The notes under the pieces: generated by a model
The model's database searches: none
Told to the model about the DNA's origin: nothing
What the model saw: the letters and a program-made list of their open reading frames with translations, nothing else
Program-made: the position numbers and the translations under genes
Part shown: positions 1 to 64,000 of the stretch, one piece after another
How the letters are laid out: every line of letters starts with the position of its first letter
How positions within the stretch are numbered: position 1 is the first letter of the stretch
Origin: Minisyncoccia bacterium
GTDB taxonomy: Bacteria; Patescibacteriota; Minisyncoccia; Phycocordibacterales; PALSA-1337
NCBI GenBank assembly: GCA_044228445.1
Contig: JBGAUV010000001.1
Location: 143,827 to 207,826 of the forward strand
Length of the DNA: 64,000 bases
Reading direction: 5' to 3'

Positions 1-318
1 ATACATGTAAATGATCCAGGAAAAGTGGAGGGTAATGTTGTTTTTACTTATTTAGATATATTTGATACTGATAAGGCAGAAGTTGCAAATTTAAAACAAC
101 AATATAAAAAAGGAGGACTAGGTGATGTTGCTATTAAAAATAGATTAATAGAAGTTTTGGAAAAAATAATTGCTCCAATTAGAAGTAAAAGACTTGAACT
201 AGAAAAGAATCCTGAAAAGATAATGGAAATATTGAAGCAAGGAAATGAAAAGGCTAGAGAAATAGCAAAACAAACTATGGATAAAGTTAAAAAGGGTGTC
301 AGAATTGACTATTTCTAG
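1..318 (+). CDS. trpS: Tryptophan--tRNA ligase, C-terminal fragment (5' end outside window)
   Basis: ORF open to the window start; translation ...KKGGLGDVAIKNRLIEVLEKIIAPIRSKRLEL... resembles the TrpRS C-terminal anticodon-binding region. Confidence 0.7.
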   Translation: MHVNDPGKVEGNVVFTYLDIFDTDKAEVANLKQQYKKGGLGDVAIKNRLIEVLEKIIAPIRSKRLELEKNPEKIMEILKQGNEKAREIAKQTMDKVKKGVRIDYF

Positions 319-376
319 ATTTTAACGTACTCTCTTTTTTAGGTTAGTAAACGAAACTTCAGAATAAGGAGGTAGT

Positions 377-946
377 GTGAGTGTTATAACCAGATATTTT
401 CTTGCAATCCAAACGTACGGCCGGGTGAATAGTGATCCGAATAATAGTGGGTCAAATGGAACTAAAGCAAGAATTGATTATGCAGTGAATCTCATTCGGT
501 TGGGGATCATTCCTCATCAAAACTTAATAGCAATTTTCCCTCAAGGATATAGTAAGAGAAATCCCAGAAAAGATAATGGCAATGAAAGTCTGGGACGAAA
601 TGCTAGCAGATACTTTTCTGAAGTATCTAGAGGTTTAAATATTTCGATACTGAATGAACCTCTTACTTGGGGCACAGACAGAGATGTTGAAATGACTATG
701 TTTCAGGTGGGAATGTATCTTAATGATATCAATCAAAACGCAATTGGTTGTGTACATTTTGTATCAGACCCATGTCATATTCAAAGGGTAATGATTTGTG
801 CTTGCGCAAATAGTTCCTTTAATACCAGACTGGTCTTTCACTCCGCTACTTCTCATAGACTGCCGAATTTTCAAAGGTTTGTGAGAGAACCTGTAGCGAG
901 GTTATATGCTCGATTTATCTTCAGAGGGATGACTAGATTTACTTGA
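377..946 (+). CDS. Hypothetical protein, tentatively DUF218/YdcF-like
   Basis: GTG start preceded by aggagg; weak resemblance to DUF218 motifs (DPCHIQRV vs the DPtmqRa-type motif); low certainty. Confidence 0.3.
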   Translation: MSVITRYFLAIQTYGRVNSDPNNSGSNGTKARIDYAVNLIRLGIIPHQNLIAIFPQGYSKRNPRKDNGNESLGRNASRYFSEVSRGLNISILNEPLTWGTDRDVEMTMFQVGMYLNDINQNAIGCVHFVSDPCHIQRVMICACANSSFNTRLVFHSATSHRLPNFQRFVREPVARLYARFIFRGMTRFT

Positions 947-971
947 GAATTTAGTAGTGATCCCAGTTACA

Positions 972-1012
972 AAAGACCGCCAGCACGATGTGCTTTGGCG
1001 GTTTTTCTTTTT
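972..1012 (+). terminator. Rho-independent terminator (copy 1 of a repeated element)
   Basis: aaagACCGCCAgcacgatgtgctTTGGCGGTttttcttttt; GC stem plus T-run; near-identical copy at 2995..3039. Confidence 0.6.
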
Positions 1013-1117
1013 AATAAATTTAATATTTTTACTTGATATAAATAATTTATTGTGTTATAATTTTGTTGGCTTTTGAAATTTAAAAAAACAACAAAACAAC
1101 GTTAAAGAGGAGGAAGT

Positions 1118-2983
1118 TTGAAAAAAATCAAAGAAACAGCGAAAACAATATTTTTCGCAGCTAAGTACTCGTTTTCTTTTTGCTATCGGAATTGCAAAAC
1201 GGAAACATTGTTACGAATAAATCTAGTATTGTTCGGAACATTCATGTCTTATTTGACCATATATTCGGTTGGATATATCGTAAATACAGTACAAAAAGTA
1301 CTGTTAAATAAGACAAAGTTTGATTCACTCACTGAATTTTTATTTGGTGATATGAATAAACCTTTAACTTTTCTAGTGGTATTACCTTTTGTGGGTGTAT
1401 TACTAGGAAGATTAAATTGGTTTTTTAGGTCGAGATGGAATCAAAAACTTCGGTTTGCAAATAGTAGAGAGGTTAATGATCATCGAGCTAAACTCGATAT
1501 AGCAACAATTAAGAGTAAGAAGTTTGATGATCTTACTAGGAGAATCACTGAACTACCTGATTCTTGGCAAACAAGAATTTTGTTTTCTGAAGAGATGTTC
1601 AGTTTGTTAGGAACAATAATCTCTTTTGTCTTGTTCGGAACTTCATTAATTTGGTATAAGCCAGTGTACGCACTAATTCTTTTTCTCACAGCCTTACCTA
1701 TGGCTATAGCTGAGGTTAAGTATGTGAGTATGTGGTGGATTTTATTCCAAGAACTGGTACCGATTAACAAACAGAGAAGTGTACTTGAAAAAGCGTTTGG
1801 AGGACAAACTGCTTTTGTTCAAGGAAAGATGTTCGGTCAGCACAAAACCTTGAGAGATTGTATTGATAAAAATATCTCTGATGTGATTGGAAGGAATGAT
1901 AGGATTAGAAAGATAGGAATGATTAGGGAATTCATTACTTTCACTATATCTCAAATGGGGTTTTGTGCAGTAATAATTCATGCAATTTGGTACATTGTTA
2001 ATAATGGCGGTGAAGTCGGAACATTAACAGTTATTATTGCATCAGCTAGGACTTTTCAAGGAAACTTGGAGTCAATTGTATCTCTTATTGCTGATCAATG
2101 GAATTCAGCAAAGGGAGTTAATCTCATAGAAGAAGAATTTTTTGCAACAAAATCGTCCATCAGCACACCTTATCCAGTTGTGCCGAGGTTTGATATTGTT
2201 CCTAAGATTACTTTTAAAAATGTTGGTTTTACTTACCCAGAAGGTAAAAAACAAGTACTTACGAATCTAGACTTTACCATAAATCCAGGTGAGAAAGTTG
2301 CAATTGTAGGAGATAGTGGAAATGGTAAGTCTACATTAATGGCTCTACTACTTAGACAATACGATCCAACTGTAGGAAGGATTGATATTGAAGGTGTAGA
2401 TTTGAGAAATATTGAGCCTGATGTTTGGTGTAAACTAATATCAGGTTTAACGCAAGAGTATGCCATTCTACAAAGACCTATCGGTGAAGAAATTGCTTCA
2501 TCAAGGCTTGATGCTGATTATGATGAAGAGCGTGTTCGTAAATCGGCTGAATTCGCATGTTTTCTTGGTGTTGTTAATTCTGATCCGAAGGGTTTCAGAT
2601 TACAGATAGGAACAGAATTTGGTGGTAAAGATTTCTCTGGTGGCGAAACCCAGAGACTCGCTCTTGCTAGGGTGTTTTATCGGAATACTCCTATACTCAC
2701 ATTGGATGAACCTGATGCTAGACTTGATCCTGAATCTGCAAATGAAGTAATGGAAAATATATTTGCAATCCAGGGCAAAACTATCATTATCATAACTCAT
2801 CACGTATCACGCGCTTTGCGTTGTGATAAGGTGATAGTCATGAAAAATGGTAGGGTGGTTGAAATAGGTGCTCCAGGTGAACTCAGAGACAAGCAAGGTT
2901 TTTTCTCAAGAATGCTTGTTGCTGATATGAAACGTCAGGGGAAAGATAAATCTCCTGAATCAGATACTGCAGGATCTGAATAA
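1118..2983 (+). CDS. ABC transporter, fused permease/ATP-binding protein (peptide/bacteriocin-type exporter family, no peptidase domain)
   Basis: TTG start after agaggaggaag RBS; N-terminal multi-TM region; Walker A GDSGNGKST; ABC signature FSGGETQRLALARV; Walker B ILTLDEPDARLD. Confidence 0.9.
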   Translation: MKKIKETAKTIFFAAKYSFSFCYRNCKTETLLRINLVLFGTFMSYLTIYSVGYIVNTVQKVLLNKTKFDSLTEFLFGDMNKPLTFLVVLPFVGVLLGRLNWFFRSRWNQKLRFANSREVNDHRAKLDIATIKSKKFDDLTRRITELPDSWQTRILFSEEMFSLLGTIISFVLFGTSLIWYKPVYALILFLTALPMAIAEVKYVSMWWILFQELVPINKQRSVLEKAFGGQTAFVQGKMFGQHKTLRDCIDKNISDVIGRNDRIRKIGMIREFITFTISQMGFCAVIIHAIWYIVNNGGEVGTLTVIIASARTFQGNLESIVSLIADQWNSAKGVNLIEEEFFATKSSISTPYPVVPRFDIVPKITFKNVGFTYPEGKKQVLTNLDFTINPGEKVAIVGDSGNGKSTLMALLLRQYDPTVGRIDIEGVDLRNIEPDVWCKLISGLTQEYAILQRPIGEEIASSRLDADYDEERVRKSAEFACFLGVVNSDPKGFRLQIGTEFGGKDFSGGETQRLALARVFYRNTPILTLDEPDARLDPESANEVMENIFAIQGKTIIIITHHVSRALRCDKVIVMKNGRVVEIGAPGELRDKQGFFSRMLVADMKRQGKDKSPESDTAGSE

Positions 2984-2994
2984 TAATCCTCAAA

Positions 2995-3039
2995 CAAAAA
3001 GACCGCCAGCACAATGTGCTTTGGCGGTTTTTCTTTTTA
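2995..3039 (+). terminator. Rho-independent terminator (copy 2; one mismatch versus 972..1012)
   Basis: aaagACCGCCAgcacaatgtgctTTGGCGGTttttcttttt immediately 3' of the ABC exporter. Confidence 0.6.
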
Positions 3040-3042
3040 TTT

Positions 3043-3087
3043 TGTGCGCCTAGTTGGAATCGAACCAACGACCCACTCCTTAAAAGG
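3043..3087. repeat. attR-like 45-bp direct repeat, identical to the 3' portion of tRNA-Lys at 14087..14131
   Basis: tgtgcgcctagttggaatcgaaccaacgacccactccttaaaagg matches the tRNA-Lys gene from the acceptor 3' end through the anticodon stem; sequence diverges right after. Confidence 0.85.
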
Positions 3088-3266
3088 AAACAGCAATAGC
3101 TGTTTTCTTAGGAAACGCTTATATTATCTTGCTTAAATTAACTTTCGGTTGAAAAAGAGCGGACCTTTGAACGACCTGTTTTCCAAATTTATAAACTTTA
3201 GAAAACTATTCGTTTTTAGACTAATTAACTTGTAAAATGTCCGACTGACGTAGACATTATACCAAG

Positions 3267-4199
3267 CTATCCAAATGATAGCTTGTCTATATCTTCTCCC
3301 ATGGATTCAGTTCTCATGGAACGAATGTATTTCATTGTCATTAAAATACTGGTATGACCCAACAGTTTTTGTATCTTGAAGGCGCTTACATTGTTCTCGT
3401 CGAGTTTGCAGGCAAAAGTATGTCGAAACATGTGGAGGTGTAGTTTGACCCCCGACTTTTTTATAAGAGCATTTGTCCAGTGTTTTAAACCTTGACGGCT
3501 CAATCCCTTGTCTCCTTTGTTGGAGGCTATCAAACATTCCGTTCGTAAGCCGAGCGCCTCCCTTGCTTCAAAGTACTCCTGTATGTGTAAGAGTAGAGTG
3601 GGGTGAATTTTGAGCTTCCTAGTAATCTTGGATTTCGAGGTTTCTCCTCTTATCGTCATGACAGCTCTATCCTTGTTAAAATCAGAAACACGTAGAGATA
3701 TAAATTCACCCTTTCTTATTCCCAGAAATAATAAAAGACTCACCATCATAGTATCCCGTCGCCGGATAAATGAGTTACTCGATTTTAGTACGATTGCGCT
3801 ATAAATTTTTTGAATATCAGAATCTTCTATTTTTCGAAAATCATCATACTTTACGCTAGGTGGTCTTATGTCATTTAAAGGATTAACAGATATACAACCT
3901 TTTTTCTCTAGCCAATTAAAAAATACATTCAATTTACTCCACTGCGTTTTAATAGTTGAGTTCTTTACTCCTTTCTTTATTTTATTTTTTCCGACTATTC
4001 TCGTTCGAGTCTGGATTCGTTTGAAAAACTCTATAAGCATTTCGGTGCTTAAAAACTTAAGTGTAGAAATTTCTGGCATTATTTTTAAAAAGAGATTGAA
4101 TACAGCTCTATAACCCCTGAGCGTTTCAGGGCTTAGTCGTGTAGAGTATTGCATTACATCCTCAAACTCATTAAAGAGTTTTCGTAGATCATTCTCCAT
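3267..4199 (-). CDS. Tyrosine-type site-specific recombinase/integrase
   Basis: C-terminal catalytic region ...HLHMFRHTFACKL...LLGHTSILMTMKYIRS (R..H..R..Y); N-terminal SAM-like core-binding domain. Confidence 0.9.
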   Translation of the reverse strand: MENDLRKLFNEFEDVMQYSTRLSPETLRGYRAVFNLFLKIMPEISTLKFLSTEMLIEFFKRIQTRTRIVGKNKIKKGVKNSTIKTQWSKLNVFFNWLEKKGCISVNPLNDIRPPSVKYDDFRKIEDSDIQKIYSAIVLKSSNSFIRRRDTMMVSLLLFLGIRKGEFISLRVSDFNKDRAVMTIRGETSKSKITRKLKIHPTLLLHIQEYFEAREALGLRTECLIASNKGDKGLSRQGLKHWTNALIKKSGVKLHLHMFRHTFACKLDENNVSAFKIQKLLGHTSILMTMKYIRSMRTESMGEDIDKLSFG

Positions 4200-4705
4200 A
4201 ACAAATAGAAAAACTAGGTCGGGGCGGTTATTTAATTGTGCTTACCTAGTTAGAGAAACAGTGATGGTGAGAGATGGTGAGTGTGTGGCGTGCAATGATT
4301 GGGCAAACGACTATGATTATTTGTAATTATGGTCTATCTAATTTTTCCGTCAATTCTATTTTTAATTCGCATTCGCAGTTCTCGGCTTAACTAAGCGATC
4401 TTTTTAAAATCAACAATGTGGATAACCCTGTGGAGATTATAGTTTTTGAAGCCAAGAAACAAATTTTCCAATTGCAAGTAAAGGGATGACCTACGTCGAA
4501 TGGTCAATATTGTTTTTGACAGACTGCGTATCGCTCATTCATTGCAAGATAGCGCACCAACTAATTTTAACAAAATGCTTCAGTGGAATAATAAAGAAAT
4601 AAAGAAGTTCGTTATAATCTAATCCAGACTTTTTGAGATGCCGCTCGGTAATTTTTATGCTGACGAAAGGAAAAGGTTAGTAGCTATAAATCTACGACAA
4701 AATCT

Positions 4706-4745
4706 TACTTTTTTTCACGAAAAAAGCCGCCAAGCAGGGTTGCTG
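4706..4745 (-). terminator. Rho-independent terminator (minus strand) 3' of the tautomerase-like gene
   Basis: Minus-strand read GCCGCCtcgcagcaaccctgcttGGCGGCttttttcgtgaaaaaaa; marks the left edge of the GC-rich cassette. Confidence 0.55.
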
Positions 4746-4783
4746 CGAGGCGGCGTGATTTTGCGTTGATGAACATTGCGAGA

Positions 4784-5170
4784 CTACTTGAAGTCCTCGG
4801 TGGTCGGCTTGTGTCGCCGGCCCATTCGAGGGTTGGTCCAGAAGCCCTGCTTGGGATCGAAGGGGAACACGAAGCATTCGACCATTGCCTTCGGAAAGTG
4901 CTCCTTGAGCGTTTTCCCGAGGCGTTCGGCCAAACGATTGCGAACCTCTGCGGTCCGTTCCGGCTTTTTGAATAGGCCGGTCACTTCGATGATGATCTCG
5001 GTTCCAAGACCAAACTTCATCATGTCGGGCGGAAAGAGAACTGTCATCGAATGCTTGCCTTTTAGGCCAAGCTCGGGGACACCCTCAACGGCTTTGACGA
5101 TGCCTTCGAAGACCTGGTTGAGCTTACGCTCAGTGGACTTCGGAAGGCACCAAATTTTGATTATGGGCAT
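4784..5170 (-). CDS. Tautomerase-family protein (tandem 4-OT/MIF-like halves, Pro1)
   Basis: Begins MPIIKIW...; second half IIEVTGLFKKPERTAEVRNRLAERLGKTLKEHF resembles a 4-oxalocrotonate tautomerase unit; ~55% GC. Confidence 0.5.
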   Translation of the reverse strand: MPIIKIWCLPKSTERKLNQVFEGIVKAVEGVPELGLKGKHSMTVLFPPDMMKFGLGTEIIIEVTGLFKKPERTAEVRNRLAERLGKTLKEHFPKAMVECFVFPFDPKQGFWTNPRMGRRHKPTTEDFK

Positions 5171-5174
5171 GCGG

Positions 5175-6032
5175 TTATCCCTTTTCTTTTGTTGATGGTT
5201 GAGGTTTCTTTGCCAGCCACTGACTCAAGTACCACGCTCCGAAAAGCGAGATAGCAACGCCAGTCCACTGAACAAATGTGAGGTGTTCTCCGAGCATGAA
5301 GTATGCCCCGATGATGACCGCAGGAGTTTCCCCCTGAGCTAAGACACTGGCTTCAGTTATTCGAAGGTTCTCAAAGGCCAGCATGTTTGCTATCCAATAG
5401 AGAAAACCTCCGACGAACGCAAAGCCGAGAAGCAGAACTGTAAGCTTGGGAGTCATGGTGCTGATCAAGGGCGTATTAACGCTTAAGATCAGTCCAAGTG
5501 TTCCCATGCCAATCCCTGCAAAAAACCCTTTCTGCAAAGATGTAGTTTTCGCTTTTGCGAACAACTCGTACAGGACGCCGCTCATTACTGTTCCGAAAAC
5601 ACTCCAGACGAATCCTTCCCATTGGAAGAGTCCACCCTTGCGTGCAATCAGCACTCCGCCGAGCATAAGCACAAGGCCGATGATTGAAGCCTCTGAAATC
5701 TTTCGTCCCAGAAATAAACTGATGGCGAAATTAATAAGAGGTGTCGCGGTAATGATGATGATCGTGGGACCTGCGCCCCAATGCCGGATACCCTGGAAAA
5801 GTCCCAGCGTTGCAAATGGCAGCGTGATTGCGATCAGCCAGGTGTATTTGTCCACCTTGCCGATAACTCCACGGAGTCCAATGAATGCCGCGATGGTAGT
5901 CATGAATCCACGGAATATCATGAGTTGTTCCGGAGTGAACATGTGAAGGACGTTGACGAACGGGAGGGCGAGCCCTGCTGTAAGCCAAATCCCAACTACT
6001 CCGAAAAGACCGATAAAAGTCTTTGGTTTCAA
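5175..6032 (-). CDS. EamA/DMT-family transporter (10 TM, drug/metabolite exporter)
   Basis: Two internally repeated 5-TM halves with glycine-rich helices typical of EamA; GC-rich. Confidence 0.8.
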   Translation of the reverse strand: MKPKTFIGLFGVVGIWLTAGLALPFVNVLHMFTPEQLMIFRGFMTTIAAFIGLRGVIGKVDKYTWLIAITLPFATLGLFQGIRHWGAGPTIIIITATPLINFAISLFLGRKISEASIIGLVLMLGGVLIARKGGLFQWEGFVWSVFGTVMSGVLYELFAKAKTTSLQKGFFAGIGMGTLGLILSVNTPLISTMTPKLTVLLLGFAFVGGFLYWIANMLAFENLRITEASVLAQGETPAVIIGAYFMLGEHLTFVQWTGVAISLFGAWYLSQWLAKKPQPSTKEKG

Positions 6033-6182
6033 GGTGCACCCTCCTTTCTTGGTTAAGCTTTAAGTCAATGAACTGCTAACTCGACCAAAATACCATGGAT
6101 TATTGACTATGGCAAGTTTTTATGCTAGTTTAAGCACAGAATTTCTGAACGAAAAAACAATCAAAAACGAAAGGACTTTGTC

Positions 6183-8054
6183 ATGAAAAAACAGCATTGG
6201 ATCATCCCGCTTCTCTTGGTGGCATTCATCAGGGCGGAATTCACCACAGTCCAGGCCTACTCGGCTTGGGACCAGTCGCAGGTCACGTATGATGCCTCTC
6301 GGGGTGTTTACGTCGATCACTACAAAATCCCTTTGGACAATTTCATTGCAGCAGGTGCGGCCAGTAACCCTGACCAAGCCAAAGAAATCGCTGCAATGTA
6401 TAACGGTCCTCGGGACATTCCGGCGAAGCGAAAGCTCGTCGTGAAGTTTCGGACAGACGTGTTCCGTAAGGAAGAGAACTACGCATGCGCAAGTATGATG
6501 TTTCTCACCAAGCCTGTCTCGAAGCGTCGTCTCGTTCTCGTGAACGTCGAACAGACAATTAACGAGAATATCCCAACTGACGATCGTCAGTATCGGGCCT
6601 GGCCTCATCTCGGACTTCTCTTTGTGGGCACAGCTGCTCAAGAAGAAGGCTGGGAGGTAGTCATGTGGGACGAGCTCGTCAAAGGCTTCGCGCCGATGGA
6701 GCAGCTCGTTCAGCCAGGTGACGTTGTTGGTTTCAGTTGTGTTGTGACAGGAATGGAACGTAGCATTGAGTTGGCTCGGAAAGCAAAGGAACTTGATGCT
6801 CGGTATGTGATCGTGGGAAATGATTCCGCGATCTTCCGAGCAAACCAGATTCTAGCGCTGCCCGACAAGCCGGTTGATGTTGTGTTCACTTCGAATAGCC
6901 TCACGGCCATTCGGAGATTCTTCCGAGAGATTGAAAACGCAAATCTCGAATCGCTGCAAATTCCTGGTGTCCAAGTGACATTGGGGCAAGTGCCGCAATC
7001 GAATGAGCGTGATCGTCTCTTGGTGGATCTTTCCATTCGCAAGCGCGACAAAGCTGAAGGACGGTTTGAAAACGACGACGTGTTCGTTGTTCCGAAGCTC
7101 GATCTCTATCCGCACTGGAATGAGGTCTGGTCCAACTACCGCGCGACGTTCGGACACAAGCACAGTAATCCTGATACGGTGAAGAACGGCATGAGCCTCT
7201 TCGCCCAGGGTTGCACCCGAACTCGTGGAAGTGATGTTTGCAGCTACTGCACCATCTACGGCGTTGCGGACATCCGCATGCCACAGAGGGAATACCTTCG
7301 TCGGACCGCTGAGGCCTACAAAGCTTTCGGCATCGACATGGTGTTCAACGTAACTGACAGCGTCTACGAGATGGGCGGTGTGGCTAAAGCGCTCCAGGAG
7401 CTCGGTATTACCTGGAATGCAATGACCATCTACGGTCGATCGCAGGGAATAACTCAGAACCCAGGTCTTCTCGAACAATGGCAACGAGTCGCAACAGAGC
7501 GACTCCTCGTCAACGTTGGGATGGACTCGGGAGACGACAAACTTCTGCGAGAAGGAGTTGTGAAATCCTCGATCAACAGAAAGAGGACTCGCCTTGAGGA
7601 AAACCAAGAGGCGGTGCGACTCATCCGGCAAGCCGGTGCGCATCTTCACTACTCACTCATCTTCGGAACGCCCGGCGAGACATTGGAGACCTGCGAAAGC
7701 AGTATCCGGTTTCTCGAGTGGACGATTGCGACACTCGGTCACCAGTTGGACATCTGCGAAACAGACATCTACTGGCTTAACTTCGGGTCACCTGCAAGCA
7801 AGGTGTTCCATGACTATTCGGAAGCGCAGCGACTTGCTGCGATGGCCGGAAAGTCGATCTCCAGAGAGGAGTGGTACGAAAACTTCGCTCGTCACCAAGA
7901 GGCACTCGTCGTGCCCGAGGCGACGGAAGAAGCCTGGTACCGCCACTTCACGAAGATCGATCTTGCGACTGCGCAGGCTTATAACCAGCGTTGCGTCGAG
8001 ATCATGGCTCGCCATAACGGCAGCATTCGAGGTCGTGCGTACAAGCCGATCTAA
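6183..8054 (+). CDS. B12-binding-domain radical-SAM-like enzyme with atypical cysteine motif and a signal-peptide-like N-terminus
   Basis: PHLGLLFVGTAAQEEGWEVVMWDE...GFSCVVTGMERSIELARKAKELDARYVIVGNDSA resembles the cobalamin-binding domain of class B rSAMs; cysteine cluster is C-x8-C-x2-C (GCTRTRGSDVCSYC) instead of CxxxCxxC; N-terminus MKKQHWIIPLLLVAFIRAEFTTVQA/YS looks like a Sec signal; ~55% GC. Confidence 0.5.
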   Translation: MKKQHWIIPLLLVAFIRAEFTTVQAYSAWDQSQVTYDASRGVYVDHYKIPLDNFIAAGAASNPDQAKEIAAMYNGPRDIPAKRKLVVKFRTDVFRKEENYACASMMFLTKPVSKRRLVLVNVEQTINENIPTDDRQYRAWPHLGLLFVGTAAQEEGWEVVMWDELVKGFAPMEQLVQPGDVVGFSCVVTGMERSIELARKAKELDARYVIVGNDSAIFRANQILALPDKPVDVVFTSNSLTAIRRFFREIENANLESLQIPGVQVTLGQVPQSNERDRLLVDLSIRKRDKAEGRFENDDVFVVPKLDLYPHWNEVWSNYRATFGHKHSNPDTVKNGMSLFAQGCTRTRGSDVCSYCTIYGVADIRMPQREYLRRTAEAYKAFGIDMVFNVTDSVYEMGGVAKALQELGITWNAMTIYGRSQGITQNPGLLEQWQRVATERLLVNVGMDSGDDKLLREGVVKSSINRKRTRLEENQEAVRLIRQAGAHLHYSLIFGTPGETLETCESSIRFLEWTIATLGHQLDICETDIYWLNFGSPASKVFHDYSEAQRLAAMAGKSISREEWYENFARHQEALVVPEATEEAWYRHFTKIDLATAQAYNQRCVEIMARHNGSIRGRAYKPI

Positions 8055-8077
8055 TCCATCAGTTCTTTAACTCAAAC

Positions 8078-8117
8078 ACAGTACTCCGCGAGGTGATCCC
8101 TCTCGGAGTATTTTTTC
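8078..8117 (+). terminator. Rho-independent terminator 3' of the rSAM-like gene
   Basis: tACTCCGcgaggtgatccctctCGGAGTAttttttctt; marks the right edge of the GC-rich cassette. Confidence 0.6.
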
Positions 8118-8639
8118 TTAAGCTTGTCATGCACGGTGTGACTATACAGTCTCGGGGAAAGAAGTGGGTGAGAAACTCGATATTAATCTTAGTTTCTCCT
8201 TTACACCCGTCATATACTCCAGATCTGTGAAATGACCATAATCTATTTTCCTGTTTTCTTAACTTCGTAACCATTGTGAATGGCCACTTTAGTTGTTCCT
8301 CCAATACCCAACCATGTTCCGACTATCAGTATAGCTAGACCACCTACGATTGAGATCATAAGTTCGCTCATGTGCAGGATTATAGAGGAAAGGAAATACA
8401 AGGGTACTGGTAAATATGTAAAATACATTGTATTATTTTAGAACAATTAAATATAGAAGTAGCCTAACCCCCCAAGCAATTGGCGGCATGGCGAAGAAGT
8501 CCTATCGAGCACAGAAACCCGTCACGGGTCGCTTGATAGGCCGTATAGGGAAACTTATACGAGAGGCTTCGAGCCTCTACCGTGGCGGATTTCTGTTCAC
8601 GCCTCGGATTACAAGCCCTATCAAGCTAAAAATATCAAT

Positions 8640-8876
8640 ATGTTTGGAAAAGATTTTGTGTGCCTCAATTGTGGTACTGTGGGGAAGCGTAAGTTGCAGG
8701 TAAGGGGTAATTTAGTATTAGAAATACTGCTTTGGTTCTTCTTTCTTATTCCAGGTATTATTTATTCAATATGGCGCCACGCCTCTACTAAACAGATATG
8801 CAAAGCTTGTGGTAGTCTTAATATGGTTCCAGTCGATTCTCCGAAAGGACAAGAGGTGGTGAAGAAAAATAAATAA
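8640..8876 (+). CDS. Zinc-ribbon membrane protein (two CxxC pairs flanking one TM helix)
   Basis: CLNCG...TM(LVLEILLWFFFLIPGIIYSIW)...CKACGS; stop abuts the thermonuclease start. Confidence 0.4.
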   Translation: MFGKDFVCLNCGTVGKRKLQVRGNLVLEILLWFFFLIPGIIYSIWRHASTKQICKACGSLNMVPVDSPKGQEVVKKNK

Positions 8877-8877
8877 C

Positions 8878-9738
8878 ATGAAAAAACTATTTTTGTTTGG
8901 GGCGAGTAGCGTCTTTGTCCTTTTTCTTACTGTACTTTTCTTTTCCTCGACACCTACGGAACAGGGGATTAAGGCACTGGAGAGTAAGTCTACACTTGTA
9001 AGCGAAGCGACAATTCCTTCCGTTGCACCAATTGCAGAAGGTCCGAAGGTTTATTCTGTGGTAAGTGTAATTGATGGTGATACTTTGAAAATAAGTATGA
9101 ATGGTAAAGAGGAGACTCTTCGTCTGATCGGTATTGATACCCCGGAGACAGTTGATCCACGAAAGACGGTGCAGTGTTTTGGAAAAGAAGCATCAAACAA
9201 AGCAAAGGAGTTGCTGGTCGGTAAGAGGGTTCGCATTGAAGTTGATCCTACACAAGGGGAACGAGATAAGTATGATCGTCTGCTCGTTTACATTCATCGT
9301 GAGGATGGGCTTTTTTACAACAAACATATGATCGAGCAGGGATATGCTCATGAGTATACTTACAACACCCCCTACATATATCAAGCTGAATTCAAAGCTG
9401 CTCAAGCTAGAGCTCGTACGAACCAGAAAGGACTATGGTCTCCAGCAACCTGTAATGGAGATACAACATCTAGCCCGATTGTTTTGACTCCTCCGCCCAC
9501 ACAAAGCCCCGCGGTAGCCCCTACACCTGCACCTACAGTATCACCTGTTCAAGAGCCTGCATCTGCTCCTCAATCAGTGGGGAAGTATTACACTTCTTCT
9601 TACGGCAGTTCCAAATACTACTACCCAGAAGCGTGTGGTGGTTGGAAAAGTCTCTCGCCGAAGTATTTAAAATCCTTTGACTCGCTAGAGGCGTTACTCG
9701 CCACATATTCGCGAACAAAAAGCCCTCAGTGTCAGTAG
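8878..9738 (+). CDS. Secreted/membrane-anchored thermonuclease (staphylococcal nuclease fold) with Pro-rich linker and C-terminal Cys-containing Ada-like metal-binding motif
   Basis: N-terminal TM/signal; SNase motifs VIDGDT and RLIGIDTPE; C-terminus KYYYPEAC...FDSLEALLATYSRTKSPQC. Confidence 0.85.
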   Translation: MKKLFLFGASSVFVLFLTVLFFSSTPTEQGIKALESKSTLVSEATIPSVAPIAEGPKVYSVVSVIDGDTLKISMNGKEETLRLIGIDTPETVDPRKTVQCFGKEASNKAKELLVGKRVRIEVDPTQGERDKYDRLLVYIHREDGLFYNKHMIEQGYAHEYTYNTPYIYQAEFKAAQARARTNQKGLWSPATCNGDTTSSPIVLTPPPTQSPAVAPTPAPTVSPVQEPASAPQSVGKYYTSSYGSSKYYYPEACGGWKSLSPKYLKSFDSLEALLATYSRTKSPQCQ

Positions 9739-9898
9739 GGCAGTATTCAGGATATTTCTGACCCATTAGTTTCTTTGTGAAGTCTTCATTCTGAAATAAC
9801 GCGCTTCGCATCCTGGATTCCCGAGTCTTTTAAAAAGATGACCCTTGAATTCCAGATTTAAGGACCATTCACGCAGGTGTGTGACCCTTTCTGGTTAC

Positions 9899-10417
9899 CT
9901 AGATTGGATCAGGTTCGTGTATTTTTCCCTGAACTCTTTCTCTCGCTTCTTCAAATGATTTGTTGTCAGTGGGAGGAGAGTATCGGACGATATCGTTATA
10001 TCGATCATGTATGTGTCTTGTCGCAGTTTCGAGTTCTTTATCGGTCATTGCTTTCGAAAACGTATCTCTAAGAGACCTTACATCCTGTTTGAGAGTCGTA
10101 AAATTCTTTGCGGCATTCAAGTGATCGTAATATTCCTTGAGTGGATTTAGTACGCTACCAACTGCGGCGACGACCGCAGAGATGACGCCTAGCCAAACGA
10201 CCCATTCAGGTGCATCTTTTATTCCAATATATGTACCAGATACAGCAGCAATAACAGCCGGAATCGTCTGGAATCTTGTGAGTCGTCGTCGTTGTTTATC
10301 CGCGATGACATGATGAGTTTCAGCAGTATAAACGCAATTTTGATATATCACCTCGCATTCTTCTGTGTATGTTTCTTTCATGATAGTGGAATTAATTCTC
10401 CGAATATTTTTCTCCAC
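9899..10417 (-). CDS. 2TM effector with SLATT-like architecture (predicted membrane-disrupting partner of the SMODS cyclase)
   Basis: Soluble N-terminal region, two adjacent TM helices (IPAVIAAVSGTYIGI / WVVWLGVISAVVAAVGSVL) and a conserved C-terminal helix; overlaps the upstream cyclase gene by 40 nt in an operon. Confidence 0.55.
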   Translation of the reverse strand: MEKNIRRINSTIMKETYTEECEVIYQNCVYTAETHHVIADKQRRRLTRFQTIPAVIAAVSGTYIGIKDAPEWVVWLGVISAVVAAVGSVLNPLKEYYDHLNAAKNFTTLKQDVRSLRDTFSKAMTDKELETATRHIHDRYNDIVRYSPPTDNKSFEEARERVQGKIHEPDPI

Positions 10418-11304
10418 GCTAGGTGTTTTCCCGCATCGGTTGAGGCGGTAAGAGCGTCACGACTATGGTATTTCAAATATTCCAATGCTTGTAAAACCTC
10501 TAGTTTTGTTGCAAGGTCTATTCGAATTACCGGAGAATTACTCCCTGGGATTGAGAGGTGATTATCCAGATAAGATTCGATATTGTGGATGAATCCAGCC
10601 ACAATTGCAGGGTACGTCACAAGTATAGCGTTCTTTTTGCAGCCTGCAATGATCTCGGGTACGAGCTTCGTGGCCATTATTTCAATTGGGAATGACTTGA
10701 GAGAAGGGAAGTATTCTCGCCGGATTGCCTTCATCATTTTTATTACTGGAGTAAGAATTCCACCCGTTTGGTTATTTACAGCCGAAATGTATTCGGCGTC
10801 ATGATCGTAGTCAGCCAATTCCCATGTTCCAAGGCTGTTTGGTATCCAGTAACCTCTACCTTTCGGACTATGAATAATTCCGTTTGGAGAATGTCCAATA
10901 TTATCGATGTATGCAGGTACAATTTCTACTTTGACGTTATTTGCATATTCGAAAGTGACGGTGGGGTGATCTTGTTGTGGTGACATGGCACCGTACCGTT
11001 CGCTTTCTCGCACGATTGAATGAACATGATCCATCGCCATTTGAGCGGTAACACCGCCTGGACCCCAACGATCAAATTGACCGAGTACAACCAGGATATC
11101 AATATCGAAAGCGTCGTCTTCTCGTGGCTGTATTCTCGTCTTTCGATAGTTGTGGAGAGAACCAATCAATTTGGTGTCTTTGATGTTTTGACCATTATTT
11201 TCAATAACGCCCCTGACAGCGTTGTGCTGCCGTGATATGGTTTCACTAAACGTGTCGGTCAGTTCAAGATTCGCTTTCAGTTTTAAAAAGGTATCAGTGA
11301 TCAT
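10378..11304 (-). CDS. SMODS/CD-NTase-like nucleotidyltransferase (cyclic oligonucleotide synthase, CBASS-type)
   Basis: Pol-beta NTase signature G-S-x14-D-x-D: LIGSLHNYRKTRIQPREDDAFDIDILVV; ~300 aa single domain; directly followed by the 2TM effector. Confidence 0.7.
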   Translation of the reverse strand: MITDTFLKLKANLELTDTFSETISRQHNAVRGVIENNGQNIKDTKLIGSLHNYRKTRIQPREDDAFDIDILVVLGQFDRWGPGGVTAQMAMDHVHSIVRESERYGAMSPQQDHPTVTFEYANNVKVEIVPAYIDNIGHSPNGIIHSPKGRGYWIPNSLGTWELADYDHDAEYISAVNNQTGGILTPVIKMMKAIRREYFPSLKSFPIEIMATKLVPEIIAGCKKNAILVTYPAIVAGFIHNIESYLDNHLSIPGSNSPVIRIDLATKLEVLQALEYLKYHSRDALTASTDAGKHLAWRKIFGELIPLS

Positions 11305-11305
11305 T

Positions 11306-11578
11306 TTAGAGGTAGTTTTTTAACCAAGTTACAGTATCGGAATCGATACTCTTCGTAGCCCAATCGCATTTTGTGATGTCAATTGCAATAAGCTTGTCAT
11401 TTGTATCTAAATGAAGCTTGGCCGCATCTCGCACTTGTCCGGCGGTGTAGGAGGTTTTTAAAAGCCAGACAGATTCGACGGGTCTTGCATAGCCACTATA
11501 GGTTTTAAGATGCTTCCATAGTTCGGAGTAGTCCTTTCCGGGCTTTCGAAGATCGTATGATATGAGTATTGTGTTCAT
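11306..11578 (-). CDS. Small alpha/beta protein with Cas2/VapD-like sequence pattern; first gene of the SMODS operon
   Basis: ILISYDLRKPGKDYSELWKHLKTYSGYARPVESVWLL follows the YD[IL]..(K/R)..L..yG.R...SV[FW] pattern of Cas2-fold proteins; stop is 2 nt before the cyclase start. Confidence 0.3.
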   Translation of the reverse strand: MNTILISYDLRKPGKDYSELWKHLKTYSGYARPVESVWLLKTSYTAGQVRDAAKLHLDTNDKLIAIDITKCDWATKSIDSDTVTWLKNYL

Positions 11579-11708
11579 GTGTTATGATTTGGTGAATAAA
11601 TAATCAAAGGGTGAGGTTCCCAACTGGGAAGATTACTCTCTGTTGAATATAGTTTATCAAAATGATTAATAATTTGTCAAATCACTTTGAAAAAGGTATG
11701 ATATCTAC

Positions 11709-12050
11709 ATGAAAAATGAATCAAATAAGGCTTCCTCAATAGGAGGGCAAATTAGACAGGCGCGCGAAGAAATGAATATGTCGCAATTGGACTTGGCTAA
11801 GGCGACAGGATTTGAGTCAGCCACTGCCATTTCTCTCATGGAAAGCGATCAGAGAAAAGTGACAATCGATACTTTACAGAAACTCGGGGATGTTCTTCAT
11901 AAAGATATAAAATATTTTCTTGGGGCAGAAGAAAAGCCAACAGTGACTACCGAGTTTGCGTTAAGAGCAGATCCTCATCTAAACAAAGAAGACAAAGAGG
12001 CACTTCTTCATCTTATTGATTTGGCTAAGAAGCGTAAAAATGGAAAATAA
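11709..12050 (+). CDS. XRE-family HTH transcriptional regulator (ImmR-like)
   Basis: IRQAREEMNMSQLDLAKATGFESATAISLMESDQRKVTIDTLQKLGDVL is a Cro/C1-type HTH. Confidence 0.8.
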   Translation: MKNESNKASSIGGQIRQAREEMNMSQLDLAKATGFESATAISLMESDQRKVTIDTLQKLGDVLHKDIKYFLGAEEKPTVTTEFALRADPHLNKEDKEALLHLIDLAKKRKNGK

Positions 12051-12540
12051 CATTGATGACCTCGGTCCTCGTAAAAAATTCGCAAAAGGTCTCGCAGAGA
12101 AGCTTTTAAAAGATGTTGGAATTACGGAAGTTCCTGTTTCGTTGCAGATAGTAATAGAGTATCTTCAAACCCAGTATGACCTCGATGTGCGAAAAGTCTC
12201 GTTGAGTAATGCCGTCTCCGGATTACTAGTAACTTGTAGAGACGTCGATGGAGAATATTCCACGATCATTTTTAATGAAAATCATCCTTGGTGCAGGAAG
12301 AGATTTACGATTGCACATGAAATTGGTCACCTATTGATGGGTCATACTTGTAATAAAAATGATCCCACAGCCACTTATAATGAAAAGGAAGCAAATTGCT
12401 TTGCGGCGGAACTTCTCGTGCCATGTAAGATTTTAAAAAAGACCTTTAAAACTGTCACTAAAATTCCTGACCTATCAAAACTTTTTAGGGTTAGTGCTGA
12501 AACGATGGGATATCGAATAATGGAATGTCGTCTAATTTAA
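12040..12540 (+). CDS. ImmA/IrrE-family metallopeptidase (COG2856; anti-repressor protease)
   Basis: HEIGHLLMGH (HExxH) and downstream EANCFAAELLVP; start chosen at internal ATG (MENNIDD) overlapping the XRE gene by 11 nt. Confidence 0.75.
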   Translation: MENNIDDLGPRKKFAKGLAEKLLKDVGITEVPVSLQIVIEYLQTQYDLDVRKVSLSNAVSGLLVTCRDVDGEYSTIIFNENHPWCRKRFTIAHEIGHLLMGHTCNKNDPTATYNEKEANCFAAELLVPCKILKKTFKTVTKIPDLSKLFRVSAETMGYRIMECRLI

Positions 12541-12542
12541 AG

Positions 12543-13043
12543 TTAATCAGTAGAGATAATCTTAGGCATCAGTCTCGCCCATTTTTTCGTACTGCTCTCT
12601 TTTGATGCTGGAATCATCATTAGCTCAGGCTTTTCAAAACTAGTTGATTCTTCTATAAAAAATAAAGCCGAGTCCCATTTCATAATGGTATTTGCTGCTG
12701 CAATTCGTTCGCTTTGTGTGGTGGAGCGGACCTCACCGAAGCTGGTTATCTGCTTTCCTTTGACTATATCAACCAATTCATCCGTAAGAAGGCGGTGGCG
12801 CTCCCTAAGTGCAGTCAAGCGTGCCTCCCTTGTCTGTCTACCCACTAATTCAATATTTTCTTTTCGAACTTTGGATACGAGACGTGAGACATAGTGCCAA
12901 TCAAGAGTACCACCATTTACATTTCTATATCCCACAAGGTAGAGCTGAACCCGTAGTTTTTGGACCGAGATAAGTGGATGAAGAGCCAACTCATCTCTTA
13001 TTGTACTTTTTATTCCGTCTTCTACTTCTGGTTGTTTTCTCAT
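12543..13043 (-). CDS. Hypothetical protein (island cargo, immediately downstream of the integrase gene, overlapping it by 4 nt)
   Basis: ORF only; no recognisable motif. Confidence 0.3.
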   Translation of the reverse strand: MRKQPEVEDGIKSTIRDELALHPLISVQKLRVQLYLVGYRNVNGGTLDWHYVSRLVSKVRKENIELVGRQTREARLTALRERHRLLTDELVDIVKGKQITSFGEVRSTTQSERIAAANTIMKWDSALFFIEESTSFEKPELMMIPASKESSTKKWARLMPKIISTD

Positions 13044-13969
13044 TTAAGTTCGTGGTTATTCGCGGTTATTAATGGCGTAATGTCGTTGAGAGGGTGCTTT
13101 ACCATCTGCGACCTCAGGTGTTCTGCACTTGCTGCCAAGTAGATCGTTGTAGTCTTTATATCACTATGACCCATCATTTTTGAGAGGGAATAGATGTCAC
13201 AGCCTCCTTCGAGCATTAAGGTGGCGAAGGTGTGTCGTAGCTTATGAACGCTGAACGCTGTCCCTGAAGCCTGCCGCATCTGCGCCACCAGTCTTTTTAA
13301 ACCATTTGCAGTGAATCCTGTATCTCTTCGAAGGGAAGAAAAGAATTCTGGATTTACTTTATTGAGTCTCTTTCTTTCCTCCACGTACTTCTTCAGACTT
13401 TGAGCAAGGGTGTAGCTTATTGGCACGATCCGGTCTTTCGCTCCTTTGCCTTGCCTCACAAAGAGAGTGAGATTGTCCAGATCGATATCTGTATATTTTA
13501 AATTCAAGAGTTCCTGCTTACGGAGACCAGCAAAAATGAAGGTTGCGAATATGGCGTGGTTTCTATAGCGAAGGAATTTATACTCATAGGGGTAGTTATA
13601 GACTATCTCGAGAAGCCTGAGAGTGCTTTGCTGTGAGAGTTTGGGAGGTAACCGTTTCTCCATCTTTGGTTTTTCAATATTCAAGATGGGATTTTTCTCC
13701 ATGTAGCCTTGCTTTACGCACCAGCGAAAGAAAACTAGAAGTGATTTGTGGTAGACGATATAAGTATTTACAGTCCACTTCCGCTCTGTACGGCCGCGAT
13801 AAAATAAAGCTCGTATATTCTCTTCATTCACATCATTTAAATTCGTGATTCCTGAAAACTTACTGAAGCACCTCGTTACATATCTGTATCTCCGTATGGT
13901 GTCTTTGGAATAACCTCGGATTGATAGGGAGTAGTCACAGAATTTCTGCGACAAAATTTCAATATCCAT
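13040..13969 (-). CDS. Tyrosine-type site-specific recombinase/integrase (tRNA-proximal)
   Basis: ...HKLRHTFATLMLEGGCDIYSLSKMMGHSDIKTTTIYL... (R..H..R..Y); 5' end lies 118 bp from the tRNA-Lys 3' end. Confidence 0.9.
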   Translation of the reverse strand: MDIEILSQKFCDYSLSIRGYSKDTIRRYRYVTRCFSKFSGITNLNDVNEENIRALFYRGRTERKWTVNTYIVYHKSLLVFFRWCVKQGYMEKNPILNIEKPKMEKRLPPKLSQQSTLRLLEIVYNYPYEYKFLRYRNHAIFATFIFAGLRKQELLNLKYTDIDLDNLTLFVRQGKGAKDRIVPISYTLAQSLKKYVEERKRLNKVNPEFFSSLRRDTGFTANGLKRLVAQMRQASGTAFSVHKLRHTFATLMLEGGCDIYSLSKMMGHSDIKTTTIYLAASAEHLRSQMVKHPLNDITPLITANNHELK

Positions 13970-14087
13970 GTTTTTTCTCGACGAATACTTATCCCCAGTT
14001 TATTTTGACCCTACGGCCTGTTCACCGCAGGAGGTGGTCGTTCAAAATCTCTCTTTTTCCGAATCAGCCCTAGAAATATAACGAATG

Positions 14088-14160
14088 TGCGCCTAGTTGG
14101 AATCGAACCAACGACCCACTCCTTAAAAGGGAGATGCTCTACCAACTGAGCTATAGGCGC
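14088..14160 (-). tRNA. tRNA-Lys (anticodon UUU)
   Basis: Reverse complement GCGCCTATAGCTCAGTTGGTAGAGCATCTCCCTTTTAAGGAGTGGGTCGTTGGTTCGATTCCAACTAGGCGCA; anticodon loop CUUUUAA; good acceptor/D/T arms. Confidence 0.9.
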
Positions 14161-14336
14161 ATTTAATTTACTTACTAACTTTAAACCATACTACCATAGT
14201 TTGTTCTGGTCCTACCAAAACAGCTATAGGCGCATTTATTTATTTGTAAAAATACAATTTAACTTCTATAACCGTCGCTTGTCTACCAAAACAGCTACAG
14301 GCGCATTGAAACACAACAAAAAAGAATATACCTTTT

Positions 14337-14698
14337 TTATAACGGTAAGTCAAAAGCAAATGTACCCGCACCACTTACTATAAGACAAAAAGATATAATA
14401 AGTAGAATTATATAATAATTAACTCCATCAGTAAGAAATGCTTTCTCTTTTAACTTACCGTAGAGCTTTATACCAAAATATATAAATGAAACTATACCTG
14501 CTAGTTGAACAAATAGACCAAAAATGAAGAGTAAACCTAGTACACCAAATAGGATTGAATATACTGCTTCAGAACTCTTGGTTTTTACTTTCCATGTTTT
14601 ATATGCCCAATGAATAAAGATAAAACCTAGTGTTAAACGTAGTAAAAATGGGGCAAGTTGTTCAAAAGCTAATAATCCTGGAAGTAGTGAAAGCATGT
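14337..14698 (-). CDS. DoxX-family membrane protein
   Basis: LRLTLGFIFIHWAYKTWK... is DoxX-like with 3-4 TM; start placed at the internal Met to avoid overlap with the divergent neighbour. Confidence 0.45.
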
Positions 14699-14731
14699 TG
14701 ATGTTTATAAAATCTAATATATAGTAGGGAT

Positions 14732-15214
14732 ATGATAACACAAAAGCCAGAGATTTGTCTCGCTTTAAACAATATACGCAGTACTCATAATGTTGGGTCA
14801 ATATTTAGAACTGCTGATGGTGTAGGAATAAAGAAGATCTATATATGCGGGGTAAGTCCAAGTCCTGTAGATCGCTTTGGTCGTGAAAGGAAAGATCTGG
14901 CAAAGGTGGCATTGGGTGCTGAAAAGACCATTGTTTGGGAATATTGTAAGGATATAAAAGATTTAATTGAAATAAAAAAGAAACAAGGATTTGAAATTTT
15001 TGCTTTAGAACAAAATGAAAATTCAGTTGATTATAAAGATGTAAAAATCGTGAAAGATACACTTATAATCCTTGGAGAAGAGACAAGGGGTATAGATAAA
15101 GAAATATTAAATATGTGTAATAAAATAGTAGAGATTCCAATGAGAGGGAATAAAGAATCACTAAATGTTTCGGTGGCCTCAGGTGTCTTACTCTATCGTT
15201 TGCTTGATAAATAA
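14732..15214 (+). CDS. SpoU/TrmH-family RNA 2'-O-methyltransferase (TrmL-like size)
   Basis: IRSTHNVGSIFRTADGVG ... LILGEETRGI ... ESLNVSVASGVLLY (SPOUT motifs). Confidence 0.85.
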   Translation: MITQKPEICLALNNIRSTHNVGSIFRTADGVGIKKIYICGVSPSPVDRFGRERKDLAKVALGAEKTIVWEYCKDIKDLIEIKKKQGFEIFALEQNENSVDYKDVKIVKDTLIILGEETRGIDKEILNMCNKIVEIPMRGNKESLNVSVASGVLLYRLLDK

Positions 15215-15255
15215 TTATATTGACATTGTATATACATTGTATATACTTATATTAT

Positions 15256-15540
15256 ATGTCAATAATTAATGATTCAATAATAAGTATTCGTATTGATAAA
15301 GACACAAAAGCTAAAGCACAGAAAGTTGTAGAGAGTATTGGTCTTGATATATCATCAGCTATAAAGGCTTTTTTAACCAAAGTAATTCAGACCGAATCCA
15401 TACCTTTCAATTTAGAAAATAAAGGAGTATTGAATAATCCTAAATTTATTTTAGATATAAAAAAAGAGAGTTTATATACAAAAAGACATGGAAAGAGGTT
15501 TTCTTCAACAAAAGAAATGTTAAATGATATACTCAAATAA
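15256..15540 (+). CDS. Type II antitoxin, DinJ/RelB family
   Basis: ISIRIDKDTKAKAQKVVESIGLDISSAIKAFLTKVI; abuts the toxin gene. Confidence 0.7.
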   Translation: MSIINDSIISIRIDKDTKAKAQKVVESIGLDISSAIKAFLTKVIQTESIPFNLENKGVLNNPKFILDIKKESLYTKRHGKRFSSTKEMLNDILK

Positions 15541-15821
15541 TGCCGTATGAATTATCTTATACTTCAAAATTTAGAAAATCACTTAAAAAGATAGTTTTAT
15601 CTGGAAAATTTAAAATTGAATTGCTTGAAACTGTTTTAAATATATTAAAAGAGAGAAGTCTTTTACCGGAAAAATACAAGGATCATGAATTAAATGGAAA
15701 ATTAAAAGGTTTGAGAGAGTGCCATATAAAAGGTGATCTGTTATTAATTTATGAAGTAGATAAAGACGAAAGATTAATAATATTACATGAAATAGGCTCA
15801 CACTCTTATTTATTTGGATAG
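15540..15821 (+). CDS. Type II toxin, YafQ/RelE-family mRNA interferase
   Basis: KDHELNGKLKGLRECHIKGDLLLIYEVDKDERLIILHEIGSHSYLF. Confidence 0.75.
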   Translation: MPYELSYTSKFRKSLKKIVLSGKFKIELLETVLNILKERSLLPEKYKDHELNGKLKGLRECHIKGDLLLIYEVDKDERLIILHEIGSHSYLFG

Positions 15822-16682
15822 TTTTTGGTGTTTGTTGCAGTAATGAGTTGACCTAGTACCTAGAACTATTCTTTCTATAATTCCATCACAGTTTTTCATT
15901 AAACAATTTTTTCCTTTTCTTTTATATACCATATGTTGTTCTTGAAACTTACCTCTTTTTCCATGAATATTTCTATAATCAGACATTGAATCACCTCCAA
16001 AATCAATTCCTTTTTTTAAGGTAGTTTTAATTGCATTATATAAATCCCTCATTTTATCTTCAGGAATTTTATTTACTATACTTCTTGGGTCTATACTTGA
16101 ACGACAAAGACTTTCATCGGCATAAATATTTCCAATACCAGCAATTATTGTTTGATCCATTAAAACAAGTTTGATTTTTCCATTAGGTTTTCTATTTATA
16201 CAATTTAAAAACTTTTTGAAAGTAAAACTTTTTTCAAGTGGTTCTGGACCAATATCTTTTAAATGATCTGATAAATGAAGTGTATCAGTAGGGATTAAAC
16301 TTACTTTTGCAAACCTTCTTGTATCACATAGTTCCAGAGTTTTTCCATTTGATAGATTAAATATAAGTCTAATAAAACGATTATATGGATCATTTTTATC
16401 ATAATCCCCATAAAGCAAATGCCCAGTCATTTTCATATGAATAAGTATTGTTTTATTATCTGAAAGATTTATAAGGACATTTTTTGCTCTTCTATTTACA
16501 CTTATTATTTCTTTATTTAAAATCTCTTTTTTAAAATATTTAAAGAAATTAGGGTCTTTTATATTATCTTTACCCTTAAAATATGAGCTTTTATAGTCAT
16601 TCCAAATATCGACTATTTTAAGTCCCGGTAGAACACTATGTAATCCACTAGCTGTGGTTTGTACTTCTGGTAATTCTGGCAT
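15810..16682 (-). CDS. mutM: Formamidopyrimidine-DNA glycosylase (Fpg/Nei family)
   Basis: N-terminal MPELPEV; C-terminal zinc finger CLMKNCDGIIERIVLGTRSTHYCNKHQ. Confidence 0.9.
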   Translation of the reverse strand: MPELPEVQTTASGLHSVLPGLKIVDIWNDYKSSYFKGKDNIKDPNFFKYFKKEILNKEIISVNRRAKNVLINLSDNKTILIHMKMTGHLLYGDYDKNDPYNRFIRLIFNLSNGKTLELCDTRRFAKVSLIPTDTLHLSDHLKDIGPEPLEKSFTFKKFLNCINRKPNGKIKLVLMDQTIIAGIGNIYADESLCRSSIDPRSIVNKIPEDKMRDLYNAIKTTLKKGIDFGGDSMSDYRNIHGKRGKFQEQHMVYKRKGKNCLMKNCDGIIERIVLGTRSTHYCNKHQKLSK

Positions 16683-16705
16683 ACAATTCTTATATCATAT
16701 TTCAT

Positions 16706-17953
16706 ATGAAGCACATAATTATCGCATTTCTGGCTATTATACTTTTATTATCACCTTGGGTAGTAAAGAGTTTTCCTAATACAATAAAATACGTTAGTGA
16801 AAACTATATAAAGAATGCTAGTGATTTTTTGGCTTCAGTAATTCACAAACCTGTGCAAGTTGCTGATATGAAGTCTAGATATAGTAATTCTACAAATAAA
16901 ATAAATATCTTAATTGTTCCAGGACATGAACCTAGTTTTGGTGGGGCAGAGTATTTGGATTTAAAAGAAAGAGATATGAATGTTGAACTTTCAAATAGTT
17001 TGGCTGAATTTTTTTCTAGAAATAGTCACTACAATGTAAATATTTCTCGTGATAAACAAAGTTGGAATCCTATTTTAAGCGATTATTTTAAAAATCATTG
17101 GGATGAAATCGTTGCTTTCTTAAAAGATAGTAAACAAGAAGTTTTAACTTCAATTCAAAATGGAAGTATGAAGCTTGATAATAATGGATTATTTCATAAT
17201 AATGCCCCAAGAGATGTGGCTTATAGACTTTATGGAATAAATAAATGGGGTAATGAAAATAATATTGATATTGCTATCCATGTTCATTTCAATGATTATC
17301 CAAGAAGAAATGCTTCAATTCCTGGAAAGTATTCGGGTCTTACTATTTATGTACCGGAATCAAGTTTTCAAAATAATGCTAGTACAGTTGCTGTTGCTGA
17401 CACTATATTTAAAAGACTTACAAAATACAATGCAAAAAGTAATTTACCAAAAGAAGATGATGGTATAGTCGAGGATAGTGATCTTATAGCTATTGGTGCT
17501 TATAATTCTTCAAATGCAGCAAGTATGTTAATTGAATATGGTTATATTTATGAACCACAATTTGCTGATCAATATGTTAGAGAAGCTAGTCTGAGAGAAT
17601 TGGCTTATCAAACATACTTGGGTGTAGAAGATTTCTTTAATCAAAATAATCAAAATGGAATTGCTTATGATACCTTGGTTTTGCCATATACATGGAAAAA
17701 TACCCTGGATGAAAAATCTATAGAAAAAAATGATATATTTGCACTTCAAACTGCTCTAACGTTAGATGGTGTATATCCACCACAAGGTAAACAAAAAAAT
17801 GATTGTCCAAGAACAGGAAAGATTGGTCCTTGTACTAAAGCTTCAATACTAGAATTTCAAAAGAAATATGGAATAACAGGAGAGGGTGGGGTGGTTGGTA
17901 AAAAAACACTAGATATACTAAACAATAAATTTTCAGTAAAACAAGTTATATAG
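16706..17953 (+). CDS. Putative cell-wall hydrolase (amidase-like core) with C-terminal peptidoglycan-binding domain
   Basis: N-terminal signal/TM; VPGHEPSFGGAEY resembles the Amidase_3 GHGG.D.GA motif; C-terminal PG_binding_1-like ALQTALTLDGVYPP...ILEFQKKYGITGEGGVVGKKTLDIL. Confidence 0.5.
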   Translation: MKHIIIAFLAIILLLSPWVVKSFPNTIKYVSENYIKNASDFLASVIHKPVQVADMKSRYSNSTNKINILIVPGHEPSFGGAEYLDLKERDMNVELSNSLAEFFSRNSHYNVNISRDKQSWNPILSDYFKNHWDEIVAFLKDSKQEVLTSIQNGSMKLDNNGLFHNNAPRDVAYRLYGINKWGNENNIDIAIHVHFNDYPRRNASIPGKYSGLTIYVPESSFQNNASTVAVADTIFKRLTKYNAKSNLPKEDDGIVEDSDLIAIGAYNSSNAASMLIEYGYIYEPQFADQYVREASLRELAYQTYLGVEDFFNQNNQNGIAYDTLVLPYTWKNTLDEKSIEKNDIFALQTALTLDGVYPPQGKQKNDCPRTGKIGPCTKASILEFQKKYGITGEGGVVGKKTLDILNNKFSVKQVI

Positions 17954-19160
17954 TTTTTGTATTTTTTAATTCTTGTTTTGCAACTTCTTCATCACTCCAA
18001 GGTTGCTTTTCTCCATTTGGACCCATTATATATGGATCAGTCCCTTTACCAGTGATTAAAACTACATCACCTTTTTTTGCTAACTTTATTCCTTGGCGTA
18101 TAGCTTGTCTTCTATCCATAATTATTTCGAGTGGATGATTCTTTATTCCTTTTGCAACATCATCAACTATATTTTGAGGATTTTCATCATAAGGATCTTC
18201 ATTCGTAAGTATTATGTAATCACAATATTGATCAGCTATTTTTCCCATTTCTGATCTTTTCCAAGTATCTCTACCGCCACCTGTACCACCAAGAATTGCA
18301 ATCTTTCTTTTATTTGGAAATGCTTTATATAGTTTTTCTAGAGAATCAGTTGTATGAGCATAATCTACAACTACATCAAAATCCTGACCTTGTTTTATAA
18401 ACTGCACTCTTCCTAGAACTTGTTTGAATTTTTTTATACCAAGTCTTATTGTATTTTCATCTATACCAAGTTCTTTACAGAGACTATATGCGCCGGAAAC
18501 ATTGTATTTATTAAAATCTCCAATAAGTGAAGTTTCAATATCATTTCTCATATTGAACTTTATTTTTTTATCAAATTCATAAGATAAAAATTTATCACTT
18601 TCTTTATCGTCACTATTAACTACAATTATTCTCGGTCTTTTATTTGATTTGCTTAATTCTTTTGCAATTTTTAATTTTGCATCTCTATAGTTTTCATATG
18701 AACCATGAGCTTCAATATGTTCAGGTGAAAGATTGGTAAAGACTAGGGAATTGGGGTAAATAAATTTATGACGGAAGTTCAATACACCCTGTGATGTTAC
18801 TTCCATAACTATATAGTCACAACCAGATTTTACAGCATTGTATATAAAGTTTTGAATAAAGAATCTTCCAGGCATAGACATTTTATATAAATTTGGTTTT
18901 GTCTCATCACCGATCTTTATTCTTATAGTATTTGAAACTGCAGTTTTATATCCAGCTTTTTCTAAAATTGCATTTATTATTTCTGTAGTTGTACTTTTTC
19001 CTTTTGTTCCTGTAACAGTAATTATATTTATTTTTTTTCCTGGGAAACCATAAAGTATTGCCCCGGTTAGACTCAATGAATAGTGATACATAGGTTGAAA
19101 AAAACTATATATATTTTTAGGTATTAACTTTCTTATTTGACCTAGTATTTTATCAAGCAT
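17946..19160 (-). CDS. Mur ligase family protein
   Basis: P-loop TGTKGKSTTTEII; Mur ligase middle and C-terminal domains. Confidence 0.8.
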   Translation of the reverse strand: MLDKILGQIRKLIPKNIYSFFQPMYHYSLSLTGAILYGFPGKKINIITVTGTKGKSTTTEIINAILEKAGYKTAVSNTIRIKIGDETKPNLYKMSMPGRFFIQNFIYNAVKSGCDYIVMEVTSQGVLNFRHKFIYPNSLVFTNLSPEHIEAHGSYENYRDAKLKIAKELSKSNKRPRIIVVNSDDKESDKFLSYEFDKKIKFNMRNDIETSLIGDFNKYNVSGAYSLCKELGIDENTIRLGIKKFKQVLGRVQFIKQGQDFDVVVDYAHTTDSLEKLYKAFPNKRKIAILGGTGGGRDTWKRSEMGKIADQYCDYIILTNEDPYDENPQNIVDDVAKGIKNHPLEIIMDRRQAIRQGIKLAKKGDVVLITGKGTDPYIMGPNGEKQPWSDEEVAKQELKNTKTI

Positions 19161-19174
19161 GTATTTAATTTATT

Positions 19175-19741
19175 TTAATTTTTTCCTAGTTCCTTTAAGG
19201 CTAGTTTAACTCTTGCTCCAGTTCCTATGTCTTTTGGAATTTTACGCAAGACATCTCTTGCTTCTTCTGGGGAATAGCCAAGAGCCTTCAGTGCTTCTAT
19301 AACATCAATATCACCTGAAACTTCAACACTATCTATATCTACTGCTCCAAGTTTATCTCTCAATTCTAATACTATTTTTTCAGCTGTCTTTTTTCCAATT
19401 CCAGATATTTTTACAAGGTGAGCAACAGAACCACCTTTTATAGAATTTATAAGAGTATCAACACTAGCAAGGGATAGTATGTTTTGAGCACCTTTAGGTC
19501 CAATTCCTGAAACAGAGATCAAGAGTTCAAAAAAGTCTTTATCCCTTTTTTCTATAAAACCATAAAGATCCATAGCATCATCCCTTACTACCATGTATAT
19601 CCAAAACATAGTCTCAAATCCTTGTTTTAGGCTCTGTATAGCATCAGAAGTTAAAAATACCTTATACCCAACACCTGATACATCAAGCACTATGTATTTA
19701 TTATCTTTATGTATGATTTTACCTTGAAGTGAAGCTATCAT
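19175..19741 (-). CDS. ruvA: Holliday junction branch-migration protein RuvA
   Basis: MIASLQGKI...YVVLDVSGVGYKV...ISGIGPKGAQNIL. Confidence 0.9.
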   Translation of the reverse strand: MIASLQGKIIHKDNKYIVLDVSGVGYKVFLTSDAIQSLKQGFETMFWIYMVVRDDAMDLYGFIEKRDKDFFELLISVSGIGPKGAQNILSLASVDTLINSIKGGSVAHLVKISGIGKKTAEKIVLELRDKLGAVDIDSVEVSGDIDVIEALKALGYSPEEARDVLRKIPKDIGTGARVKLALKELGKN

Positions 19742-19811
19742 GGTTCAATCATATATCAAGTCTTGTGTTTTTTGAAGCTGTATGTTAATTTGTAAGACAC
19801 ATAACAAATAT

Positions 19812-20084
19812 ATGCCTATAACATCTGGAGCAAAAAAAGCATTAAGAGCAAGCTATAAAAAGCGCGTTTTCAACCTTCGTATGAAGGCAAACATGGATTT
19901 GAACATTAAAAAGTTTAGAAAGTTAATTTCAGAAAAGAAAGTAGCAGAAGCAAAAGCACTTGTACCTAGTATATATCAAGCATTTGATAAAGCAGTAAAG
20001 AAAGATTTCATAAAAGCAAATGCAAGCTCAAGATATAAGTCTAGAGTAATGCATGCTCTAAAGAAAGCAGAGGGAGTTAAATAA
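19812..20084 (+). CDS. rpsT: 30S ribosomal protein S20
   Basis: Basic helical protein, AKKALRASYKKRVFNLRMK...KANASSRYKSRVMHAL; start at internal Met. Confidence 0.85.
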   Translation: MPITSGAKKALRASYKKRVFNLRMKANMDLNIKKFRKLISEKKVAEAKALVPSIYQAFDKAVKKDFIKANASSRYKSRVMHALKKAEGVK

Positions 20085-20087
20085 AAC

Positions 20088-20118
20088 AAAAAGACCGGTA
20101 GTACCGGTTTTTTTGTTG
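20088..20118 (+). terminator. Rho-independent terminator
   Basis: aaaaagACCGGTAgTACCGGTttttttg. Confidence 0.6.
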
Positions 20119-20199
20119 ATTACTTATTATTTATACATAATTATAAATAGTTGATAATTCGCTACTTATTTAGCAGTAATTGAGTTAATATTATGGTAT

Positions 20200-21009
20200 A
20201 TGAAAAATAATTTTTTATCAGTATCTGTTCTTTTTTGGATTATAATCGGGTCAGTTTTATGGAATTTACTTTACAACGACTCTTTTAAAGGAATTCTGGA
20301 TTCGGAGCATATACTTTATTTTATATTGATTTGTCTCGCTACTTATACTCTAGGAACTATAATGTATTTACAGCTAACAAAAAAATATAAGAACGTTGTT
20401 ATTGATATTAAAAATAGTGATAAAAGAACTTATTATGAAAGTAAAACACAATACTATTTTGTTTCGATAATAGCTTTTGTTGTTTTTTCTGCACTCTCTT
20501 TATTTAATATTAAAGGATTAAGCAGTGTTTCCATTTACTTTGTTGGTGTAAGTTTATTAGCTTTGGTATTAGTTTATTTCTACAGAACTTCTTCTTTTAT
20601 TCTTAGTCAGGATAAGTTTATATGGAAAAAAGGTTTTACAAAAATAGAGTGTCCTTGGTCTGATGTTATAGCTATTCATCATGATATTGAACCTAGTTTG
20701 GTAAATGCCGGTAGAAAGTTTAAATCATCTTCATTTTTTATAGAAACAAAACAAGGTTTTACTGGATATGCTGATCTCACAAATATAAAAGTAAAAGGAT
20801 ATTTTACTTTATTAAATCAAGGTAATAAATTAATTGAAGAGATAAAATTAAAATCAGGTTCTTTAGAAAAAGCCGGTGATATTTCAATGTTTAAGCAAAC
20901 AAAAAAACTTAAAGATTTAGTTCTATTATTACTTGGCATTTTTCTTATTCCTGTAGTTATAGTAACTATGTATTCATTCTTTACTGGTTTCAATTTATTT
21001 AATTTTTAA
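20200..21009 (+). CDS. Hypothetical membrane protein
   Basis: Multiple TM segments; no motif. Confidence 0.4.
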   Translation: MKNNFLSVSVLFWIIIGSVLWNLLYNDSFKGILDSEHILYFILICLATYTLGTIMYLQLTKKYKNVVIDIKNSDKRTYYESKTQYYFVSIIAFVVFSALSLFNIKGLSSVSIYFVGVSLLALVLVYFYRTSSFILSQDKFIWKKGFTKIECPWSDVIAIHHDIEPSLVNAGRKFKSSSFFIETKQGFTGYADLTNIKVKGYFTLLNQGNKLIEEIKLKSGSLEKAGDISMFKQTKKLKDLVLLLLGIFLIPVVIVTMYSFFTGFNLFNF

Positions 21010-21014
21010 TTAAT

Positions 21015-21338
21015 ATGAAAAAATATATTTTATTCTCAAGTCTTACTACTTTCTTTTTTCCATTAATAATGTTCTTTCCCTTATTCTTTCTTAGTTTATT
21101 TATACATAACCCTCTTCTTTTACTTACCAATATAACAGGTACAGATTCTACCGGTTTTATATTAGCGGGATTTATTTGGATTATTATTGGAGGTTTAATT
21201 GGTTATCTTATATTTACTTTTCGTAACATTACTTATACAAAAAAGGGTATACCTGTTCCATCTTTTGGCTTTTCAGCAATTATATTAACTATTCTTATTC
21301 AATTAGTAATTACCTATATAGTTTCGTATTTAATATAG
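21015..21338 (+). CDS. Hypothetical membrane protein
   Basis: 3 TM; followed by terminator aaaaaACCGGCAGTACCGGTttttt at ~21345..21375. Confidence 0.4.
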   Translation: MKKYILFSSLTTFFFPLIMFFPLFFLSLFIHNPLLLLTNITGTDSTGFILAGFIWIIIGGLIGYLIFTFRNITYTKKGIPVPSFGFSAIILTILIQLVITYIVSYLI

Positions 21339-21507
21339 TAAAACAAAAAAACCGGCAGTACCGGTTTTTTGTTGGCGTTACCTTTTTATTCTTAGTACTT
21401 TTTTAGTATAAGAAAATTTTAGATAGGTCATCTATATGTACTATTTGGATTATTTTAAAATATTAGATTGAGGTACTTTCATTTAAACTCAAAATTAGAC
21501 TTTAAAT

Positions 21508-22383
21508 CTACTGAACGTTAACTTTTATGCTTGAAGTTGCGTTTTTTCCATAAAAATCTGAAGCTGTAAATTCTAATAGATAAGTTCCAGCTTTATCAAA
21601 TTTCCAATTTATAGACGAAGAGTAGGGTTCCGTTGATTTGATGCCCGCTATTTTTGATAGGTTTGTTTGAATTGGTAATGTTTGTGTGATTGACATGCTA
21701 TAGCTTATTTTTTGTCCCTCGGGATCATTAGCAACAATAGTCCAGATTCCATTCTCATTTATTTTTAGATTGGTTGGACCTGTAACATTTGAGATTACAG
21801 GTATTTTATTTGCCATTTCTATAGGGTCTAAAACTGTAATTAAGCTATCGCTTGTATCACAAGAACTTGAGGTCTTTTCTGACCCCATACAAATTCTTAG
21901 GTAATAGTTTCCCTTATTTGTTGGAGTCCATGAATAGGTGTTCGTGTTGGAAATGTTTGAAGCTAAAATAATTTCAGGATCTACAACAGCAAGACACGCT
22001 TGTCCTGACTTCAAATTAAAACATCCTGAAAGATTTTGTATTAAATAAATTGTAACATCCCCCTTAGATGAAATACTAGAATTTGTCCAGGTGATACCAA
22101 CCTTATTTCCAATTTTTATATTTTCTCCGTTGTTTGGATATGTAATTTTTAGCTTAGAAGTAGTTTTTGTATTTTGAACTGGTGTTGAAGGTTTAATTTC
22201 GATACGGTTTGTTGATGTGGTTGAGGTGTGTTGATCGGATGGAGTGTTTGTGTCTGTAGGCATTAATAAATCAACTTTTTTATTTTTATAATAAAACACA
22301 CTAATACCTATTGATAAAATAGCTATCATTACAATAACTAATGGGGCAACAAAACCTTTTTGTTTATTTTTCATGTGATTCAT
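21508..22383 (-). CDS. Hypothetical secreted protein with N-terminal anchor and Ser/Thr-rich linker
   Basis: N-terminal TM followed by TS-rich low-complexity stretch and beta-rich body. Confidence 0.4.
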   Translation of the reverse strand: MNHMKNKQKGFVAPLVIVMIAILSIGISVFYYKNKKVDLLMPTDTNTPSDQHTSTTSTNRIEIKPSTPVQNTKTTSKLKITYPNNGENIKIGNKVGITWTNSSISSKGDVTIYLIQNLSGCFNLKSGQACLAVVDPEIILASNISNTNTYSWTPTNKGNYYLRICMGSEKTSSSCDTSDSLITVLDPIEMANKIPVISNVTGPTNLKINENGIWTIVANDPEGQKISYSMSITQTLPIQTNLSKIAGIKSTEPYSSSINWKFDKAGTYLLEFTASDFYGKNATSSIKVNVQ

Positions 22384-22454
22384 ATACTAACTTAATTTGA
22401 AGGGTTTGAGTAGTAACTTTTCTATTTCACCAACTTAAGTCTTTCTCACTAAAG

Positions 22455-22528
22455 GGTGCCCCCGGTAGGAATCGAACCTACATCACAACTTCCGCAAAGT
22501 TGTGTCCTATCCATTGAACGACGAGGGC
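22455..22528 (-). tRNA. tRNA-Arg (anticodon GCG as read from the loop)
   Basis: Reverse complement GCCCTCGTCGTTCAATGGATAGGACACAACTTTGCGGAAGTTGTGATGTAGGTTCGATTCCTACCGGGGGCACC; anticodon loop UUGCGGA. Confidence 0.55.
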
Positions 22529-22553
22529 ATATAAATACTTTGCTACACTACCA

Positions 22554-23012
22554 TTAAAATCCAAATCTCTCAAGAATCTTCTGAAATATTGATTCATGAT
22601 GCTCAGTTTCGGCAATATAGTTTAAAAGTATATCTCTAACTTCTTCTGGATCGACTTCATCAATATGAACAATAATATATGGTGAAAAAGTCTTTAAAGA
22701 TTTTAATATTATTTTAGCTGGACGTTCATCTGCATCTATCCAGAATGATTCTAGGCTAAGAAAAGGGTATAGAACATTGTCAATAATTATTCCTCTATCA
22801 TTTATTTCACATTGAATATCTCTATTTGCTCTACTAGCATGAACAATTAATGAAAATACTCCAACAAGTATAAATACACCAAAAATAAAGTTACCGAAGA
22901 TAAATGAAAGGGCAGTAGCAGTAACAGTAATAATACCAACTGACCAATACCAATCATTATCTTTTTCTGATTTAAAATGTTGTTTTGCTACCCAAGATAT
23001 GAGGGGTTTCAT
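22554..23012 (-). CDS. Hypothetical membrane protein (bacterial PH-domain-like)
   Basis: Two N-terminal TM helices then soluble domain. Confidence 0.35.
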   Translation of the reverse strand: MKPLISWVAKQHFKSEKDNDWYWSVGIITVTATALSFIFGNFIFGVFILVGVFSLIVHASRANRDIQCEINDRGIIIDNVLYPFLSLESFWIDADERPAKIILKSLKTFSPYIIVHIDEVDPEEVRDILLNYIAETEHHESIFQKILERFGF

Positions 23013-23081
23013 AACGATATTATAGCACTAGATTTGGTACAAATAAAAAATACCAGCATAAGCTGGCATTTTTTAATTTTG

Positions 23082-23168
<87 letters not shown>

Positions 23169-23249
23169 ATTTACAATATAATTAATATACTGAGTATTTA
23201 GATATTCTCATACTTTGCTCATATTTTCAATATGCAGTAAGATTACCAT

Positions 23250-23645
23250 ATGAGATTACTAGGAATTGATTATGGTTCAAAGAGAGTAGGAATAGCAATA
23301 TCTGATGTTGATGCAGGCTTCGCAATACCAACAAGTGTAATAAAAAACCAAGGAGATATAGAAAAACTTTTAAAAGAAGTAATAGAATTGGCGACTAAAA
23401 ATTCAATAAAAGAAATAGTAATAGGGGAGTCAAAAGATTTTAAAGGGAAAGATAATTCTATTATGAATGAAAGTTTGGAATTTAAAAAAAGACTAGAAGA
23501 TAAAGGTTATACTGTACATATGGAACCAGAATTTCTAACAAGTTTTCAAGCAGAGAAAATTCAAGGTAAAAATGATTTATTGGATGCTTCAGCAGCGGCA
23601 ATTATATTGCAAAGCTTTATAGATAAAAGAAAGTTTCAAAAATAA
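23250..23645 (+). CDS. ruvX: Putative pre-16S rRNA nuclease / Holliday junction resolvase-like YqgF (RuvX)
   Basis: MRLLGIDYGSKRVGIAISD... Confidence 0.85.
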   Translation: MRLLGIDYGSKRVGIAISDVDAGFAIPTSVIKNQGDIEKLLKEVIELATKNSIKEIVIGESKDFKGKDNSIMNESLEFKKRLEDKGYTVHMEPEFLTSFQAEKIQGKNDLLDASAAAIILQSFIDKRKFQK

Positions 23646-23687
23646 TACAGAGTGGAAATGAGTTTTCTATTGTGCTAGATTAAATAT

Positions 23688-24074
23688 ATGAACCCACAAA
23701 AAATCTCATATGATGATTTTGCAAAAGTAGAAATAAAAGCTGGTAAAATACTTTCAGCAGAAAAAATACCAGATACTGATAAGCTTTTAAAGTTATCAGT
23801 AGATTTTGGTGAAAATCAAGAAATTCCAAGTGTTGAAGAGGGAAAGACAGTTTTAGTTTCAAAACCAAGACAAATAGTCTCAGGTATATCTATGTATTTT
23901 TCTGATCCTACAGTTTTAATAGGTAAAACATGTATGTTTGTTACGAATCTTGAACCAAGAATGATAAAAGGTTATGAAAGCAATGGTATGCTTTTTGCAC
24001 TTTCAACAAATGATGGTAATTTTTCTTTACTTGAACCAAATCAAACTATACCAGTTGGAACTAAAGCAAAATAA
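23688..24074 (+). CDS. tRNA-binding domain protein (CsaA/EMAP-like)
   Basis: FAKVEIKAGKILSAEKIPDTDKLLKLSVDFGE is a tRNA_bind OB fold. Confidence 0.75.
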   Translation: MNPQKISYDDFAKVEIKAGKILSAEKIPDTDKLLKLSVDFGENQEIPSVEEGKTVLVSKPRQIVSGISMYFSDPTVLIGKTCMFVTNLEPRMIKGYESNGMLFALSTNDGNFSLLEPNQTIPVGTKAK

Positions 24075-24698
24075 ATGAATATACAAGACATTCTTGATCC
24101 ACAAAAAATAATTAGCCTATTTGGTGTTATTGGCGTAATAGCAATAGTATTTGCTGAATCAGGTTTATTCTTTGGCTTCTTTTTACCTGGAGATTCACTA
24201 CTTTTTACAGCAGGACTTTTATCTTCACAAGGAATACTGCCATTTTGGATTTTATTGATCGGAGTATTTGTGGCTGCTGTACTTGGGGATAATGTTGGAT
24301 ATTGGTTTGGTAAAAAACTCGGTCCAGCTTTATTTGTAAAAGAGGATTCTTTTTTCTTCAAGAGAAAATATATTGCTCAAGCACAACACTTTTATGAAAA
24401 GCATGGTAAAAAGACAATTATTCTTTCAAGATTTATTCCAATAATTCGTACTTTTGCACCAATAGTTGCAGGAATAGGGAATATGAATTATAAGATTTTC
24501 TTTTTATACAATGTTATAGGAGGATTCGTATGGTCTATAGGTCTAACTGTGCTCGGTTATATACTAGGCTCAACAATACCTGGAATAGATAAATATCTTT
24601 TACCAATCATACTACTCATAATCCTCATATCCTTTTTACCTGGTATATATCACTTGTTTAAATCATATTCAGTTAAAAACAAAAATATAGTACAATAG
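24075..24698 (+). CDS. DedA-family membrane protein
   Basis: FLPGDSLLFTAGLL... DedA/SNARE-associated signature. Confidence 0.85.
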   Translation: MNIQDILDPQKIISLFGVIGVIAIVFAESGLFFGFFLPGDSLLFTAGLLSSQGILPFWILLIGVFVAAVLGDNVGYWFGKKLGPALFVKEDSFFFKRKYIAQAQHFYEKHGKKTIILSRFIPIIRTFAPIVAGIGNMNYKIFFLYNVIGGFVWSIGLTVLGYILGSTIPGIDKYLLPIILLIILISFLPGIYHLFKSYSVKNKNIVQ

Positions 24699-24712
24699 TA
24701 GGAAAGTACTAT

Positions 24713-25660
24713 ATGTTTACAAGAACATTTTTCAAATTATTTCCACCACCACATTATTTGAATATTCCTTATTCAGGTTTGGATATTTCTGATGATGCAA
24801 TACGTGCGGTTGATATGCATAAAACCAGTAAGGGTTTTATTGTTAAAAATTATGGAATTGAGCCTCTAGCTCAAGGTGTAATAGAGTCTGGTCAAATAAA
24901 AGACATGGACGCTCTAGTTCAAGGTCTTAAGAATATAAAAGAAAGAATAAAATTAAATATAGTAAGAGCTTCTTTGCCTGAAGAGAGAATGTATTTGTTT
25001 AAAACTGAAGTTCCAACCACTGATGAAAATGAAATTAGACAACTTATAGAGTTTAAACTTGAAGAAAATGTTCCACTATCACCAAGTGAAGCAATATTTT
25101 TCTTTGATTTAATTCCAAATGCAAATACAAGTAAACAGCATTTTGCTAGTGTTTCTGTTGCTCCACAAGATCTTGTAAATAGTTATCTTGAAGCAATAAA
25201 AAAAGCCGGAATAACAGTAATAGCATTCGATATTCAACCAAAAGCTATTGCTAGAGCTATAGTACCAAAAGGATCACTTGATACAGAAATGATTGTACAT
25301 ATTATGAATAAAAGCACTGGTGTATATATAGTTACAGGAGGTGTACTTTGTTTTACATCAACTATACCTTGGGGTAAAGAGAATGTTGAAAATTCAAATG
25401 ATTTAAAGAAAGAGTTAGGTAGAGTTTATGAATATTGGAAAGATAGGGGACAGAGTTCTATAGGTCGAATAGTTTTATCTGGTAGTTCAGCTTTAAAAGA
25501 TGGTTTGCTTTCACAAATTGCTCCTGATCCACATATTCCAGTTGAACTAGCTCAAGTGTGGAGAAATGCATTTTCAACCGATGAATATATACCTCCAATA
25601 CCATTTGAAGAATCACTTGATTATGCTGTAGCAATAGGACTTTCATTACCAATACAATGA
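24713..25660 (+). CDS. pilM: Type IV pilus assembly protein PilM
   Basis: Actin-like ATPase fold; typical PilM N-terminus DISDDAIRAVDMHKTSKGFIVKNYG; followed by pilN/pilO-like genes. Confidence 0.85.
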   Translation: MFTRTFFKLFPPPHYLNIPYSGLDISDDAIRAVDMHKTSKGFIVKNYGIEPLAQGVIESGQIKDMDALVQGLKNIKERIKLNIVRASLPEERMYLFKTEVPTTDENEIRQLIEFKLEENVPLSPSEAIFFFDLIPNANTSKQHFASVSVAPQDLVNSYLEAIKKAGITVIAFDIQPKAIARAIVPKGSLDTEMIVHIMNKSTGVYIVTGGVLCFTSTIPWGKENVENSNDLKKELGRVYEYWKDRGQSSIGRIVLSGSSALKDGLLSQIAPDPHIPVELAQVWRNAFSTDEYIPPIPFEESLDYAVAIGLSLPIQ

Positions 25661-26208
25661 TACACTATACACTTTTACCAGAATCAGAAATAAGAGTTTT
25701 AAGAAGAGAATATAGAGTCAGGCTTTTTGTTATTCTTCTATTCTTTTTATCAATTGCTATTGTTATAGGAATAATATCTTTAGTACCATCTTTTACTGTT
25801 TCTAGAACAGAAGAGTCTAAAATTATTGAACAAGTAGAGAAAATGAAAAAAGATAGAATAGCAAAAGGTGTAAGTAAAATTGATAAAGAATTAACCCAAA
25901 TTCAATTTATAGTTTCAAGAGTCTTAGTTAAAAAAGATTATATACCGTTTTCAGAAGCAATAGAAAAAATAGGTAAATATAGAACAAATGGTTTATTTAT
26001 AAAATCATTTGAACTTTCATATGAAGACAGTTCAGCGACTACAACAAAAGCATATATTCAAGGTAATTCACTTACAAGAGAAGCATTAATTCAATTTAAA
26101 AAGAATATAGAAAGTGATAATGGTTTTAAAAATATTGAATTACCTATATCAGATTTGGCAAAAAATAAAAATATTACTTTTAGTATGAGATTTAATATTA
26201 TTAAATAA
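25657..26208 (+). CDS. PilN-like pilus assembly protein
   Basis: Single N-terminal TM then periplasmic domain; position after pilM. Confidence 0.5.
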   Translation: MIHYTLLPESEIRVLRREYRVRLFVILLFFLSIAIVIGIISLVPSFTVSRTEESKIIEQVEKMKKDRIAKGVSKIDKELTQIQFIVSRVLVKKDYIPFSEAIEKIGKYRTNGLFIKSFELSYEDSSATTTKAYIQGNSLTREALIQFKKNIESDNGFKNIELPISDLAKNKNITFSMRFNIIK

Positions 26209-26209
26209 A

Positions 26210-26812
26210 ATGAAAATAGGACATAAACACTACATACTACTTATAATGTCGATACTAGCTTTTATAGTATCAGGAACAGCCTATTTTATTATGTATAAAA
26301 ATATAGTTAAACAAGGAAGCATTACTTCAAAAGCACATGCTGAACTTCAATATCAAAATGAAATGAAAAAACATGAAGAAGACTTGGTTGAACTATATAA
26401 TAATTCTGAAAAGGATAGACAAAATATAAATAGTATAATTATATCTGAAGATAAAATTGTTGATTTTATAGAAGCAGTTGAAAATATAGGTAAACAATCG
26501 GGGACTGATATAACAATATCAAGTATTAATAAAGAGAATAAAGATTCAAAGGATGCAAAATTAAAAAATTTTAATATCGGCAACACTATAACAGCAAAAA
26601 TTGATGCAAAAGGAAGTTTTGCTTCAATTATGAAGTCACTAATTTTATTAGAAAATATTCCTTATCAAGTCTATTTAAATAATGTTGTTATAACTACTGA
26701 TGTTTCAGACAATGTTGGGAATGGAGATATAGTAGTGTCTACAAAAAAGAAGGTAGTAACAAATAGTAAATGGTCAATGTCATTACAAATAAAAGCATTA
26801 TCAACAAAATAA
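26210..26812 (+). CDS. PilO-like pilus assembly protein
   Basis: N-terminal TM, coiled coil, C-terminal domain; synteny. Confidence 0.4.
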   Translation: MKIGHKHYILLIMSILAFIVSGTAYFIMYKNIVKQGSITSKAHAELQYQNEMKKHEEDLVELYNNSEKDRQNINSIIISEDKIVDFIEAVENIGKQSGTDITISSINKENKDSKDAKLKNFNIGNTITAKIDAKGSFASIMKSLILLENIPYQVYLNNVVITTDVSDNVGNGDIVVSTKKKVVTNSKWSMSLQIKALSTK

Positions 26813-26813
26813 T

Positions 26814-27140
26814 ATGAATGAAAGATTAAAAAATATTCATTTACCGAGTTTAGGCTTAGGTAAAGCAATAAAAGAAATAGGTAGAAATGCCTATGTTGAT
26901 TGGGTAATTATATCTTTAGTTTTTATATTAATAGCTGGTCTTTCAGTAGCTTTTGGTGTTAAAGTTTATTATGACATGATAAATGGTAAGCTAGGTGAAA
27001 AGCAATTTGACTCTTCTGTTACAACAAAAGACTTTAATATTAAGGATTTTGAAATAGTTACAAAAAAACTTGAAGCAAAAGCAATAAATAGAGATAGGGT
27101 TAAATCAGGTTATATAGGTTTGCGAGATCCGTCTATATAG
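26814..27140 (+). CDS. Hypothetical membrane protein (pilus operon member)
   Basis: Single TM; synteny only. Confidence 0.3.
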   Translation: MNERLKNIHLPSLGLGKAIKEIGRNAYVDWVIISLVFILIAGLSVAFGVKVYYDMINGKLGEKQFDSSVTTKDFNIKDFEIVTKKLEAKAINRDRVKSGYIGLRDPSI

Positions 27141-27166
27141 GTTATATTCTATTTGTTACGGCATAT

Positions 27167-27241
27167 GCCCCTGTAGTTCAATGGATAGAACTGCGGACTT
27201 CTAAGCCGTCGATGTTGGTTCGATTCCAACCGGGGGCACCA
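27167..27241 (+). tRNA. tRNA-Arg (anticodon UCU)
   Basis: GCCCCTGTAGTTCAATGGATAGAACTGCGGACTTCTAAGCCGTCGATGTTGGTTCGATTCCAACCGGGGGCACCA; CCA encoded. Confidence 0.85.
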
Positions 27242-27467
27242 AATATAAAAAACCCAAAGCAGATTGGGTTTTTTATATTTGGTGCCAGACGGAGCCATGT
27301 TTTTCTACCAAGAAAAACAGGCGAGTCAGGCCCGTAGAAATTTCCGAGCGTCGGCGAGGAAATTATCTACGGGCACCAAGCTAAGATTCTATCTTATTGA
27401 TAGTGTTTTTTTGCTTCATATTTAATAAATAAAATAATTGAGAATATAATGGTTTTGTGTTAATTTA

Positions 27468-27800
27468 TTGTTAGAAAGAGAGGTTATCATGAACGTCGAC
27501 AAACAAAATTCTATAAATCGAATTAGGTCACTGTATGGTGATGAAACTGCCCAAGTCTATTCGGGTTTAGTTAATGATTATCCTGAAACTATCCCAATGA
27601 GTGTCATGTTTGCCAAATTTTCTGAAGCACGCAGGATAGTCCAAGCAAAGAATCCTGCGCTATCACCAGCTGTTGTGTCTTTCAGATCAAAACCGGCAGA
27701 TACAAATATCAATGAGGGGAAAGTACTTACTTCGTTAGAAGCAGAACGAAGGCGAGTGAGGTTGATGTTTAGGTCACAGGATGTGCCTTTTAACAGTTAA
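27468..27800 (+). CDS. Hypothetical protein
   Basis: ORF followed by terminator gaCCCCGTGttcgCACGGGGtttttt (27817..27842). Confidence 0.35.
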   Translation: MLEREVIMNVDKQNSINRIRSLYGDETAQVYSGLVNDYPETIPMSVMFAKFSEARRIVQAKNPALSPAVVSFRSKPADTNINEGKVLTSLEAERRRVRLMFRSQDVPFNS

Positions 27801-28352
27801 AATTTTCTTACTAAAGACCCCGTGTTCGCACGGGGTTTTTTAAATAGAAAACCTATCACGATGTGACACGTGATAGGCCTACCAATTTTGGTATTTATCA
27901 TTACGAGTGATGTTCGAACGGGTTTTTTTACCCTCCATACCCCAGCCTTACTTGGCGGTTCCTCGGGATGACTAGATTTCATTATTTTACTAATCCTCTA
28001 GCAATCACATTCCGCATAATTTATATCATAAAAATTTATTTATTTTAAATGAAAAAGCCGAGGATATAGTCCTACGGCTATAAACTATCTTATTCCCGCA
28101 ATTAAATATTTGTACCATGCGGCCTTTGTCCGATGAATGGCTTTTCAAATATATTTCTATATGAAGAATTTCTAATTGATCTCAATAGTAACTTCCTGTT
28201 CTTTTGTCTAAACTTATTTGGTTGTGGTATTGCAACTGTGTATATAGTTGCATCGGAGTCTGACTGGTTTGTATTCATTATTTCTACTCTATTTTTATTC
28301 TAATTTGAAGATATAACTGAGTCAAATAATTTTAGAGGTTCGTATAAAAGTG

Positions 28353-28425
28353 TGGGCGATACAGGACTTGAACCTGTGACCTTCGCTGTGTAAAAGCGCT
28401 GCTCTACCAACTGAGCTAATCGCCC
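28353..28425 (-). tRNA. tRNA-Val (anticodon UAC)
   Basis: Reverse complement GGGCGATTAGCTCAGTTGGTAGAGCAGCGCTTTTACACAGCGAAGGTCACAGGTTCAAGTCCTGTATCGCCCA. Confidence 0.8.
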
Positions 28426-28501
28426 GCAGAACAACTATAGAACATAATTAGTTTTTTTTCAATCTTGTATTTTAAAGTAATTACGATACAATATATTATA
28501 T

Positions 28502-29167
28502 ATGAGTTCAGATAATATTCAAAAAGCAATAGATTTGAGGAAAAAAGGATATTCAGTATCTGATATTTCAACCAATTTGCATGTTTCTAAAGGTAGTGTG
28601 AGTACGTGGGTTAGAAGTGTTGCGCTAACAAATAAACAAAGATCAATTTTAAAGTATAGATCATACACTCCAGAAATTATTGAAAAAAGAAGACAGACCA
28701 GAATAAAAAATGAAATGGAAAAAAGAGAATCAATCATTTTAAATCATTCTATAGAAATTAGTAAAATAGATAAAAATATGCTTAAAATGATAGGTATAGC
28801 TTTGTATTGGGGTGAGGGAGCTAAAACCATGAAGGGTATGGCCAGGATAAGTAATAGTGATCCTTCAATTATCAAAATAGGAATGAGGTTTTTTAGAGAA
28901 ATATGTGGAGTAGATAATTTAAGATTTAGAGCACATATTCATATTCATTCTAAGGAGGCTGTTGCATCAGCAGAAAAGTACTGGTCAGATATAACTGGTA
29001 TACCTATTGCACAATTCTACAAGACTTACCACATAAAGAGTAAAAGCTCTAAAAATACAAAGAACAACTTGAAATACGGAACGATTGATATTGGAGTCTG
29101 TGACACAAGTCTATTACTTAAGATATTGGGATGGATAGAAGGATTAAAAAAACAATTAATAATATGA
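28502..29167 (+). CDS. Hypothetical protein with N-terminal HTH-like region
   Basis: LRKKGYSVSDISTNLHVSKGSVSTWVR is HTH-like; remainder unassigned. Confidence 0.35.
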   Translation: MSSDNIQKAIDLRKKGYSVSDISTNLHVSKGSVSTWVRSVALTNKQRSILKYRSYTPEIIEKRRQTRIKNEMEKRESIILNHSIEISKIDKNMLKMIGIALYWGEGAKTMKGMARISNSDPSIIKIGMRFFREICGVDNLRFRAHIHIHSKEAVASAEKYWSDITGIPIAQFYKTYHIKSKSSKNTKNNLKYGTIDIGVCDTSLLLKILGWIEGLKKQLII

Positions 29168-29913
29168 ATAATATAATAAAACTTTATGAGGACAGTGATA
29201 TTGTCGCTATAAATAAACCTGCAGGTCTTGTTGTGCATAGTGATGGAAGAACACAAGAACCAAGTATAGTGGATTGGGTAGAAGAAAATTATCCAAGTAC
29301 AAAAGGAGTAGGTGAACCAACTGTTATGGCTTCAGGTGAGGTTATACATCGTTCTGGAATAGTCCATAGATTGGACAGAGAAACCTCAGGAGTAATGCTT
29401 ATAGCAAAGACAACAAAGGGTCATGAAGAATTGAAAAAACAATTCCAAGATAGAACAATAAAAAAGAAATATTTAACTTTTGTTCATGGTGATATGAAGG
29501 ATGATTTTGGAATAATAAATAAACCAATAGGTAAAAGTCCTGCTGATTTTAGAAAATGGTCAGCGACTCGTGGAGCAAAAGGGGAAATGAGAGAAGCAGA
29601 AACTTGGTGGACTAGGTTGTCTTTTAAAGACGGAATATCTTTTTTATTAATCGAACCAAAGACAGGGAGAACACACCAGATTAGAGTGCATATGAAAGCC
29701 GTAAATCACCCTGTGGTTTCAGATAAGCTTTATGCAAGAGAAAAGCCACAAGCTTTAGGTTTTATAAGAACAGCTTTGCATGCTTGGTCTATTATTTTTA
29801 TAAATTGTGAAGGTAAAAAGATAACAGTAAAAGCACCAATTCCACCTGATTTTATAAATGCAATAAAAGAATTAAATATAGAGGATATTGCTAAAAAAGA
29901 AGGTATATGTTAA
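29164..29913 (+). CDS. RluA-family pseudouridine synthase
   Basis: DIVAINKPAGLVVH ... HRLDRETSGVMLIAKT catalytic-Asp motif. Confidence 0.85.
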   Translation: MNNIIKLYEDSDIVAINKPAGLVVHSDGRTQEPSIVDWVEENYPSTKGVGEPTVMASGEVIHRSGIVHRLDRETSGVMLIAKTTKGHEELKKQFQDRTIKKKYLTFVHGDMKDDFGIINKPIGKSPADFRKWSATRGAKGEMREAETWWTRLSFKDGISFLLIEPKTGRTHQIRVHMKAVNHPVVSDKLYAREKPQALGFIRTALHAWSIIFINCEGKKITVKAPIPPDFINAIKELNIEDIAKKEGIC

Positions 29914-29925
29914 TTTAGTCATACT

Positions 29926-30354
29926 ATGTCAGTAAAAAACAATACTATAACACCAGCAAATACAGAAGAGAGATCAAAGCTTGATATGAGAGCAGGTGAT
30001 ACTGTTCGTGTATGGCAAAAGGTTAAAGAAAAGGATAAGACACGTCTACAGGCTTTTGAAGGTCTTGTACTAGCTAGAAAGCATGGCACACAGTCAGGAG
30101 CTAGTTTTACAGTAAGAAAAGTTATGGATGGAGTAGGGGTAGAAAGAATATTTCCACTATACTCACCAATGATAGATAAAATAGAGTTAGTACGCCGTGC
30201 AAAGGTTCGTCGTTCAAAACTATACTTCGTACGTGAAAAAGCTACAAAAGAAATCCGTCGTCAAATGAGAAGACTACTAGCAATTGAACCAGGACAAAAT
30301 ACAGATACAAAGATTGCAAAGACAGAAGAAGTAAAAGAAGAGGTAAAAGCATAA
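29926..30354 (+). CDS. rplS: 50S ribosomal protein L19
   Basis: [45 protein letters not shown]...; terminator aaCCGCgaaaGCGGtttttt follows. Confidence 0.9.
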
Positions 30355-30419
30355 ACAAATAACCGCGAAAGCGGTTTTTTGTTTGAAAATAAAATATTAT
30401 TCATATATATTTTAATTAT

Positions 30420-30501
30420 GCCCAGGTGGCGAAATTGGTAGACGCATACCCTTGAGGTGGGTACGCCGTAAGGTGTGGAGGTTCGAGTCCTCTCTTGGGC
30501 A
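30420..30501 (+). tRNA. tRNA-Leu (anticodon GAG)
   Basis: GCCCAGGTGGCGAAATTGGTAGACGCATACCCTTGAGGTGGGTA...long variable arm...GTTCGAGTCCTCTCTTGGGCA. Confidence 0.85.
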
Positions 30502-30551
30502 CATTGACATATTTAATATTTAAATGTAATTTTTAGTTAGAAAGGAAACCC

Positions 30552-30764
30552 ATGGAATTAAAAGCTTTCGTAATGAGTGATGGTGAAGTTGCAAGAGTAA
30601 CAGTGTGGATAAGAGAACACGATCTAGAATGTCCAATTAGAAGCCAAGGTTCGATTCCTGGAAAATTTACATATTCATTCACACCAAATTCTCTCGGTTT
30701 GGTTAAAAAAGTGACTTGTGCTTGTGGTCAGTTAATTGATCTAACCGATTATGAATCATGGTGA
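30552..30764 (+). CDS. Hypothetical small protein
   Basis: ORF with aggaaacc RBS-like sequence; Cys pairs (C-x20-C...CAC). Confidence 0.3.
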   Translation: MELKAFVMSDGEVARVTVWIREHDLECPIRSQGSIPGKFTYSFTPNSLGLVKKVTCACGQLIDLTDYESW

Positions 30765-30878
30765 GTGTAATGGATAATAAAAGCCCTACCGGACAAAGGT
30801 GGGGCTTTTAAATTTTAATTCTGATATAAAAAATTAATTGTATATACTTTTTAATTAAATGTGGTATAAATAAACTAT

Positions 30879-30953
30879 GGTGGCTATAGTTTAGTGGTAA
30901 AACCTCGGTCTGTGGATCCGAAGTTGTGGGTTCGATTCCCACTAGCCACCCCA
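30879..30953 (+). tRNA. tRNA-His (anticodon GUG) with extra 5' G
   Basis: GGTGGCTATAGTTTAGTGGTAAAACCTCGGTCTGTGGATCCGAAGTTGTGGGTTCGATTCCCACTAGCCACCCCA. Confidence 0.8.
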
Positions 30954-32531
30954 TTCGAGAATCAGTTGTTGAAAAGCGATATTTCGCGCGTCAACAGAGC
31001 TGTATTCTCTCAGTCCTAACCTCTCAAATTCAGCCTTGAATTCAGGGTATACCTTTTTGATTGGCTGTAACCACTCATTGCCGGTGATAAAGACTTTTCC
31101 GCCCTTTATGTAGAAGTTCTGGCCTAATGCCGAGAATATTTCACGCTTTCTTTGAAGATCACCGACAATAAACTCCTTTCGAGCATAACAAGCAAAGCTA
31201 AAGACTTGTTCGGTAAGGTCCAGCCACTTTGAAGCACGTCCCTCGGTTTCTCGGAGTTTTGCCTGGAGTCTCGCAATCTTATCTTTCAGGATGTCACGCT
31301 CTTTGACGAATGTCTCGTCGTCAATAAGATCGCGATAACGCATCTTGGTTAAGTTATCGAGTTCGGTTTGCGACTCTACAACAGTCTTGTGTTGCATCTC
31401 ATAGATTTTAGTACGGTCCTCAATTTCTTTATCATTATTACGATTGAGAGCCTCAATAGCCCAGATCTGAAACTCGGGGAGTATGGTGTACTCCTCAAGT
31501 AAAAGTTCAATCTGTGTTTCTAAATCATCTAGTCTGATCGGGTTTCTTCTTGAACATCGCTCAACACCTTTCTTGTTTCCGCCACAGTGGTAGTAAACAT
31601 AATTTTTCATTTGACCAGTGCTTTTGATTTTCTTCATCCTTTCGGTGGCGGTATACATCGAACCACACAAACCACAGCGAATAAGCCCGGTGAAAGCGAA
31701 CTCATGAGTTTTAGCTCTTGGTTTTCCGGTCCTATCAAAGATAGCCTGGACCTGATCGAATTCCTCAAGAGTGATCATCGGCTTATGATTGCCTTTATAT
31801 ATTTTCTTACCCCAATGGAAGTTGCCGGTGTAGAAAATATTATTAAACATTTTGTAAATCACGCTCGGTGCCATCTCAACTCCACCACTGTGCTTACTCT
31901 TAAGGGAACGATAGCCCCACTCTTTACTTGCTATCTCTGCAATCTTTTTCGGAGTGTAACTACCAGTAAGCATGAGGTCCCACATTTTACGAACTAGGTG
32001 AAAACGTTCTGGATCGGGAAGGATTGTGTGCTCAAGTCGCTCGTTGATATAGCCAGCCGGTGCCTTTGAAGGGAACCATCCACGCTCTGCCTTGCCATGC
32101 ATGCCTCGCTTGGTATTCTTGCGAAGTTCGATAATGAACTGATTTGCCATTCCACTCTCAACACTAAAAAGCAGGACGTTATCATCTGGCAAATATTCTC
32201 GTTCCATTGTTTGGATAGATTGAATGATTCCTTTCTGAAGCATCCAGCTTAGCTTTCCGCTATCAATAGGATTGCGTGCTAGGCGATTGATTTGCCAGCA
32301 GAGAATTCCTTTTGCTTCGCCTTTTTCAATACGCCGAAGCATATCATTAAAGATTGGTCGCCCGGGTTGCTTGGCCGATTTTGCCTCGGTCAGTATTTCT
32401 TTGATTGAAATACCAAGAGAGTTGGCTCGCTCTTTGAGCCTATTAACCTGATCCTCGATTGATTGCTCTTGTCGGTCCTCTGATTCAGAAGACTTGCGAG
32501 CATACATGAAATATTCAACATTTGTAGCCAT
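30942..32531 (-). CDS. Large serine recombinase/integrase (resolvase catalytic domain + recombinase domain + Zn ribbon)
   Basis: N-terminus YARKSSESEDRQEQSIEDQ (catalytic Ser); C-terminal Cys cluster CGLCGS...YYHCGG...C; stop overlaps the 3' end of tRNA-His by 12 nt. Confidence 0.9.
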   Translation of the reverse strand: MATNVEYFMYARKSSESEDRQEQSIEDQVNRLKERANSLGISIKEILTEAKSAKQPGRPIFNDMLRRIEKGEAKGILCWQINRLARNPIDSGKLSWMLQKGIIQSIQTMEREYLPDDNVLLFSVESGMANQFIIELRKNTKRGMHGKAERGWFPSKAPAGYINERLEHTILPDPERFHLVRKMWDLMLTGSYTPKKIAEIASKEWGYRSLKSKHSGGVEMAPSVIYKMFNNIFYTGNFHWGKKIYKGNHKPMITLEEFDQVQAIFDRTGKPRAKTHEFAFTGLIRCGLCGSMYTATERMKKIKSTGQMKNYVYYHCGGNKKGVERCSRRNPIRLDDLETQIELLLEEYTILPEFQIWAIEALNRNNDKEIEDRTKIYEMQHKTVVESQTELDNLTKMRYRDLIDDETFVKERDILKDKIARLQAKLRETEGRASKWLDLTEQVFSFACYARKEFIVGDLQRKREIFSALGQNFYIKGGKVFITGNEWLQPIKKVYPEFKAEFERLGLREYSSVDARNIAFQQLILEWGG

Positions 32532-32599
32532 AAGTGGGTAATGTTAATTAATAAAGGATGTTGCTGTATTAGCTTCTTCGTGGGCTAATTGCAAGTCCT

Positions 32600-33958
32600 T
32601 TAAAAGGGAACATCGTCGGCTTTTATCTCATCTTCAGCTTTTGCAATCTCTACCCCCGACTCGTACGCACTATTTATTTTTTCAGTTTGCTCAAGCTTTC
32701 TAATGGCTGTCGTAGGGTATGTCAGGAGTTGTCGGCGATCATTCGGGTCCGGCTCTTGAAAGATAAGGCCAGCTGATTCGATGTTTGGTAGATAATCATA
32801 ACGAAGTCTGAACATGCCCAGATTGCCACCATAGACGTGAGCGTATTGTTTGAGCATGTCTTGTCGACTTACACCGACTTTCTTTTCTTCGGGTACAGGA
32901 TCACCGAATTCATCAACTTGGTCCCGATTCCACAGAGGCATAATAATCTGCTGGTAGAACTCGTAGAGATAAGGAGAGATTTCAAGCTCTTGAAAGAGTG
33001 ATATCTTGTCCCAAATTTCAAAACCGGTATCAATATCAAGTTCGGAAGCATACACCGTTGAACCTTCACGCTTACGATGCCAAACATTGAGAAGGGTGAC
33101 GGACTTTATGATGGAATAAATACGTTTGATATCGCGTTGATTTCTCGGTTGCGGATTTTTAATGTGAGCCAGGAATCTGTCTTGGACCATTTTCTCATTT
33201 TCAATAATGATCTCATCGATACCTTCTGCTTTGATTGCTTGTATACGTTTTATAAGAGCCTTACGGAGAGGGTTCTCGTTTAGCTCTTTGTAGTTCTTTT
33301 TGTCTGACTCTTTACGAGAAGATTGATGAATACCGGCAAAGATTTTCTCCTGATTTATTTCAGGGCTAAGAAGTAGGAAACGAGTCATTTCTTGTTGGTC
33401 CATTTTGGCATTGGCTGAGCAGAATATGACAGAAGGGAAACCTCTTACAACAGCCGTCTTTGTTTTGGTCCCACCTTTTTGAGTTTTGTCGGTGATTTTG
33501 TGTCTTGTTTCTTTCTCGTCGTGAGATAGAAGCGATCGAAGTTTTGTTAAGAGAGTTGAGTGGGGCATATCAAGGAAAATGATGATCTTTCTTGATAGGT
33601 CGATGAAGTGTTCGTTCGTCTCTTTTTTGTATACGCCAGTCTCATGCAGAAATGAAGTTGGTGATGCACCGGCTAGCTTCATTACATCCTCTTGAGGAAA
33701 GAGGTGAGATATCTCGAGAGGGATGAAGCTTTTTCCTGAAGATGAGGGTGCGTTAAAACTGATATTGAATTGCGCGTTGTCGGTGTATGCCGCAAGCATG
33801 GCAAGAAACGTGATGATTTTATTACCGTCATCTTTTTTGATAGTAAGGTCCAGCACTTCCCGGACCTGATCGAGAGTGATAGGTTCTGGTGGAGTAATGC
33901 GATCCTTAATTTTGTTGAGTTCCTCGTTGATTGTAAGTGACTCTAGGTTCTGATTCAT
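32600..33958 (-). CDS. P-loop NTPase, putative element replication (primase/helicase-like) protein
   Basis: Walker A FNAPSSSGKSF; size and context as for plasmid/phage D5/P4-type primase-helicases; family not resolved. Confidence 0.4.
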   Translation of the reverse strand: MNQNLESLTINEELNKIKDRITPPEPITLDQVREVLDLTIKKDDGNKIITFLAMLAAYTDNAQFNISFNAPSSSGKSFIPLEISHLFPQEDVMKLAGASPTSFLHETGVYKKETNEHFIDLSRKIIIFLDMPHSTLLTKLRSLLSHDEKETRHKITDKTQKGGTKTKTAVVRGFPSVIFCSANAKMDQQEMTRFLLLSPEINQEKIFAGIHQSSRKESDKKNYKELNENPLRKALIKRIQAIKAEGIDEIIIENEKMVQDRFLAHIKNPQPRNQRDIKRIYSIIKSVTLLNVWHRKREGSTVYASELDIDTGFEIWDKISLFQELEISPYLYEFYQQIIMPLWNRDQVDEFGDPVPEEKKVGVSRQDMLKQYAHVYGGNLGMFRLRYDYLPNIESAGLIFQEPDPNDRRQLLTYPTTAIRKLEQTEKINSAYESGVEIAKAEDEIKADDVPF

Positions 33959-34172
33959 GATTTTGTAATTTATGTGTTAATAAAGGAATGGTTTCGATTC
34001 GTCGCTTTTGGACGAGTTCGTATTCTTCTTTGCTCATCGGCTTGTAGACGAGTTCCATCAAGCGCAAAAGCTGAGTCCCTTTTGCAAGAGCCTCATCTTT
34101 GCTTATATCCACTCCAAAACGAGCCTTGTAGAGCTCTTGGAATTTCTTGATATCTGCGTCCAAAAGTAACAT
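33906..34172 (-). CDS. Small conserved hypothetical protein (paralog of 46550..46804)
   Basis: Shares F.E.Y....G.DI...EA...G..LL.LM..VY.P..KEE pattern with the ORF at 46550. Confidence 0.35.
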   Translation of the reverse strand: MLLLDADIKKFQELYKARFGVDISKDEALAKGTQLLRLMELVYKPMSKEEYELVQKRRIETIPLLTHKLQNHESEPRVTYNQRGTQQN

Positions 34173-34174
34173 GG

Positions 34175-34456
34175 CTATTCCGAGTAAAGTTTGTTCTTCA
34201 GAGCTTTAATGCTGTCGAACATAGAACGAGCCTTCACCTCGACCTCGTCAGTGAAGTATTTGTTGGCGTATTCCTCGATGCGAGGCTCACGCTTGAACAT
34301 AAACAAGGCTTTGCGCGGATTGTCGCGGTCCAGAGATTCAAGTTTGAATCCGAGACACAGCAAAAAACTGGCACAGCCCAAGTCGTATGTCGTAAAGACA
34401 TCTGATGGATCAACGGAATCATCCGAGGACCATCGTGTGGTTTTCTTTTTGATCAT
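34175..34456 (-). CDS. Hypothetical protein (DUF5659-like TYDLGCASFLL motif)
   Basis: VFTTYDLGCASFLLCLGFKLESL resembles a phage-associated small-protein family. Confidence 0.3.
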   Translation of the reverse strand: MIKKKTTRWSSDDSVDPSDVFTTYDLGCASFLLCLGFKLESLDRDNPRKALFMFKREPRIEEYANKYFTDEVEVKARSMFDSIKALKNKLYSE

Positions 34457-34592
34457 GGGTAATCGAATTAATTGGTAATGAATGCTCTAAACAAAAAGCC
34501 AAAGCATTGTGCTTTGACTGTAGTCGTCCGGGAGAAATAAATGGACGGAACGATTATGGGTTTAATGTGGGTTCAATGTGACCCGATAAAAA

Positions 34593-35216
34593 TCATGGCG
34601 CGAGCTTGTATCCGACACCTTTGATGTTCTTAATTATGTCTTTATTTTTAGCTTTCTTTGCTGGCAAAATACCGAGTGCCTCTTTGATGTTACGGATTAC
34701 AAAAGTGAGATTGCGCTTGGTGGTCTTTGAAACAGGTGCACCGAGTATATCCGCATAGGTCACCTGATTATTTTTAGCCATCGCTAGTTTGAGAAGTACC
34801 GCAAACTCCTGGCTCTTAGGATTGAAAATAGCTTGAACTGTATTCAAACGGACCGTAGCAGTAACTTTATCGATAGAAAGAGTGTTGGTTCCGATGGTGA
34901 TAGAGATAAGATCGGTGTCCGGCTTGCTTACCCTTACATGATCACCAAAAGTGCTGATGACCCAGAAACTGACCGCCTTACCAATAACATTAAGGTCCTT
35001 GATGAGATTCTCTTGTTCAAGTTTTTTCAGAACGAGTATCTGTTCGTTTGCAGGGAATGAAGGTTGGTCTTTGAGTTGAAACTTTAAAATACCAGCCGGG
35101 CTTATCTGAGCTCTTTCATGTATCAAATCTTTGATTAATTGTAATTTTTCCCCAGCTTTCATTTTATGGTAATAGTAATATTCCCTTAATCTACTCTTTT
35201 TTAGCAGATTTTCCAA
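34593..35216 (-). CDS. Hypothetical protein
   Basis: ORF only. Confidence 0.3.
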   Translation of the reverse strand: MENLLKKSRLREYYYYHKMKAGEKLQLIKDLIHERAQISPAGILKFQLKDQPSFPANEQILVLKKLEQENLIKDLNVIGKAVSFWVISTFGDHVRVSKPDTDLISITIGTNTLSIDKVTATVRLNTVQAIFNPKSQEFAVLLKLAMAKNNQVTYADILGAPVSKTTKRNLTFVIRNIKEALGILPAKKAKNKDIIKNIKGVGYKLAP

Positions 35217-35273
35217 TATAGTGAGCCTAAGTGTGGGGTAGCTCGGCTTTTTCGTTCTTTGAACATTGTATGG

Positions 35274-35302
35274 TTGACATATACCCCTAGGGGGTATATA
35301 CT
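35274..35302 (+). promoter_or_regulatory. Sigma70-like promoter (TTGACA-17-TATACT) with a CsoR-type GC-rich palindromic operator in the spacer
   Basis: ttgacATATACCCCtagGGGGTATATact; palindrome ATATACCCC/GGGGTATAT resembles the known CsoR operator (TACCC..GGGTA). Confidence 0.7.
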
Positions 35303-35309
35303 ATTGTTT

Positions 35310-35585
35310 ATGAAATACATAGATGAAAAAGGAAAAGAGAAAATTATTAAGCAACTCAAGCGAATTGAGGGGCAGGTTCGCGGTTTACAAAAATTAGTCG
35401 AGAATGATACTTATTGCATTGATGTTATCACTCAAACATCGGCGGTTAAGCAGAGTTTGTCCTCTGTTGAGGATGTATTAATGGAGAATCATTTAGGTCA
35501 CTGTGTTCACCATCAGATGTCTTCTGGTCAAGTTGATAAGGCAAAAGGTGAAGTTCTTAAGGTTTATAAATTAAAAAGAAAATAA
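35310..35585 (+). CDS. csoR: Copper-sensing repressor, CsoR/RcnR family
   Basis: VRGLQKLVENDTYCIDVITQTSAVKQSL...HLGHCVHH (C-H-C metal ligands); the annotated upstream Met would place the operator inside the ORF, so the internal start is used. Confidence 0.8.
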   Translation: MKYIDEKGKEKIIKQLKRIEGQVRGLQKLVENDTYCIDVITQTSAVKQSLSSVEDVLMENHLGHCVHHQMSSGQVDKAKGEVLKVYKLKRK

Positions 35586-35586
35586 T

Positions 35587-36147
35587 ATGAAGATATCAAT
35601 ATATTTAGCATTAGGTTTAGTAGTTGTTGGCGCAATATTGGGCGTTGCTTTTGGATATTATATAACTCCTGATTATAAAGTATCGATGTATGATAAAAAT
35701 ACTATGAGTCTTGGCCAGGCTGACAGAACTTTTGATCTTCGATATGTAAATGCCATGATTTCTCACCATAGAGGTGCCATGCTTCTTGCTGAACAGTTGG
35801 CTAAAAATACTACACGTCCAGAAATGAAGACTTTGGCACAGAATATTCTTGCAGATGAGCCAAAAGCTATCGCTGAACTTTATTCATGGAAAAAGGATTG
35901 GTATGGAGATACTAAAAGCGTGAGAGATCCGATTGTGGCGAATCTAGGTCCAGCAGGAGAGACATTTGATTTACGTTTTCTCAACGCGATCATAGCTCAC
36001 CATGAGGCTGGTATTGTTATGACAAAAGAGACACGACTAAAATCTAGTCGAGCTCAGGTATTGGATAATGCTAATGCGGTCGAGGCATTTCTTTCAAATG
36101 GCCTGCAAACCCTCAAAGGTCTTAGAAGTACTTGGTACAACATTTAA
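35587..36147 (+). CDS. DUF305-family protein (copper-resistance associated)
   Basis: Two repeats of F(D)LRY/FLNAMI.HH..A..M. Confidence 0.8.
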
Positions 36148-36152
36148 TAATC

Positions 36153-38411
36153 ATGACTACACAAATTTTAAAAGTTAAAGGAATGCATTGTGCTAGTTGT
36201 GCTTCAATCATTACCAAGAAGCTCAGTGCAATGCCTCATGTTAAATCGGTCTCGGTAAATTATGGAAATGAAAAAGCTAAGATCGATTATGATGACGCTC
36301 ACATATCGATTGACTCAATGAATGATGAGATAAGTAAGCTCGGATACTCTTTTGTCTCGGAAAATAATCAGGCTAATAGTGGACATGATCATGCTCTCAT
36401 GAAAGCAGATGAACTGGATGAACTTAGAAATAAGACTTCATTTATTATCCCAGTCACAATCACAGTGTTTGCTCTTATGATGTGGGACATTCTTGCACGA
36501 ACAACTGCATGGATGCCAAGTTTGCCAATTCCGATGGCGCTTTTTAATACCATTTCAATGGTTATGGCAACCGTAGCTTTATTTTGGGTTGGCAAACCGT
36601 ATTTGCTTGGCGTAACAAGATTCATAAGACATCGTGTTGCGAACATGGACACCCTCATTGGCCTCGGTACGCTTGTTGCTTATACCTACAGTATCCTTAT
36701 AACACTTTTGCCATCCTTGGGGACTTTATTGCGCGTACCTGAGTATACCTATTTTGACGTAACAATTGTTGTCATCGGTTTTATAACATTAGGCAAATAT
36801 CTAGAAGCACGATCGAAGAAGAAAACTGGAGATGCTATTGAAAAATTACTGAATCTTCAAGCAAAAACAGCCTTAGTTATTCGTAATGGCAAAGAGGTGG
36901 AAGTAAAAATTGATGAAGTTGTTCACGGTGACAGAATTATTATAAAGCCGGGTAGTAAAATCCCGGTTGATGGACTAGTCCTCGAGGGTAGTTCATTTGT
37001 TGATGAATCAATGGTCACTGGTGAACCGATTGCCGTTGAAAAAAAGATTGGTGATAGTGTTGTTGCTGGAACGATTAATACTAGCGGCTCATTTATATTC
37101 GAAGCTAAAAAGGTTGGTAAAGAAACTCTGTTGTCTCAAATTATAAAAATGGTTGAAGATGCACAAGGCAGCAAAGCGCCTATTGAGGCTCTTGCAGATA
37201 AGATATCGGGCATATTTGTTCCTATTGTGCTCATTATTGCTCTCGTTTCTCTCATTGTCTGGCTTGCAGTCGGATCTCAATTCATCGGTTTTTCTCAATC
37301 TGTGTCTCTGGGTATTTTGTCTTTTGTAAGCGTCCTCGTCATTGCTTGTCCTTGTGCTCTTGGTCTTGCAACTCCTACCGCCATTATTGTTGGTGTTGGT
37401 AAAGGCGCTCGAAATGGAATTCTTATCAAAGATGCAGCGTCACTTGAACACTTACATAAGGTAGATACCGTTGTGGTGGACAAAACAGGCACTATTACGC
37501 TAGGCAAGCCAACAGTTGTTGATATTCATAATGAATCCAAATTGAGTAATGATGATTTCATCCGCATTATTGCGTCGCTCGAAAGTAAATCTGAGCACCC
37601 GATTGCACATGCAGTTACTCAATATGCTCATGACAAAAATATAACTTTAGCGAAAGCATTAAGCTTTTCAATTATTCAAGGTAAGGGTCTGAAAGGTGTT
37701 GTGGATGGTACAGAGTATTTTATTGGAAATGCTCAATTGATGAGTGAACTTAAAATTTCTTTCAATCAAAACCAGTTAGACCAGTATACCTCTCAAGGGA
37801 AGACACCCGTTCTTATAAGTACCAAAGACAACTTTCTTGGATTTGTTATGGTCGCAGATGAAGTGAAGAAAGAATCAAAAGACGCAGTGGCGAGTTTGCA
37901 CAAGCTCGGAATAAAAGTAGTTATGCTTACAGGTGACGAAGAGAAAACTGCAAAATACATAGCCTCGCAAGTTGGTATAGACGAAGTGATTGCTCATGTT
38001 TTGCCACAAGACAAAATGGACAAAATTAAGGCGTTACAAGCACAAGGTAAAATCGTGGCCATGGCTGGTGATGGTGTGAATGATGCACCAGCGCTCGCAC
38101 AAGCCAATGTTGGTATTGCTATGGGTACTGGAACTGATGTGGCGATAGAATCAGCAGGCATAACGCTTCTTCATGGTGATATCTCAAAACTGGTAAAGGC
38201 TATTAAACTCTCAAAGATAACTATGCGAGGGATTAAACAAAATCTTTTCTGGGCCTTTATCTACAATATTATTGGCATTCCACTTGCCGCCGGTTTGTTT
38301 TACCCACTCTTCGGTTGGTTGCTAAACCCAATATTCGCAGGCTTTGCCATGGCTATGTCGTCGGTATCGGTTGTATCAAATTCACTTCGTATTAAGGCTA
38401 AAAAATTATAA
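36153..38411 (+). CDS. copA: Copper-translocating P1B-type ATPase
   Basis: N-terminal [11 protein letters not shown]; CPC motif ACPCALG; DKTGTIT; [10 protein letters not shown]. Confidence 0.95.
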
Positions 38412-38416
38412 TTACT

Positions 38417-39448
38417 ATGAACATACAAACACAAAAATACACCTTCCACGTTCACGGCATGCACTGCAATGCATGTGTGCTTATGATAGAGAGCGAGCTT
38501 GGCGATCTGCCAAATATCACTCATGTTAAGTCGAGTCTCAACAATCATTCGGTAGAAGTTATTGGTGATTTTGGAAATAAAACACCAGAACAGATCGCTA
38601 CAGAACTTACGATACCACTCAAATCACACGGATATACTGTATCAGTTGAAAAACAAGTTCATGACAAGAAATGGTCAGACTTTAAGATTGCGATACCCAT
38701 AGCTCTGGGTTTTGCCGTACTCTTTGTTATGTTGCAGAAAATGGGAATCGTAAATCTTGTCAGTGCGGGAAACGTAACTTATGGCACAGCATTTGTAATT
38801 GGTGTTATTGCATCACTTTCGACATGTATGGCGGTTGTTGGTGGTTTAGTTCTCTCAATGTCAGCTACATTTGCTAAAGAGGGAGATAAGGTAAGACCTC
38901 AGCTCATGTTCCATATTGGGAGAATAGTTTCTTTTTTCATTCTCGGTGGTGTTATTGGCGCAATTGGATCAGCATTTACATTAAACACTTCCGCAACATT
39001 TATACTGGGTCTAATTATTGGAATAGTTATGCTTATTCTCGGTATTAATCTTCTTGATACATTCCATTGGGCTAAAAAACTTCAGCCTTCGATGCCAAAG
39101 TTTATTGCAAAACATGCCCACGGTGTTTCAAGATTCAATCATACACTTACTCCGCTTCTTGTCGGTATCGCAACATTCTTCTTGCCATGCGGATTCACTC
39201 AATCAATGCAACTTTATACACTCACAACAGGAAGTTTCCTGCAGGGCGGGCTCACCATGCTTGCATTTGCGCTCGGCACATTACCGGTCCTAGCTCTTAT
39301 TAGCTTCAGTTCATTCAGTATTCAGAAAAGCTCAAAGGCTGGAATCTTCTTCAAAACCGCTGGATTGATAGTCATTATGTTCGCAATATTCAATCTCATT
39401 AATAGCTTGGTGGTGATCGGAATCTTACCTCCAATATTTAATTTTTAG
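38417..39448 (+). CDS. HMA-domain fused to DsbD/CcdA-like thiol-disulfide transporter membrane domain
   Basis: N-terminal HVHGMHCNACV (HMA); membrane domain with FLPCGF and second Cys-containing helix typical of the DsbD_2/CcdA family. Confidence 0.6.
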   Translation: MNIQTQKYTFHVHGMHCNACVLMIESELGDLPNITHVKSSLNNHSVEVIGDFGNKTPEQIATELTIPLKSHGYTVSVEKQVHDKKWSDFKIAIPIALGFAVLFVMLQKMGIVNLVSAGNVTYGTAFVIGVIASLSTCMAVVGGLVLSMSATFAKEGDKVRPQLMFHIGRIVSFFILGGVIGAIGSAFTLNTSATFILGLIIGIVMLILGINLLDTFHWAKKLQPSMPKFIAKHAHGVSRFNHTLTPLLVGIATFFLPCGFTQSMQLYTLTTGSFLQGGLTMLAFALGTLPVLALISFSSFSIQKSSKAGIFFKTAGLIVIMFAIFNLINSLVVIGILPPIFNF

Positions 39449-39461
39449 TATAATCATATTT

Positions 39462-39851
39462 ATGAAAGCAACCGTAATATCAATAATAATTGCAATCGTT
39501 CTCATCGGCGGGGCTTTCATGCTCGCAAATAACAGTGGTGGTACAAATTCTACAGCGAATGCCAACAATGTCAGCATTGTAGATGGTAAACAAATAATCG
39601 AGATTACCGCGCGTGGTGGTTATCAGCCGAGAAATAGTGTAGCCAAAGCGGGCGTACCAACAATAATAAGATTCGAAACCAGTGGAACATTTGATTGTTC
39701 ATCGTCCATTAGGATTCCAAGTTTGAACATCTTCAAATCTCTTCCTCAAACAGGATCTACAGATATTGATGTCGGAACTCAATCAGTTGGTAAACTTGTG
39801 GGTTCCTGCGGAATGGGAATGTATCCTTTTTCAGTTGAATTCAAGAGCTAG
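39462..39851 (+). CDS. Secreted small beta-rich protein with C-terminal Cys/Met cluster (putative copper-binding, cupredoxin-like)
   Basis: N-terminal TM/signal; ...FDCSSS...GSCGMGMYPF; assignment by context in the cop cassette. Confidence 0.3.
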   Translation: MKATVISIIIAIVLIGGAFMLANNSGGTNSTANANNVSIVDGKQIIEITARGGYQPRNSVAKAGVPTIIRFETSGTFDCSSSIRIPSLNIFKSLPQTGSTDIDVGTQSVGKLVGSCGMGMYPFSVEFKS

Positions 39852-39862
39852 ACTTCTTCGAA

Positions 39863-40222
39863 ATGTTCCGGTATGTTCGTCGTGCGATGAAAACATTTGT
39901 AAAAGCGCAAGCGAAAGACGTGAATGGTACGAGCTTCGTTGGATATCTCCAAGCTGATTACGAGCATATGTTCGCGCTTTTCAGCTTTCCTAATGATCGG
40001 ACCCGAGATGATGAGTGGAGATCATCAGACCAAAAGACTCGCTTTGAGTGGGCGTTCAAGATCAAGGGAAAGAAACCAACGGTAGTCACAATTTATGACT
40101 ATAAGGATAATCGGTCGATCGAAGATATTGATATGTGGCATGTGGGCTTAAAGGGGGACCAAGAGAAACTCGAAGTATTTTTCAGAGAACAGCACTTGTT
40201 TGTGATGACCAATCAAAAGTGA
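39863..40222 (+). CDS. Hypothetical protein
   Basis: ORF, GC higher than neighbours; followed by an 18-bp inverted repeat. Confidence 0.3.
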   Translation: MFRYVRRAMKTFVKAQAKDVNGTSFVGYLQADYEHMFALFSFPNDRTRDDEWRSSDQKTRFEWAFKIKGKKPTVVTIYDYKDNRSIEDIDMWHVGLKGDQEKLEVFFREQHLFVMTNQK

Positions 40223-40226
40223 ACTG

Positions 40227-40264
40227 GATGTTAGGTTTAACCTAACATCCAGTCACAATTTAGA
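40227..40264. repeat. Near-perfect inverted repeat (14-18 bp arms)
   Basis: gtgaaCTGGATGTTAGGTTtAACCTAACATCCAGtcac; no T-run after it. Confidence 0.6.
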
Positions 40265-40492
40265 AAAATAGGAACTTTTAATTTGAAATCGATGTATTAA
40301 AGGTTGAGAGCTTAACTTTTAATAAAGATTAGTGAATGGGACCTATTTTGAGGGTGCTTTTCACTGAATATTAGCAAAAAGTGGTGAAAACTTTCGGTTG
40401 CTGGACTTGTTCGTATATTCTTGGCATGTTCATACACATATTGGTTTTAAAGCGTTTCAAGGGCCTTTAGTTAAGTTAATAAAAATGATAAA

Positions 40493-41458
40493 ATGAGCCC
40501 AATGACTACACAGCAAGCAATAAAAGAAATACAGAATAAATTTGATGTGAATGCTATTTTTGCATACAGGGTTTATTCTCTTGCTGATAAGAAGAATTTA
40601 TTTGAAGATGTAGCTAAAATTATTGCTGAAAAACCAAAACCTTTTGTGAAGTGGGTTGGCGGTAAGAGACAACTTCTTGCGCAGTTTCGAAAATTAAACT
40701 TATACCCACCCGAGTTATTCGATATAAAGACTGGTAGATATTTTGAACCATTTGTAGGTGGCGGTGCTGTATTTTTTGATTTACTTCCTGAGAAAGGATT
40801 CCTATCTGATTTAAATAAGGAACTCGTTACTACATACAATGTAATTAAAAATGATGTTGAGGGTTTAATTGCATCACTTAAGAAACATAAGACTGATAAG
40901 GAATATTTTTTGAAGGTCCGAGCACAAGATCCAAATAAACTTAGTGACCTAGCTGTTGCATCACGTTTTATATTCCTGAATAGAACCTGTTTCAATGGAA
41001 TGTATCGAGTAAACAGTAAAGGTGGATTCAATGTGCCGTATGGTAAATACACTAATCCTTTGATTTGTGATGAAAGTAATCTCAAGAAAGTTAATAAAGC
41101 ACTTCAAGATATTGAAATAAAACATCAAGATTACAAAGAGGTTTTGAAGAAGGCTAAAAAGGGAGATTTTATATATTTTGACCCACCCTACTATCCAGTA
41201 AGTAAGACTGCATCATTCACATCGTACACAGCAGAATCATTCCTTGATAAAGAACAAATAGAACTTAGAGATACGGTCCTCGAATTACATAAGCGAGGAT
41301 GCTATGTGATGCTATCAAACTCAGACACGCCATTCATAAATAAGATTTATTCAGGTTTCAAAGGAATACGAATTAACAAAGTTGAGGCTGGCCGAGCCAT
41401 TAACTCAAAAGGATCAGGTAGAGGTAAAATCACCGAGGTTCTTGTAACAAATTACTAA
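40493..41458 (+). CDS. Dam-family N6-adenine DNA methyltransferase (DpnM-like, GATC)
   Basis: VKWVGGKRQLL; FEPFVGGGAVFFDL (motif I); IYFDPPYY (DPPY motif IV). Confidence 0.9.
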   Translation: MSPMTTQQAIKEIQNKFDVNAIFAYRVYSLADKKNLFEDVAKIIAEKPKPFVKWVGGKRQLLAQFRKLNLYPPELFDIKTGRYFEPFVGGGAVFFDLLPEKGFLSDLNKELVTTYNVIKNDVEGLIASLKKHKTDKEYFLKVRAQDPNKLSDLAVASRFIFLNRTCFNGMYRVNSKGGFNVPYGKYTNPLICDESNLKKVNKALQDIEIKHQDYKEVLKKAKKGDFIYFDPPYYPVSKTASFTSYTAESFLDKEQIELRDTVLELHKRGCYVMLSNSDTPFINKIYSGFKGIRINKVEAGRAINSKGSGRGKITEVLVTNY

Positions 41459-41460
41459 AT

Positions 41461-42318
41461 ATGAAAAAAGACTTTAATAATTTAATATCAACATTCAAAA
41501 GCTCAATTAAGACTTGGGATTATTTCGTTAATTGGAATAAAGTATTTTCAAATAGTTCAGAATTAGAAATTGCTTTAAATAAGCTTAACTACCTACTCGG
41601 TAAAGAAAACCTAAAAGAGGAATTTAATAAGTTATACAGCTCAAATCCTGATATTGTGAAAGCTTTACCTGTTTTATTAGCGGTCCGAGAAAATAAACTT
41701 GAAGTATTTGATAAGGCTACTAAGAACTCTGAATTCTTTGATTTTTCGGGTAAGGAAAAAGATTCTGATAAATATTTTGAATTTCTAAGTAAATCAGGTC
41801 TTGCAAAATTATTCCAAAAGGATGGAATTAAAAATCTTGTTGATTATGTTATGGGAGTAGAAGTTGGTCTTGATAGTAATGGACGAAAGAATCGAGGTGG
41901 TACTTTGATGGAAGAAATAACGGGTACATTCCTCAATGATTTCTGTAAAAAGAATGGGTTTGAATGTTTATCTCAAGCACGTTCAAGTGCTATAAAAGCT
42001 AAGTGGGGTTTTGATGTAAGGATAGATAAATCTGAGAGAAGTTTTGATTTTGCTATCTATAATGCAAAGAATAAAAAGCTGAAATTGTTTGAGGCTAATT
42101 TTTATAATGGTGGCGGTTCAAAGTTAAAAGCTGTCTGTGGTGAATTCAAAAGCCTTCATGATGAGCTTAAGTCCCAAGGGATAGATTTTATATGGGTAAC
42201 TGATGGACTAGGTTGGAATACAGCCAAAAGACCACTTGAAGAAACATACAATCACAATGAGTACGTATTTAATCTTAATATGCTCGAATCGGGCGTTCTA
42301 AACGAACTAAAATGGTAA
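41461..42318 (+). CDS. Type II restriction endonuclease, DpnII/MboI family (GATC)
   Basis: NLVDYVMGVEVGLDSNGRKNRGGT...FDFAIYN...FEANFYNGGGSKL...IWVTDGLGW closely tracks the DpnII family. Confidence 0.85.
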   Translation: MKKDFNNLISTFKSSIKTWDYFVNWNKVFSNSSELEIALNKLNYLLGKENLKEEFNKLYSSNPDIVKALPVLLAVRENKLEVFDKATKNSEFFDFSGKEKDSDKYFEFLSKSGLAKLFQKDGIKNLVDYVMGVEVGLDSNGRKNRGGTLMEEITGTFLNDFCKKNGFECLSQARSSAIKAKWGFDVRIDKSERSFDFAIYNAKNKKLKLFEANFYNGGGSKLKAVCGEFKSLHDELKSQGIDFIWVTDGLGWNTAKRPLEETYNHNEYVFNLNMLESGVLNELKW

Positions 42319-42324
42319 CCACCC

Positions 42325-43089
42325 ATGGCAATAAAGAAAGCTACAGAATTAAAACTGCATCCGGAAGAATTCGAACTAGAATGTACAACGGTCTGGGCTT
42401 TTCCTCGTCGTGGTAATTGGGCAACTCACACATCAGATTGGCGTGGTAACTGGTCCCCGGAAGTAGCTCGAAACCTCATTCTTCGATACTCAAAAGAAGG
42501 TGATGTTTTACTTGATTCAATGATTGGTGGTGGTACTACTGCTATTGAGGCAAAGATTTTAAATAGAAATATTATTTATTCTGATGTAAATCAGGTGGCG
42601 CTTGATCGCACAAAGAAAGCTCTCAATTTTAAAGTTGATAATAAGGCATGGCAAAGAGGTTTTAAATGGGATTCACGTAATCTATCCAAAATAAAAGATG
42701 AGACTATAGACTTTGTACTCACTCATCCACCATACGTAGATATTATTAAATACAGTGAAGGAAAATTAGTTGATGATCTGTCTAACATAAGTGATATAGA
42801 TGCTTTCTGTGATGAGATGGAAAAAGTAGCAAAAGAGTTTTATAGGGTCCTAAAACCTGGTAAGTTCTGTGCAATTCTCATAGGAGATACTAGACGAAAG
42901 AAAATGTACCAACCGCTCGCCTACAGGGTAATGGACAGATTTCTTAAAGCAGGACTACTTCTCAAGGAAGATATCATTAAGCGACAATTCAATTGTAAGG
43001 CTACTGGATTCTGGGTGACCAAGTCTAAAGAGGCTAACTTCCTACTTATAATGCATGAGCATCTTTTTGTGTTTCAGAAGACAAAGTAA
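42325..43089 (+). CDS. Second N6-adenine DNA methyltransferase of the DpnII-type system (DpnA-like)
   Basis: DSMIGGGTTAIEA (SAM-binding) and LTHPPYVDII (motif IV). Confidence 0.7.
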   Translation: MAIKKATELKLHPEEFELECTTVWAFPRRGNWATHTSDWRGNWSPEVARNLILRYSKEGDVLLDSMIGGGTTAIEAKILNRNIIYSDVNQVALDRTKKALNFKVDNKAWQRGFKWDSRNLSKIKDETIDFVLTHPPYVDIIKYSEGKLVDDLSNISDIDAFCDEMEKVAKEFYRVLKPGKFCAILIGDTRRKKMYQPLAYRVMDRFLKAGLLLKEDIIKRQFNCKATGFWVTKSKEANFLLIMHEHLFVFQKTK

Positions 43090-43116
43090 CCTAAAAATAT
43101 CCACCAAGAATTTTAG

Positions 43117-43779
43117 TTGAATGATGTTATTCGTGCTAAAATATGTAGAGTCATTTTTATGGAAACAAAAAATATTAAAAAAATTTATTCTACAAATGAT
43201 TTTTTAATAAGATCTGTTTTGCGCGGTATTTTAGAAAAAAAACGAGAGCAATATAGAAAACAAGGTCATAAGGCAGAAATTTTTGATGAGCTTGGTGTAC
43301 AACATGGGGCAAATAGAGTTGACTACGCTATTGTGAATGGAATCATGTGTGGCTTCGAAATAAAAAGTGATCGCGACACGTTGGACCGTCTACCAGAACA
43401 GGTAAAAGAATTTAGTGAAGTATTTGATGAGTTAACTCTTGTTGTTGGAAAAAAACATCTCTATCACGCAATTCATCAGATACCAGATTGGTGGGGTGTT
43501 TGGCTTGCAAAGGAAGATGGGACTGGCTTAGTGGAGATTCAAGTTATCCGCGAGCCTCAGAAAAATAAGTACCAGGATATTAAATCCATCGCTAGATTGC
43601 TTTGGAAAGAAGAAGCTCTGAGAATTTTAGAAGAACGCAACGAAGCAAAGGGTTTAAGAAATAAATCTAGGGAAATTATCTATACAAGGATTAAAGATGT
43701 CTTTGCTTCAGAATTGGATACTTTCAAAGCAAGAGTAAGTCTTACTTTGACTTCGAGAGAAGGTTGGAGAGTTGATTAA
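43117..43779 (+). CDS. PD-(D/E)xK nuclease-fold protein (sce7726-like)
   Basis: RVDYAIVNG...GFEIKSDRD gives a D...E.K catalytic signature. Confidence 0.45.
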   Translation: MNDVIRAKICRVIFMETKNIKKIYSTNDFLIRSVLRGILEKKREQYRKQGHKAEIFDELGVQHGANRVDYAIVNGIMCGFEIKSDRDTLDRLPEQVKEFSEVFDELTLVVGKKHLYHAIHQIPDWWGVWLAKEDGTGLVEIQVIREPQKNKYQDIKSIARLLWKEEALRILEERNEAKGLRNKSREIIYTRIKDVFASELDTFKARVSLTLTSREGWRVD

Positions 43780-44857
43780 TCACCATTGTGATATGGTGAT
43801 TAATACCTGCTGTTAGCCATGTTTGAGGGCTACCAGTGGTCTTTGCATTCACGTCAGCTTTTTCATGTATATATTCATCTCCAAAACTGAAATCTTTTCC
43901 TTTGAAAAAATTCTGTCCAGCAAGAAGTTGTGCTTGTGCGGGGTACTGTTTATATCCTGCACCTTTTTTATTTTTCAGTCCTTCTCCTCTTAATACTTCC
44001 CAAGTATCTTCATTCGTATAGCGAATGCTAGCGCTCGTGTTAACCCCGACCATATGACCATAATAAATAGGGTGTTGAATCGTATAGTCAGAAAATATAG
44101 GCTTTCTAGTTATTGTTGGATTTCCAAGTATATCCTTCCAAACCTTCCAATCGTATCTTTCGATTTTGTAGTGCCCATGTTTTTCATAGTCGGATAAGTC
44201 TCTGGGAAATGAGCCTCCGGTTAGTATTACAGAACGCCATTTATCAAGATGAGGTATCAATGAAAGTTTGCTTGATACAGCTTGAGATGTCATTTGTTGA
44301 TCTACTATCTTTAAATCGATTAGAAGATCAATGTTGCTATGGTCCAAACCCTCATCTTTTATAAACTCATTTATCTTTGTCGCTGTTTCGTTGTTTAGGT
44401 GTGAATCATCAATGCGAATACACAGACCTCTATCATTAGACTTGGCAAATTTCATAGCGATTTTTTTAGTCTCAGCGTCTGCATCCGTACTTATGGCCGG
44501 AATGATATAAGTAACTGGAATGGAGAACAGATCGGACTGGTTTGCTGTAGTCAGTATCTGATCAAAAGCAGATGCACGTATATCACCATCCAAGAGGTGA
44601 ACATCAACAAAGAATGGTTCTTTGCCCCAGTGCTCAATAATGCCAGATGTTATTTCTGGTAGGTTTCTTAAAAACTTAGTCTTTGAGTCTTCAAGAATTT
44701 TTTTATAGTCAGTTTTATCAATCTTGGGTGGTGGCAAGATGAACTCAAACAATGGTGTAACGTTTGTACGGTCCTTACTGAACAAATGTTTGAGAGCTCG
44801 CGTCTCAGCTGGTCTCCATCGGATTATAGGCACGTAAGATTTTATTGGATTTTTCAT
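43742..44857 (-). CDS. Beta-protein-family (sce7725-like) protein
   Basis: N-terminus KSYVPIIRWRPAETRALKHL matches the Beta_protein family opening (YVPILK.K..E..AL); convergent with and overlapping the sce7726-like gene by 38 nt. Confidence 0.45.
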   Translation of the reverse strand: MKNPIKSYVPIIRWRPAETRALKHLFSKDRTNVTPLFEFILPPPKIDKTDYKKILEDSKTKFLRNLPEITSGIIEHWGKEPFFVDVHLLDGDIRASAFDQILTTANQSDLFSIPVTYIIPAISTDADAETKKIAMKFAKSNDRGLCIRIDDSHLNNETATKINEFIKDEGLDHSNIDLLIDLKIVDQQMTSQAVSSKLSLIPHLDKWRSVILTGGSFPRDLSDYEKHGHYKIERYDWKVWKDILGNPTITRKPIFSDYTIQHPIYYGHMVGVNTSASIRYTNEDTWEVLRGEGLKNKKGAGYKQYPAQAQLLAGQNFFKGKDFSFGDEYIHEKADVNAKTTGSPQTWLTAGINHHITMVINQLSNLLSKSK

Positions 44858-44878
44858 GTTGGGTAATTTTAATAGTAA

Positions 44879-46111
44879 TTATTTGCTAGCGAATATATCC
44901 GGGAAGAGCCATTGGACACGAGACTCAGCATTCGTAACTATTTTATTAAGGTAATAATAGTTTTGATGTTTGAAGCGAATGATTCCAGCGACTACGGATA
45001 TGTGTACACCTAACTCATTTGCAAGACTTTGTGCGGCCATAGCTGAAGGTATGACTTTTGCGGGACTGATTTCCCATTTTGCCTTCGGTAGAATAGCTTC
45101 CTCAGCAAGCTCGTCAGCTTCTTCTTCTGTATCTTTAGAACTAAACTCAACACCTTTTTTGTCTTGGAGTTTTTCATCAAAGAACGAATCAAAGTCGCCA
45201 CCATAGTGTTTGATTATGTGTGCCAATTCGTGAAGAAGGGTGAACCAGAAATTATCTAGTCGATCGTGTCTTAGAGTTAGTCCAATTATAGGATTTTCTT
45301 TTTCAGTTAATATTGCGGCACCATCGAGGTGTGTTTTAGGAAGATGGGGTTCAATAACAAGTTTGATACCTACGTCTGCTAACATTTTAATAGCTTTTCT
45401 CGGACCATCTGTGTCTACACTGAGCTTGATTAAAGCTCTCATAAAAGAAATATCTAATGAACCATGTTTATATTTAACAGGAACTTTCATTTTGTCGGCT
45501 TTCTGCACTACACGAATTTGCCAAGCAAGCAAAGCATCTTTATCGGTTAAGATTGCTGATCTGTAGCTTGTTTTTCTTAATAACGCAACAGGTTGAAGTC
45601 TTAATGATCCTAATGAAGTAAATAAGCCATCAAGCAAATCTGATTTTGTATTGTTCTTTAGTGTTTTCTTACCAAAATATCCTCGGTTTTCCATTAACTT
45701 AACAAGTCGAATATCCCAACGCTCATATTTTGAGTCTGGGTTAGCGTCAGTCTTTTGAATTAATACTTTTGCAGGTATACCGAGACCTGTTTCAAGGGCA
45801 CGTATCATCTCGAGAGATAATGGTCGTTTGCCTGAAAGTACTTCTGAGACTCTGCTACGACTACCGATGTAAGGTATTAGATCTGCTGGTTTGAGATCGG
45901 CTTGTTCCATTCGGAAATTGATAGCTTCAATGGGGGTGGGTAGTGATTGGGGGAGTGTCCTAGATTCATATTCTTGAATAAGAGTAGTAAGGAGTGTAAG
46001 TTGTTCACCTTCAACAGATTCTGGATTAGGATCAAGATTCATTAACTCCTCAACTGATTTGAGGGCGTCACGATAGTCTTGTTCGGTTTTTATTACTTTG
46101 ATGTTGTTCAT
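44879..46111 (-). CDS. HigA-like antitoxin: N-terminal HTH fused to DUF955/ImmA-like Zn-peptidase domain
   Basis: HELAHIIKH (HExxH) in the C-terminal half; immediately downstream of the HigB toxin gene. Confidence 0.65.
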   Translation of the reverse strand: MNNIKVIKTEQDYRDALKSVEELMNLDPNPESVEGEQLTLLTTLIQEYESRTLPQSLPTPIEAINFRMEQADLKPADLIPYIGSRSRVSEVLSGKRPLSLEMIRALETGLGIPAKVLIQKTDANPDSKYERWDIRLVKLMENRGYFGKKTLKNNTKSDLLDGLFTSLGSLRLQPVALLRKTSYRSAILTDKDALLAWQIRVVQKADKMKVPVKYKHGSLDISFMRALIKLSVDTDGPRKAIKMLADVGIKLVIEPHLPKTHLDGAAILTEKENPIIGLTLRHDRLDNFWFTLLHELAHIIKHYGGDFDSFFDEKLQDKKGVEFSSKDTEEEADELAEEAILPKAKWEISPAKVIPSAMAAQSLANELGVHISVVAGIIRFKHQNYYYLNKIVTNAESRVQWLFPDIFASK

Positions 46112-46118
46112 ATTTTTG

Positions 46119-46406
46119 CTAACCTATATCCCAGTTATCATATTCCTTGTGTGTGCCGACCTTTTTTATAAGCACAACCTGGTTTTTGTAGTTTATCTGT
46201 ACTAGGACTCGGTACTTATTGTGACAGATGTCGAATATTACATGCTGGTTCTTTACTAAACTTGCCTTCCTATATCTTTCCTTGAGTTCATGAGGGGTTT
46301 GCCACTTAGCATTCTCAACTTCAGCTTCCCACGAGTCTATGTGGGACCTTGCATCGGTGTGCCTCTCTTTGAAATCTTGTGTAATTTTTTTGCCTAGTAA
46401 TTTCAT
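46119..46406 (-). CDS. higB: HigB-family toxin (RelE/ParE superfamily)
   Basis: FDICHNKYRVLVQINYKNQVVLIKKVGTHKEYDNWD. Confidence 0.7.
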   Translation of the reverse strand: MKLLGKKITQDFKERHTDARSHIDSWEAEVENAKWQTPHELKERYRKASLVKNQHVIFDICHNKYRVLVQINYKNQVVLIKKVGTHKEYDNWDIG

Positions 46407-46549
46407 TTGTCACAGAAGGGTCCACTGATACATTAATAAATGTTCCCATAGTGGGAATACTATACCTAGTACGATTGGAAGTCAAGATTCTTTTCATAAT
46501 GGTCCATTTTTGATATAAAAGACCCCATAATTAGCCCCTAAATGCCCCT

Positions 46550-46804
46550 GTGTACGCTTTTCAGGCGAGGTTCGGGGGTAATTACAAACATATGATTTCA
46601 AAACAAGCGTTAGAAGAATTCAAAGAGATTTGGCGAAAGGAAAACCCTGGCCAAGATATCGACGATGCAACTGCAATGGATCAGGCAGTAGCTTTGCTTA
46701 CTCTCATGGATACAGTCTACAGACCAGTGAAGAAAGAATGGCTCGAAAAGTATAAGAGCGAAGTGGTTGAAGAAAATAGTGAAGACAAGGGTAGGGTGAA
46801 ATAA
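46550..46804 (+). CDS. Small conserved hypothetical protein (paralog of 33906..34172); 3' end overlaps a DGR-flanking repeat
   Basis: Shared motif with the other element's small ORF; last 22 nt are one copy of the AGTGAAGACAAGGGTRGGGT repeat. Confidence 0.35.
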   Translation: MYAFQARFGGNYKHMISKQALEEFKEIWRKENPGQDIDDATAMDQAVALLTLMDTVYRPVKKEWLEKYKSEVVEENSEDKGRVK

Positions 46805-47043
46805 CCTAAGGTCGTTATTTACGATAAAACTTTACAACTTGATAACGCCTGATCATGCCTGTTAACTCCTGACCGTCAATACGGTTAAATTACGGTGGTC
46901 GACCTGATAGAACAGGAAAATAACAGGTGAACTGGTCCGCAAAGAATTTGCGGTGATTACGGTCACTTAGAAGTAGTCCGAAATAGTGAATGAGACAGTG
47001 GGGTAATAGCCTAAATTACCCATATTAGTCTGTTTTATCGGTA

Positions 47044-47072
47044 TTGACAATAGTGCAATATGGGTGTATAAT
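47044..47072 (+). promoter_or_regulatory. Perfect consensus sigma70 promoter upstream of the DGR target gene
   Basis: TTGACAatagtgcaatatgggtgTATAAT (17-nt spacer); 5' UTR contains a 9-bp perfect stem GGTCATAGC...GCTATGACC. Confidence 0.65.
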
Positions 47073-47212
47073 AGTTACATAGTTCTTTGATAAGAATTGC
47101 GAGTTGGTCATAGCGAAAAGCGGCTCAATCTTGGGCCCCTCCTTGCTATGACCACACCGGCCCATAGTGCCTCCTCGGCGTAGAGGGAAACCAAAAAGAA
47201 AGGAAACTGACC

Positions 47213-47926
47213 ATGAATACCATGCTCAGCAAGGCGCTCCGCGAATTCACAACCGGACCGCTCAATCAGCTCATTGTGAACCTCGGTGGCCAGGAAGGCG
47301 ACCAATGGGAAGAGGAACTGAAGAAGTTTCTCCGCAAGGAACCCTGTTGGAGTAACGGACAGGTCGCGCAAGTGACCCAACCGAAAACCAAGCCCTCGAT
47401 CCTCGAGCTCGTCTCGACTGTCGTGGTCTCGGCAACCACCAGCAAGTTCATCGCCAAAGATAAGTTCGTGGTCAACACCAAGCGCAACGCTCCGGTGAAG
47501 ATCTCGGCAGTCTGGGACAACTTCACCAGCTGGTTCCTGTCGGGCGACGGCAAGACCGAAGACCCTATCAGCGAACAGACGCTCCGCTACCACAAATTGC
47601 GGAAGTCTTCAGTTGATGGTCCCATCATTACCGAACTGGGTGGCGAGGAGAAATCCGAAACCACTTTGACGGAAATGTTCTCCTTGATGGAGAAGCAGAA
47701 GAATGGTGAAGACGGTGTTCTCTTGAACAACGGCTACGCCAACATCTTCTACATTCGGGACCAGAATGGTGTGCTTCGCGCGGTCGACGTGTGCTGGTTC
47801 GACGACGGCTGGGACGTCGATGCGTTCTCCGTCGAGAACCCGGGCAGGTGGTCTGATGGCTACCAGGTGTTCTCTCGCAATTCTGTTCTCGAATCCTCGG
47901 AACCTTCGGCTCCGGCGCAAGCCTGA
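47213..47926 (+). CDS. DGR target (variable) protein with C-terminal variable region
   Basis: C-terminus ...GVLRAVDVCWFDDGWDVDAFSVENPGRWSDGYQVFSRN is the VR counterpart of the TR; ~55% GC in an AT-rich genome. Confidence 0.85.
   Translation: MNTMLSKALREFTTGPLNQLIVNLGGQEGDQWEEELKKFLRKEPCWSNGQVAQVTQPKTKPSILELVSTVVVSATTSKFIAKDKFVVNTKRNAPVKISAVWDNFTSWFLSGDGKTEDPISEQTLRYHKLRKSSVDGPIITELGGEEKSETTLTEMFSLMEKQKNGEDGVLLNNGYANIFYIRDQNGVLRAVDVCWFDDGWDVDAFSVENPGRWSDGYQVFSRNSVLESSEPSAPAQA
47768..47877 (+). repeat. DGR variable repeat (VR), 110 bp
   Basis: Aligns to the TR with 14 mismatches, every one at a TR adenine (AAC to GAC/TGC/TTC/GGC/TAC; AAT to GAT/TCT). Confidence 0.9.
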
Positions 47927-48243
47927 TCCTTTGTCCCTTGGACCCTTTGACCCTCGGTCTGCTTCGGCGGATTGGGGGTCAATTTTTTATATTTAAATTT
48001 CTCTTGCTATACTTATTTCCGAAATCATGTGTTACGTGACGGTTACGGCTTTCACGTCATGGTCTTAAGATATTTTTCTCGAGAGTCACACTGGGTATGC
48101 CTTGTGTGAGAGTGGGGAAAGTCTCTTCAAAAAAATAACAAGAATTGGTATATGAGATTAGCGGACTTTGAGGTCCCAGATAAAATTCAGCTGGTCATGG
48201 TTTGGCTGGCGGTGATATAGATGATCTTGTATACGATAACGCT

Positions 48244-48353
48244 GGTGTGCTTCGCGCGGTCAACGTGAACTGGAACGACGACGGCTGGAACGTCAATGCG
48301 AACTCCGTCGAGAACCCGAACAGGTGGAATGATGGCAACCAGGTGTTCTCTCG
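48244..48353 (+). repeat. DGR template repeat (TR), 110 bp
   Basis: Asn-codon-rich (AAC/AAT) copy of the VR; the enclosing ORF 48202..48483 is not considered coding. Confidence 0.9.
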
Positions 48354-48376
48354 AAACTGTTGGTTTTCTCCTCGGC

Positions 48377-48768
48377 TTAAGGTCGGGGAGTTTTTGCTTG
48401 CAAACCCTTCTTCCAACCACCAAGTTGTCGCCCTATTTCCTCAAGTTTTCCGATTAAGTCCGAGTATGTATCAGTTGGAATAATTTTACTTTCCCATGCG
48501 AGTTGTACAAAGAACTTCACAATATCAAGTTTTGTGATGGCTTTGTTTAATATTGGTATTTTGTGTTCAGGTGGGAGATAAGAAAGACAGAATGTGTATT
48601 CAAGTACATCAAGAAAAGCCTGTTCAATTCTGTTTCCAATTCCATACCGCTCGACTTTCGGAAAATCACGATAGATAGAGAGCCAAAAACGATATGTCTC
48701 TTTCGATTTGAGAATTACCTGTGGTAATTCTCGGGGGGGGTAATATGATCCTTATTAGTATGAGTCAT
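48377..48768 (-). CDS. avd: DGR accessory variability determinant (Avd), antisense to TR/RT; frame interrupted at a G8 tract
   Basis: Minus-strand translation ...ELPQVILKSKETYRFWLSIYRDFPKVERYGIGNRIEQAFLDVLEYTF...VKFFVQLAWESKII...IGKLEEIGRQLGGWKKGLQAK is an Avd four-helix bundle; no canonical in-frame start, but the ATG at 48768..48766 joins this frame if the 48733..48740 G8 run were G9. Confidence 0.65.
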
Positions 48769-49755
48769 GAGTATAAGAATATCATATCCATCAAAAATCT
48801 ATGCGATGCGTGGACCGAATTTATATGTGGCAAGAAATCTAAAAAGGACGTTGCTGAATTTTCTCTGAATCTCTCTCAAAACATTTTCAAATTGCACGAG
48901 GAACTGCGAACAAAAACGTATAGACATGGTGCATACGAAGCTTTTTCGATAAGTGATCCGAAACCGAGAAGTATTCACAAGGCTACGGTCCGAGATAGAT
49001 TATTGCATCATGCTATTTACAGGATTTTGTATCCCTATTTTGATAAAAAGTTTATTTATGATTCTTACTCCTGTCGACAGTTCAAAGGAACACATCGAGC
49101 GTTAAATCGGTTCAATGATTTCGTGATGAAAGTATCACAAAGTAATAGCAGGGCATGCTGGGTTTTGAAATGCGATGTAAGAAAGTTTTTCGCATCTATT
49201 GATCATGAAAAGCTTATTGAAATATTCAAGCGACATATTAATGATATGGAAACGATCTGGCTTGTTGAACGCATTGTTGAGAGTTTTCAAAGTACTGGTC
49301 CAGGAAAGGGTTTGCCTTTAGGTAACCTGACCTCGCAACTCTTGGTAAATGTTTACATGAATGAGTTCGACCAGTTTGTGAAGCACAAGCTCAAAGCTAA
49401 GTATTATATTCGGTATGCCGATGACTTCGTTATTATGCACCATGAGAAAGATGTGTTGGTGGATATTCTGCCAAAGGTCCAGAGCTTTCTCAGTGAGCAA
49501 CTAAAGCTGTCTCTTCATCCAGATAAGGTGTTTATAAAGACAGCTTCATCAGGCGTAGATTTTCTGGGCTGGGTCCATTTTCCGCACCATCGAGTGATAC
49601 GGACAACAACAAAAAATCGTATGTTCAAGAAAATCAAAGATTCTCAAGAAAAGCCGGAAGTCGTCCAGTCGTACCTCGGACTTTTGAGTCATGGTAATGG
49701 TTGGAAATTGAAACAGAGAGTTAAGGATAAAATAGTGAAGACAAGGGTGGGGTAA
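48745..49755 (+). CDS. DGR reverse transcriptase
   Basis: RT motifs LKCDVRKFFASIDH, LPLGNLTSQLLVNVYMNEFD (DGR-type [LI]GxxxSQ), YIRYADDFVIM (YxDD), LHPDKVFI, FLGW; start taken at ATG 48745 (or 48760). Confidence 0.9.
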   Translation: MILISMSHEYKNIISIKNLCDAWTEFICGKKSKKDVAEFSLNLSQNIFKLHEELRTKTYRHGAYEAFSISDPKPRSIHKATVRDRLLHHAIYRILYPYFDKKFIYDSYSCRQFKGTHRALNRFNDFVMKVSQSNSRACWVLKCDVRKFFASIDHEKLIEIFKRHINDMETIWLVERIVESFQSTGPGKGLPLGNLTSQLLVNVYMNEFDQFVKHKLKAKYYIRYADDFVIMHHEKDVLVDILPKVQSFLSEQLKLSLHPDKVFIKTASSGVDFLGWVHFPHHRVIRTTTKNRMFKKIKDSQEKPEVVQSYLGLLSHGNGWKLKQRVKDKIVKTRVG

Positions 49756-50254
49756 CCCAATAAATTTACCCGTAATAACGGGAAATTAACGGGAAGTCAC
49801 TTTTTTGCAACATAGTGAGTGAGAGTGTGGGGTAAGACTGATAAAGCAGTTAAAAAGCAGTCTCGCACTCCGTTGTTAATACAACGTGAAAACAACGGCA
49901 GTTATTGCCGTTAAAAAACAGTGAAAAAACGGTTAACACCCGCCCTTTAAAAAGGGTAAAAAAGGGCGTAGTTATTATAAATACAGATCTGATACAGAGA
50001 AGAAATTACTTTTTAGATACAGTGAGTGCTGGTGTAGGGTAACAATCTTTGAAGCTTGGAATGTAGATCGTAGCATCGTCGATTTTTCGGAAGATTTCTG
50101 TAACTTGAGCGACCACGCGACCCCAAGAAATGTCTCAAAAATATAGAATTATTATTAGTATGTTTTAATAAAAAACAGTTTTAAATTAATTTGATTTAAT
50201 CTAATACTAAACAAAATTCTATTGTATAATATAAACATAATATTATATTAAAAA

Positions 50255-50749
50255 ATGCTTAATTTTGGCTCATATTTATTATCAAGTGCTTATTCTTCAA
50301 TTTTACCTCTATTTAATTTAGGTAGTTCTGTTGCTTCTGTAAGTAATGCTGGCGATTCTTTGAATGCTATTCCTGTGGCTATATTTACTTTATTTGGTTT
50401 CTTTTGGTTTATTACATTGGCTTTAGGAATACTTATTTATGTATCAATGTGGAAAGTATTTGTCAAAGCGGGGAAACCTGGTTGGGCTTCACTTATTCCT
50501 ATTTATAACGTTATTGTTTTATTTGAAATAACAAACAAACCTACTTGGTGGATTATTCTAATGTTTATTCCATTTGTAAACATCGTTATTGCTTTTATTT
50601 TAACTCATGATTTAGCAATTTCTTTCGGTAAGGATATTGGTTTTGCAATAGGGCTTATATTATTACCTTACGTATTTTATCCAATACTTGCTTTTAGTGA
50701 TGCAAAATACGTTGGTATAAATTCAAATAACGCTATGTCTAATAAATGA
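50255..50749 (+). CDS. Membrane protein (DUF5684-like)
   Basis: KAGKPGWASLIPIYNVIVLFEITNKPTWWIILMFIP. Confidence 0.4.
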   Translation: MLNFGSYLLSSAYSSILPLFNLGSSVASVSNAGDSLNAIPVAIFTLFGFFWFITLALGILIYVSMWKVFVKAGKPGWASLIPIYNVIVLFEITNKPTWWIILMFIPFVNIVIAFILTHDLAISFGKDIGFAIGLILLPYVFYPILAFSDAKYVGINSNNAMSNK

Positions 50750-51636
50750 AAAAAAGTATCAAAATAATAATTGCAGTTATATTAGCAATAATACTTGGTA
50801 TTATTTTGTATAAAAATTATTATTTTTTCTTACCAAATTTATTTATTTCAAAACCTCCAGTTTCAATTTACCCTGAAACTATTTACCCAGGAGATCCTAT
50901 TTTTATTACTATAAACGCTAGTTCAACACCCAAGAAAATAAGTTTTGATAATAAAGTTATTCCAAGTTTTTATTTTAACGGTGCAAACAATGCTCTATTT
51001 GCAACTGATTTTTATGAAAAGAAATTGCAACATAGAGTCTCAGTCGAACTTAATAATGGAATGATAATCAATAAAGATATAGTTTTGACCAGTAGAGAAA
51101 AAATAGAAAAACCACTAGGTATACCAGAAAAACTCGGAGGCAATACTCCACAAGCAGGGAAGGCTCTTGTAAATAATTTAGCAAATGAAAACTACGTTTT
51201 AAATAATATTCAGAGTTCTTCAAAAATGATATGGAAACAACCTTTTGCAAAACCACTTCAAAATTTATTTATAACTGATACTTATGGTTATGATAGAAAA
51301 ACAGTTGGCTATACTATAGTTCATAAAGGAACAGATTTTAGAGCTGAAATTGGTACACCTGTATATGCTATGAATGATGGAATTGTAAGAATAGCGAGAA
51401 ATTTTACTGTATATGGAAATGTTATTGCTATTGATCATGGACAAGGATTAATTACTTTATATATGCATTTATCAAAGATAAATGTTAAACAAGGTGATAT
51501 GGTAAAAATAGGTGAAAATATCGGTGAGAGTGGTCAAACAGGATATGTATCAGCACCACATTTACATATAAGTATAAAGATAAATGGTATATCTATAGAC
51601 CCTGCAACATTTATGAAATTTTTCAAGATTATATAA
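50746..51636 (+). CDS. M23-family peptidase (LytM-like)
   Basis: HKGTDFRAEIGTPVYAMNDGIV...IDHGQGLITLYMHLS...GESGQTGYVSAPHLH. Confidence 0.9.
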   Translation: MKKSIKIIIAVILAIILGIILYKNYYFFLPNLFISKPPVSIYPETIYPGDPIFITINASSTPKKISFDNKVIPSFYFNGANNALFATDFYEKKLQHRVSVELNNGMIINKDIVLTSREKIEKPLGIPEKLGGNTPQAGKALVNNLANENYVLNNIQSSSKMIWKQPFAKPLQNLFITDTYGYDRKTVGYTIVHKGTDFRAEIGTPVYAMNDGIVRIARNFTVYGNVIAIDHGQGLITLYMHLSKINVKQGDMVKIGENIGESGQTGYVSAPHLHISIKINGISIDPATFMKFFKII

Positions 51637-51719
51637 AATATTATGTATGTTAGTATGTTATTCATAAATAAATAAAAATATGCAAAAAAATAATAATAAC
51701 AGCAGTAGTAATAGTAGCA

Positions 51720-52145
51720 GTGATAGGGGGTGTGTTTTATATGAAGAATAAATCAAGTTCGACACCACAGACCTCAATACCAAGTGAAAGTATAAACACA
51801 GCAAGTTCTACACAAGCAACTAGTACAATTCAAAATAATACAAATGCTAGCACAACAACAAGTACAAAGATAAATACTGCAACAAGTACTATGGCAAGTA
51901 CAACAGTAAAGACATATAAGATATCAGATATTGCTATGCATAAAGATAGTAAGGATTGCTGGACAACTATAGATGGAGAGGTATTTGATCTTACTGCTTG
52001 GATAAAGCAGCACCCAGGAGGGGATAAAGCTATATTATCTATTTGTGGAATAGACGGAACAAAAGCTTTTGAAGGTCAACATGGTGGAAAAGCAAAGATA
52101 GAAATGAAGCTTGAAACATTCAAGATCGGAAATCTTTCAAAATAG
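51720..52145 (+). CDS. Cytochrome b5-like heme-binding domain protein with Ser/Thr-rich N-terminal linker
   Basis: DCWTTIDGEVFDLTAWIKQHPGG...GIDGTKAF; start may be the internal Met at 51741. Confidence 0.7.
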   Translation: MIGGVFYMKNKSSSTPQTSIPSESINTASSTQATSTIQNNTNASTTTSTKINTATSTMASTTVKTYKISDIAMHKDSKDCWTTIDGEVFDLTAWIKQHPGGDKAILSICGIDGTKAFEGQHGGKAKIEMKLETFKIGNLSK

Positions 52146-52173
52146 TTAAAATAACATGTTATAATACTACCAA

Positions 52174-52734
52174 ATGAGAGGTGGTAAAAATAAAAAATCT
52201 AGCGCAATTTTAGAGGATGTATTTTATATCTTTGTAGGTATAGTAATAGCTATTGTTTTTTCAAGGTCAGGTTTGGTTGATCAGATATATGGAGTTTTGG
52301 GAAATAGTGTTCTTGCTTGTTTTATTGCTGGAATATTTTTTACTTCTGCTTTTACTATTGCCCCTAGTTCAATATTTCTTGTGCATATTGCTCAATCACT
52401 TCCATTACAAACAGTTGCATTATGGGGAGCTCTAGGGGCGGTGGTGGGGGATCTTATATTATTTCTATTTATTAGAGATAAATTTGCTGAAGATTTATTA
52501 AAAAGCTTCAAACCTAGTTTTACAAAACACATCTTTAAATCTTTTCATTTAGGATTTTTAAAATGGTTTTCTCCAATACTAGGTGCTTTTATTATTGCTT
52601 CACCTTTACCTGATGAACTTGGCCTTACTCTTATGGGTTTATCAAAGACAAGACTTTATATACTTATACCTGTATCATTTATCATGAATATGATAGGTAT
52701 TAATGTGATTGTTTGGTTTTCACATATTATATAG
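52174..52734 (+). CDS. Hypothetical membrane protein
   Basis: 5-6 TM. Confidence 0.4.
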   Translation: MRGGKNKKSSAILEDVFYIFVGIVIAIVFSRSGLVDQIYGVLGNSVLACFIAGIFFTSAFTIAPSSIFLVHIAQSLPLQTVALWGALGAVVGDLILFLFIRDKFAEDLLKSFKPSFTKHIFKSFHLGFLKWFSPILGAFIIASPLPDELGLTLMGLSKTRLYILIPVSFIMNMIGINVIVWFSHII

Positions 52735-52771
52735 TTTTTAATTTGATTTATGTGCTAAAATTAAAGGAAAT

Positions 52772-55126
52772 ATGTCGCACATTTCTTCCAATACAGCATA
52801 CGATTCAAAAATAATAGCTTTTGATCTTGATGGTACTCTCTCAAAGAGTAAAGAAAAAATTTCCCCTAGTATATCGTCATTATTAAACTCTCTTAGTAAA
52901 AAAAGAAAGATATTGATAATATCTGGAGGATCTTTTGAACAATACAATAAACAATTAATTCCTTTTATTGAACCCAATGAAAACTTTATTTTATTGCCAC
53001 TTGAGGGTAGTGAAAGGTTTGAGTATTCAAGAAAAACAGAAAAATGGGAAATGACTTTCAAAAAAGAATTTCCAAAAGATATTAAAAAGGATGTAGTAAA
53101 TGTTTTAAATAAAATAATAAATTCAGGTAAATATGATATACCAAGTATTCACGAAGGATCATACATAGAAGACAGAGATACAGAAATAGCCTTTTCTGCT
53201 TTAGGTCAAAATGCTAATATAAAAGAGAAAGAGAATTGGGATAAAGATCATAAAAAAAGGGAAAAAATAAAAAAAGAGATTGAAAGTGAAATTCCAAATG
53301 TTGCTGTAACAATAGGTGGTACTACAACAATAGAAGTTCTGACAAAAGGTTGGAGTAAAGCTGTAGGCCTAATTTATTATATAAAACAACATAACTATAA
53401 TAATAACGATATATTATTTATTGGCGATGCAATATTTCCTGGAGGTAATGATTATTCAATTTTTGAGAAAAATATTCAATGTATAAAAGTGAATAGTCCA
53501 CAAGATACAGAAATGATACTTGAAAAAATTTTATTAATAAACAGCACACCAAAATCTAATAATCCAATTGCGTATTTTTCTATGGAATATGCTCTAGATC
53601 ATAATCCTTTAATGTATGCAGGAGGTTTGGGTGTATTATCTGGAGATTATTTATTACAAGCAAGTAAGGATAAAGTTCCTTTATTTGCTTTTGGTTTGAA
53701 ATATAGTGACGCTCCACCAGATGATTTTTTTGAATTAAAAGATAAAGAAGGAAATATTGTTATTTTTTCAATACCTATTGAACAAAGTATAGTAAAAGCA
53801 AAAGTATGGCAGAGAAATATTGATAAAGATGGAATAGTAAAGCTTTACCTTTTTGATACTGATGTAAAAGAAAATAATGAAAATGATAAAAAAATAACTA
53901 GAAATCTTTATGATCCTATTTTTTTATCTAGATTAAAACAACAAATAGTTTTAGGAATTGGTAGTGTTAAACTCATTAAATATTTGGAAATTAATCCAAG
54001 TATTTACCATTTAAATGAAGGACATACAAGTTTTGTTGGTTTTGCTATTTTAAATGAAATGCCTATTTCAGAATGTACAAAAATAGTTGGAACAAAACAT
54101 ACTATTCTTCCAGAGTCAGGTTTATTTATAAAATATTTTGATTTAAAAAATATTCTTGAGAAATATTGTGAAAGTAATAAAAAAGATATTAATAATCTAT
54201 TTGATATGGGTAAATATGAAGGGGATCCAGAGTTGTTTTCTACTACAAAGTTTTTAATGAAAATATCAATAAGATCAAATGGTGTAAGTATTCCACATGT
54301 TGATTTTGAAAAAAAAGCTCACCCAAATAGTAAATTAATTCCAATAACCAATGGTGTGTATATAGATCGTTGGCAATCAAAAGAATTAAAAAATATTAAT
54401 TCAATAACAAATGAGGAATTGGCAAATATAAGAAAGAAGCTACGTTCAGTTATGATTGATTTTGTAAAAGAGAGAACAGGAATAACATTAAATAAAAATA
54501 TCTGCACACTTGTTTGGGCAAGAAGATTTGCTATGTATAAGAGACCATATTTATTATTTTCTGATGAAGAAAGAATAATAAATATTCTTTTAAATAAACA
54601 CTATCCAATGCAAATAATTATTTCAGGCAAACCTCATGAGGCAGATATAGAAGGACAAAAGATTATGAATAAAATTATTGAACTTGAAAAGAACCCAAGA
54701 ATAAAAGGAAGGTTGGCATATATAAAAGGTTATTCAACAGAAATATCTGAAAACTTAGTAAAGGGTGCTGATATATGGATAAATACACCTGAAATGGGTA
54801 AAGAAGCTTGTGGAACAAGTGGTATGAAATCAGGATTAAATGGAGCGGTACAATTAACAGTTCCAGATGGTTGGGCGGGTGAGGTTAATTGGAATGGAAT
54901 GGGTTATGTATTACCACAGGATGATCCAAAAGAAATGCTTTATGATTTACTCGAAAATGAAATCGCTCCTAGCTTTTATGAAAAATCTCTTGATAAAAGT
55001 GAAAATAAAGAATACGTTTCTGAAAAGTGGTTACAAATGTCTAGAAGTACAATTGAATTAGTAATGAAAAACTACACCACAGATAAAATGTTATCTGAAT
55101 ATATCCAAAAGCTGTATCATTTGTGA
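52772..55126 (+). CDS. HAD-like phosphatase domain fused to alpha-glucan (glycogen) phosphorylase
   Basis: N-terminal IIAFDLDGTL (HAD motif I) and FIGDAIFPGGND; C-terminal phosphorylase EACGTSGMKSGLNGAVQLTVPDGWAGE (PLP site). Confidence 0.75.
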   Translation: MSHISSNTAYDSKIIAFDLDGTLSKSKEKISPSISSLLNSLSKKRKILIISGGSFEQYNKQLIPFIEPNENFILLPLEGSERFEYSRKTEKWEMTFKKEFPKDIKKDVVNVLNKIINSGKYDIPSIHEGSYIEDRDTEIAFSALGQNANIKEKENWDKDHKKREKIKKEIESEIPNVAVTIGGTTTIEVLTKGWSKAVGLIYYIKQHNYNNNDILFIGDAIFPGGNDYSIFEKNIQCIKVNSPQDTEMILEKILLINSTPKSNNPIAYFSMEYALDHNPLMYAGGLGVLSGDYLLQASKDKVPLFAFGLKYSDAPPDDFFELKDKEGNIVIFSIPIEQSIVKAKVWQRNIDKDGIVKLYLFDTDVKENNENDKKITRNLYDPIFLSRLKQQIVLGIGSVKLIKYLEINPSIYHLNEGHTSFVGFAILNEMPISECTKIVGTKHTILPESGLFIKYFDLKNILEKYCESNKKDINNLFDMGKYEGDPELFSTTKFLMKISIRSNGVSIPHVDFEKKAHPNSKLIPITNGVYIDRWQSKELKNINSITNEELANIRKKLRSVMIDFVKERTGITLNKNICTLVWARRFAMYKRPYLLFSDEERIINILLNKHYPMQIIISGKPHEADIEGQKIMNKIIELEKNPRIKGRLAYIKGYSTEISENLVKGADIWINTPEMGKEACGTSGMKSGLNGAVQLTVPDGWAGEVNWNGMGYVLPQDDPKEMLYDLLENEIAPSFYEKSLDKSENKEYVSEKWLQMSRSTIELVMKNYTTDKMLSEYIQKLYHL

Positions 55127-55142
55127 TATAATATCATGACGT

Positions 55143-56669
55143 ATGTCTATATTCGGCTCAAGAAAAGGTTTAAAAATCCTTTTTGTCGGAACGGAAGTTT
55201 CTCCTTTTGCAAAGGTTGGTGGTCTTTCTTCGGTTGCACATTCTTTACCTAGCGCTTTAAATAAACTTGGTCACGATGCTAGGGTAATGATTCCAAGATA
55301 CTTATTTATTGAAGATCAGAAATACCATTTAGAAATGGAATATCAAAATCTAAATGTACCCACAGGAGTTTTGGAAGGGGAAGAAGGTCAAAAAACACTT
55401 GTATGTAATGTAAAAAAGTTTATACCAAATGATGAAGATAATATTTCAAATAACTTTATTACATATTTTCTTGAAAATATGGAATATTATGAACAAAGAG
55501 CAAATGTGTATGGATATGCAGATGATCCAATACGCTGGGCATTATTATGTAGAGGAGCGCTTGAATTTATAAAACAAAGTAATGATTGGGTTCCAGATAT
55601 TATTGTTGGCCTAGATTGGCAAGCTGGTCTTATTCCAAACTATATAAAAACAATATATGCAAAAGATCCGGTAATAGGCGGAATATCAACTGTATTTTCA
55701 ATTCATAATTTATTTTTTCAAGGAATGTTTGACCATCATTTTGTCTCTGAAATGGATTTTGATGATGGTCATTCAGCAATACCAAGTTTCTTTAACCCAA
55801 GACTATTCAAATTGAATTTGATGCGAAGAGGAATTATGTATGCCAATGTAGTAAATACAGTTTCTCCAAGTTATGCAAAAGAAATAATGTCAAAAGAGTA
55901 TGGTGAGTTACTAGATGAATTGCTAAGAGAAAGAAGGGCTGTTTTAACAGGAATATTGAATGGTATTGATTATGATGTTTGGGATCCAGAAAATGATCCC
56001 CATATATCTTTTAAGTACAATAAAAGAAATATATCTGAAAGATCAAAAAATAAAACTGCTCTTCAAGAAAGATTCAATCTCCCAGTAAATAAAGATGTAT
56101 TTTTACTTTCAATAGTTAGTAGACTAACTAGACAAAAGGGTTTTGATTTACTCATGAGTACACTAGATTTAATTGCACAAGAATTACCAATTCAGCTAAT
56201 AGTAGTAGGTGAAGGCGATTCTGATCTAATGGCATTTTTTCATGGTTTAGAAACAAAATATCCAGATAAAGTTGCTACACATTTGAAATTTGATAGTGTT
56301 TTACCGCATCTTGTTTATGCAGGAGCAGATGCGGTTCTTGTTCCATCTCGTTTTGAACCTTGTGGTTTAGTTCAAATGGAAGCTATGAGAATGGGTTGTA
56401 TTCCTATTGTTCGTAAAACAGGAGGATTGGCTGATAGTGTTGAAGATTATAATCCAAATAAAGGAACTGGAACAGGTTTTGTATTTGAAAGATTTGATCC
56501 GTATTCACTTATGATTGCTCTAGTTAGAGCTTTTGAAAATTTCCGAGATAAGAAAAAGTGGCAAGAACTTACGAAAAGAGCAATGTTGAAGGATTTTTCT
56601 TGGGATAGTTCAGCAGAAAAGTATTTGGAATTAATGAGAAGAGCTATAAAAATTCATAATAAAAATTAA
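55143..56669 (+). CDS. glgA: Glycogen synthase (GT5)
   Basis: KILFVGTEVSPFAKVGGLSSV... Confidence 0.9.
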   Translation: MSIFGSRKGLKILFVGTEVSPFAKVGGLSSVAHSLPSALNKLGHDARVMIPRYLFIEDQKYHLEMEYQNLNVPTGVLEGEEGQKTLVCNVKKFIPNDEDNISNNFITYFLENMEYYEQRANVYGYADDPIRWALLCRGALEFIKQSNDWVPDIIVGLDWQAGLIPNYIKTIYAKDPVIGGISTVFSIHNLFFQGMFDHHFVSEMDFDDGHSAIPSFFNPRLFKLNLMRRGIMYANVVNTVSPSYAKEIMSKEYGELLDELLRERRAVLTGILNGIDYDVWDPENDPHISFKYNKRNISERSKNKTALQERFNLPVNKDVFLLSIVSRLTRQKGFDLLMSTLDLIAQELPIQLIVVGEGDSDLMAFFHGLETKYPDKVATHLKFDSVLPHLVYAGADAVLVPSRFEPCGLVQMEAMRMGCIPIVRKTGGLADSVEDYNPNKGTGTGFVFERFDPYSLMIALVRAFENFRDKKKWQELTKRAMLKDFSWDSSAEKYLELMRRAIKIHNKN

Positions 56670-56687
56670 TTAAATATTTTAATATAT

Positions 56688-58184
56688 ATGAAGTGGGCCA
56701 ATTTTTTACATATTTATCAACCTGCAGATCAACAACCAGATATTTTAAAGGCAATACTTGATCAATGTTATAGACCGATCATTTCTCATATAGCAAATAC
56801 TGATAATATAAAAATTACTTTAAACATTACGGGTGCTCTTATAGAACTTTTTGATAAGAATGGTTATAGAGATATTATTGAACAATTAAAACAAGCGGGG
56901 GAACAAGGAAAAATCGAATTTACTAGTTCAGCAAAATATCATGGTTTCCTACCTTTACTTAGTGATGAGGATATAGTTAGACAAATAAAAGCAAATGATG
57001 AAACTATGGTTCAGTATCTCGGTAAAAAGGCCTATAAACCAAAGGGATTTTTTCCACCAGAAATGGGTTTTAACAATAACATTGTTCCAATTATAGAAAA
57101 GCTTGGATATAAGTGGATTATTCTGGATGAAATTTCAGGTTATGGAGAGCCAGAGAGAATTGATTATACAAAAATATATAAAATAAAAGATTCAAGTTTG
57201 AATGTATTCTTTAGAGAAAGAAGATTGAGTAATCTTATAATGTCCGCAGTTGTAAGATCAAAAGAAACTTTATTACAAGCAATGAAACAAGATTTGCAGA
57301 GTGAAAGATATATAGTCACTGCCATGGATGGTGAGACATTCGGACATCATAGACCAGGTCTTGAAAAAATGCTTTTTGACATACTTGATACAAAAGATTT
57401 TAATCTTGTGACAATTTCAGATTTATTAAAAGATAAAAGAGAAGTAGTAGAAATTTCTCCAGTACCTTCAACATGGGCAAGTAGTAAACAAGATATAGAA
57501 AAGGGGATTCAGTTTTTATCCTGGAAAGATCCTGAAAATAAAATCCATACTTGGCAATGGGAATTATTTTATTTAGTTAGAAATGAAGTTGAAAAAATAG
57601 ATAAAAAGAGTCCAGTATATGAAGAAATAAAAAAGAAAATGGATATTGGGACAGCAAGTGATCACTTTTGGTGGGCTTCAGCGAAACCATGGTGGAGTCT
57701 TGAAATGATAGAAGATGGTGAATATAGACTACTTGAAACTGTAAGAATGATACCTGGTGTTTCTGAAGATGTTTTACGTAAAGCTAGAGATTTGTATGAA
57801 AAAATAATTTCAACTGCTTTTCAATGGCAAAGAACAGGAAAAATAAGATCAATGATGACAAGTCAAAATTCAATTCTAAGAATTCCATTTAAAGATAGAA
57901 CTATTGGTCGTGGTGGTGCAGAAGAAGGCGTTTATCATGCTTTTATAGATATGATGAAAACACAAGAAAAACTGGCTTCATTAAAAGGTGAATATGAAAA
58001 AGCTATACTCTGGAGAGATGCAATTTATAAACTAGAAAATAAACTAGATATTTATGACACTATAAATGCTATAGATTTATTGAGAATAGAATTACCAAAT
58101 GAAGAGGTAGAAAAAACTATATTGAAGTATAAAGAAAAATATACAGCTATTAGAGGAGGTCAGCCAGAACAAAGGGGAAGTTAA
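56688..58184 (+). CDS. Glycoside hydrolase family 57 protein (alpha-glucan branching/processing)
   Basis: ANFLHIYQP... N-terminus and overall GH57 pattern. Confidence 0.75.
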   Translation: MKWANFLHIYQPADQQPDILKAILDQCYRPIISHIANTDNIKITLNITGALIELFDKNGYRDIIEQLKQAGEQGKIEFTSSAKYHGFLPLLSDEDIVRQIKANDETMVQYLGKKAYKPKGFFPPEMGFNNNIVPIIEKLGYKWIILDEISGYGEPERIDYTKIYKIKDSSLNVFFRERRLSNLIMSAVVRSKETLLQAMKQDLQSERYIVTAMDGETFGHHRPGLEKMLFDILDTKDFNLVTISDLLKDKREVVEISPVPSTWASSKQDIEKGIQFLSWKDPENKIHTWQWELFYLVRNEVEKIDKKSPVYEEIKKKMDIGTASDHFWWASAKPWWSLEMIEDGEYRLLETVRMIPGVSEDVLRKARDLYEKIISTAFQWQRTGKIRSMMTSQNSILRIPFKDRTIGRGGAEEGVYHAFIDMMKTQEKLASLKGEYEKAILWRDAIYKLENKLDIYDTINAIDLLRIELPNEEVEKTILKYKEKYTAIRGGQPEQRGS

Positions 58185-58186
58185 TA

Positions 58187-58744
58187 TTAAAAATTTATTA
58201 ATTCAACTTCAGGTAGTTTTTTATAATTAGGATTTTTTATAAATTCAATTTTACCGTTTTTTTCTATAACATAATATCCAGCACCATGAAGTCTTTTGAA
58301 TGGTTCATAATCAGCATGTCCAGGAAATGATACTGCATTATTTTCATCTAGATTTACAGGGCTATCATCACGAGTAACTAACCATGTTTTTCCTATATTT
58401 ATACCAAGATGACCCATGCCTGAAGGAATAAATACACTATCCCCAGATTTTACCTTTATTGCTTTAAAACTTTTTAATAAATCATCTGATCCGTCTCTCT
58501 CTTGAAGTATTATTATTCCCTCACCTGAAAGGATATGATAAGTCTCATCTAGCTTTCCGACATGATAGTGTCCATAAGTTTTTATATATTCTCCATCAAC
58601 ACTTCCTGTTTCCCAAACTGTAATATTACCTTTATCACTACCTCCACGAATCATATAATAATGGTTTTCTGGCCCTGCTGCTTCAGGATTCATGAGCACA
58701 TCTTTCATCTCTTTTTGACTTCTACATGCATATGGTGATTTCAT
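58187..58744 (-). CDS. Cupin-type glucose-6-phosphate isomerase (archaeal-type cPGI)
   Basis: TYGHYHVGKLDETY (TxGHxH...ExY); start at internal Met, because the longer ORF would overlap the divergent dsbA. Confidence 0.8.
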   Translation of the reverse strand: MKSPYACRSQKEMKDVLMNPEAAGPENHYYMIRGGSDKGNITVWETGSVDGEYIKTYGHYHVGKLDETYHILSGEGIIILQERDGSDDLLKSFKAIKVKSGDSVFIPSGMGHLGINIGKTWLVTRDDSPVNLDENNAVSFPGHADYEPFKRLHGAGYYVIEKNGKIEFIKNPNYKKLPEVELINF

Positions 58745-58790
58745 ATATATAATAGTAGCATTAGAATAAAAATTAGCATATAATGCGTTT

Positions 58791-59441
58791 ATGAATATAA
58801 AAAGATTTTTAAATTGGGGAATATTTATAGTTATTTTAGGACTTATTGTTTGGGGTATGGTTGCTGCATCAAATAAGCAAGCAAGAGATGGAGCAAATTT
58901 AAATCTTCCAAGCAAGATTGTTGAAACTGATCATATACTTGGTCTAAAAGATGCACCTGTAACATTGGTAGAATATGGTGATTTCGAATGCCCAGCTTGT
59001 GGTATGTATTATCCTGTTGTTAAAAAACTTACTGATGAATACGGAACTTCTAGTCTGAGATTTGTATTTAGACATTTCCCTTTAACTCAACATGCAAAAG
59101 CAATTCCAGCAGCAAAGGTTGTAGAAGCAGCAGGTAGACAAGGAAAGTTTTTTGAAATGTATGATTTACTATATGAAAATCAGGATGAATGGATAAAAGC
59201 CAGTTCCTCAGATATTGTATTTGAAGGTTATGCAAAGAAACTAGGATTAAATATAGAAAAGTTTAATAGTGATATAAAGGATCCAGCTATTGATATTATA
59301 ATTGATAATGATTTTAAAGGTGGAGCAAAAGGTGGTGTAAAAGCTACTCCAACTTTCTTTGTAAATGGTAAATCAATACCAAATCCACAAAGTTATGTAG
59401 ACTTTAAGAAAATAATAGAAGATGCAATTATTACCAAATAA
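58791..59441 (+). CDS. DsbA-family thiol:disulfide oxidoreductase
   Basis: YGDFECPACGMYYP (CxxC). Confidence 0.85.
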   Translation: MNIKRFLNWGIFIVILGLIVWGMVAASNKQARDGANLNLPSKIVETDHILGLKDAPVTLVEYGDFECPACGMYYPVVKKLTDEYGTSSLRFVFRHFPLTQHAKAIPAAKVVEAAGRQGKFFEMYDLLYENQDEWIKASSSDIVFEGYAKKLGLNIEKFNSDIKDPAIDIIIDNDFKGGAKGGVKATPTFFVNGKSIPNPQSYVDFKKIIEDAIITK

Positions 59442-59874
59442 TATTCCAAAATGGGTTTTTGTTTTATTGTTTACAGTAGCAAGTATAGGTTTTGCTGATG
59501 CTACATTTCTGACTTTTGAACACTATAGAAATACTATTCCACCATGTCTTACATCGGGTTGCGAAAGTGTTCTTACTAGTGTTTATTCAGAAATATTTGG
59601 TATACCTGTAGCCTTGGGTGGAGCATTGTTTTATGTAGGAATGCTTATTGGTCTATTCTTATATTTTGATTTTAAAAAAGAATGGATATTACGAAGTACT
59701 TTAGCTTTTACTTCCGTAGGATTTTTATTCTCTGTATGGTTTGTTTATGTTCAAGCATTCTTATTGAAAGCATTTTGTCAGTATTGTATGCTTTCTGCTA
59801 CGACTTCAACTATATTATTTATTACAAGTCTATTTATTTTTATTAAGTATAGAAATAAAGAAATTCCAGTTTAG
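59422..59874 (+). CDS. Vitamin K epoxide reductase (VKOR) family protein (DsbB analogue)
   Basis: 4 TM, loop cysteines CLTSGC and TM CQYC. Confidence 0.75.
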   Translation: MQLLPNNIPKWVFVLLFTVASIGFADATFLTFEHYRNTIPPCLTSGCESVLTSVYSEIFGIPVALGGALFYVGMLIGLFLYFDFKKEWILRSTLAFTSVGFLFSVWFVYVQAFLLKAFCQYCMLSATTSTILFITSLFIFIKYRNKEIPV

Positions 59875-59896
59875 GCTATTTTTTTAAATTAAATAA

Positions 59897-60772
59897 ATGG
59901 ATAAAATAATTGATATAACAAAACCAAGTAAAGGCTATAGTCTAATAGATTCTGGTGATGGGGAAAAGCTAGAGAAATTCAGTGAATATATATTGAGAAG
60001 ACCAGATCCACAAGCTCTTTGGAAAAAGAGACTTGATGAAAAAGAATGGAAAAAGGCCAATGCGAGTTTTGAAAGAAATGAAGCACAAGCTGAATGGAAG
60101 TATAAAGATAAAAAACTAGATAAATGGTCTATAGATTTTTCTGATTTAAAATTTTGGATAAAACCAACAGCCTTTAAACATACTGGGATATTTCCTGAAC
60201 AAACAGTTAATTGGGATTGGACTAGAAAAATTATAAAAGAAAATATTGATAGGAAAGAAATAAATGTATTAAATTTATTTGGTTATACAGGTGGAGCAAG
60301 TTTGGCTTGTGCTCAAGCAGGAGCAAAAGTAGTTCATGTTGATAGTTCAAAATCAGCAATAACTTGGGCAAAAGAAAATGCAGAAATATCAGGTTTACAC
60401 GATAAACCAATAAGATGGATACTAGAAGATGTAAGACTTTTTGTTGAAAGAGAAATAAAAAGAGGGAATAAGTACGATGCCATAATTATGGATCCTCCAG
60501 CTTTTGGACATGGAGCAAATGATGAAGTTTGGAAAATAGAAAATGATTTAATTCCTTTAATAGATAAATGCATTGAAATTTTAAATGAAAAACCTTTATT
60601 CTTTTTGATAAATGGTTATTCAGCAGGTTATTCTTGTATAGCATATAAAAATATTTTAGATGTTTTGGTTAATAAATTCGGCGGAAGTACAGAAATAGGG
60701 GAATTGGCTATACAAGAAAATGATTCAAATCGTTTATTGCCTTGTGGTATTTTTGCTAGATGGAAAGGGTAA
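59897..60772 (+). CDS. Class I SAM-dependent methyltransferase (RlmI/RlmL-like rRNA MTase)
   Basis: LNLFGYTGGASLACA...IIMDPPAFG. Confidence 0.7.
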   Translation: MDKIIDITKPSKGYSLIDSGDGEKLEKFSEYILRRPDPQALWKKRLDEKEWKKANASFERNEAQAEWKYKDKKLDKWSIDFSDLKFWIKPTAFKHTGIFPEQTVNWDWTRKIIKENIDRKEINVLNLFGYTGGASLACAQAGAKVVHVDSSKSAITWAKENAEISGLHDKPIRWILEDVRLFVEREIKRGNKYDAIIMDPPAFGHGANDEVWKIENDLIPLIDKCIEILNEKPLFFLINGYSAGYSCIAYKNILDVLVNKFGGSTEIGELAIQENDSNRLLPCGIFARWKG

Positions 60773-60791
60773 AATATGATAGTATGTCTGC

Positions 60792-61589
60792 ATGGAAAAT
60801 CAAAAAAATAATGTTTGGAAACTTGCCTATTATGTAGGTATATTATTAGCCGTATTTTTAGCTGTAATATCTATAAAAGAGCTAAAGTCTATTAGTTACG
60901 TAGGAGATGAATTAAACTATGTAAAACAGATATCAGTGAATGGCAGCGGAGAAGTTGTTGCTATACCTGATATAGCTAGCTTCTCATTTTCAGTAACAGA
61001 AAATGCAAAGGTAATATCTGATGCACAAAATAAAGCTAGTGAAAAAATCAATAAAGCTTTGGATGCTCTAAAGGCAGAAGGAATAAAAGAAACTGATTTA
61101 AAAACAACTTCATATTCAATCAATCCACATTATGAATATACTCAAGGTATATGTACTAACTATTCATGTCCTCCAGGAAAATCAGTATTGTCTGGTTATG
61201 ATGTAGTACAAAGTGTTGAGGTAAAAGTAAGAGATACAAAGAAAATTGGAAAAGTATTGGAAATACTTGGTAGTCTAAATGTTCAAAATATAAACGGTCC
61301 AATATTCTCAGTTGATGATATAAAGAAAATAAAAGAACAAGCAAGAAATAAAGCTATAGAAAATGCTCAAATGAAAGCAAAAGAATTGTCTGATAAACTT
61401 GGAATAAAACTTGGAAAGATTACAAGTTTCTATGATTCGAGTGATGATACCGTATACCCTTATGCTAGAGAAGGAATGGGAGGTGATATGATATATTCAG
61501 CAAAAGTAGCAACAGCTGTAGCACCTCAAGTACCACAAGGTGAACAAAAGATAGTTGTTAACGTATCTATAACTTATCAAATAAAATAA
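60792..61589 (+). CDS. SIMPL-domain (DUF541) protein
   Basis: N-terminal TM then SIMPL-like periplasmic domain; terminator CAGACCTttcAGGTCTGtttt follows. Confidence 0.75.
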   Translation: MENQKNNVWKLAYYVGILLAVFLAVISIKELKSISYVGDELNYVKQISVNGSGEVVAIPDIASFSFSVTENAKVISDAQNKASEKINKALDALKAEGIKETDLKTTSYSINPHYEYTQGICTNYSCPPGKSVLSGYDVVQSVEVKVRDTKKIGKVLEILGSLNVQNINGPIFSVDDIKKIKEQARNKAIENAQMKAKELSDKLGIKLGKITSFYDSSDDTVYPYAREGMGGDMIYSAKVATAVAPQVPQGEQKIVVNVSITYQIK

Positions 61590-61723
61590 TATTTGGTAAA
61601 ATATAAGAGCAGAGCAGACCTTTCAGGTCTGTTTTGCTTTGTGTGTATTTATATTGACATTGGTCTTAAAAAAGCATATATTATACATACATCCCCGGGA
61701 GGGGTTTTTTAATAGAAAAAAAT

Positions 61724-61899
61724 ATGAAAATAGGAGAATATATAAAAGAAACAAAAGCAGAAATGAGTCACGTTAGCTGGCCAACAAGAAAGCAGGCAAT
61801 ATCATATACAATTATGGTTATTGGTGTATCTGTTATTACCGCTTTATTGTTAGGATTATTTGATTATATATTCAGCAGACTTCTAACCCTCCTTTTCTA
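61724..61899 (+). CDS. secE: Preprotein translocase subunit SecE (58 aa; below the ORF-track cutoff)
   Basis: MKIGEYIKETKAEMSHVSWPTRKQAISYTIMVIGVSVITALLLGLFDYIF; conserved secE-nusG-rplK order. Confidence 0.7.
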
Positions 61900-61926
61900 G
61901 TTTAAAATAAATATTTAAATAAAAAT

Positions 61927-62472
61927 ATGAATAAACAACAAAACGACGGAAAAAGAAATTGGTATGCAATACATACATATGCTGGATATGAAAATGCAGT
62001 TGCCCGCAATCTAAAACAGCGTATTGAATCTCTAGGAATGGAAGAAAATATCTTCAATGTAATAGTTCCTACAGAAAAGAAGATAAAAATAAAAGCAGGT
62101 AAAAGAGTAGAGGAAGAAGAAAAGATTTATCCTGGATATGTACTTGTTGAAATGATAGTTACAGATGATTCTTGGTTTGTTGTTAGAAATACACCAAGAG
62201 TTACAGGTTTCGTTGGTTCAGGAGTAGTACCAGTTCCTCTTGAAAAGAAAGAAGTTGATGCTCTATTTAGCAGAATGAATAAAGAAGAGATAAAGCATAC
62301 TATAGATCTTACTGTAGATGATGTTGTAAAGATTACAGATGGTCCTTTCAAGGATTTGGAAGGTAAGATAAGTGGTGTAGATGACAATAGAGGTAAGGTA
62401 AAGGTCTTAGTATCAATGTTCGGTAGAGAGACACCAGTTGAGCTAGACTTTTTGCAAGTTAAGAAGATTTAA
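61927..62472 (+). CDS. nusG: Transcription termination/antitermination factor NusG
   Basis: NWYAIHTYAGYENAV (NGN) plus C-terminal KOW. Confidence 0.9.
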   Translation: MNKQQNDGKRNWYAIHTYAGYENAVARNLKQRIESLGMEENIFNVIVPTEKKIKIKAGKRVEEEEKIYPGYVLVEMIVTDDSWFVVRNTPRVTGFVGSGVVPVPLEKKEVDALFSRMNKEEIKHTIDLTVDDVVKITDGPFKDLEGKISGVDDNRGKVKVLVSMFGRETPVELDFLQVKKI

Positions 62473-62510
62473 GGTAATGTAGTATTTACGAAAGAAATAA
62501 CATAAAAAAC

Positions 62511-62936
62511 ATGGCAAAGAAGATAATCAAAAAAGTAAAAGTAAGTGCTCCAGCAGGAAAAGCAACTCCAGCTCCACCACTTGGTCCTACACTAGGTCAG
62601 GCCGGTGTTAATATTGGTGATTTCACAAAGAAATTCAACGATGCTACAAAAGGCATGATGGGGGATATAGTTCCAGTTGTTATTACTGTATACGAAGATA
62701 GAACTTATGATTTTGTCCTAAAGACTCCACCAGCAAGCTCACTTATTTTAAAAGCAGCAGGTGTTGAAAAGGGTGCAGGAAAACATGCAGTAAAGAAAGC
62801 GGGAAGCATTACAAAAGCTCAAATAAAGGCTATAGCAGAAAAGAAAATGCCTGATCTAAATGCAAATACAATAGAAGGTGCAATGAAGATTATAGAAGGT
62901 TCATGTAGATCACTAGGTATAGAGATAAAAGGATAA
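62511..62936 (+). CDS. rplK: 50S ribosomal protein L11
   Basis: [22 protein letters not shown]; terminator ACACTCGattgaCGAGTGTttttttg follows. Confidence 0.95.
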
Positions 62937-62982
62937 ATTTAAAACAAAAAAACACTCGATTGACGAGTGTTTTTTTGTTTTA

Positions 62983-63510
62983 TTAATCCTTCATCTTATG
63001 TGTTCCTGAATAATTTACATTATATTCTAAAAGTAAACTTCCTGAACTTTCAGATTGAACTGAATTCACAAGCTCTAAATGAAATAACATATCATCATCA
63101 AAAAGCTTTAACCCTTTACCAAAGACAATTGGTTCAATAGTCAAAAAGATTTTATCTACTAATCTTGCTTTCATAAACATAGTGTAAATATGTGTACCAC
63201 CACATATTGCTACTTCTTTATATCCTTCAGATTCTAGTTTTTGTAGTAATGTTGCAGGATCATCATTTGTCATTCTTGCACCTTCATTACTAAAATCTTG
63301 GGTTCTAGAATAGACTATATTCACTCTATCTTTTAAAGGTTTGCCAAGAGTTTTCCAAGTATGTGAACCCATAACTATCACTCCTGCCTTCTTTGTAAGT
63401 TCAACAAAACGCTTTTTATCAGATTTACTAGTCCACATAGCAGGGTGATGCTCATCTTTGGCTATAAAGCCATCCATAGTAACCGCTGCAATGATATAAG
63501 ACTTGATCAT
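62983..63510 (-). CDS. Dihydrofolate reductase-family protein (RibD C-terminal-like)
   Basis: MIKSYIIAAVTMDGFIAKDEH...VIVMGSHTWKTLGKPLKDRVNIVYSRT. Confidence 0.65.
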   Translation of the reverse strand: MIKSYIIAAVTMDGFIAKDEHHPAMWTSKSDKKRFVELTKKAGVIVMGSHTWKTLGKPLKDRVNIVYSRTQDFSNEGARMTNDDPATLLQKLESEGYKEVAICGGTHIYTMFMKARLVDKIFLTIEPIVFGKGLKLFDDDMLFHLELVNSVQSESSGSLLLEYNVNYSGTHKMKD

Positions 63511-63575
63511 GGTTTTATTTATAAATATATGTTTATATTATATCCTATTTAATTTTTCTATCCATAATATAATCA

Positions 63576-64000
63576 CTATTTATTAATGCTTTTCTTTCTT
63601 TCATCTTCAACTTCGCTTGCCCATATTTTTATAAATTCCTTATCTCTAAAGTTATCAGCTAATTCTGGAAGAAATACTTTTTTTATACCTGCTTTAATCA
63701 TCTTTTCCCAACAGTCTCTACAACACCAAAAATGACCATACATATATACGTTTGAATTTTTCAGTTCATCATATTTATTCATTTTCTTTGCAGTACTAAT
63801 TAAATTTGCTTCTGCATGACTATCAGTATGACAACCAGGACATAATTCGAATCCTTCACCACTTTTAAATTTATCTAAACCCATCTTTTCTCTTTCATCA
63901 TTCAGGTATCTCCTAATGCAACCTTTTCTGTGTTTTGGAGTATTGAGATTATTCTCATGATATCCATTTCCATTTCCTGCTCTGGCTATTATATTTCCGT
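63576..64000 (-). CDS. CMP/dCMP deaminase-family zinc-binding protein (5' end beyond window)
   Basis: HAE...CCRDC zinc motifs; reading frame stays open upstream to the window edge. Confidence 0.6.
   Translation of the reverse strand, partial: GNIIARAGNGNGYHENNLNTPKHRKGCIRRYLNDEREKMGLDKFKSGEGFELCPGCHTDSHAEANLISTAKKMNKYDELKNSNVYMYGHFWCCRDCWEKMIKAGIKKVFLPELADNFRDKEFIKIWASEVEDERKKSINK

What the first reader, a model, noticed from the sequence alone, without database searches (positions are those of the whole stretch)
3043..14160. tRNA-Lys-targeted ~11 kb integrative island with dual integrases and mosaic base composition
A complete tRNA-Lys(UUU) gene (14088..14160, minus) lies at one end and a 45-bp exact copy of its 3' end (3043..3087) at the other. 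Tyrosine recombinase genes sit just inside both ends (3267..4199 and 13040..13969). An XRE/ImmA pair (11709..12540) next to the integrase matches the ICE/prophage immunity-switch layout. Cargo ranges from ~35% GC (integrases, XRE/ImmA) through ~43% (nuclease, SMODS operon) to ~55% (4700..8100), so it was assembled from several donors. Carrying a second, unrelated integrase is unusual; it may mark tandem accretion of two elements.
Basis: seen in the sequence. Interest (0 to 1): 0.7.

Follow-up and report, generated by a model that had tools for sequence, protein, structure and literature searches.

The report
Two-recombinase defence island at tRNA-Lys
An 11-kb mobile island carrying anti-virus defence genes sits in a lysine tRNA gene of an ultra-small (Patescibacteria) bacterium, and its two integrase genes plus a small structured RNA turn out to be the shared trademark of a widespread family of such islands that I could not find described.

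Summary
tRNA-Lys(UUU) lies at 14087-14160 (-). An exact 45-bp copy of its 3' half lies at 3043-3087, and the two copies bracket 11,043 bp. Contigs from two other metagenomes match the flanks at 99.95-100% and join them through a single 45-bp core, so the empty site exists.

- The two 27%-identical Xer-like recombinases do not mark tandem accretion. They are a co-inherited pair found in 77 related loci, mostly on one strand, and all 77 copies of each keep the catalytic residues.
- In Patescibacteria the pair brackets 1-9 kb of cargo between a tRNA and a 27-77-nt repeat. In Bacteroidota and other phyla the two genes are adjacent, separated by about 340-440 bp that contain a tRNA 3' half. The window's rebuilt attP (340 bp) aligns with that spacer along its whole length.
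- The XRE/ImmA pair fits CapH/CapP regulators of the neighbouring type I CBASS better than an element immunity switch.
- The mosaic composition is real. The radical-SAM gene is 89% identical in DNA to a chromosomal gene of a 53%-GC contig.
- New: a LOOT RNA (Rfam RF03000) at 8461-8578 recurs inside the related Patescibacteria islands.

How the two recombinases act together is inferred, not shown.

The parts
3043..3087 (-). attR core: displaced copy of the 3' half of tRNA-Lys, running from the anticodon loop to one base past the tRNA's 3' end
   Evidence: Exact 45-bp repeat of 14086-14130. It is the junction in the empty-site contigs L003 and L005.
3169..3184 (-). Left conserved att-arm motif (GGAAAACAGGTCGTTC on the minus strand)
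   Evidence: AACAGGYC occurs only 3 times in 64 kb, and 2 of those are at the island ends. The block is conserved across 22 attP or spacer sequences.
3257..3265 (-). Conserved TGnyATAAT block (extended -10-like) just after the int1 stop, pointing outward through attR
   Evidence: Conserved column block in the attP alignment. That it acts as a promoter is an inference.
3267..4199 (-). int1: distal Xer-like tyrosine recombinase (310 aa), transcribed toward attR
   Evidence: Pfam Phage_integrase plus a SAM-like N-terminal domain. The nearest NCBIfam models are XerA, XerD and XerC, all below their cutoffs. R, H, R, H and Y are invariant in 77 family members.
4784..5170 (-). ORF of 128 aa with no family match (coding status uncertain)
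   Evidence: No hit in Pfam, NCBIfam, PHROGs or PADLOC.
5175..6032 (-). EamA-family transporter (cargo, high-GC block)
   Evidence: Pfam EamA, E=4.5e-9. The block 4701-8100 is 51.6% GC.
6183..8054 (+). B12-binding radical SAM enzyme (cargo captured from a higher-GC genome)
   Evidence: Pfam Radical_SAM and B12-binding. Window 6521-8057 is 89% identical in DNA to a gene set among housekeeping genes on the 53%-GC contig L092.
8429..8597 (+). LOOT RNA gene: conserved -10 (8429-8437), Rfam LOOT match (8461-8578), extra closing helix (8518-8525 with 8582-8589) and T-tract (8590-8597)
   Evidence: RF03000 scores 76 bits against a gathering score of 46.4. The RNA is found in 32 further related loci, always downstream of int2. 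The promoter and 3' extension are conserved. The extra helix is 99.4% paired, with compensatory changes in 6 of 8 pairs.
8640..8876 (+). 78-aa zinc-ribbon plus transmembrane protein, the first gene after LOOT
   Evidence: ORF. The CxxC...CxxC and hydrophobic segments can be read from the sequence. A homologue follows LOOT in L149.
8878..9738 (+). Membrane-anchored or secreted staphylococcal-nuclease-like protein
   Evidence: Pfam SNase, E=4.8e-24. PADLOC model C3a212, described as 'SNc+LTD', E=4e-46. Homologues lie after LOOT in L006 and L099.
9899..10417 (-). CBASS effector: SLATT two-transmembrane protein
   Evidence: Pfam SLATT_4. PADLOC 2TM effector models.
10378..11304 (-). CBASS CD-NTase (SMODS cyclase)
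   Evidence: Pfam SMODS. PADLOC oligonucleotide-cyclase, E=1.5e-30.
11306..11578 (-). 90-aa protein, first gene of the CBASS operon, function unknown
   Evidence: phrog_1090, E=1e-22, unknown function. A homologue lies in the cargo of L026.
11709..12540 (+). CapH-like HTH (11709-12050) and CapP-like M78 peptidase (12016-12540), divergent from the CBASS operon
   Evidence: PADLOC capH E=1e-9 and capP E=1.5e-23. Overlapping divergent promoter-like sites at 11651-11702. The layout matches the definition in 10.1101/2022.04.27.489752.
12543..13043 (-). 166-aa protein whose start overlaps the int2 stop; no family
   Evidence: No hits. The only relative found is a weak one at the same position in L008.
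13040..13969 (-). int2: tRNA-proximal Xer-like tyrosine recombinase (309 aa), transcribed away from the tRNA
   Evidence: Pfam. 2679 homologues, the top ones 74-84% identical. R, K, H, R, H and Y are invariant in 77 members. The nearest solved structures are XerA and XerD.
14009..14047 (-). Right conserved att-arm block (TTTTGAACGACCACCTCC..GTGAACAGGCCGTAGGG on the minus strand)
14086..14130 (-). attL core, within the functional tRNA gene
14087..14160 (-). tRNA-Lys(UUU), the integration target
   Evidence: ARAGORN and Rfam. The gene is intact in the empty-site contigs.

Best explanation
Window 3088-14130 is an 11,043-bp integrative island. It is neither conjugative nor phage-like. It is inserted in the 3' half of tRNA-Lys(UUU) of a Patescibacteria (CPR) genome.

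It belongs to a widespread family, spanning several phyla, whose mobility core is a co-inherited pair of Xer-like tyrosine recombinases. These have two domains and no arm-binding domain.

In the free, circular form the two genes would lie head to tail around a spacer of about 340 bp: int1, then attP, then int2. That spacer holds a copy of the tRNA 3' half flanked by conserved AAACAGGTCG-type motifs. Recombination with the chromosomal tRNA most probably crosses over in the 7-nt anticodon loop, between the CTCC and GGAG stem arms. It splits the pair. int2 ends up about 117 bp downstream of the regenerated tRNA. int1 ends up about 180 bp inside the displaced 45-bp tRNA fragment. Everything between them is cargo.

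Here the cargo is:
- a type I CBASS (CD-NTase plus a SLATT two-transmembrane effector) with CapH/CapP-like regulators;
- a LOOT small RNA followed by a zinc-ribbon membrane protein and an exported SNase-type nuclease;
- a radical-SAM and EamA block captured from a higher-GC genome.

Shown: the insertion polymorphism, the repeats, the co-occurrence and co-divergence of the pair, its intact catalytic residues, the full-length alignment of the rebuilt attP with natural int1-int2 spacers, the defence-rich cargo of relatives, and the LOOT association.

Inferred: that both recombinases act together (as XerC/XerD or CcrA/CcrB do), the crossover position, that splitting the pair changes int2 expression, and that the element is still mobile.
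For: - Empty site: L003 and L005 join window ..14086 to 3087.. through one core at 99.95-100% flank identity, with an intact tRNA.
- The repeat is exact and no such match appeared in 100 shuffles.
- Nothing points to a phage or a conjugative element. Pfam, PHROGs and NCBIfam find no capsid, terminase, relaxase, T4SS or replication gene among the ORFs scanned. No int2 relative turned up in the plasmid or phage collections at E<=1e-30, and none closer than 25% identity in IMG/VR.
- The pair travels together. An int1-like gene lies in 53 of 82 genome loci, on the same strand in 51. Across 77 paired loci Mantel r=0.68, with 0 of 2000 permutations as high. R, H, R, H and Y are invariant in both families.
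- Seventeen further distinct DR-bounded elements share the tRNA - int2 - cargo - int1 - repeat layout. In eleven of them int1 lies within about 180-360 bp of the repeat. One is a minimal 3.4-kb element that is little more than the two genes.
- 27 loci have int1 and int2 adjacent, 337-440 bp apart. That spacer carries a tRNA 3' half and aligns block for block with the attP rebuilt from the window (340 bp) and from five other split islands. The small contig L100 shows int1 (68% identical) - attP - int2 (80%) with a core that differs from the window's at three bases.
- The closest relative, L093 (int2 84%), sits at the same syntenic tRNA-Lys in a related host but carries different cargo.
- Cargo of 13 relatives: Gabija, AbiL, retron or DRT-type reverse transcriptases, type III restriction-modification, IetA, AriA, Cap15.
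- Host: the nearest named MurE relatives are Pacebacteria and 'Patescibacteria group' bacteria.
Against: - No circular form or attP junction of this particular island was seen. No metagenome contig carrying int2 had a terminal overlap, and the island-bearing Logan contigs simply break inside the core.
- DR-bounded elements with int2 only exist (L021, L026, L067), so int1 may not be strictly needed, or those elements are decayed.
- int1 evolves much faster than int2 (mean pairwise distance 0.55 against 0.34). Its beta-hairpin Lys column is K in only 54 of 77 members.
- The adjacent layout occurs in large chromosomes with no second core within 10 kb. A simple circle-to-integrated model does not explain this. 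It needs tandem arrays or nesting inside larger elements.
- Neither recombinase has an arm-binding domain that would explain the conserved flanking motifs.
Confidence: 0.62

Rival explanations
1. int2 alone is the integrase of a classical single-integrase tRNA island. int1 is conserved for a different job. Candidates are multimer resolution of the circular form (as Cre or XerCD-cer do for plasmids), directionality control, or regulation at the conserved AAACAGGTCG motifs.
For: int2 holds the classical position next to the tRNA and is far better conserved (58-84% against 33-68% identity to the window). int2-only elements flanked by exact repeats exist (L021, L026, L067). 29 of 82 genome loci show int2 without int1, although many of those contigs are short. 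Direct copies of one motif on both att arms would suit an accessory DNA-binding protein.
Against: int1 keeps R, H, R, H and Y in 77 of 77 members. In eleven of the 17 DR-bounded relatives it lies within about 180-360 bp of the distal repeat, and it is on the same strand as int2 in 51 of 53 genome loci. It co-diverges with int2. No excisionase-like gene was recognised that would leave int1 free of a role in recombination.
Confidence: 0.28
2. Tandem accretion: two unrelated elements, each with its own integrase, inserted one after the other at tRNA-Lys and later fused.
For: The two integrases are only 27% identical. The composition is mosaic. Tandem arrays do occur in this family, for example two core-plus-int2 units in L059.
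Against: No internal att remnant; the best match is 24 of 45 bases, which is not distinguishable from chance. int1 lies at the far end and is transcribed toward attR, not next to an internal att. The same int2...int1 bracket recurs in 17 or more independent islands with unrelated cargo. The empty site loses the whole 11,043 bp as one unit.
Confidence: 0.04
3. The XRE/M78 pair is the island's own ImmR/ImmA-type induction switch controlling excision, as in ICEBs1 and some prophages, rather than a CBASS regulator.
For: The two systems are homologous and both respond to DNA damage. The pair lies only about 500 bp from int2. The peptidase lacks the C-terminal part of canonical CapP: 174 aa, matching profile positions 5-153 of 242.
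Against: The pair converges on unk166 and int2 and shares no promoter region with them. It shares a divergent promoter region with the CBASS operon, which is the defining CapH/CapP layout. Its best PADLOC hits are capH and capP. Related islands mostly lack such a pair.
Confidence: 0.12
4. The island is an immobile fossil. The empty-site contigs show the ancestral state of a sister lineage, not ongoing excision or integration.
For: No attP junction or circular contig was found. The element has no recognisable transfer or replication genes.
Against: The repeats are 100% identical over 45 bp. All ORFs are intact. Occupied and empty genomes are 99.95-100% identical in the flanks, which implies a very recent gain or loss. 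A related host carries a different island at the same site.
Confidence: 0.2

Closest known systems
Classical tRNA-targeting genomic islands and integrative elements (P4-like or anticodon-loop class integrases, Islander/TIGER-type islands)
   Same: The integrase lies next to an intact tRNA. The element supplies a replacement 3' half. The displaced 3' fragment forms a 45-bp direct repeat at the far end. The empty site is precise.
   Different: Two paralogous recombinases lacking arm-binding domains sit at opposite ends. No excisionase was recognised. Conserved non-coding arm motifs and a conserved small RNA are present.
Tycheposons of Prochlorococcus (10.1101/2020.12.28.424599)
   Same: Small cargo-carrying elements at tRNA genes of streamlined genomes that lack conjugation. 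A full tRNA lies at the proximal end and a partial tRNA at the distal end. The integrase faces inward at one end. Tandem arrays occur. Cargo is adaptive or defensive.
   Different: As defined, tycheposons have one integrase plus an optional replication module of primase or helicase type. This family has a second recombinase at the distal end, no replication module was detected, and it carries LOOT RNA. Whether the integrases are related was not tested.
XerC/XerD (and XerA) chromosome-dimer resolution recombinases
   Same: These are the closest sequence and structure relatives. Both are two-domain 'simple' tyrosine recombinases. A pair of paralogues suggests a hetero-tetramer in which each catalyses one pair of strand exchanges.
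   Different: Scores fall far below the equivalog cutoffs (116-184 bits against 220-335). The genes are carried by a mobile element. The target is a tRNA gene, not dif. Joint action is inferred only.
Two-recombinase mobile elements: SCCmec CcrA/CcrB, Tn554 TnpA/TnpB, Prevotella MTnPi1-3 with two tandem non-homologous integrases (PMC4755523), and GInt, SE or RIT multi-recombinase elements
   Same: More than one site-specific recombinase gene is carried by one element and may be jointly required. In MTnPi1, loss of the second integrase gene coincided with failure to excise.
   Different: In all of those the recombinase genes stay adjacent at one end. In the Patescibacteria islands integration places them at opposite ends. 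CcrAB are serine recombinases. RIT and GInt elements have three recombinases. No sequence comparison with the MTnPi integrases was possible here.
SSV-type archaeal integrases, where attP lies inside int so that integration splits the gene (reviewed in PMC8371274, from my own knowledge)
   Same: Integration physically disrupts the recombinase expression unit and excision restores it.
   Different: Here attP lies between two complete genes, so neither coding sequence is broken. Only their linkage, and any shared transcription, is interrupted.
Type I CBASS with CapH/CapP regulation (10.1101/2022.04.27.489752)
   Same: A CD-NTase with a two-transmembrane effector. An HTH gene and an M78 peptidase gene lie upstream on the opposite strand and share the promoter region.
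   Different: The peptidase is short (174 aa) and lacks the C-terminal domain of canonical CapP. An extra 90-aa gene of unknown function heads the operon.
LOOT RNA motif (Rfam RF03000, typed as sRNA)
   Same: The full-length match scores 76 bits against a gathering score of 46.4.
   Different: Here it has a defined genomic setting, inside two-recombinase tRNA islands. A conserved -10 lies upstream. An extra covarying 8-bp closing helix and a T-tract lie beyond the Rfam model. I could not retrieve the original description of the motif.

Membership tests
tRNA-integrated genomic island (site-specific integrative element) | Direct repeat made of the tRNA 3' part at both ends, with an intact tRNA at one end | tested here: met
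   45-bp exact repeat at 3043-3087 and 14086-14130. The tRNA is intact.
tRNA-integrated genomic island (site-specific integrative element) | A precise empty site in related genomes | tested here: met
   L003 and L005.
tRNA-integrated genomic island (site-specific integrative element) | An excised circular intermediate (attP junction) | not testable with these tools
No circular contig was found among 80 metagenome loci. The L100 junction belongs to a relative, not to this island.
Integrative conjugative or mobilizable element (ICE/IME) | A relaxase and/or T4SS and coupling protein within the element | tested here: not met
   Pfam and NCBIfam scans of the island ORFs tested found none.
Prophage or phage satellite (PICI-like) | Capsid, terminase, replication or packaging genes | tested here: not met
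   Among the seven island proteins scanned, the only PHROGs hits are integrase families and phrog_1090, of unknown function. There are no close relatives in the phage collection or IMG/VR.
Tycheposon | An inward-facing site-specific integrase at the tRNA-proximal end and a partial tRNA at the distal end | tested here: met
   int2 is transcribed away from the tRNA into the island, and attR is a partial tRNA.
Tycheposon | The tycheposon-lineage integrase and shared hallmark (replication) genes | tested here: inconclusive
   No primase, helicase or polymerase was detected. The integrase lineage was not compared because no tycheposon sequences were at hand.
XerC/XerD/XerA equivalogs | A score above the curated NCBIfam cutoff | tested here: not met
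   int2 scores 184, 175 and 163 bits against cutoffs of 220, 335 and 330. int1 scores 116, 111 and 113 bits.
Catalytically competent tyrosine recombinase (both proteins) | The R..K..H-x-x-R..H/W..Y active-site residues | tested here: met
   All are present in the window proteins (alignment). R, H, R, H and Y are invariant in 77 of 77 members of each family. K is invariant in int2 and present in 54 of 77 int1 members.
Heteromeric two-recombinase integrase (XerCD- or CcrAB-like mode of action) | Both proteins are required and bind different half-sites | not testable with these tools
   Only co-occurrence, co-divergence and fixed geometry are shown.
Type I CBASS | A CD-NTase plus an effector, without Cap2/Cap3 or HORMA/TRIP13 accessory genes | tested here: met
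   SMODS cyclase and a SLATT two-transmembrane effector. No other Cap models hit the neighbouring ORFs.
CapH/CapP regulator module | An HTH gene and a Zn-metallopeptidase (PF06114) gene directly upstream of the defence operon, on the opposite strand, sharing its promoter region | tested here: met
   The definition was read.
CapH/CapP regulator module | The C-terminal (GAF-like) domain of CapP | tested here: not met
   The protein is 174 aa and matches capP profile positions 5-153 of 242 only.
ImmR/ImmA-int module of ICEBs1-type elements | The repressor, the protease and int are co-oriented, with the repressor controlling the excision genes from a shared divergent promoter | tested here: not met
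   The pair converges on int2 and diverges from CBASS.
LOOT RNA (RF03000) | A covariance-model score at or above the gathering threshold | tested here: met
   76 bits against 46.4, with the full model 1-121 matched.

The most novel reading that the evidence does not exclude
The island represents an undescribed class of integrative element. Its integrase would be an obligate pair of Xer-like recombinases whose genes flank attP, so that integration itself separates them to the two ends of the element. int2 would then fall under read-through from the tRNA and lose the conserved outward-facing promoter that follows int1, giving a built-in topological switch between the free and the integrated state. 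The recombination core (CTTTTAA-GGAG of tRNA-Lys) is identical in Patescibacteria- and Bacteroidota-type att cores, which would explain why the family crosses phyla. The orphan LOOT RNA would be an element-encoded small RNA that belongs to the Patescibacteria branch of the family. It would control the membrane or secreted cargo gene that always follows it, or the element's own maintenance.
Probability: 0.33. Interest if true: 0.85.

Novelty: new variant of a known kind. Interest (0 to 1): 0.68.

Why it matters
- Patescibacteria (CPR) are regarded as poor in mobile elements and defence systems, and they are very hard to manipulate genetically (my own knowledge). This family looks like a dedicated small vehicle that moves defence systems between them. 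Those seen include CBASS, Gabija, retron-type reverse transcriptases, AbiL and type III restriction-modification. At the same tRNA-Lys site, related hosts carry different cargo.
- A site-specific recombinase pair that targets a near-universal tRNA-Lys core and occurs from Saccharibacteria to Bacteroidota and Ignavibacteria is a candidate integration tool for organisms with no genetic tools.
- Mechanistically, it would add a tyrosine-recombinase counterpart to the CcrAB type of two-protein integrase. It has an unusual geometry in which integration separates the two genes.
- It gives a concrete genomic context, and testable hypotheses, to LOOT RNA. I found no functional or contextual information for this structured RNA in the literature I could search.
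- For annotation: lone 'XerC/XerD-like' genes next to tRNAs in CPR genomes, possibly including the 'Cand' subgroup of simple tyrosine recombinases in PMC8138268, should not be assumed to be chromosome-dimer resolvases. That link was not tested.

Tried and rejected
- Exact-protein look-ups of the ABC transporter, int1 and the radical-SAM protein found nothing on record. The Fpg protein worked instead.
- I looked for internal att remnants that would support tandem accretion. There are none; the best match is 24 of 45 bases.
- I looked for a conserved accessory gene, such as an excisionase, directly after int2. The downstream ORFs of 45 loci fall into small unrelated clusters. The 166-aa ORF has one weak relative.
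- I searched for int2 relatives on sequenced plasmids and phages by tblastn at E<=1e-30 and found none. IMG/VR gave only relatives at 24-25% identity. A phage or plasmid origin is therefore not supported.
- I looked for circular contigs among 80 metagenome loci by terminal overlap and found none.
- I tested whether LOOT also occurs in the loci where int1 and int2 are adjacent. It was not found with my model R1 or with Rfam's own model in 7 such loci.
- I considered that the adjacent int1-int2 loci might be housekeeping Xer genes of Bacteroidota. I rejected this because the spacer holds a tRNA 3' half that varies with lineage, and because the flanks in Saprospiraceae are mobile-element-like: a coupling protein and ArdC on one side, SIR2-HerA and a type I restriction-modification system on the other.
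- Literature searches for a described two-recombinase-bracketed tRNA island, for CPR integrative elements and for LOOT found no match. The supplement that describes LOOT is not held.

Full report
**1. The observation**

ARAGORN finds tRNA-Lys(ttt) at 14087-14160 on the minus strand, and Rfam agrees. The repeat finder and a pattern search show that 3043-3087 and 14086-14130 are identical over 45 bp. These are the only two matches in the window with up to 3 mismatches allowed, and none appeared in 100 shuffles. The repeat runs from the last base of the anticodon stem, through the anticodon loop, to one base past the tRNA's 3' end.

Host DNA outside the island is 34.1% GC and the island is 44.0%. 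By block: int1 35.9%, capH/capP 37.9%, int2 42.3%, CBASS and SNase 42.7%, and 4701-8100 51.6%.

**2. It is a real insertion**

An exact-protein look-up of the neighbouring Fpg protein returned Logan contigs from other metagenomes. L003 (SRR30521505) and L005 (SRR30521485) match the window at 99.95-100% on both sides. They pass directly from window 14086 to window 3087 with a single 45-bp core, so they lack exactly 11,043 bp. Their tRNA-Lys is intact.

Contigs that carry the island (L001 and L002, from DRR736418 and DRR736411) and one flank contig (L004) end 30 bases inside the core. That is what a short repeat or a polymorphism does to a de Bruijn graph.

The host is a Patescibacterium. Its MurE-like protein has its nearest named relatives, at 57-59% identity, in 'Candidatus Pacebacteria' and 'Patescibacteria group' bacteria. 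The record is an NCBI contig of 371 kb.

**3. The two integrases are a pair, not an accident**

int1 and int2 are 27% identical. Both are 'simple' two-domain recombinases. Their nearest NCBIfam models are XerA, XerC and XerD, all far below cutoff, and their nearest solved structures are XerA and XerD.

int2 has 2679 database homologues, and the best 120 are 74-84% identical. A scan of one genome per species found 157 relatives. They occur in Saccharibacteria, Paceibacteria, Nomurabacteria and other Patescibacteria. They also occur in Saprospiraceae, Chitinophagaceae, Mucilaginibacter (including a complete genome), Flavobacteriaceae and Ignavibacteria, and in a few MAGs labelled Gammaproteobacteria, Simkania or Terriglobales.

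tblastn with every island protein against these loci showed that the cargo is not shared but int1 is. An int1-type gene lies near the int2-type gene in 53 of 82 loci, on the same strand in 51. Over 77 non-redundant paired loci, including metagenome contigs, the pairwise distance matrices of the two proteins correlate (Mantel r=0.68, 0 of 2000 permutations as high). Both families keep the catalytic Arg, His, Arg, His and Tyr in every member. The island interior holds nothing resembling a third att copy. Tandem accretion is therefore not supported.

**4. Two layouts that are one structure**

- *Split layout (type A).* This is found in Patescibacteria and is the window's layout: tRNA, about 120 bp, int2, 1-9 kb of cargo, int1, then a 27-77-nt repeat of the tRNA 3' part. 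In most islands int1 ends about 200 bp before the repeat. Besides the window, eight genome loci (L006, L008, L010, L018, L028, L030, L037, L045) and seven metagenome loci (L105, L118, L120, L140, L142, L149, L156) show it at tRNA-Lys or tRNA-Thr, and L056 and L060 show it too. L142 is a 3.4-kb minimal element that is little more than the two genes.
- *Adjacent layout (type B).* This is found in Bacteroidota, Ignavibacteria and others. The genes lie next to each other, int1 then int2, 337-440 bp apart in 27 loci. The spacer carries a tRNA 3' half, in a few loci a whole tRNA, whose sequence follows the lineage.

I rebuilt the attP that excision of the window's island would create: rc(3088-3266) + core + rc(13970-14085), 340 bp. 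I did the same for five other split islands. These rebuilt sequences align along their whole length with the natural spacers. The shared blocks are:
- TGnyATAAT just after the int1 stop;
- ggnaAACAGGTCgt;
- an A/T-rich block;
- the tRNA half;
- tttgaaCGACCAccTCc...gAAcAGGtc.t.GGct.

In the window the 8-mer AACAGGYC occurs three times in 64 kb, and two of these are at the island's ends. A 2.7-kb metagenome contig (L100) shows int1 (68% identical), attP and int2 (80%) with a core that differs from the window's at three bases.

The simplest reading is that the free form of the element carries int1-attP-int2 and that integration at the tRNA separates the two genes.

The identity block begins at the anticodon loop. 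The attP left arm keeps only a (T/C)TCC that mirrors GGAG. From established knowledge of tRNA-targeting integrases (the anticodon-loop class), I infer that the crossover falls in the 7-nt loop CTTTTAA. That segment is identical in Patescibacteria- and Bacteroidota-type cores, which may explain the breadth of hosts.

**5. What remains unexplained about the family**

The adjacent layout sits in large chromosomes with no second core within 10 kb. In Saprospiraceae its flanks look like mobile elements on both sides: a coupling protein, ArdC and RadC on one side, and SIR2-HerA, a type I restriction-modification system and an HTH_17 protein on the other. Tandem arrays occur (L059). So these loci may be junctions between large tandem elements, or modules nested in larger elements. 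I could not decide between these.

int2-only elements bounded by repeats exist. int1 also diverges faster than int2. The rival reading, that int2 is the integrase and int1 has another role, therefore stays open at about 0.28.

No gene is conserved directly after int2. No relative was found on sequenced plasmids or phages at E<=1e-30, and none closer than 25% identity in IMG/VR. No circular contig was recovered.

**6. Cargo of this island**

- *CBASS.* 9899-11578 (minus strand) holds a 90-aa protein of unknown function, a CD-NTase and a SLATT two-transmembrane effector. This makes a type I CBASS.
- *Its regulators.* The XRE and M78 genes lie directly upstream on the other strand, with overlapping divergent promoter-like sites at 11651-11702. 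Their best PADLOC models are capH and capP. This is the layout that defines CapH/CapP. The peptidase is short and lacks the C-terminal domain. The pair converges on int2, unlike the immR-immA-int arrangement of ICEBs1. Related islands seldom have such a pair. I therefore read it as a CBASS regulator (about 0.7) rather than the element's switch.
- *LOOT module.* 8429-9738 (plus strand) holds the LOOT RNA, a 78-aa zinc-ribbon membrane protein and an exported SNase-type nuclease. PADLOC describes the model the nuclease matches as 'SNc+LTD'.
- *High-GC block.* 4784-8054 holds an unknown ORF, an EamA transporter and a B12-binding radical SAM enzyme. The radical-SAM gene is 89% identical in DNA to a gene that sits among pilin, LigA, GatCA, RF and FtsEX genes on the 53%-GC contig L092. 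That context looks Patescibacteria-like. So the mosaic composition reflects recent capture from another lineage.

Cargo of 13 related islands (79 ORFs) is dominated by defence genes: Gabija GajA and GajB, AbiL, retron or DRT-type reverse transcriptases, type III restriction-modification, IetA with a subtilase, AriA, Cap15 and RmrA. The closest relative (int2 84% identical; L093) sits at the same syntenic tRNA-Lys (S20-RuvA-Mur-amidase-Fpg-SpoU) in a related host. It carries a reverse-transcriptase-based cargo instead.

**7. LOOT RNA**

Rfam's LOOT model (RF03000) matches 8461-8578 at 76 bits against a gathering score of 46.4. The same RNA passed the Rfam threshold in seven of the ten related loci I scanned first. 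A covariance model built from those hits found it in 32 further loci.

- It is present in 12 of 15 split-layout genome loci and in none of the 36 loci where int1 lies upstream of int2.
- Rfam's own model also finds none in seven adjacent-layout loci.
- It always lies downstream of int2, inside the element.

An extended alignment shows a conserved TGnTATAAT about 35 nt upstream (window 8429-8437) and conservation beyond the Rfam model's 3' end. An 8-bp helix pairs window 8518-8525 with 8582-8589 and is followed by a T-tract. Its cells are 99.4% paired, with compensatory changes at 6 of 8 pairs, against 34-54% paired when the partner is slid by 1-3 columns. This helix competes with a hairpin in the Rfam consensus.

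In most loci an ORF starts about 60-80 nt after the Rfam match. It belongs to many unrelated families. Reading the sequences, it nearly always encodes a transmembrane, signal-peptide or zinc-ribbon-plus-transmembrane protein.

LOOT is thus either a stand-alone small RNA with its own promoter and terminator or a leader for exported cargo proteins. Its function is unknown. I could not retrieve the original description. The only comment I found is that it shows unusually many 'cross-covariations'.

**8. Comparison with what is known**

The thing works like a classical tRNA-targeting island, and in lifestyle it is most like tycheposons. It fails the tests for an ICE, an IME, a prophage or a satellite.

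The paired recombinases recall three precedents: XerC/XerD, CcrA/CcrB, and the tandem non-homologous integrases of Prevotella mobilizable transposons, where both were suspected to be needed. In those systems the genes stay together.

The separation of the recombination genes by integration has a conceptual parallel in SSV-type archaeal integrases, a comparison from my own knowledge.

Eight literature searches found no description of this bracket architecture or of a context for LOOT. The library is incomplete, so prior description cannot be excluded.

**9. Verdict**

The island is a new member of a family that is a new variant of a known kind of element. Interest is 0.68. The island itself is ordinary in principle. 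Three things would surprise a specialist and are directly testable: the conserved split recombinase pair, its spread across phyla, and its link to an orphan RNA in CPR bacteria.

Noticed in passing
window 8429-8597 (+); also L006, L008, L010, L028, L029, L030, L037, L043, L045, L051, L060, L093 and 18 metagenome loci: LOOT RNA (RF03000) lies inside the island and recurs in the cargo of related two-recombinase islands. A conserved -10 lies upstream. An extra covarying 8-bp helix and a T-tract lie beyond the Rfam model. The next ORF almost always encodes a membrane or secreted protein.
   Followed up: yes
window 20119-22454, next to tRNA-Arg(gcg) 22454-22529: A 2.3-kb segment is absent from the otherwise identical contig L003, where about 206 bp of other sequence replaces it. 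It is present in L004. It includes a 269-aa ORF and a 291-aa ORF (the latter with a Kre9_KNH-like domain), and a 37-39-nt repeat at about 20082-20118 and 21339-21374. This is a second strain-variable, tRNA-adjacent segment.
   Followed up: partly
window 30880-32531: A large serine recombinase gene (30942-32531, minus strand; Resolvase, Recombinase and Zn_ribbon_recom domains) overlaps the 3' end of tRNA-His (30880-30953, plus strand). This suggests another integrated element to its right. No flanking repeat was identified.
   Followed up: partly
window 46773-49755: A reverse transcriptase (48721-49755) lies next to a 114-nt repeat pair at 47767-47880 and 48243-48356 (87% identical). This is the pattern of a diversity-generating retroelement's template and variable repeats. 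An M78-peptidase-domain protein lies at 44879-46111.
   Followed up: no
window 14212-14241 and 14283-14312: Two degenerate copies of the first about 23 nt of tRNA-Lys lie just upstream of the tRNA at 73- and 71-nt spacing. They are also present in the empty-site contigs, so they are not part of the island. Short repeats of similar length lie upstream of int2 in several related loci (L013, L033, L036, L042, L043, L047, L056), and several of them match the D-arm of the tRNA. Their origin is unexplained.
   Followed up: partly
window 971-1013 and 2997-3039: A 43-nt terminator-like hairpin is duplicated at 98% identity on either side of the ABC-transporter gene 1118-2983. The second copy abuts attR and probably served as the tRNA-Lys terminator before insertion.
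   Followed up: no
window 15220-15821: A RelB-like antitoxin and a ParE/YafQ-like toxin pair lies in the host flank between SpoU and Fpg. It is present in the empty-site contigs too.
   Followed up: no
window 60272-60366: ARAGORN calls a 95-nt tRNA-Thr(tgt) here, but the Rfam tRNA model does not report it at gathering threshold. It may contain an intron or be a false call.
   Followed up: no
L087 (Saprospiraceae JADLHT010000035) 7198-20483: Here the adjacent int1-int2 pair is flanked by a TrwB/TraG-like coupling protein, ArdC and RadC on one side. On the other side lie a tRNA-Lys on the opposite strand, a SIR2 plus DUF87 (HerA-like) pair and a type I restriction-modification system. In Bacteroidota the pair therefore sits inside or between larger mobile elements.
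   Followed up: partly

Follow-up and report, generated by a model that had tools for sequence, protein, structure and literature searches.

The GC-rich block at positions 4700-8120 of the window (the whole stretch of 64,000 nucleotides that was analyzed) is accessory cargo of an integrated island: a mosaic of three genes that are each self-contained, having a ribosome-binding site and a terminator of their own. The genes come from GC-richer Patescibacteria and belong to no conserved pathway. The large gene encodes a member of a compact, unnamed family occurring almost only in Patescibacteria, in which, at the level of family and fold, a cobalamin-type Rossmann domain is fused to a radical SAM barrel. 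The account that best explains the data as a whole, and which we consider probable, is that this mosaic carries a class B radical SAM enzyme that works in the cytoplasm, probably as a methylase, with a tethered N-terminus and with neighboring genes whose products act independently of it. The features are listed in Table 1.

Table 1. Coordinates of the features of the island and its GC-rich block
Feature	Position	Strand	Remarks
Distal att repeat, copy of tRNA-Lys 3' half	3043..3087	.	45 nt, D2, 100% identical to 14086-14130; far island end
Tyrosine recombinase (integrase 1)	3267..4199	-	PF00589 1.5e-24 and N-terminal SAM-like domain; GC3 0.37; just inside distal end
Intrinsic terminator of EamA/tautomerase-like unit	4720..4754	-	Hairpin 4726-4754, T-run 4720-4725; dG -20.7 kcal/mol, z -2.65
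128-aa tautomerase-superfamily-fold protein (predicted)	4784..5170	-	Two beta-alpha-beta units, Pro after start Met; autonomous unit 4720-5200
285-aa EamA/DMT-family permease	5175..6032	-	PF00892 37.1 bits (cutoff 28.2); 4 nt upstream of tautomerase-like gene, same strand
Divergent intergenic region	6033..6182	.	150 bp; ribosome-binding site GAAAGGA 7 nt before radical SAM ATG
623-aa class B (B12-domain) radical SAM enzyme, unnamed Patescibacteria family	6183..8054	+	Profile, motif, and fold evidence
Codons for C344-x8-C353-x2-C356, presumed ligands of SAM-binding [4Fe-4S] cluster	7212..7250	+	Invariant in 25/25 aligned members
Codon for C504, fourth invariant Cys	7692..7694	+	Five residues after FGxPGET; invariant column in alignment A1
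Intrinsic terminator of radical SAM gene	8080..8117	+	Hairpin 8080-8112, then T-run; dG -18.9, z -4.35; 0/200 shuffles fold as well
Tyrosine recombinase (integrase 2)	13040..13969	-	PF00589 6.7e-30; adjoins tRNA-Lys end
tRNA-Lys(UUU) and proximal att repeat	14086..14160	-	tRNA 14087-14160 (ARAGORN, Rfam); 3' half 14086-14130 = repeat D2

Island and gene organization

The ~11-kb island (3043-14130) is integrated in the tRNA-Lys gene of a tiny Patescibacteria (CPR) genome of ~30% GC, whose backbone MurE has its named relatives in Pacebacteria and Patescibacteria. A perfect 45-nt direct repeat (D2) bounds it, with two integrases just inside its ends, and this duplicated tRNA-Lys 3' half and the integrases support the island setting of the cassette. 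The other cargo (SMODS with SLATT, XRE with ImmA, and SNase) is typical accessory or defence content. Duplication of the tRNA 3' half, adjacent tyrosine recombinases, and atypical composition are common to this and other tRNA-targeting integrative islands, and the radical SAM and small genes resemble phage 'morons', as each is equipped with a ribosome-binding site and a terminator, signals at which its DNA similarity to other copies ends. The island differs from these systems in carrying a recombinase at each end. No phage genes were present in it, and the three gene families did not occur on IMG/VR viral contigs. An empty-site relative of the island was not found; the sequence of locus L095 stops at window position 15318.

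The divergent arrangement of the three genes around the 150-bp intergenic region, recognized in the preliminary description of this DNA, was confirmed to the nucleotide, and both terminators said to bracket the cassette are real hairpin and T-run structures as judged by folding energy. A near-identical terminator follows the homologous small gene in L061, and a hairpin with a T-run stands at the position matching the radical SAM terminator in L099 and L003, the stem sequence being different in the window. A generic terminator pattern scan alone returned sites no more numerous than in shuffles. In the intergenic region, GAAAGGA and ~25 nt upstream of it are kept in L099, L003, and L006, while promoter-like matches were no commoner than in shuffles.

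The 285-aa product was correctly described as an EamA permease, with PF00892 above its cutoff. For the 128-aa product, Pfam and NCBIfam tautomerase models gave no match even at E up to 10; its tautomerase-like character was supported at the fold level by Foldseek searches with the AF2 model (pLDDT 88.7), which retrieved fused 4-OT, Cg10062, cis-CaaD, MSAD, and MIF (E ~5e-6, TM 0.56-0.66). The protein, for which ~90 homologues were collected, shares with this superfamily (fused 4-OT, cis-CaaD/Cg10062, MSAD, and MIF) a single chain with two beta-alpha-beta units in tandem and the Pro after Met. It differs in its identity of 12-22%, in the replacement of Pro in 3/23 aligned members of its family (in one further, later-starting member, Pro is missing), and in invariant residues of its own (E33, D49, and G54). 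The protein as modeled has a tautomerase-superfamily fold.

Probable independent acquisition of the three genes

The three genes look like separate acquisitions rather than parts of one pathway. They had been proposed to form a coherent modification and export module, which the gene neighborhoods of their homologues do not support. The small gene was absent from 47 radical SAM loci (L001-L046 and L099) and from 32 other EamA loci, and an EamA gene of this family lay next to the radical SAM gene in just one other locus (L011), which corresponds to 1/32 other EamA loci and 1/~41 other radical SAM loci. The orientation also differs, being divergent in the window and convergent in L011. Of the EamA relatives, those with 61-85% identity were located in 31 metagenome loci, none of which had either of the other two block genes nearby. 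The radical SAM copy with 94% identity (L099) follows SecY and PemK, and those with 86% (L003) and 91% (L006) have other neighbors; over the sequence covered, all three lack a match to the EamA285 family or to the small gene, although the L006 sequence breaks off within the radical SAM gene.

At the DNA level, resemblance to other genomes was likewise limited to single genes. At 90% nucleotide identity, the similarity of the radical SAM gene ends ~20 nt from the gene ends, and positions 4720-5200 are 85-91% identical to L060, L061, and L062, whose flanks are unrelated. A similarity search for conserved neighbors, suggested in the preliminary description, retrieved the block genes among unrelated neighbors, the DNA similarity stopping where each gene stops. 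Unbiased clustering of neighboring genes revealed no operon partner conserved across the radical SAM family, the sole recurrent neighbor being a TrmB-like gene (13/41 loci).

We therefore regard it as unlikely that the genes were acquired as one module, in which a small molecule would be modified by the radical SAM enzyme and then processed by the tautomerase-fold protein, with the EamA permease exporting the product or importing a precursor. Such a module would fit the tight layout (only 4 nt separate the EamA and small genes, which lie on the same strand and share a terminator, and 150 bp separate them from the radical SAM gene that they face) and the composition of the three genes, which resemble one another but not the rest of the island. 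It would also fit the EamA copy of the same family (52% identical) that adjoins the radical SAM gene in L011, where both are GC-rich, a different EamA gene 3 kb from the 86% radical SAM copy in L003, and an EamA fragment close to the small-gene copy with 98% identity in L060.

Two radical SAM-EamA adjacencies among ~40 loci are more than expected from random gene placement, and an occasional functional link may exist.

The radical SAM enzyme and its cluster motif

The 623-aa protein comprises a hydrophobic segment (residues 6-17), an N-terminal module extending to ~110, a Rossmann domain (~116-330), a radical SAM barrel (~335-530), and a helical C-terminal domain. When the profile searches were carried out, PF04055 was above its cutoff, with the match beginning at residue 341 (model position 4), and PF02310 fell just under its cutoff. 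The Rossmann stretch quoted earlier and GCTRTRGSDVCSYC are both present in the translation, and the class B-type motifs TDS, GMDSG, and FGxPGET were seen in alignment A1. No named NCBIfam family came near its cutoff (best HpnR, 45.6 bits vs 650), sequence-level searches matched the protein to no solved structure, and the ~100-residue N-terminal module had no Pfam match. This module sets the Patescibacteria family apart, as does the steep fall in score from >580 bits (full-length members) to <150 bits. Compared with class B enzymes of solved structure (TsrM, MgmA, CysS, TokK, and AprD4, the last with a B12-like domain), identity is only 12-18%, the N-terminal hydrophobic segment and module are additional, the cluster motif is CX8CX2C instead of CX3CX2C, and cobalamin use is predicted.

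The protein differs from the methylthiotransferases RimO and MiaB: a conserved N-terminal Rossmann-like Cys triad for an auxiliary cluster is lacking, the only invariant cysteines being 344, 353, 356, and 504, and the protein had no match to the TRAM domain.

The non-canonical C-x8-C-x2-C motif noted previously is real (C344, C353, and C356) and conserved, being present in 40/41 loci; in the structure model, it lies in a loop between the strand 335-338 and the helix 369-382. Its reading as an anomaly was not upheld. CX6-9CX2C dominates among the nearest ~500-aa relatives (CX6 in 43, CX8 in 40, CX7 in 15, CX9 in 10, and CX3 in 9) and is also found in B12 radical SAM methyltransferases that have been characterised. 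Extended spacing is also shared with uncharacterised clusters in the RadicalSAM.org paper, where CX4-11CX2C motifs include CX8CX2C, CX7CX2C, and CX9CX2C. Across 48-94% identity, neither the three cluster cysteines nor the SAM-type motifs vary, which indicates that radical SAM chemistry is under selection.

We infer that a [4Fe-4S] cluster is held by C344, C353, and C356, whose loop exceeds the usual length by five residues; the cluster would cleave SAM reductively to yield a 5'-deoxyadenosyl radical. Most class B enzymes methylate unactivated carbon; on this base rate, the same reaction would be the most likely one here, with cobalamin bound in the Rossmann domain. The enzyme would work in the cytoplasm, its hydrophobic segment and ~100-residue module serving as an optional, uncleaved tether to the membrane or a partner, and the EamA permease and the tautomerase-fold protein would most likely act independently of it.

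A more specific assignment is decidedly unlikely, namely a C-methyltransferase like PoyC or MpcB that modifies RiPPs or proteins, with a ribosomal peptide or a protein as its substrate. PoyC and MpcB are class B radical SAM enzymes reported as RiPP C-methyltransferases and, like the query, have an extended loop between the first two cluster cysteines, although with a spacing of 7 (CX7CX2C) rather than 8. TIGR03975 (RiPP C-methyltransferase) was the top NCBIfam match for some outgroup proteins (e.g., P0353, 86.9 bits), and the protein methylase MgmA was a top structural match of the 623-aa protein. The match of the query to TIGR03975, however, was weak (17 bits vs a cutoff of 282), in 42 loci neither a conserved small ORF nor a precursor-like sequence adjoined the gene, and recurrent RiPP-type partner genes were absent. 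Unlike PoyC and MpcB, the query has no adjoining precursor peptide gene or biosynthetic cluster.

Composition and origin

Foreign composition and horizontal acquisition of the block were borne out by its separation from the host in GC, GC3, and tetranucleotide usage. The GC content of 4700-8120 is 51.4%, and the ~55% given earlier is reached only at 500-nt peaks (55-56%). The backbone has 30.4% and the remainder of the island 40.7%; the excess of 20-25 points claimed over both therefore holds for the host (~21) and not for the rest of the island (~11). The composition of the window is non-uniform: among all 606 windows of 3.4 kb in the 64 kb, the one with the highest GC starts at 4701 (z-score of the block 3.4, with non-overlapping windows as the reference). 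In tetranucleotide usage, the block had a correlation of -0.08 with the backbone, where the rest of the island reached 0.89 and backbone controls 0.98, and the GC3 values of the three block genes were 0.71, 0.53, and 0.61, compared with 0.12-0.17 for backbone genes.

The three genes are similar to each other in composition and differ from the remainder of the island.

A high-GC donor outside the host lineage was not supported; all three families sit in Patescibacteria-type contigs and are mostly GC-richer than their flanks. As the radical SAM gene exceeded its flanks in GC in 37/42 loci, part of the GC excess may be a trait of the gene family rather than of recent transfer. Its GC3 was above the mean of its neighbors in 34/39 loci and the highest of all in 19, and the EamA and small genes showed a similar tendency. 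It is nevertheless very unlikely that high GC is simply an intrinsic, selected property of these families and the gene a long-standing resident. The excess in the window is extreme (GC3 of 0.61 vs 0.15 in the host), the tetranucleotide profile is uncorrelated with that of the host, att repeats bound the island that carries the gene, and copies at 90% nucleotide identity stand in unrelated contexts with similarity stopping at the gene ends.

N-terminal hydrophobic segment

The N-terminus MKKQHWIIPLLLVAFIRAEFTTVQAYS is translated, with the GAAAGGA site and the first codons conserved in the DNA of L099, L003, and L006. Its hydrophobic segment appears to be an accessory tether rather than a signal for secretion. 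Because short natural forms without the N-terminal module exist (7/41 loci), the segment and the module appear to be optional. Radical SAM chemistry requires cytoplasmic SAM and reductant. That the protein is exported by Sec, cleaved, and active outside the cytoplasm as something other than a working radical SAM enzyme is scarcely credible: two lysines, an 11-13-residue hydrophobic core, and V-Q-A/Y-S in the window, a strongly hydrophobic 11-residue stretch in 95/97 long forms, and a lipobox-like LVLGC in one member (P0045) would suit export, but the cluster cysteines and SAM-type motifs are invariant, no twin-arginine motif is present, what is conserved after the segment across the family is [RK]-x-[ED]...P-x-[WY] and not an AXA-type cleavage site, residues 16-24 are modeled as a beta strand of the N-terminal domain, and the short forms lack the segment entirely. 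The cleavable Sec signal proposed in the preliminary description is accordingly improbable. The layout of the segment in the window is nonetheless that of a signal peptide (n-h-c), with the -3/-1 rule met (V-Q-A/Y), which counts against a tether.

Composition and gene layout of the block

The horizontal acquisition of the block genes and the enzyme class of the radical SAM protein were supported by the analysis, its unusual cysteine motif was explained, and a three-gene pathway was unsupported. The compositional anomaly of the block is real and sharply bounded. Its GC content (51.4% in window 4700-8120, with 500-nt peaks of 55-56%) compares with 30.4% in the backbone and 40.7% in the rest of the island; the 20-25 GC points over the host proposed in the preliminary description were therefore confirmed, but the same excess over the rest of the island was reduced to only ~11 points. 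The highest-GC window of 606 overlapping 3.4-kb windows starts at 4701, and the block GC lies 3.4 sd above all non-overlapping windows. The tetranucleotide scan was likewise far from uniform, as the correlation with the backbone was -0.08 for the block, 0.89 for the rest of the island, and 0.98 for backbone controls. GC3 fell into three tiers, with 0.12-0.17 for backbone genes, 0.35-0.48 for other island genes, and 0.71, 0.53, and 0.61 for the block genes. GC, GC3, tetranucleotides, and the island setting all support the horizontal acquisition of these genes.

The gene coordinates agreed with the divergent three-gene arrangement around a 150-bp spacer that was first described, and the bracketing terminators are real. 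As a generic promoter and terminator pattern scan of the window yielded counts not above shuffles, the terminator calls are based on folding energy and on a position kept in homologous loci. Integron-like cassettes were considered and rejected; by eye, the bracketing hairpins lacked attC-type core sites, and they act like ordinary terminators.

Features of the window (window positions)
Feature	Position	Strand	Details
43-nt direct repeat	971-1013; 2997-3039		98% identical
ABC transporter gene	1118-2983
45-nt direct repeat	3043-3087; 14086-14130		45/45 nt identical
Tyrosine recombinase	3267-4199		just inside one island end; PF00589
Terminator	hairpin 4726-4754 + T-run	-	dG -20.7, z -2.65
Small gene	4784-5170	-	128-aa protein
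EamA gene	5175-6032	-	285-aa protein
Radical SAM gene	6183-8054	+	623-aa protein
Terminator	hairpin 8080-8112 + T-run	+	dG -18.9, z -4.35
LOOT RNA	8461-8578	+	Rfam RF03000, 76 bits vs cutoff 46.4, E 1e-14
SLATT_4 two-TM effector	9899-10417	-	pair spans 9899-11304
SMODS nucleotidyltransferase	10378-11304	-	40-nt overlap with SLATT_4
XRE-family HTH and ImmA/IrrE genes	11709-12540	+	Peptidase_M78, HEIGH motif
Tyrosine recombinase	13040-13969		just inside other island end; PF00589
30-nt copies	14139-14168; 14212-14241; 14283-14312		77-100% identical
ORF of strain-level indel	20200-21009		269 aa
tRNA-His	30880-30953
Large serine recombinase	30942-32531	-
Heavy-metal P-type ATPase	36132-38411
tRNA-Thr(UGU)	60272-60366	+	95 nt; ARAGORN call

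Island and host

The copy of the 45-nt repeat at 14086-14130 lies in tRNA-Lys(UUU), of which the repeat copies the 3' half, and this perfect match identifies the block as cargo of an ~11-kb integrative island. In line with tRNA integration, direct repeats of a tRNA 3' end and a recombinase adjoining the att site were found. The further cargo consists of an SNase nuclease and two gene pairs, one for a SMODS nucleotidyltransferase and a SLATT effector, the other for an XRE repressor and an ImmA/IrrE protease. The overlapping SMODS and SLATT_4 genes form a CBASS-like, signalling-type defence pair. The XRE gene overlaps the ImmA/IrrE gene, and the two represent the usual repressor/antirepressor pair of mobile elements, which may control the island.

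The island also carries a full-length LOOT RNA, which separates the radical SAM terminator from a small zinc-ribbon/TM ORF that precedes the SNase gene; a search of 10 related loci did not retrieve it. To our knowledge, earlier descriptions of the LOOT motif come only from metagenomes whose source organisms were unknown, and here it lies in a Patescibacteria island.

Just outside the distal att repeat, the ABC transporter gene is flanked by the 43-nt repeat, whose sequence folds as a strong terminator hairpin (dG -19.6, z -6.0), as if this gene, too, had been inserted or duplicated as a unit. On the backbone side, a 30-nt stretch (the tRNA-Lys 5' end and adjoining sequence) occurs in three copies ~72 nt apart, outward from tRNA-Lys; they may be what is left of tRNA-like sequences arranged in tandem at the integration hotspot.

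The named relatives of the backbone MurE are Pacebacteria and Patescibacteria, and by such sequence affinities the host is assigned to the Patescibacteria. In the search for an empty island site, a contig 94-96% identical to the backbone (L095) was found to stop at window position 15318, short of tRNA-Lys. It lacks the ~800 bp at window 20218-21013, a small strain-level backbone indel.

Class and fold of the radical SAM protein

The preliminary description of the 623-aa protein as a B12-type radical SAM enzyme was supported both by profile and by fold. PF04055 scored 32.9 bits against a cutoff of 29.5, with residues 341-511 covering model positions 4-166 of 166, and PF02310 fell just short (27.8 vs 32.1 bits); a PF02310 match was precomputed for several homologues, and the B12 region of the HpnR model matched the protein at 3.6e-12. 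The structure model was confident (pLDDT 86.2, pTM 0.77) and has the partial TIM-barrel fold common to solved radical SAM enzymes. Foldseek aligned it with TsrM, AprD4, MgmA, and CysS (E 4e-16 to 9e-10, ~500 aligned columns, 13-16% identity), and, as regards a putative N-terminal cobalamin-binding Rossmann domain, the fold matched TsrM, MgmA, CysS, and TokK. Sequence and predicted fold thus support a class B-type radical SAM enzyme.

Named class B families (HpnR, HpnJ, BchE, PhpK, TsrM-type, RiPP C-methyltransferase, AprD4, KedN5, and others) did not reach their NCBIfam cutoffs; all eleven matches were far below, the best being HpnR with 45.6 bits vs 650. The sequence-profile search of solved structures returned nothing significant (best radical SAM matches E 0.3-0.5), and the N- and C-terminal modules searched separately had no Pfam match. 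A methylthiotransferase was rejected; unlike MiaB and RimO, whose N-terminal domain carries a cysteine triad for an auxiliary cluster and whose C-terminus is a TRAM domain, the protein has no invariant cysteine before residue 344 and no TRAM or UPF0004 Pfam match. The only invariant cysteines of the family are 344, 353, 356, and 504.

The canonical radical SAM motif, CX3CX2C at the start of the barrel, binds a [4Fe-4S] cluster. As previously noted, this spacing is absent from the protein, which presents three candidate ligands as CX8CX2C. The motif C344-x8-C353-x2-C356 was invariant in 25/25 aligned members and was present in 40/41 loci, the exception being the most divergent locus, L044, with CX6. 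It occupies the canonical site, the beta1/alpha1 loop between strand 335-338 and helix 369-382, and the Pfam match starts with residue 341 on model position 4. Extended loops are also known beyond this family; in the 150 best-scoring representatives, CX6 (43), CX8 (40), CX7 (15), and CX9 (10) were all more frequent than CX3 (9). The ten outgroup proteins of ~500 aa that were scanned matched models for BchE, HpnJ, and RiPP C-methyltransferases, with scores that stayed far under the cutoffs. RadicalSAM.org lists CX4-11CX2C variants, CX8CX2C included, in uncharacterised clusters (PMC9477430), and PoyC and MpcB were reported as B12 radical SAM C-methyltransferases with CX7CX2C (PMC11285071; bioRxiv 10.1101/2024.01.23.576971). 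Given these extended motifs in relatives and reported methyltransferases, CX8CX2C is unusual yet fully compatible with radical SAM chemistry, so that the non-canonical motif stands as an observation and no longer as an anomaly.

N-terminal module of the radical SAM protein

The N-terminus had been read as a cleavable Sec signal, which was difficult to reconcile with a cytoplasmic radical enzyme. The start codon is secure, with GAAAGGA 7 nt upstream and the first codons kept with synonymous changes in L099, L003, and L006. The signal-like n-h-c layout is present, and the family shares the hydrophobic segment (Kyte-Doolittle mean >= 2.0 over 11 residues in 95/97 long forms). Cleavage itself is improbable; what is conserved downstream of the segment is [RK]-x-[ED]...P-x-[WY] and not an AXA-type (small-x-small) site. 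Residues 16-24 were modelled as a strand of a small N-terminal domain (pLDDT 70-81). From the alignments and the model, we infer that the enzyme is cytoplasmic and that its N-terminal module is optional, stays uncleaved, and serves as a tether or binds a partner; a tether probably resolves the secretion paradox.

Short forms without the whole N-terminal module occur in 7/41 loci. A TrmB-like gene lies directly upstream on the opposite strand, at a distance of 73-190 nt, in seven loci (L029, L031, L032, L036, L039, L044, and L045), and all of these but L036 encode short forms without the hydrophobic module. The TrmB-linked short forms may represent a regulated, soluble sub-type of the enzyme.

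Tautomerase-like and EamA proteins

The assignment of the 128-aa protein as Pro1 tautomerase-like was borne out by its fold and by the proline after the start methionine, but not by a curated sequence model, as no match was obtained in Pfam at E up to 10 or in NCBIfam at E up to 0.1. The structure model was confident (pLDDT 88.7), with a strand-helix-strand unit repeated twice, and corresponded to the fused double beta-alpha-beta fold of the tautomerase superfamily (fused 4-OT, Cg10062/cis-CaaD, MSAD, and MIF; E ~5e-6, TM 0.56-0.66). More than 100 PDB entries matched at E <= 1e-3, almost all from this superfamily. The proline (MPIIK in the window) was found in 19 of the 23 members aligned; three others have L, A, or I in its place, and the remaining one starts later and lacks it. 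A group I intron (RF00028, 56.9 bits) was found at L061 2087-2378, ~4 kb from the tautomerase-like gene of that Patescibacteria-type contig.

The 285-aa protein was recognized as an EamA/DMT permease, as previously described, by PF00892 (37.1 vs 28.2 bits, residues 146-270); two repeats are expected, of which a single one scored by itself. Its relatives, the EamA285-family genes, lay within ~800 nt of tRNA genes in three of five loci scanned (L064, L074, and L076), and in almost every one of the 31 loci the GC content of the EamA gene was above that of its flanks (0.55 vs 0.32 in L066).

Possible gene-by-gene exchange and the proposed three-gene module

Copies of the radical SAM gene were found in unrelated contexts. 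A 94%-identical copy (L099) follows genes for ribosomal protein L15, SecY, and a PemK toxin, an 86%-identical copy (L003) lies between NUDIX and peptidase M28 genes, and further copies adjoin S20/RuvA or HrcA-GrpE-DnaK genes. The gene was GC-richer than its flanks in 37/42 loci (mean excess of 6.7 points), and its GC3 exceeded the neighbours' mean in 34/39 loci and ranked first in 19. A GC excess over the surroundings was likewise seen for the EamA and small genes. This GC excess across families, together with the near-identical copies in unrelated contexts, suggests that Patescibacteria have repeatedly exchanged individual genes, with GC-richer lineages as the source. At the DNA level, similarity to other genomes was restricted to single genes, with window 4720-5200 being 85-91% identical to L060, L061, and L062 and window 6164-8075 being 90% identical to L099. 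The small-gene unit and the radical SAM unit each have their own ribosome-binding site and terminator. The search of IMG/VR viral contigs for a phage vehicle returned none of the three families.

That the three genes constitute one acquired functional module, as proposed for modification and export of a small molecule, is improbable. When 572 neighbouring ORFs from 41 loci were clustered, no partner was conserved family-wide; the only recurring neighbour was the TrmB-like regulator (13/41 loci), which is absent from the window. No radical SAM or EamA locus contained the small gene, which occurred in three other contexts, one adjoining transposase and UmuCD-type genes, while 31 loci with 61-85% identical EamA relatives contained neither partner gene. 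In favor of the module, the radical SAM and EamA285 genes are adjacent elsewhere in L011 only, where they are convergent, 58% and 52% identical to the window genes, and GC-rich (GC3 0.62 and 0.65, between genes of 0.28-0.30). Finding two adjacencies in ~40 loci is more than random placement would predict, and the radical SAM and EamA genes may occasionally be linked, but the module was not supported, as the adjacency did not recur in several independent genomes. Gene-by-gene exchange within the Patescibacteria, suggested by three unrelated genes occurring as GC-rich self-contained units in unrelated contexts, is accompanied here by a caution for annotation; tight spacing and a shared odd composition in an island did not point to a pathway.

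Distribution and possible function of the radical SAM family

A word-indexed search yielded 190 matches, nearly all unnamed, full-length proteins of 47-94% identity from Parcubacteria/Paceibacteria, Microgenomates, Berkelbacteria, Buchananbacteria, and similar MAGs. The genome scan found 41 family loci with a like distribution, a few bearing the recorded labels Gammaproteobacteria or Kapaibacterium. In the exhaustive profile search of 1.84 billion representatives, only 29 were obtained at E < 1e-30, and the scores dropped from > 580 bits for full-length members to < 150 bits. By these sequence searches, the family is compact, unnamed, and almost confined to Patescibacteria, and our literature search found no paper on it in Patescibacteria or CPR.

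Patescibacteria are abundant, very small bacteria that depend on hosts, and few of their own enzymes are known. With its invariant extended motif, its unique N-terminal module, and a fourth cysteine that is likewise invariant, the family is a well-defined target for enzyme discovery, and a cobalamin-type radical SAM family in these bacteria would imply a need for scavenged cobalamin. Going by the base rate among class B enzymes, our best guess for its activity is cobalamin-dependent C-methylation, possibly at the membrane. No recurrent small ORF that could encode a precursor peptide was retrieved by tblastx of the 600-nt flanks.

A more specific proposal, which we regard as unlikely, is that the family consists of cobalamin radical SAM enzymes that are specific to this lineage, are tethered to the membrane, and remodel a hydrophobic component of the Patescibacteria envelope, the gene being passed between Patescibacteria as a single self-contained unit, sometimes with a DMT permease. 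Patescibacteria are unable to make lipids themselves, and the enzyme may, for example, methylate or cross-link lipids scavenged from hosts. Weak hints are the conserved N-terminal hydrophobic segment, a distant resemblance to class B families that act on lipids (HpnR, HpnJ, and ladderane), and the strong conservation, at 48-65% identity, across Patescibacteria lineages.

Two radical SAM neighbourhoods contain lipid-related genes, each a weak envelope hint: a fatty-acid desaturase gene two genes away (L001 8552-9421) and a cyclopropane-fatty-acid-synthase-type methyltransferase gene 4.4 kb away (L004 12240-13397). These are single cases without a pattern and the only such hints among the neighbourhoods.

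Other features of the window

A second island-like region of ~40% GC extends over window 30880-40000, where the large serine recombinase gene abuts tRNA-His and is followed by the heavy-metal P-type ATPase gene. A further patch of ~46% GC lies at 46-48 kb. The tRNA-Thr(UGU) scored below the gathering score of the Rfam tRNA model and may contain an intron or be atypical.

Follow-up and report, generated by a model that had tools for sequence, protein, structure and literature searches.

A LOOT RNA locus ahead of a Zn-ribbon/SNase operon in a CPR bacterium: a candidate two-state cis-acting leader

The window, that is, the whole 64-kb stretch of DNA that we analysed, contains an island with two tyrosine recombinases, in which a GC-rich stretch precedes a gene for a small Zn-ribbon protein and a nuclease gene. 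The initial annotation described this stretch as a highly structured non-coding element, which our analysis confirms: the GC content is 0.55 within the element versus ~0.39 in the flanks, and the + strand of 8440-8645 folds with -67.7 kcal/mol, a value attained by 0/200 dinucleotide shuffles (-48.8 +/- 4.4 kcal/mol; z -4.28), whereas the z of the minus strand is only -2.43. The nested stems listed there are all present at the places given for them. The features of the locus are the following:

8428..8703, + strand: 91-aa open reading frame, spurious, its frame being unconserved in the family
8429..8436, + strand: extended -10 promoter element TGTATTAT (TG-n-TATTAT), from sequence and family comparison
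8443..8462, + strand: conserved 5' leader ACAAUUAAAUAUAGAAGUAG, with the family motif ACAAyUGAAUA, outside the Rfam model
8461..8578, + strand: LOOT RNA core with hairpins P1-P4, located by cmscan against RF03000
8462..8492, + strand: P1, with internal loop CCUAAC/GCAUGG and apical loop GCAA, from the Rfam fold and covariation
8501..8540, + strand: P2, made of strand a (8501-8510), an apical hairpin (8517-8529) and strand a' (8531-8540)
8511..8527, + strand: 5' strand of helix T (b), overlapping the internal loop of P2 and its apical hairpin, loop residues included
8542..8561, + strand: P3, 8-bp stem CGTATAGG-GAAA-CTTATACG, tetraloop at 8550-8553
8562..8578, + strand: P4, 7-bp stem with loop UCG, (A)GAGGCT-tcg-AGCCTC(T)
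8580..8596, + strand: 3' strand of helix T (b''), outside the Rfam model, from the predicted fold and family covariation
8580..8607, + strand: P5 hairpin (b'':b'''), whose loop contains the U tract, possible only after read-through
8590..8597, + strand: U-rich tract UUUCUGUU 3' of helix T, the proposed termination point
8617..8626, + strand: CCUAUCAAGC, second copy of the P2 5' strand (a#2), a perfect complement of a'
8640..8876, + strand: downstream gene, whose 78-aa Zn-ribbon product has two CxxC pairs and a hydrophobic segment resembling Pmp3
8878..9738: secreted-type SNase nuclease gene, next after the 78-aa gene

The promoter and leader, the long-range helix 8511-8527/8580-8596 and the P2-strand copy at 8617-8626 were absent from the initial annotation.

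The Rfam scan that the initial annotation had proposed identifies the element: cmscan matches 8461-8578 (+) to RF03000 (LOOT RNA) over the whole model (positions 1-121 of 121), with 76.0 bits and an E-value of 1.6e-12, the gathering score of the family being 46.4 bits. The GC-rich structured stretch is a LOOT copy, not a new element, and the only one found by the Rfam scan of the whole 64-kb window. It presents four hairpins in series, the P1 loop CCUAAC/GCAUGG, the GAAA at 8550-8553 and the P4 loop UCG, and its core is identical in kind to that of RF03000, with the four hairpins, the CCUAA/GCAUGG internal loop and the GAAA loop. In contrast, the 121-position Rfam model ends at P4 and is devoid of the promoter-proximal leader, helix T and its U tract, P5 and a#2. 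The name LOOT probably refers to the lineages OD1, OP11 and TM7. The family is an orphan, classed in Rfam as gene/sRNA; the motif is one of the 224 of Weinberg et al. 2017 (PMC5737381), and is depicted in the Rfam 14 paper as a "metagenomic-based RNA" (PMC7779021). A literature search, whose reach did not extend to the supplement of the original description, found no papers on LOOT function.

We compared approximately 170 LOOT homologues, gathered with a search pattern in which the motifs of P1 and P3 are fixed and coming nearly all from Patescibacteria/CPR MAGs and metagenomes. LOOT was confirmed for 10/10 rechecked relatives selected by this pattern (69-89 bits), and one pattern-independent copy only (L143) was checked. 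Nearly all of the ~80 listed record titles, from 91 genome matches, bear Patescibacteria-group MAG labels, and proteins of the window are 50-75% identical to proteins of Patescibacteria-group LOOT loci. Several LOOT copies can be present in one genome, for example L005/L026, L015/L066 and two in L143.

The covariation check, also proposed in the initial annotation, reveals that P1-P4 as well as helix T covary across homologues. The P1 helices are 93-100% paired across the family and covarying, whereas in P3 98.7% of cells are paired, with compensatory changes in 5/8 pairs. At the base of P2, CCTATCGAGC (8501-8510) pairs with GCTTGATAGG (8531-8540) over 10 bp, with one G.U at 8507/8534, and this helix encloses CCCG-tca-CGGG (8518-8528). 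In the MAFFT alignment A2, P1, outer P2, P3 and P4 all include pairs changed on both sides, and the observed values for P1-P4 were matched by 0/500 shuffles in four of five measures and by 1/500 in the fifth, the number of such doubly changed pairs. Across the family the P1/P3/P4 scaffold is conserved and P2 is variable.

The internal loop of P1 resembles the 11-nt GAAA-tetraloop receptor, CCUAAG_UAUGG (PMC11381326). LOOT P1 reads CCUAA(A/C)C ... G(C/U)AUGG, and the P3 GAAA loop, with which a putative contact could be made, is invariant. In the window the loop reads CCUAAC ... CAUGG, with two departures from CCUAAG ... UAUGG, and the GAAA is present on P3; a relative at L143:14145 carries the exact receptor strand UAUGG. 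The closing G.U of the canonical receptor is, however, replaced in LOOT, where most copies have A or C opposite C.

Upstream of the core, a -10-like hexamer is found at the equivalent site in 64% of 157 homologous loci versus 17% in a control region, and a perfect TATAAT occurs 28 times versus once in the control. The leader motif is present in 112/157 loci, 6-8 nt 3' of the -10, where the distribution of spacings peaks, and from these sequences a transcript start is predicted near 8443. In more than half of the loci, that of the window included, the upstream neighbour is divergent, and therefore the LOOT promoter is the only evident one. A simple promoter/terminator scan of 8000-9000 listed neither the LOOT promoter nor helix T, the former because it has no good -35, and the latter because the helix is long-range and not a simple hairpin. 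In the family comparison no covarying partner was found for the conserved leader, and a pairing of the leader with the region preceding the ATG was discarded, as cognate (-6.34 kcal/mol) and non-cognate (-6.32 kcal/mol) combinations gave no signal.

Helix T, of about 16-18 bp, joins the upper part of P2 to a 3' tail that ends in the U tract. In the window 8580-8588 pairs with 8519-8527 and 8590-8596 with 8511-8517, and the minimum free energy (MFE) fold of 8443-8600 contains it. Among 87 genome loci, the duplexes of the tail with the cognate P2 top have a mean of -28.0 kcal/mol versus -18.9 kcal/mol for non-cognate ones, and 80 independent copies from metagenomes give -27.8 and -17.5 kcal/mol, respectively, with 80/80 cognate duplexes beating the non-cognate median. 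In an unfitted MAFFT alignment, the 18 pairs of T are 95.1% paired, versus 82.7% when shuffled and 45-56% when slid; 13/18 have changes on both sides, and 0/500 shuffles reach what was observed. The covarying positions include residues that are in loops in the Rfam fold, and three T positions have U.G in 64-76 of 88 sequences.

The GC-rich part of helix T (8519-8527/8580-8588) is followed by AUUUCUGUU, and the family consensus at this place, GGGC and then UUUUUGU, is conserved at >=90%. Most relatives have CUUUUUGU at the position of the U tract, with the T columns conserved at >=90%, and the A:U pairs adjoining it almost never change to G:C, which indicates a sequence constraint for U. The U tract of the window (UUUCUGUU) is weaker than the family norm. 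As an intrinsic terminator helix T would be atypical, with ~52 nt, including P3 and P4, between its strands.

P2 and helix T should be mutually exclusive on geometric grounds, since they share 8511-8527, a and b are contiguous, and the linker between b and a' has only 3-5 nt. Both of these exclusive structures covary, as expected for an antiterminator and a terminator. The T fold differs from the P2 fold by -3.0 +/- 3.8 kcal/mol in 166 copies, and in the window the values are -52.6 and -49.2 kcal/mol, respectively. This near-equality of the two folds suggests a decision rather than constitutive termination. If transcription proceeds beyond the U tract, P5 could form by pairing of 8580-8589 with 8597-8607, which includes GGCG (8584-8587) with CGCC (8600-8603). 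The support for P5 consists of shuffle z-scores: -1.77 in the window, where it reaches -13.1 kcal/mol, and a family mean of -1.74, with 48% of 86 loci below -1.64. Column-wise covariation is impossible for P5, because the offsets of its 3' strand vary and MAFFT leaves this strand unaligned.

The second copy of the P2 5' strand, a#2, ends 13 nt 5' of the ATG in the window, and its pairing with a' is present in the MFE fold of 8443-8660. It occurs in 11/76 and 15/61 loci (14-25%), where its distance to the ATG is mostly 0-7 nt; controls have it in 0.6%. In the loci without a#2 (about three quarters) there is little complementarity between LOOT and the start region (mean z -0.47). We considered whether a#2 is a stronger partner of a' than a itself, but the two are equally stable (-19.4 vs -18.9 kcal/mol, Wilcoxon p 0.46). 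Sites complementary to a' in the 64-kb window number 5 with <=2 mismatches, two of them belonging to this very locus, whereas 2.5 would be expected, so that other targets of a' are not above chance.

The position of LOOT relative to genes is that of a riboswitch, in the 5' UTR and co-oriented with the gene. In 73/79 and 69/71 loci (92-97%; p 1e-15 and 2e-18) the gene downstream has the orientation of LOOT, with its ATG at a median of 56-58 nt after P4, whereas the orientation of the upstream gene is random across LOOT loci. A homologue of the 78-aa protein is also found behind a LOOT in L023, and SNase genes behind those of L079 and L041. The downstream genes are otherwise of many kinds, including small membrane or secreted proteins, nucleases, DNA methylases and proteases: a Pfam search of 82 + 69 downstream proteins gave 40 and 35 families, none in more than 4 members, and no shared pathway that would point to a ligand. 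This functional heterogeneity argues against a metabolite-specific riboswitch. LOOT often lies in islands near tRNA or tmRNA genes, ahead of such accessory genes, and the same P2 sequence is found before different genes in the window, L079 and L084, and likewise in L005/L026. A phage origin was discarded, as only 1 match was obtained in 2.9 million viral contigs.

Of the roles suggested in the initial annotation (sRNA, cis-regulatory leader or recombination site), the cis-regulatory leader is the best fit to the comparative data. We consider it rather likely that the LOOT locus at 8443-8626 acts in cis on the Zn-ribbon/SNase operon, as a two-state leader or attenuator. With T formed, transcription would stop at ~8597, and an RNA of ~155 nt would be released; in those transcripts that read through, the freed 3' strand of P2 (8531-8540) would pair with 8617-8626 and cover the ribosome landing region. 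In the P2 state, the proposed antiterminator, T would be blocked and the RNA polymerase would read on, the tail being taken into P5 (8580-8607), which would leave 8617-8626 free and allow expression of the operon. P2 lies between the receptor-like loop of P1 and the GAAA loop of P3, so that docking of these two loops could lock the P2 state, and the trigger would most likely act at this P1/P3 docking, be it a factor, a ligand or an ion (Mg2+/K+). As a and b are both repeated downstream, as a#2 and b''', a single decision could gate transcription and, in a subclass, translation. More tentatively, and with somewhat less confidence than doubt, this may extend to the family, LOOT being a CPR-wide, promoter-linked bistable leader, riboswitch-like or factor-dependent, in which the addresses a/b repeated as a#2/b''' gate transcription and (in the subclass) translation of envelope, nuclease and restriction-modification genes acquired by horizontal transfer, and not a free-standing sRNA.

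Such a leader has the features of attenuators and riboswitch expression platforms, namely a position in the 5' UTR, two exclusive, near-isoenergetic and conserved folds, and a GC-rich helix followed by a U tract, to which the LOOT subclass adds a further helix able to mask the translation start region. It differs in that a long-range terminator helix enclosing two hairpins takes the place of a simple hairpin, in that no conserved leader peptide was found, and in that the genes controlled share no function. There is also a likeness to leader-derived RNAs acting in cis and in trans, such as a dual sRNA/riboswitch reported in a preprint (bioRxiv 10.1101/803072): premature termination of LOOT would free a stable structured RNA with an exposed a' complementary to an mRNA site. 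For the LOOT a', however, the only complementary site found is in the same transcription unit.

A possible but rather doubtful alternative is that LOOT is a free-standing, trans-acting sRNA, in agreement with its Rfam type, from which the gene context points away and towards a 5' leader. Helix T would then be a constitutive terminator and the stable ~155-nt RNA would act elsewhere, perhaps as a titrator of some protein bound by the conserved P1/P3/P4 scaffold, or as an antisense RNA whose pairing strand is the 3' strand of P2, the gene behind being a passenger of leaky read-through. The presence of its own promoter and a terminator-like end, a scaffold that is conserved while P2 varies, several copies per genome and mutually unrelated downstream genes are all compatible with this, and a#2 could equally be a trans target of the terminated RNA on read-through mRNAs. 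However, 92-97% co-orientation and a fixed spacing of ~57 nt to the start codon are unexpected for an independent gene, P5 and a#2, which are selected 3' of the U tract, exist only in read-through transcripts, the isoenergetic P2 and T folds suggest a decision over constitutive termination, and sites complementary to a' are not in excess in the rest of the window.

We regard as unlikely a static role in the 5' UTR, in which LOOT would be a portable promoter with a stable protective or insulating leader for the mRNAs of horizontally acquired genes, with no regulated switching and with the alternative pairings as folding intermediates. The heterogeneous accessory genes, often in islands near tRNA/tmRNA genes, and the identical P2 sequences before different genes (window, L079 and L084; L005/L026) would suit such a module, but the two exclusive helices are kept by compensatory changes and the U tract is constrained, neither of which is needed for protection.

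It is very improbable that the element acts as DNA, whether as a site of recombination or attachment or within a dispersed family of CCTATC...GATAGGCC repeats, despite the two tyrosine recombinases of the island and a second hairpin with the same stem ends. The latter, given as 27845-27875 in the initial annotation, does exist, at 27852-27879, but the dispersed repeat or RNA family drawn from it does not hold: we rejected this site as a second family member, since it is an intrinsic-terminator-like hairpin on the minus strand (27880-27849), without any other LOOT feature. The frequent G.U pairs are strand-specific and would be C.A on the other strand, which also speaks against the recombination site proposed in the initial annotation, the + strand folds much better than the - strand, the stems are capped by RNA tetraloops (GAAA, GCAA, UUCG), and viral contigs gave the single match among 2.9 million. 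We give practically no credence to 8428-8703 encoding a 91-aa protein with incidental stems, or to a leader peptide: a frame is open, but in agreement with the initial annotation it is spurious, as there is no conserved length in 169 copies, ORFs from the invariant AUG in GCAUGG have a median of 15 codons and 43% have under 10, indels that are not multiples of three occur all along the alignment, substitutions track base-pairing rather than codons, and two identical contigs with gene calls made independently have no gene at this place.

The identification of LOOT removes a spurious gene call of 91 aa, and gives likely positions for a promoter, a transcript start and a terminator in a lineage for which little is known of these signals. 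For the family, the results suggest revising the Rfam "sRNA" type and lengthening the 121-position model at its 5' and 3' sides, and the comparison offers this orphan RNA a testable mechanism, with exclusive folds, a hidden terminator and, in a subclass, masking of the start region. The genomes of CPR bacteria are very small, with few regulators recognised in them, and LOOT is among the few structured RNAs specific to them. If the proposed mechanism is true, LOOT would serve as a general switch of accessory genes, among them those of secreted nucleases, membrane proteins and restriction-modification enzymes, which matter to the scavenging, host-attached lifestyle of these bacteria.

The element lies between two genes, and all the stems that the initial annotation named within a structured stretch at 8430-8640 were found where it had placed them. 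On the + strand, 8440-8645 folds to -67.7 kcal/mol, compared with -48.8 ± 4.4 kcal/mol for dinucleotide shuffles (z -4.28, 0/200 as good), whereas the minus strand reaches a z of only -2.43; the GC content is 0.55 in the element versus about 0.39 in its flanks. The Rfam scan that the annotation had proposed identifies it as LOOT RNA (RF03000), matched at 8461-8578 (+) with 76.0 bits (gathering score 46.4 bits; E 1.6e-12) over 121/121 model positions, the sole non-tRNA Rfam match in the whole window. LOOT is among the 224 motifs that Weinberg et al. reported in 2017 (PMC5737381), is shown in Rfam 14 as a 'metagenomic-based RNA' (PMC7779021) and had its consensus structure refined via R-scape in Rfam 15 (PMC11701678). 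Rfam assigns it the type 'Gene; sRNA', and our literature search turned up no paper dealing with what it does. Four hairpins make up the model: P1, whose internal loop CCUAA.../...GCAUGG is conserved, a long P2, P3 capped by a GAAA loop, and P4 with a stable tetraloop. The element is a genuine structured RNA and an additional member of this known orphan family, a membership that we regard as established. The locus comprises:

8429-8639: intergenic region, between a minus-strand ORF (8243-8428) and the 78-aa Zn-ribbon gene (8640-8876)
8429-8436: -10 element, TGTATTAT
8443-8462: 5' leader, ACAAUUAAAUAUAGAAGUAG
8511-8517/8590-8596 and 8519-8527/8580-8588 (+): helix T, pairing the top of P2 with the tail 3' of P4, in the MFE of 8443-8600
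8580-8589/8597-8607: P5, a tail hairpin containing the GGCG...CGCC of the initial annotation
8617-8626: a#2, CCUAUCAAGC, a second copy of the P2 5' strand, ending 13 nt before the ATG

A pattern combining the conserved motifs of P1 and P3 served to select homologues; within the window it matches the LOOT locus alone. The pattern occurs at 91 places in one-genome-per-species contigs (with 2 obvious false hits and a few odd bin labels), at no fewer than 120 in metagenomes and at 1 in 2.9 million viral contigs. Among the one-genome-per-species matches listed, record titles are nearly all Patescibacteria/CPR, and the lineages include Parcubacteria/Paceibacterota, Saccharibacteria, Uhrbacteria, Adlerbacteria, Microgenomates and others. 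An Rfam recheck of 10 pattern loci returned LOOT for 10/10 (69-89 bits), together with an extra copy missed by the pattern (L143:14145-14265, 88.9 bits). This contig holds two LOOT copies 11 kb apart (2977-3093 and 14145-14265), the extra one carrying a canonical UAUGG receptor strand, the long-range T helix and a U tract. In some copies (L012, L028, L034, L046, L052 and L070) the conserved 5' leader is separated from P1 by an additional small hairpin whose loop is of GNRA type (e.g. CCCGAGAGGG), lying 20-30 nt upstream of CCUAA. The closest LOOT relative, L079, is 74% identical, and proteins of the window share 50-75% identity with those at LOOT loci in MAGs. The window encodes MurE, PilM, GlgA and CopA, and on these grounds it is likely to come from a member of the Patescibacteria.

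The initial annotation had seen a recurrence of the motif further along the window. The sequence in question, CCTATCACG-N8-CGTGATAGGCC at 27852-27879, does not stand as a family member: a terminator scan finds there a 12-bp minus-strand hairpin (27880 to 27849) followed by a T-rich run, back to back with a + strand terminator at ~27818-27845 just after ORF 27468-27800. Being a terminator-like hairpin devoid of P1, P3 and P4, it was rejected as a second LOOT, and the 9-mer that it has in common with LOOT P2 (TGATAGGCC) is most simply put down to chance.

A promoter and a leader, both outside the Rfam model, are conserved upstream of LOOT, and this conservation is established. A -10-like hexamer is present at 64% of 157 loci versus 17% for a control region, with perfect TATAAT at 28 versus 1, and 40/101 of the -10-like sites have a TG extension. 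The leader ACAAyUGAAUA, found in 112/157 loci, starts 6-8 nt downstream of the hexamer. Downstream genes are co-oriented with LOOT at 73/79 genome loci (p 1e-15) and 69/71 metagenome loci (p 2e-18), while upstream genes are randomly oriented (32:46 and 24:40, respectively). The first ATG-ORF follows P4 by a median of 58 nt (IQR 44-65) and 56 nt (IQR 40-63), a fixed 5'-UTR position that we likewise consider established. The ~35 nt separating the U tract from the ATG show no general internal promoter. More than half of the upstream genes are divergent, the window's included, so the downstream gene must depend on the promoter of LOOT. The divergent window ORF, 8243-8428 (-), encodes a hydrophobic 61-aa product with no Pfam match; the gene calls of two independent Logan contigs include it.

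Among the 82 + 69 proteins encoded downstream, Pfam scans point to no shared function; families represented are, for example, tRNA_anti-like OB domains, SNase, DUF4352, PG-binding domains, D12/Eco57I/N6 methylases, proteases, Zn ribbons and bPH domains, and by a crude test at least 49/84 proteins have an N-terminal hydrophobic segment. In the window operon, the 78-aa protein (8640-8876) has two CxxC pairs and a Pmp3-like segment, and next comes an SNase-domain nuclease whose N-terminus is hydrophobic; the former family also lies behind LOOT in L023, and SNase genes do so in L079 and L041. P2 sequences are identical or nearly so within two sets of loci with differing downstream genes (L005/L026/L039 and window/L048/L079/L084), L005 and L026 lying before different genes within one genome. 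The unit from promoter to a#2 seems to move as a cassette. Two tyrosine recombinases bracket the region, one beside a tRNA-Lys, which places the LOOT locus in a probable integrated island:

3267-4199 (-): phage-type integrase
6183-8054: B12-binding radical SAM gene
9899-10417 and 10378-11304: SLATT and SMODS pair
11709-12540: HTH and ImmA-like HEIGH peptidase pair
13040-13969 (-): XerC/integron-like tyrosine recombinase, adjoining tRNA-Lys (14087-14160, -)

tmRNA genes occur within a few kb of LOOT in 3/10 metagenome loci scanned (L097:1427-1780, L098:2678-3070 and L108:7593-7981), which fits LOOT-led genes being often in islands at tRNA/tmRNA genes. Elsewhere in the window, a large serine recombinase gene (XisF/Ccr-like; 30942-32531, -) overlaps the 3' end of tRNA-His (30880-30953, +) by ~12 nt, suggesting a second integrated element. 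A 95-nt tRNA-Thr called by ARAGORN at 60272-60366 (+), inside ORF 59897-60772, has no match to the Rfam tRNA model and is probably either spurious or a tRNA that is unusual or contains an intron.

The tail 3' of P4 is complementary, G.U pairs included, to upper P2, and the resulting helix T, outside the Rfam model, involves the Rfam apical-hairpin loop and the A-rich internal loop. Cognate T duplexes average -28.0 kcal/mol versus -18.9 for non-cognate ones in 87 genome loci, and -27.8 versus -17.5 kcal/mol in 80 new metagenome copies, where 80/80 beat the non-cognate median. On alignment A2 (MAFFT, 88 sequences, fitted to no structure) the 18 T pairs are 95.1% paired, compared with 82.7% for shuffled columns, 45-56% for slid registers and 81.6% for the Rfam apical hairpin, which shows little covariation; 13 T pairs changed on both sides, and no measure was equalled by a shuffle (0/500). 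The same helix is present in the pattern-independent L143 copy. U.G occurs at three T positions in 64-76/88 sequences, and these frequent pairs identify + as the functional strand. The A:U pairs adjoining the U tract almost never switch to G:C, so the U itself is constrained, as would be expected of a terminator.

P2 strand a (8501-8510) runs directly into the T 5' strand, whose end lies 3-5 nt from a' (8531-8540), a helix geometry under which complete P2 and complete T should be mutually exclusive. Compensatory change maintains both. By constrained folding of 166 copies, the T fold differs from the P2 fold by -3.0 ± 3.8 kcal/mol, with 40% within 3 (window, -52.6 versus -49.2 kcal/mol), and the unconstrained MFE includes T in half of the copies. 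We take as established two covarying helices of similar energy, exclusive on this geometry, one of them preceding a constrained U tract.

The segment 3' of the U tract pairs back onto the tail as P5, holding the U tract in its loop, which is possible only in read-through transcripts. Compared with shuffled versions of the 30 nt downstream, P5 has a mean z of -1.74 (48% of 86 loci below -1.64). In addition, 11/76 and 15/61 loci, versus 0.6% of permuted controls, have a perfect complement to a' of at least 8 nt, a repeat of the P2 5' strand (a#2), no more than 35 nt from the ATG and usually ending 0-7 nt from it. Both enrichments are established. The window LOOT belongs to the a#2-bearing subclass; a:a' and a#2:a' are equal in stability, and a':a#2 forms in the MFE structure of the entire leader in the window (8443-8660). 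Loci lacking a#2 show little complementarity between LOOT and the start region.

In our view, T is a predicted terminator and P2 a predicted antiterminator; P5 would capture the tail once polymerase reads through, and with P2 open a' would cover the start region through a#2. The P1 loop, CCUAA(A/C)C...G(C/U)AUGG, is similar to the 11-nt GAAA receptor CCUAAG_UAUGG (PMC11381326) and the GAAA loop of P3 is invariant; by this resemblance, docking between P1 and P3, which flank P2, could stabilise the P2 (ON) state and create a site at which an ion, ligand or protein might act. A free-standing sRNA whose terminator is constitutive would account for the Rfam type, the several copies per genome and the heterogeneous neighbours, but we judge it unlikely, as it explains neither the orientation and spacing bias nor the selected structures 3' of the U tract. 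Two exclusive conserved folds are not what a static protective leader would explain, which makes that reading quite improbable, and DNA-level and protein-coding explanations are effectively excluded. Because the element belongs to the known LOOT family, the finding as such is already explained; this analysis adds a fuller anatomy of that family and a two-state leader model that can be put to the test.
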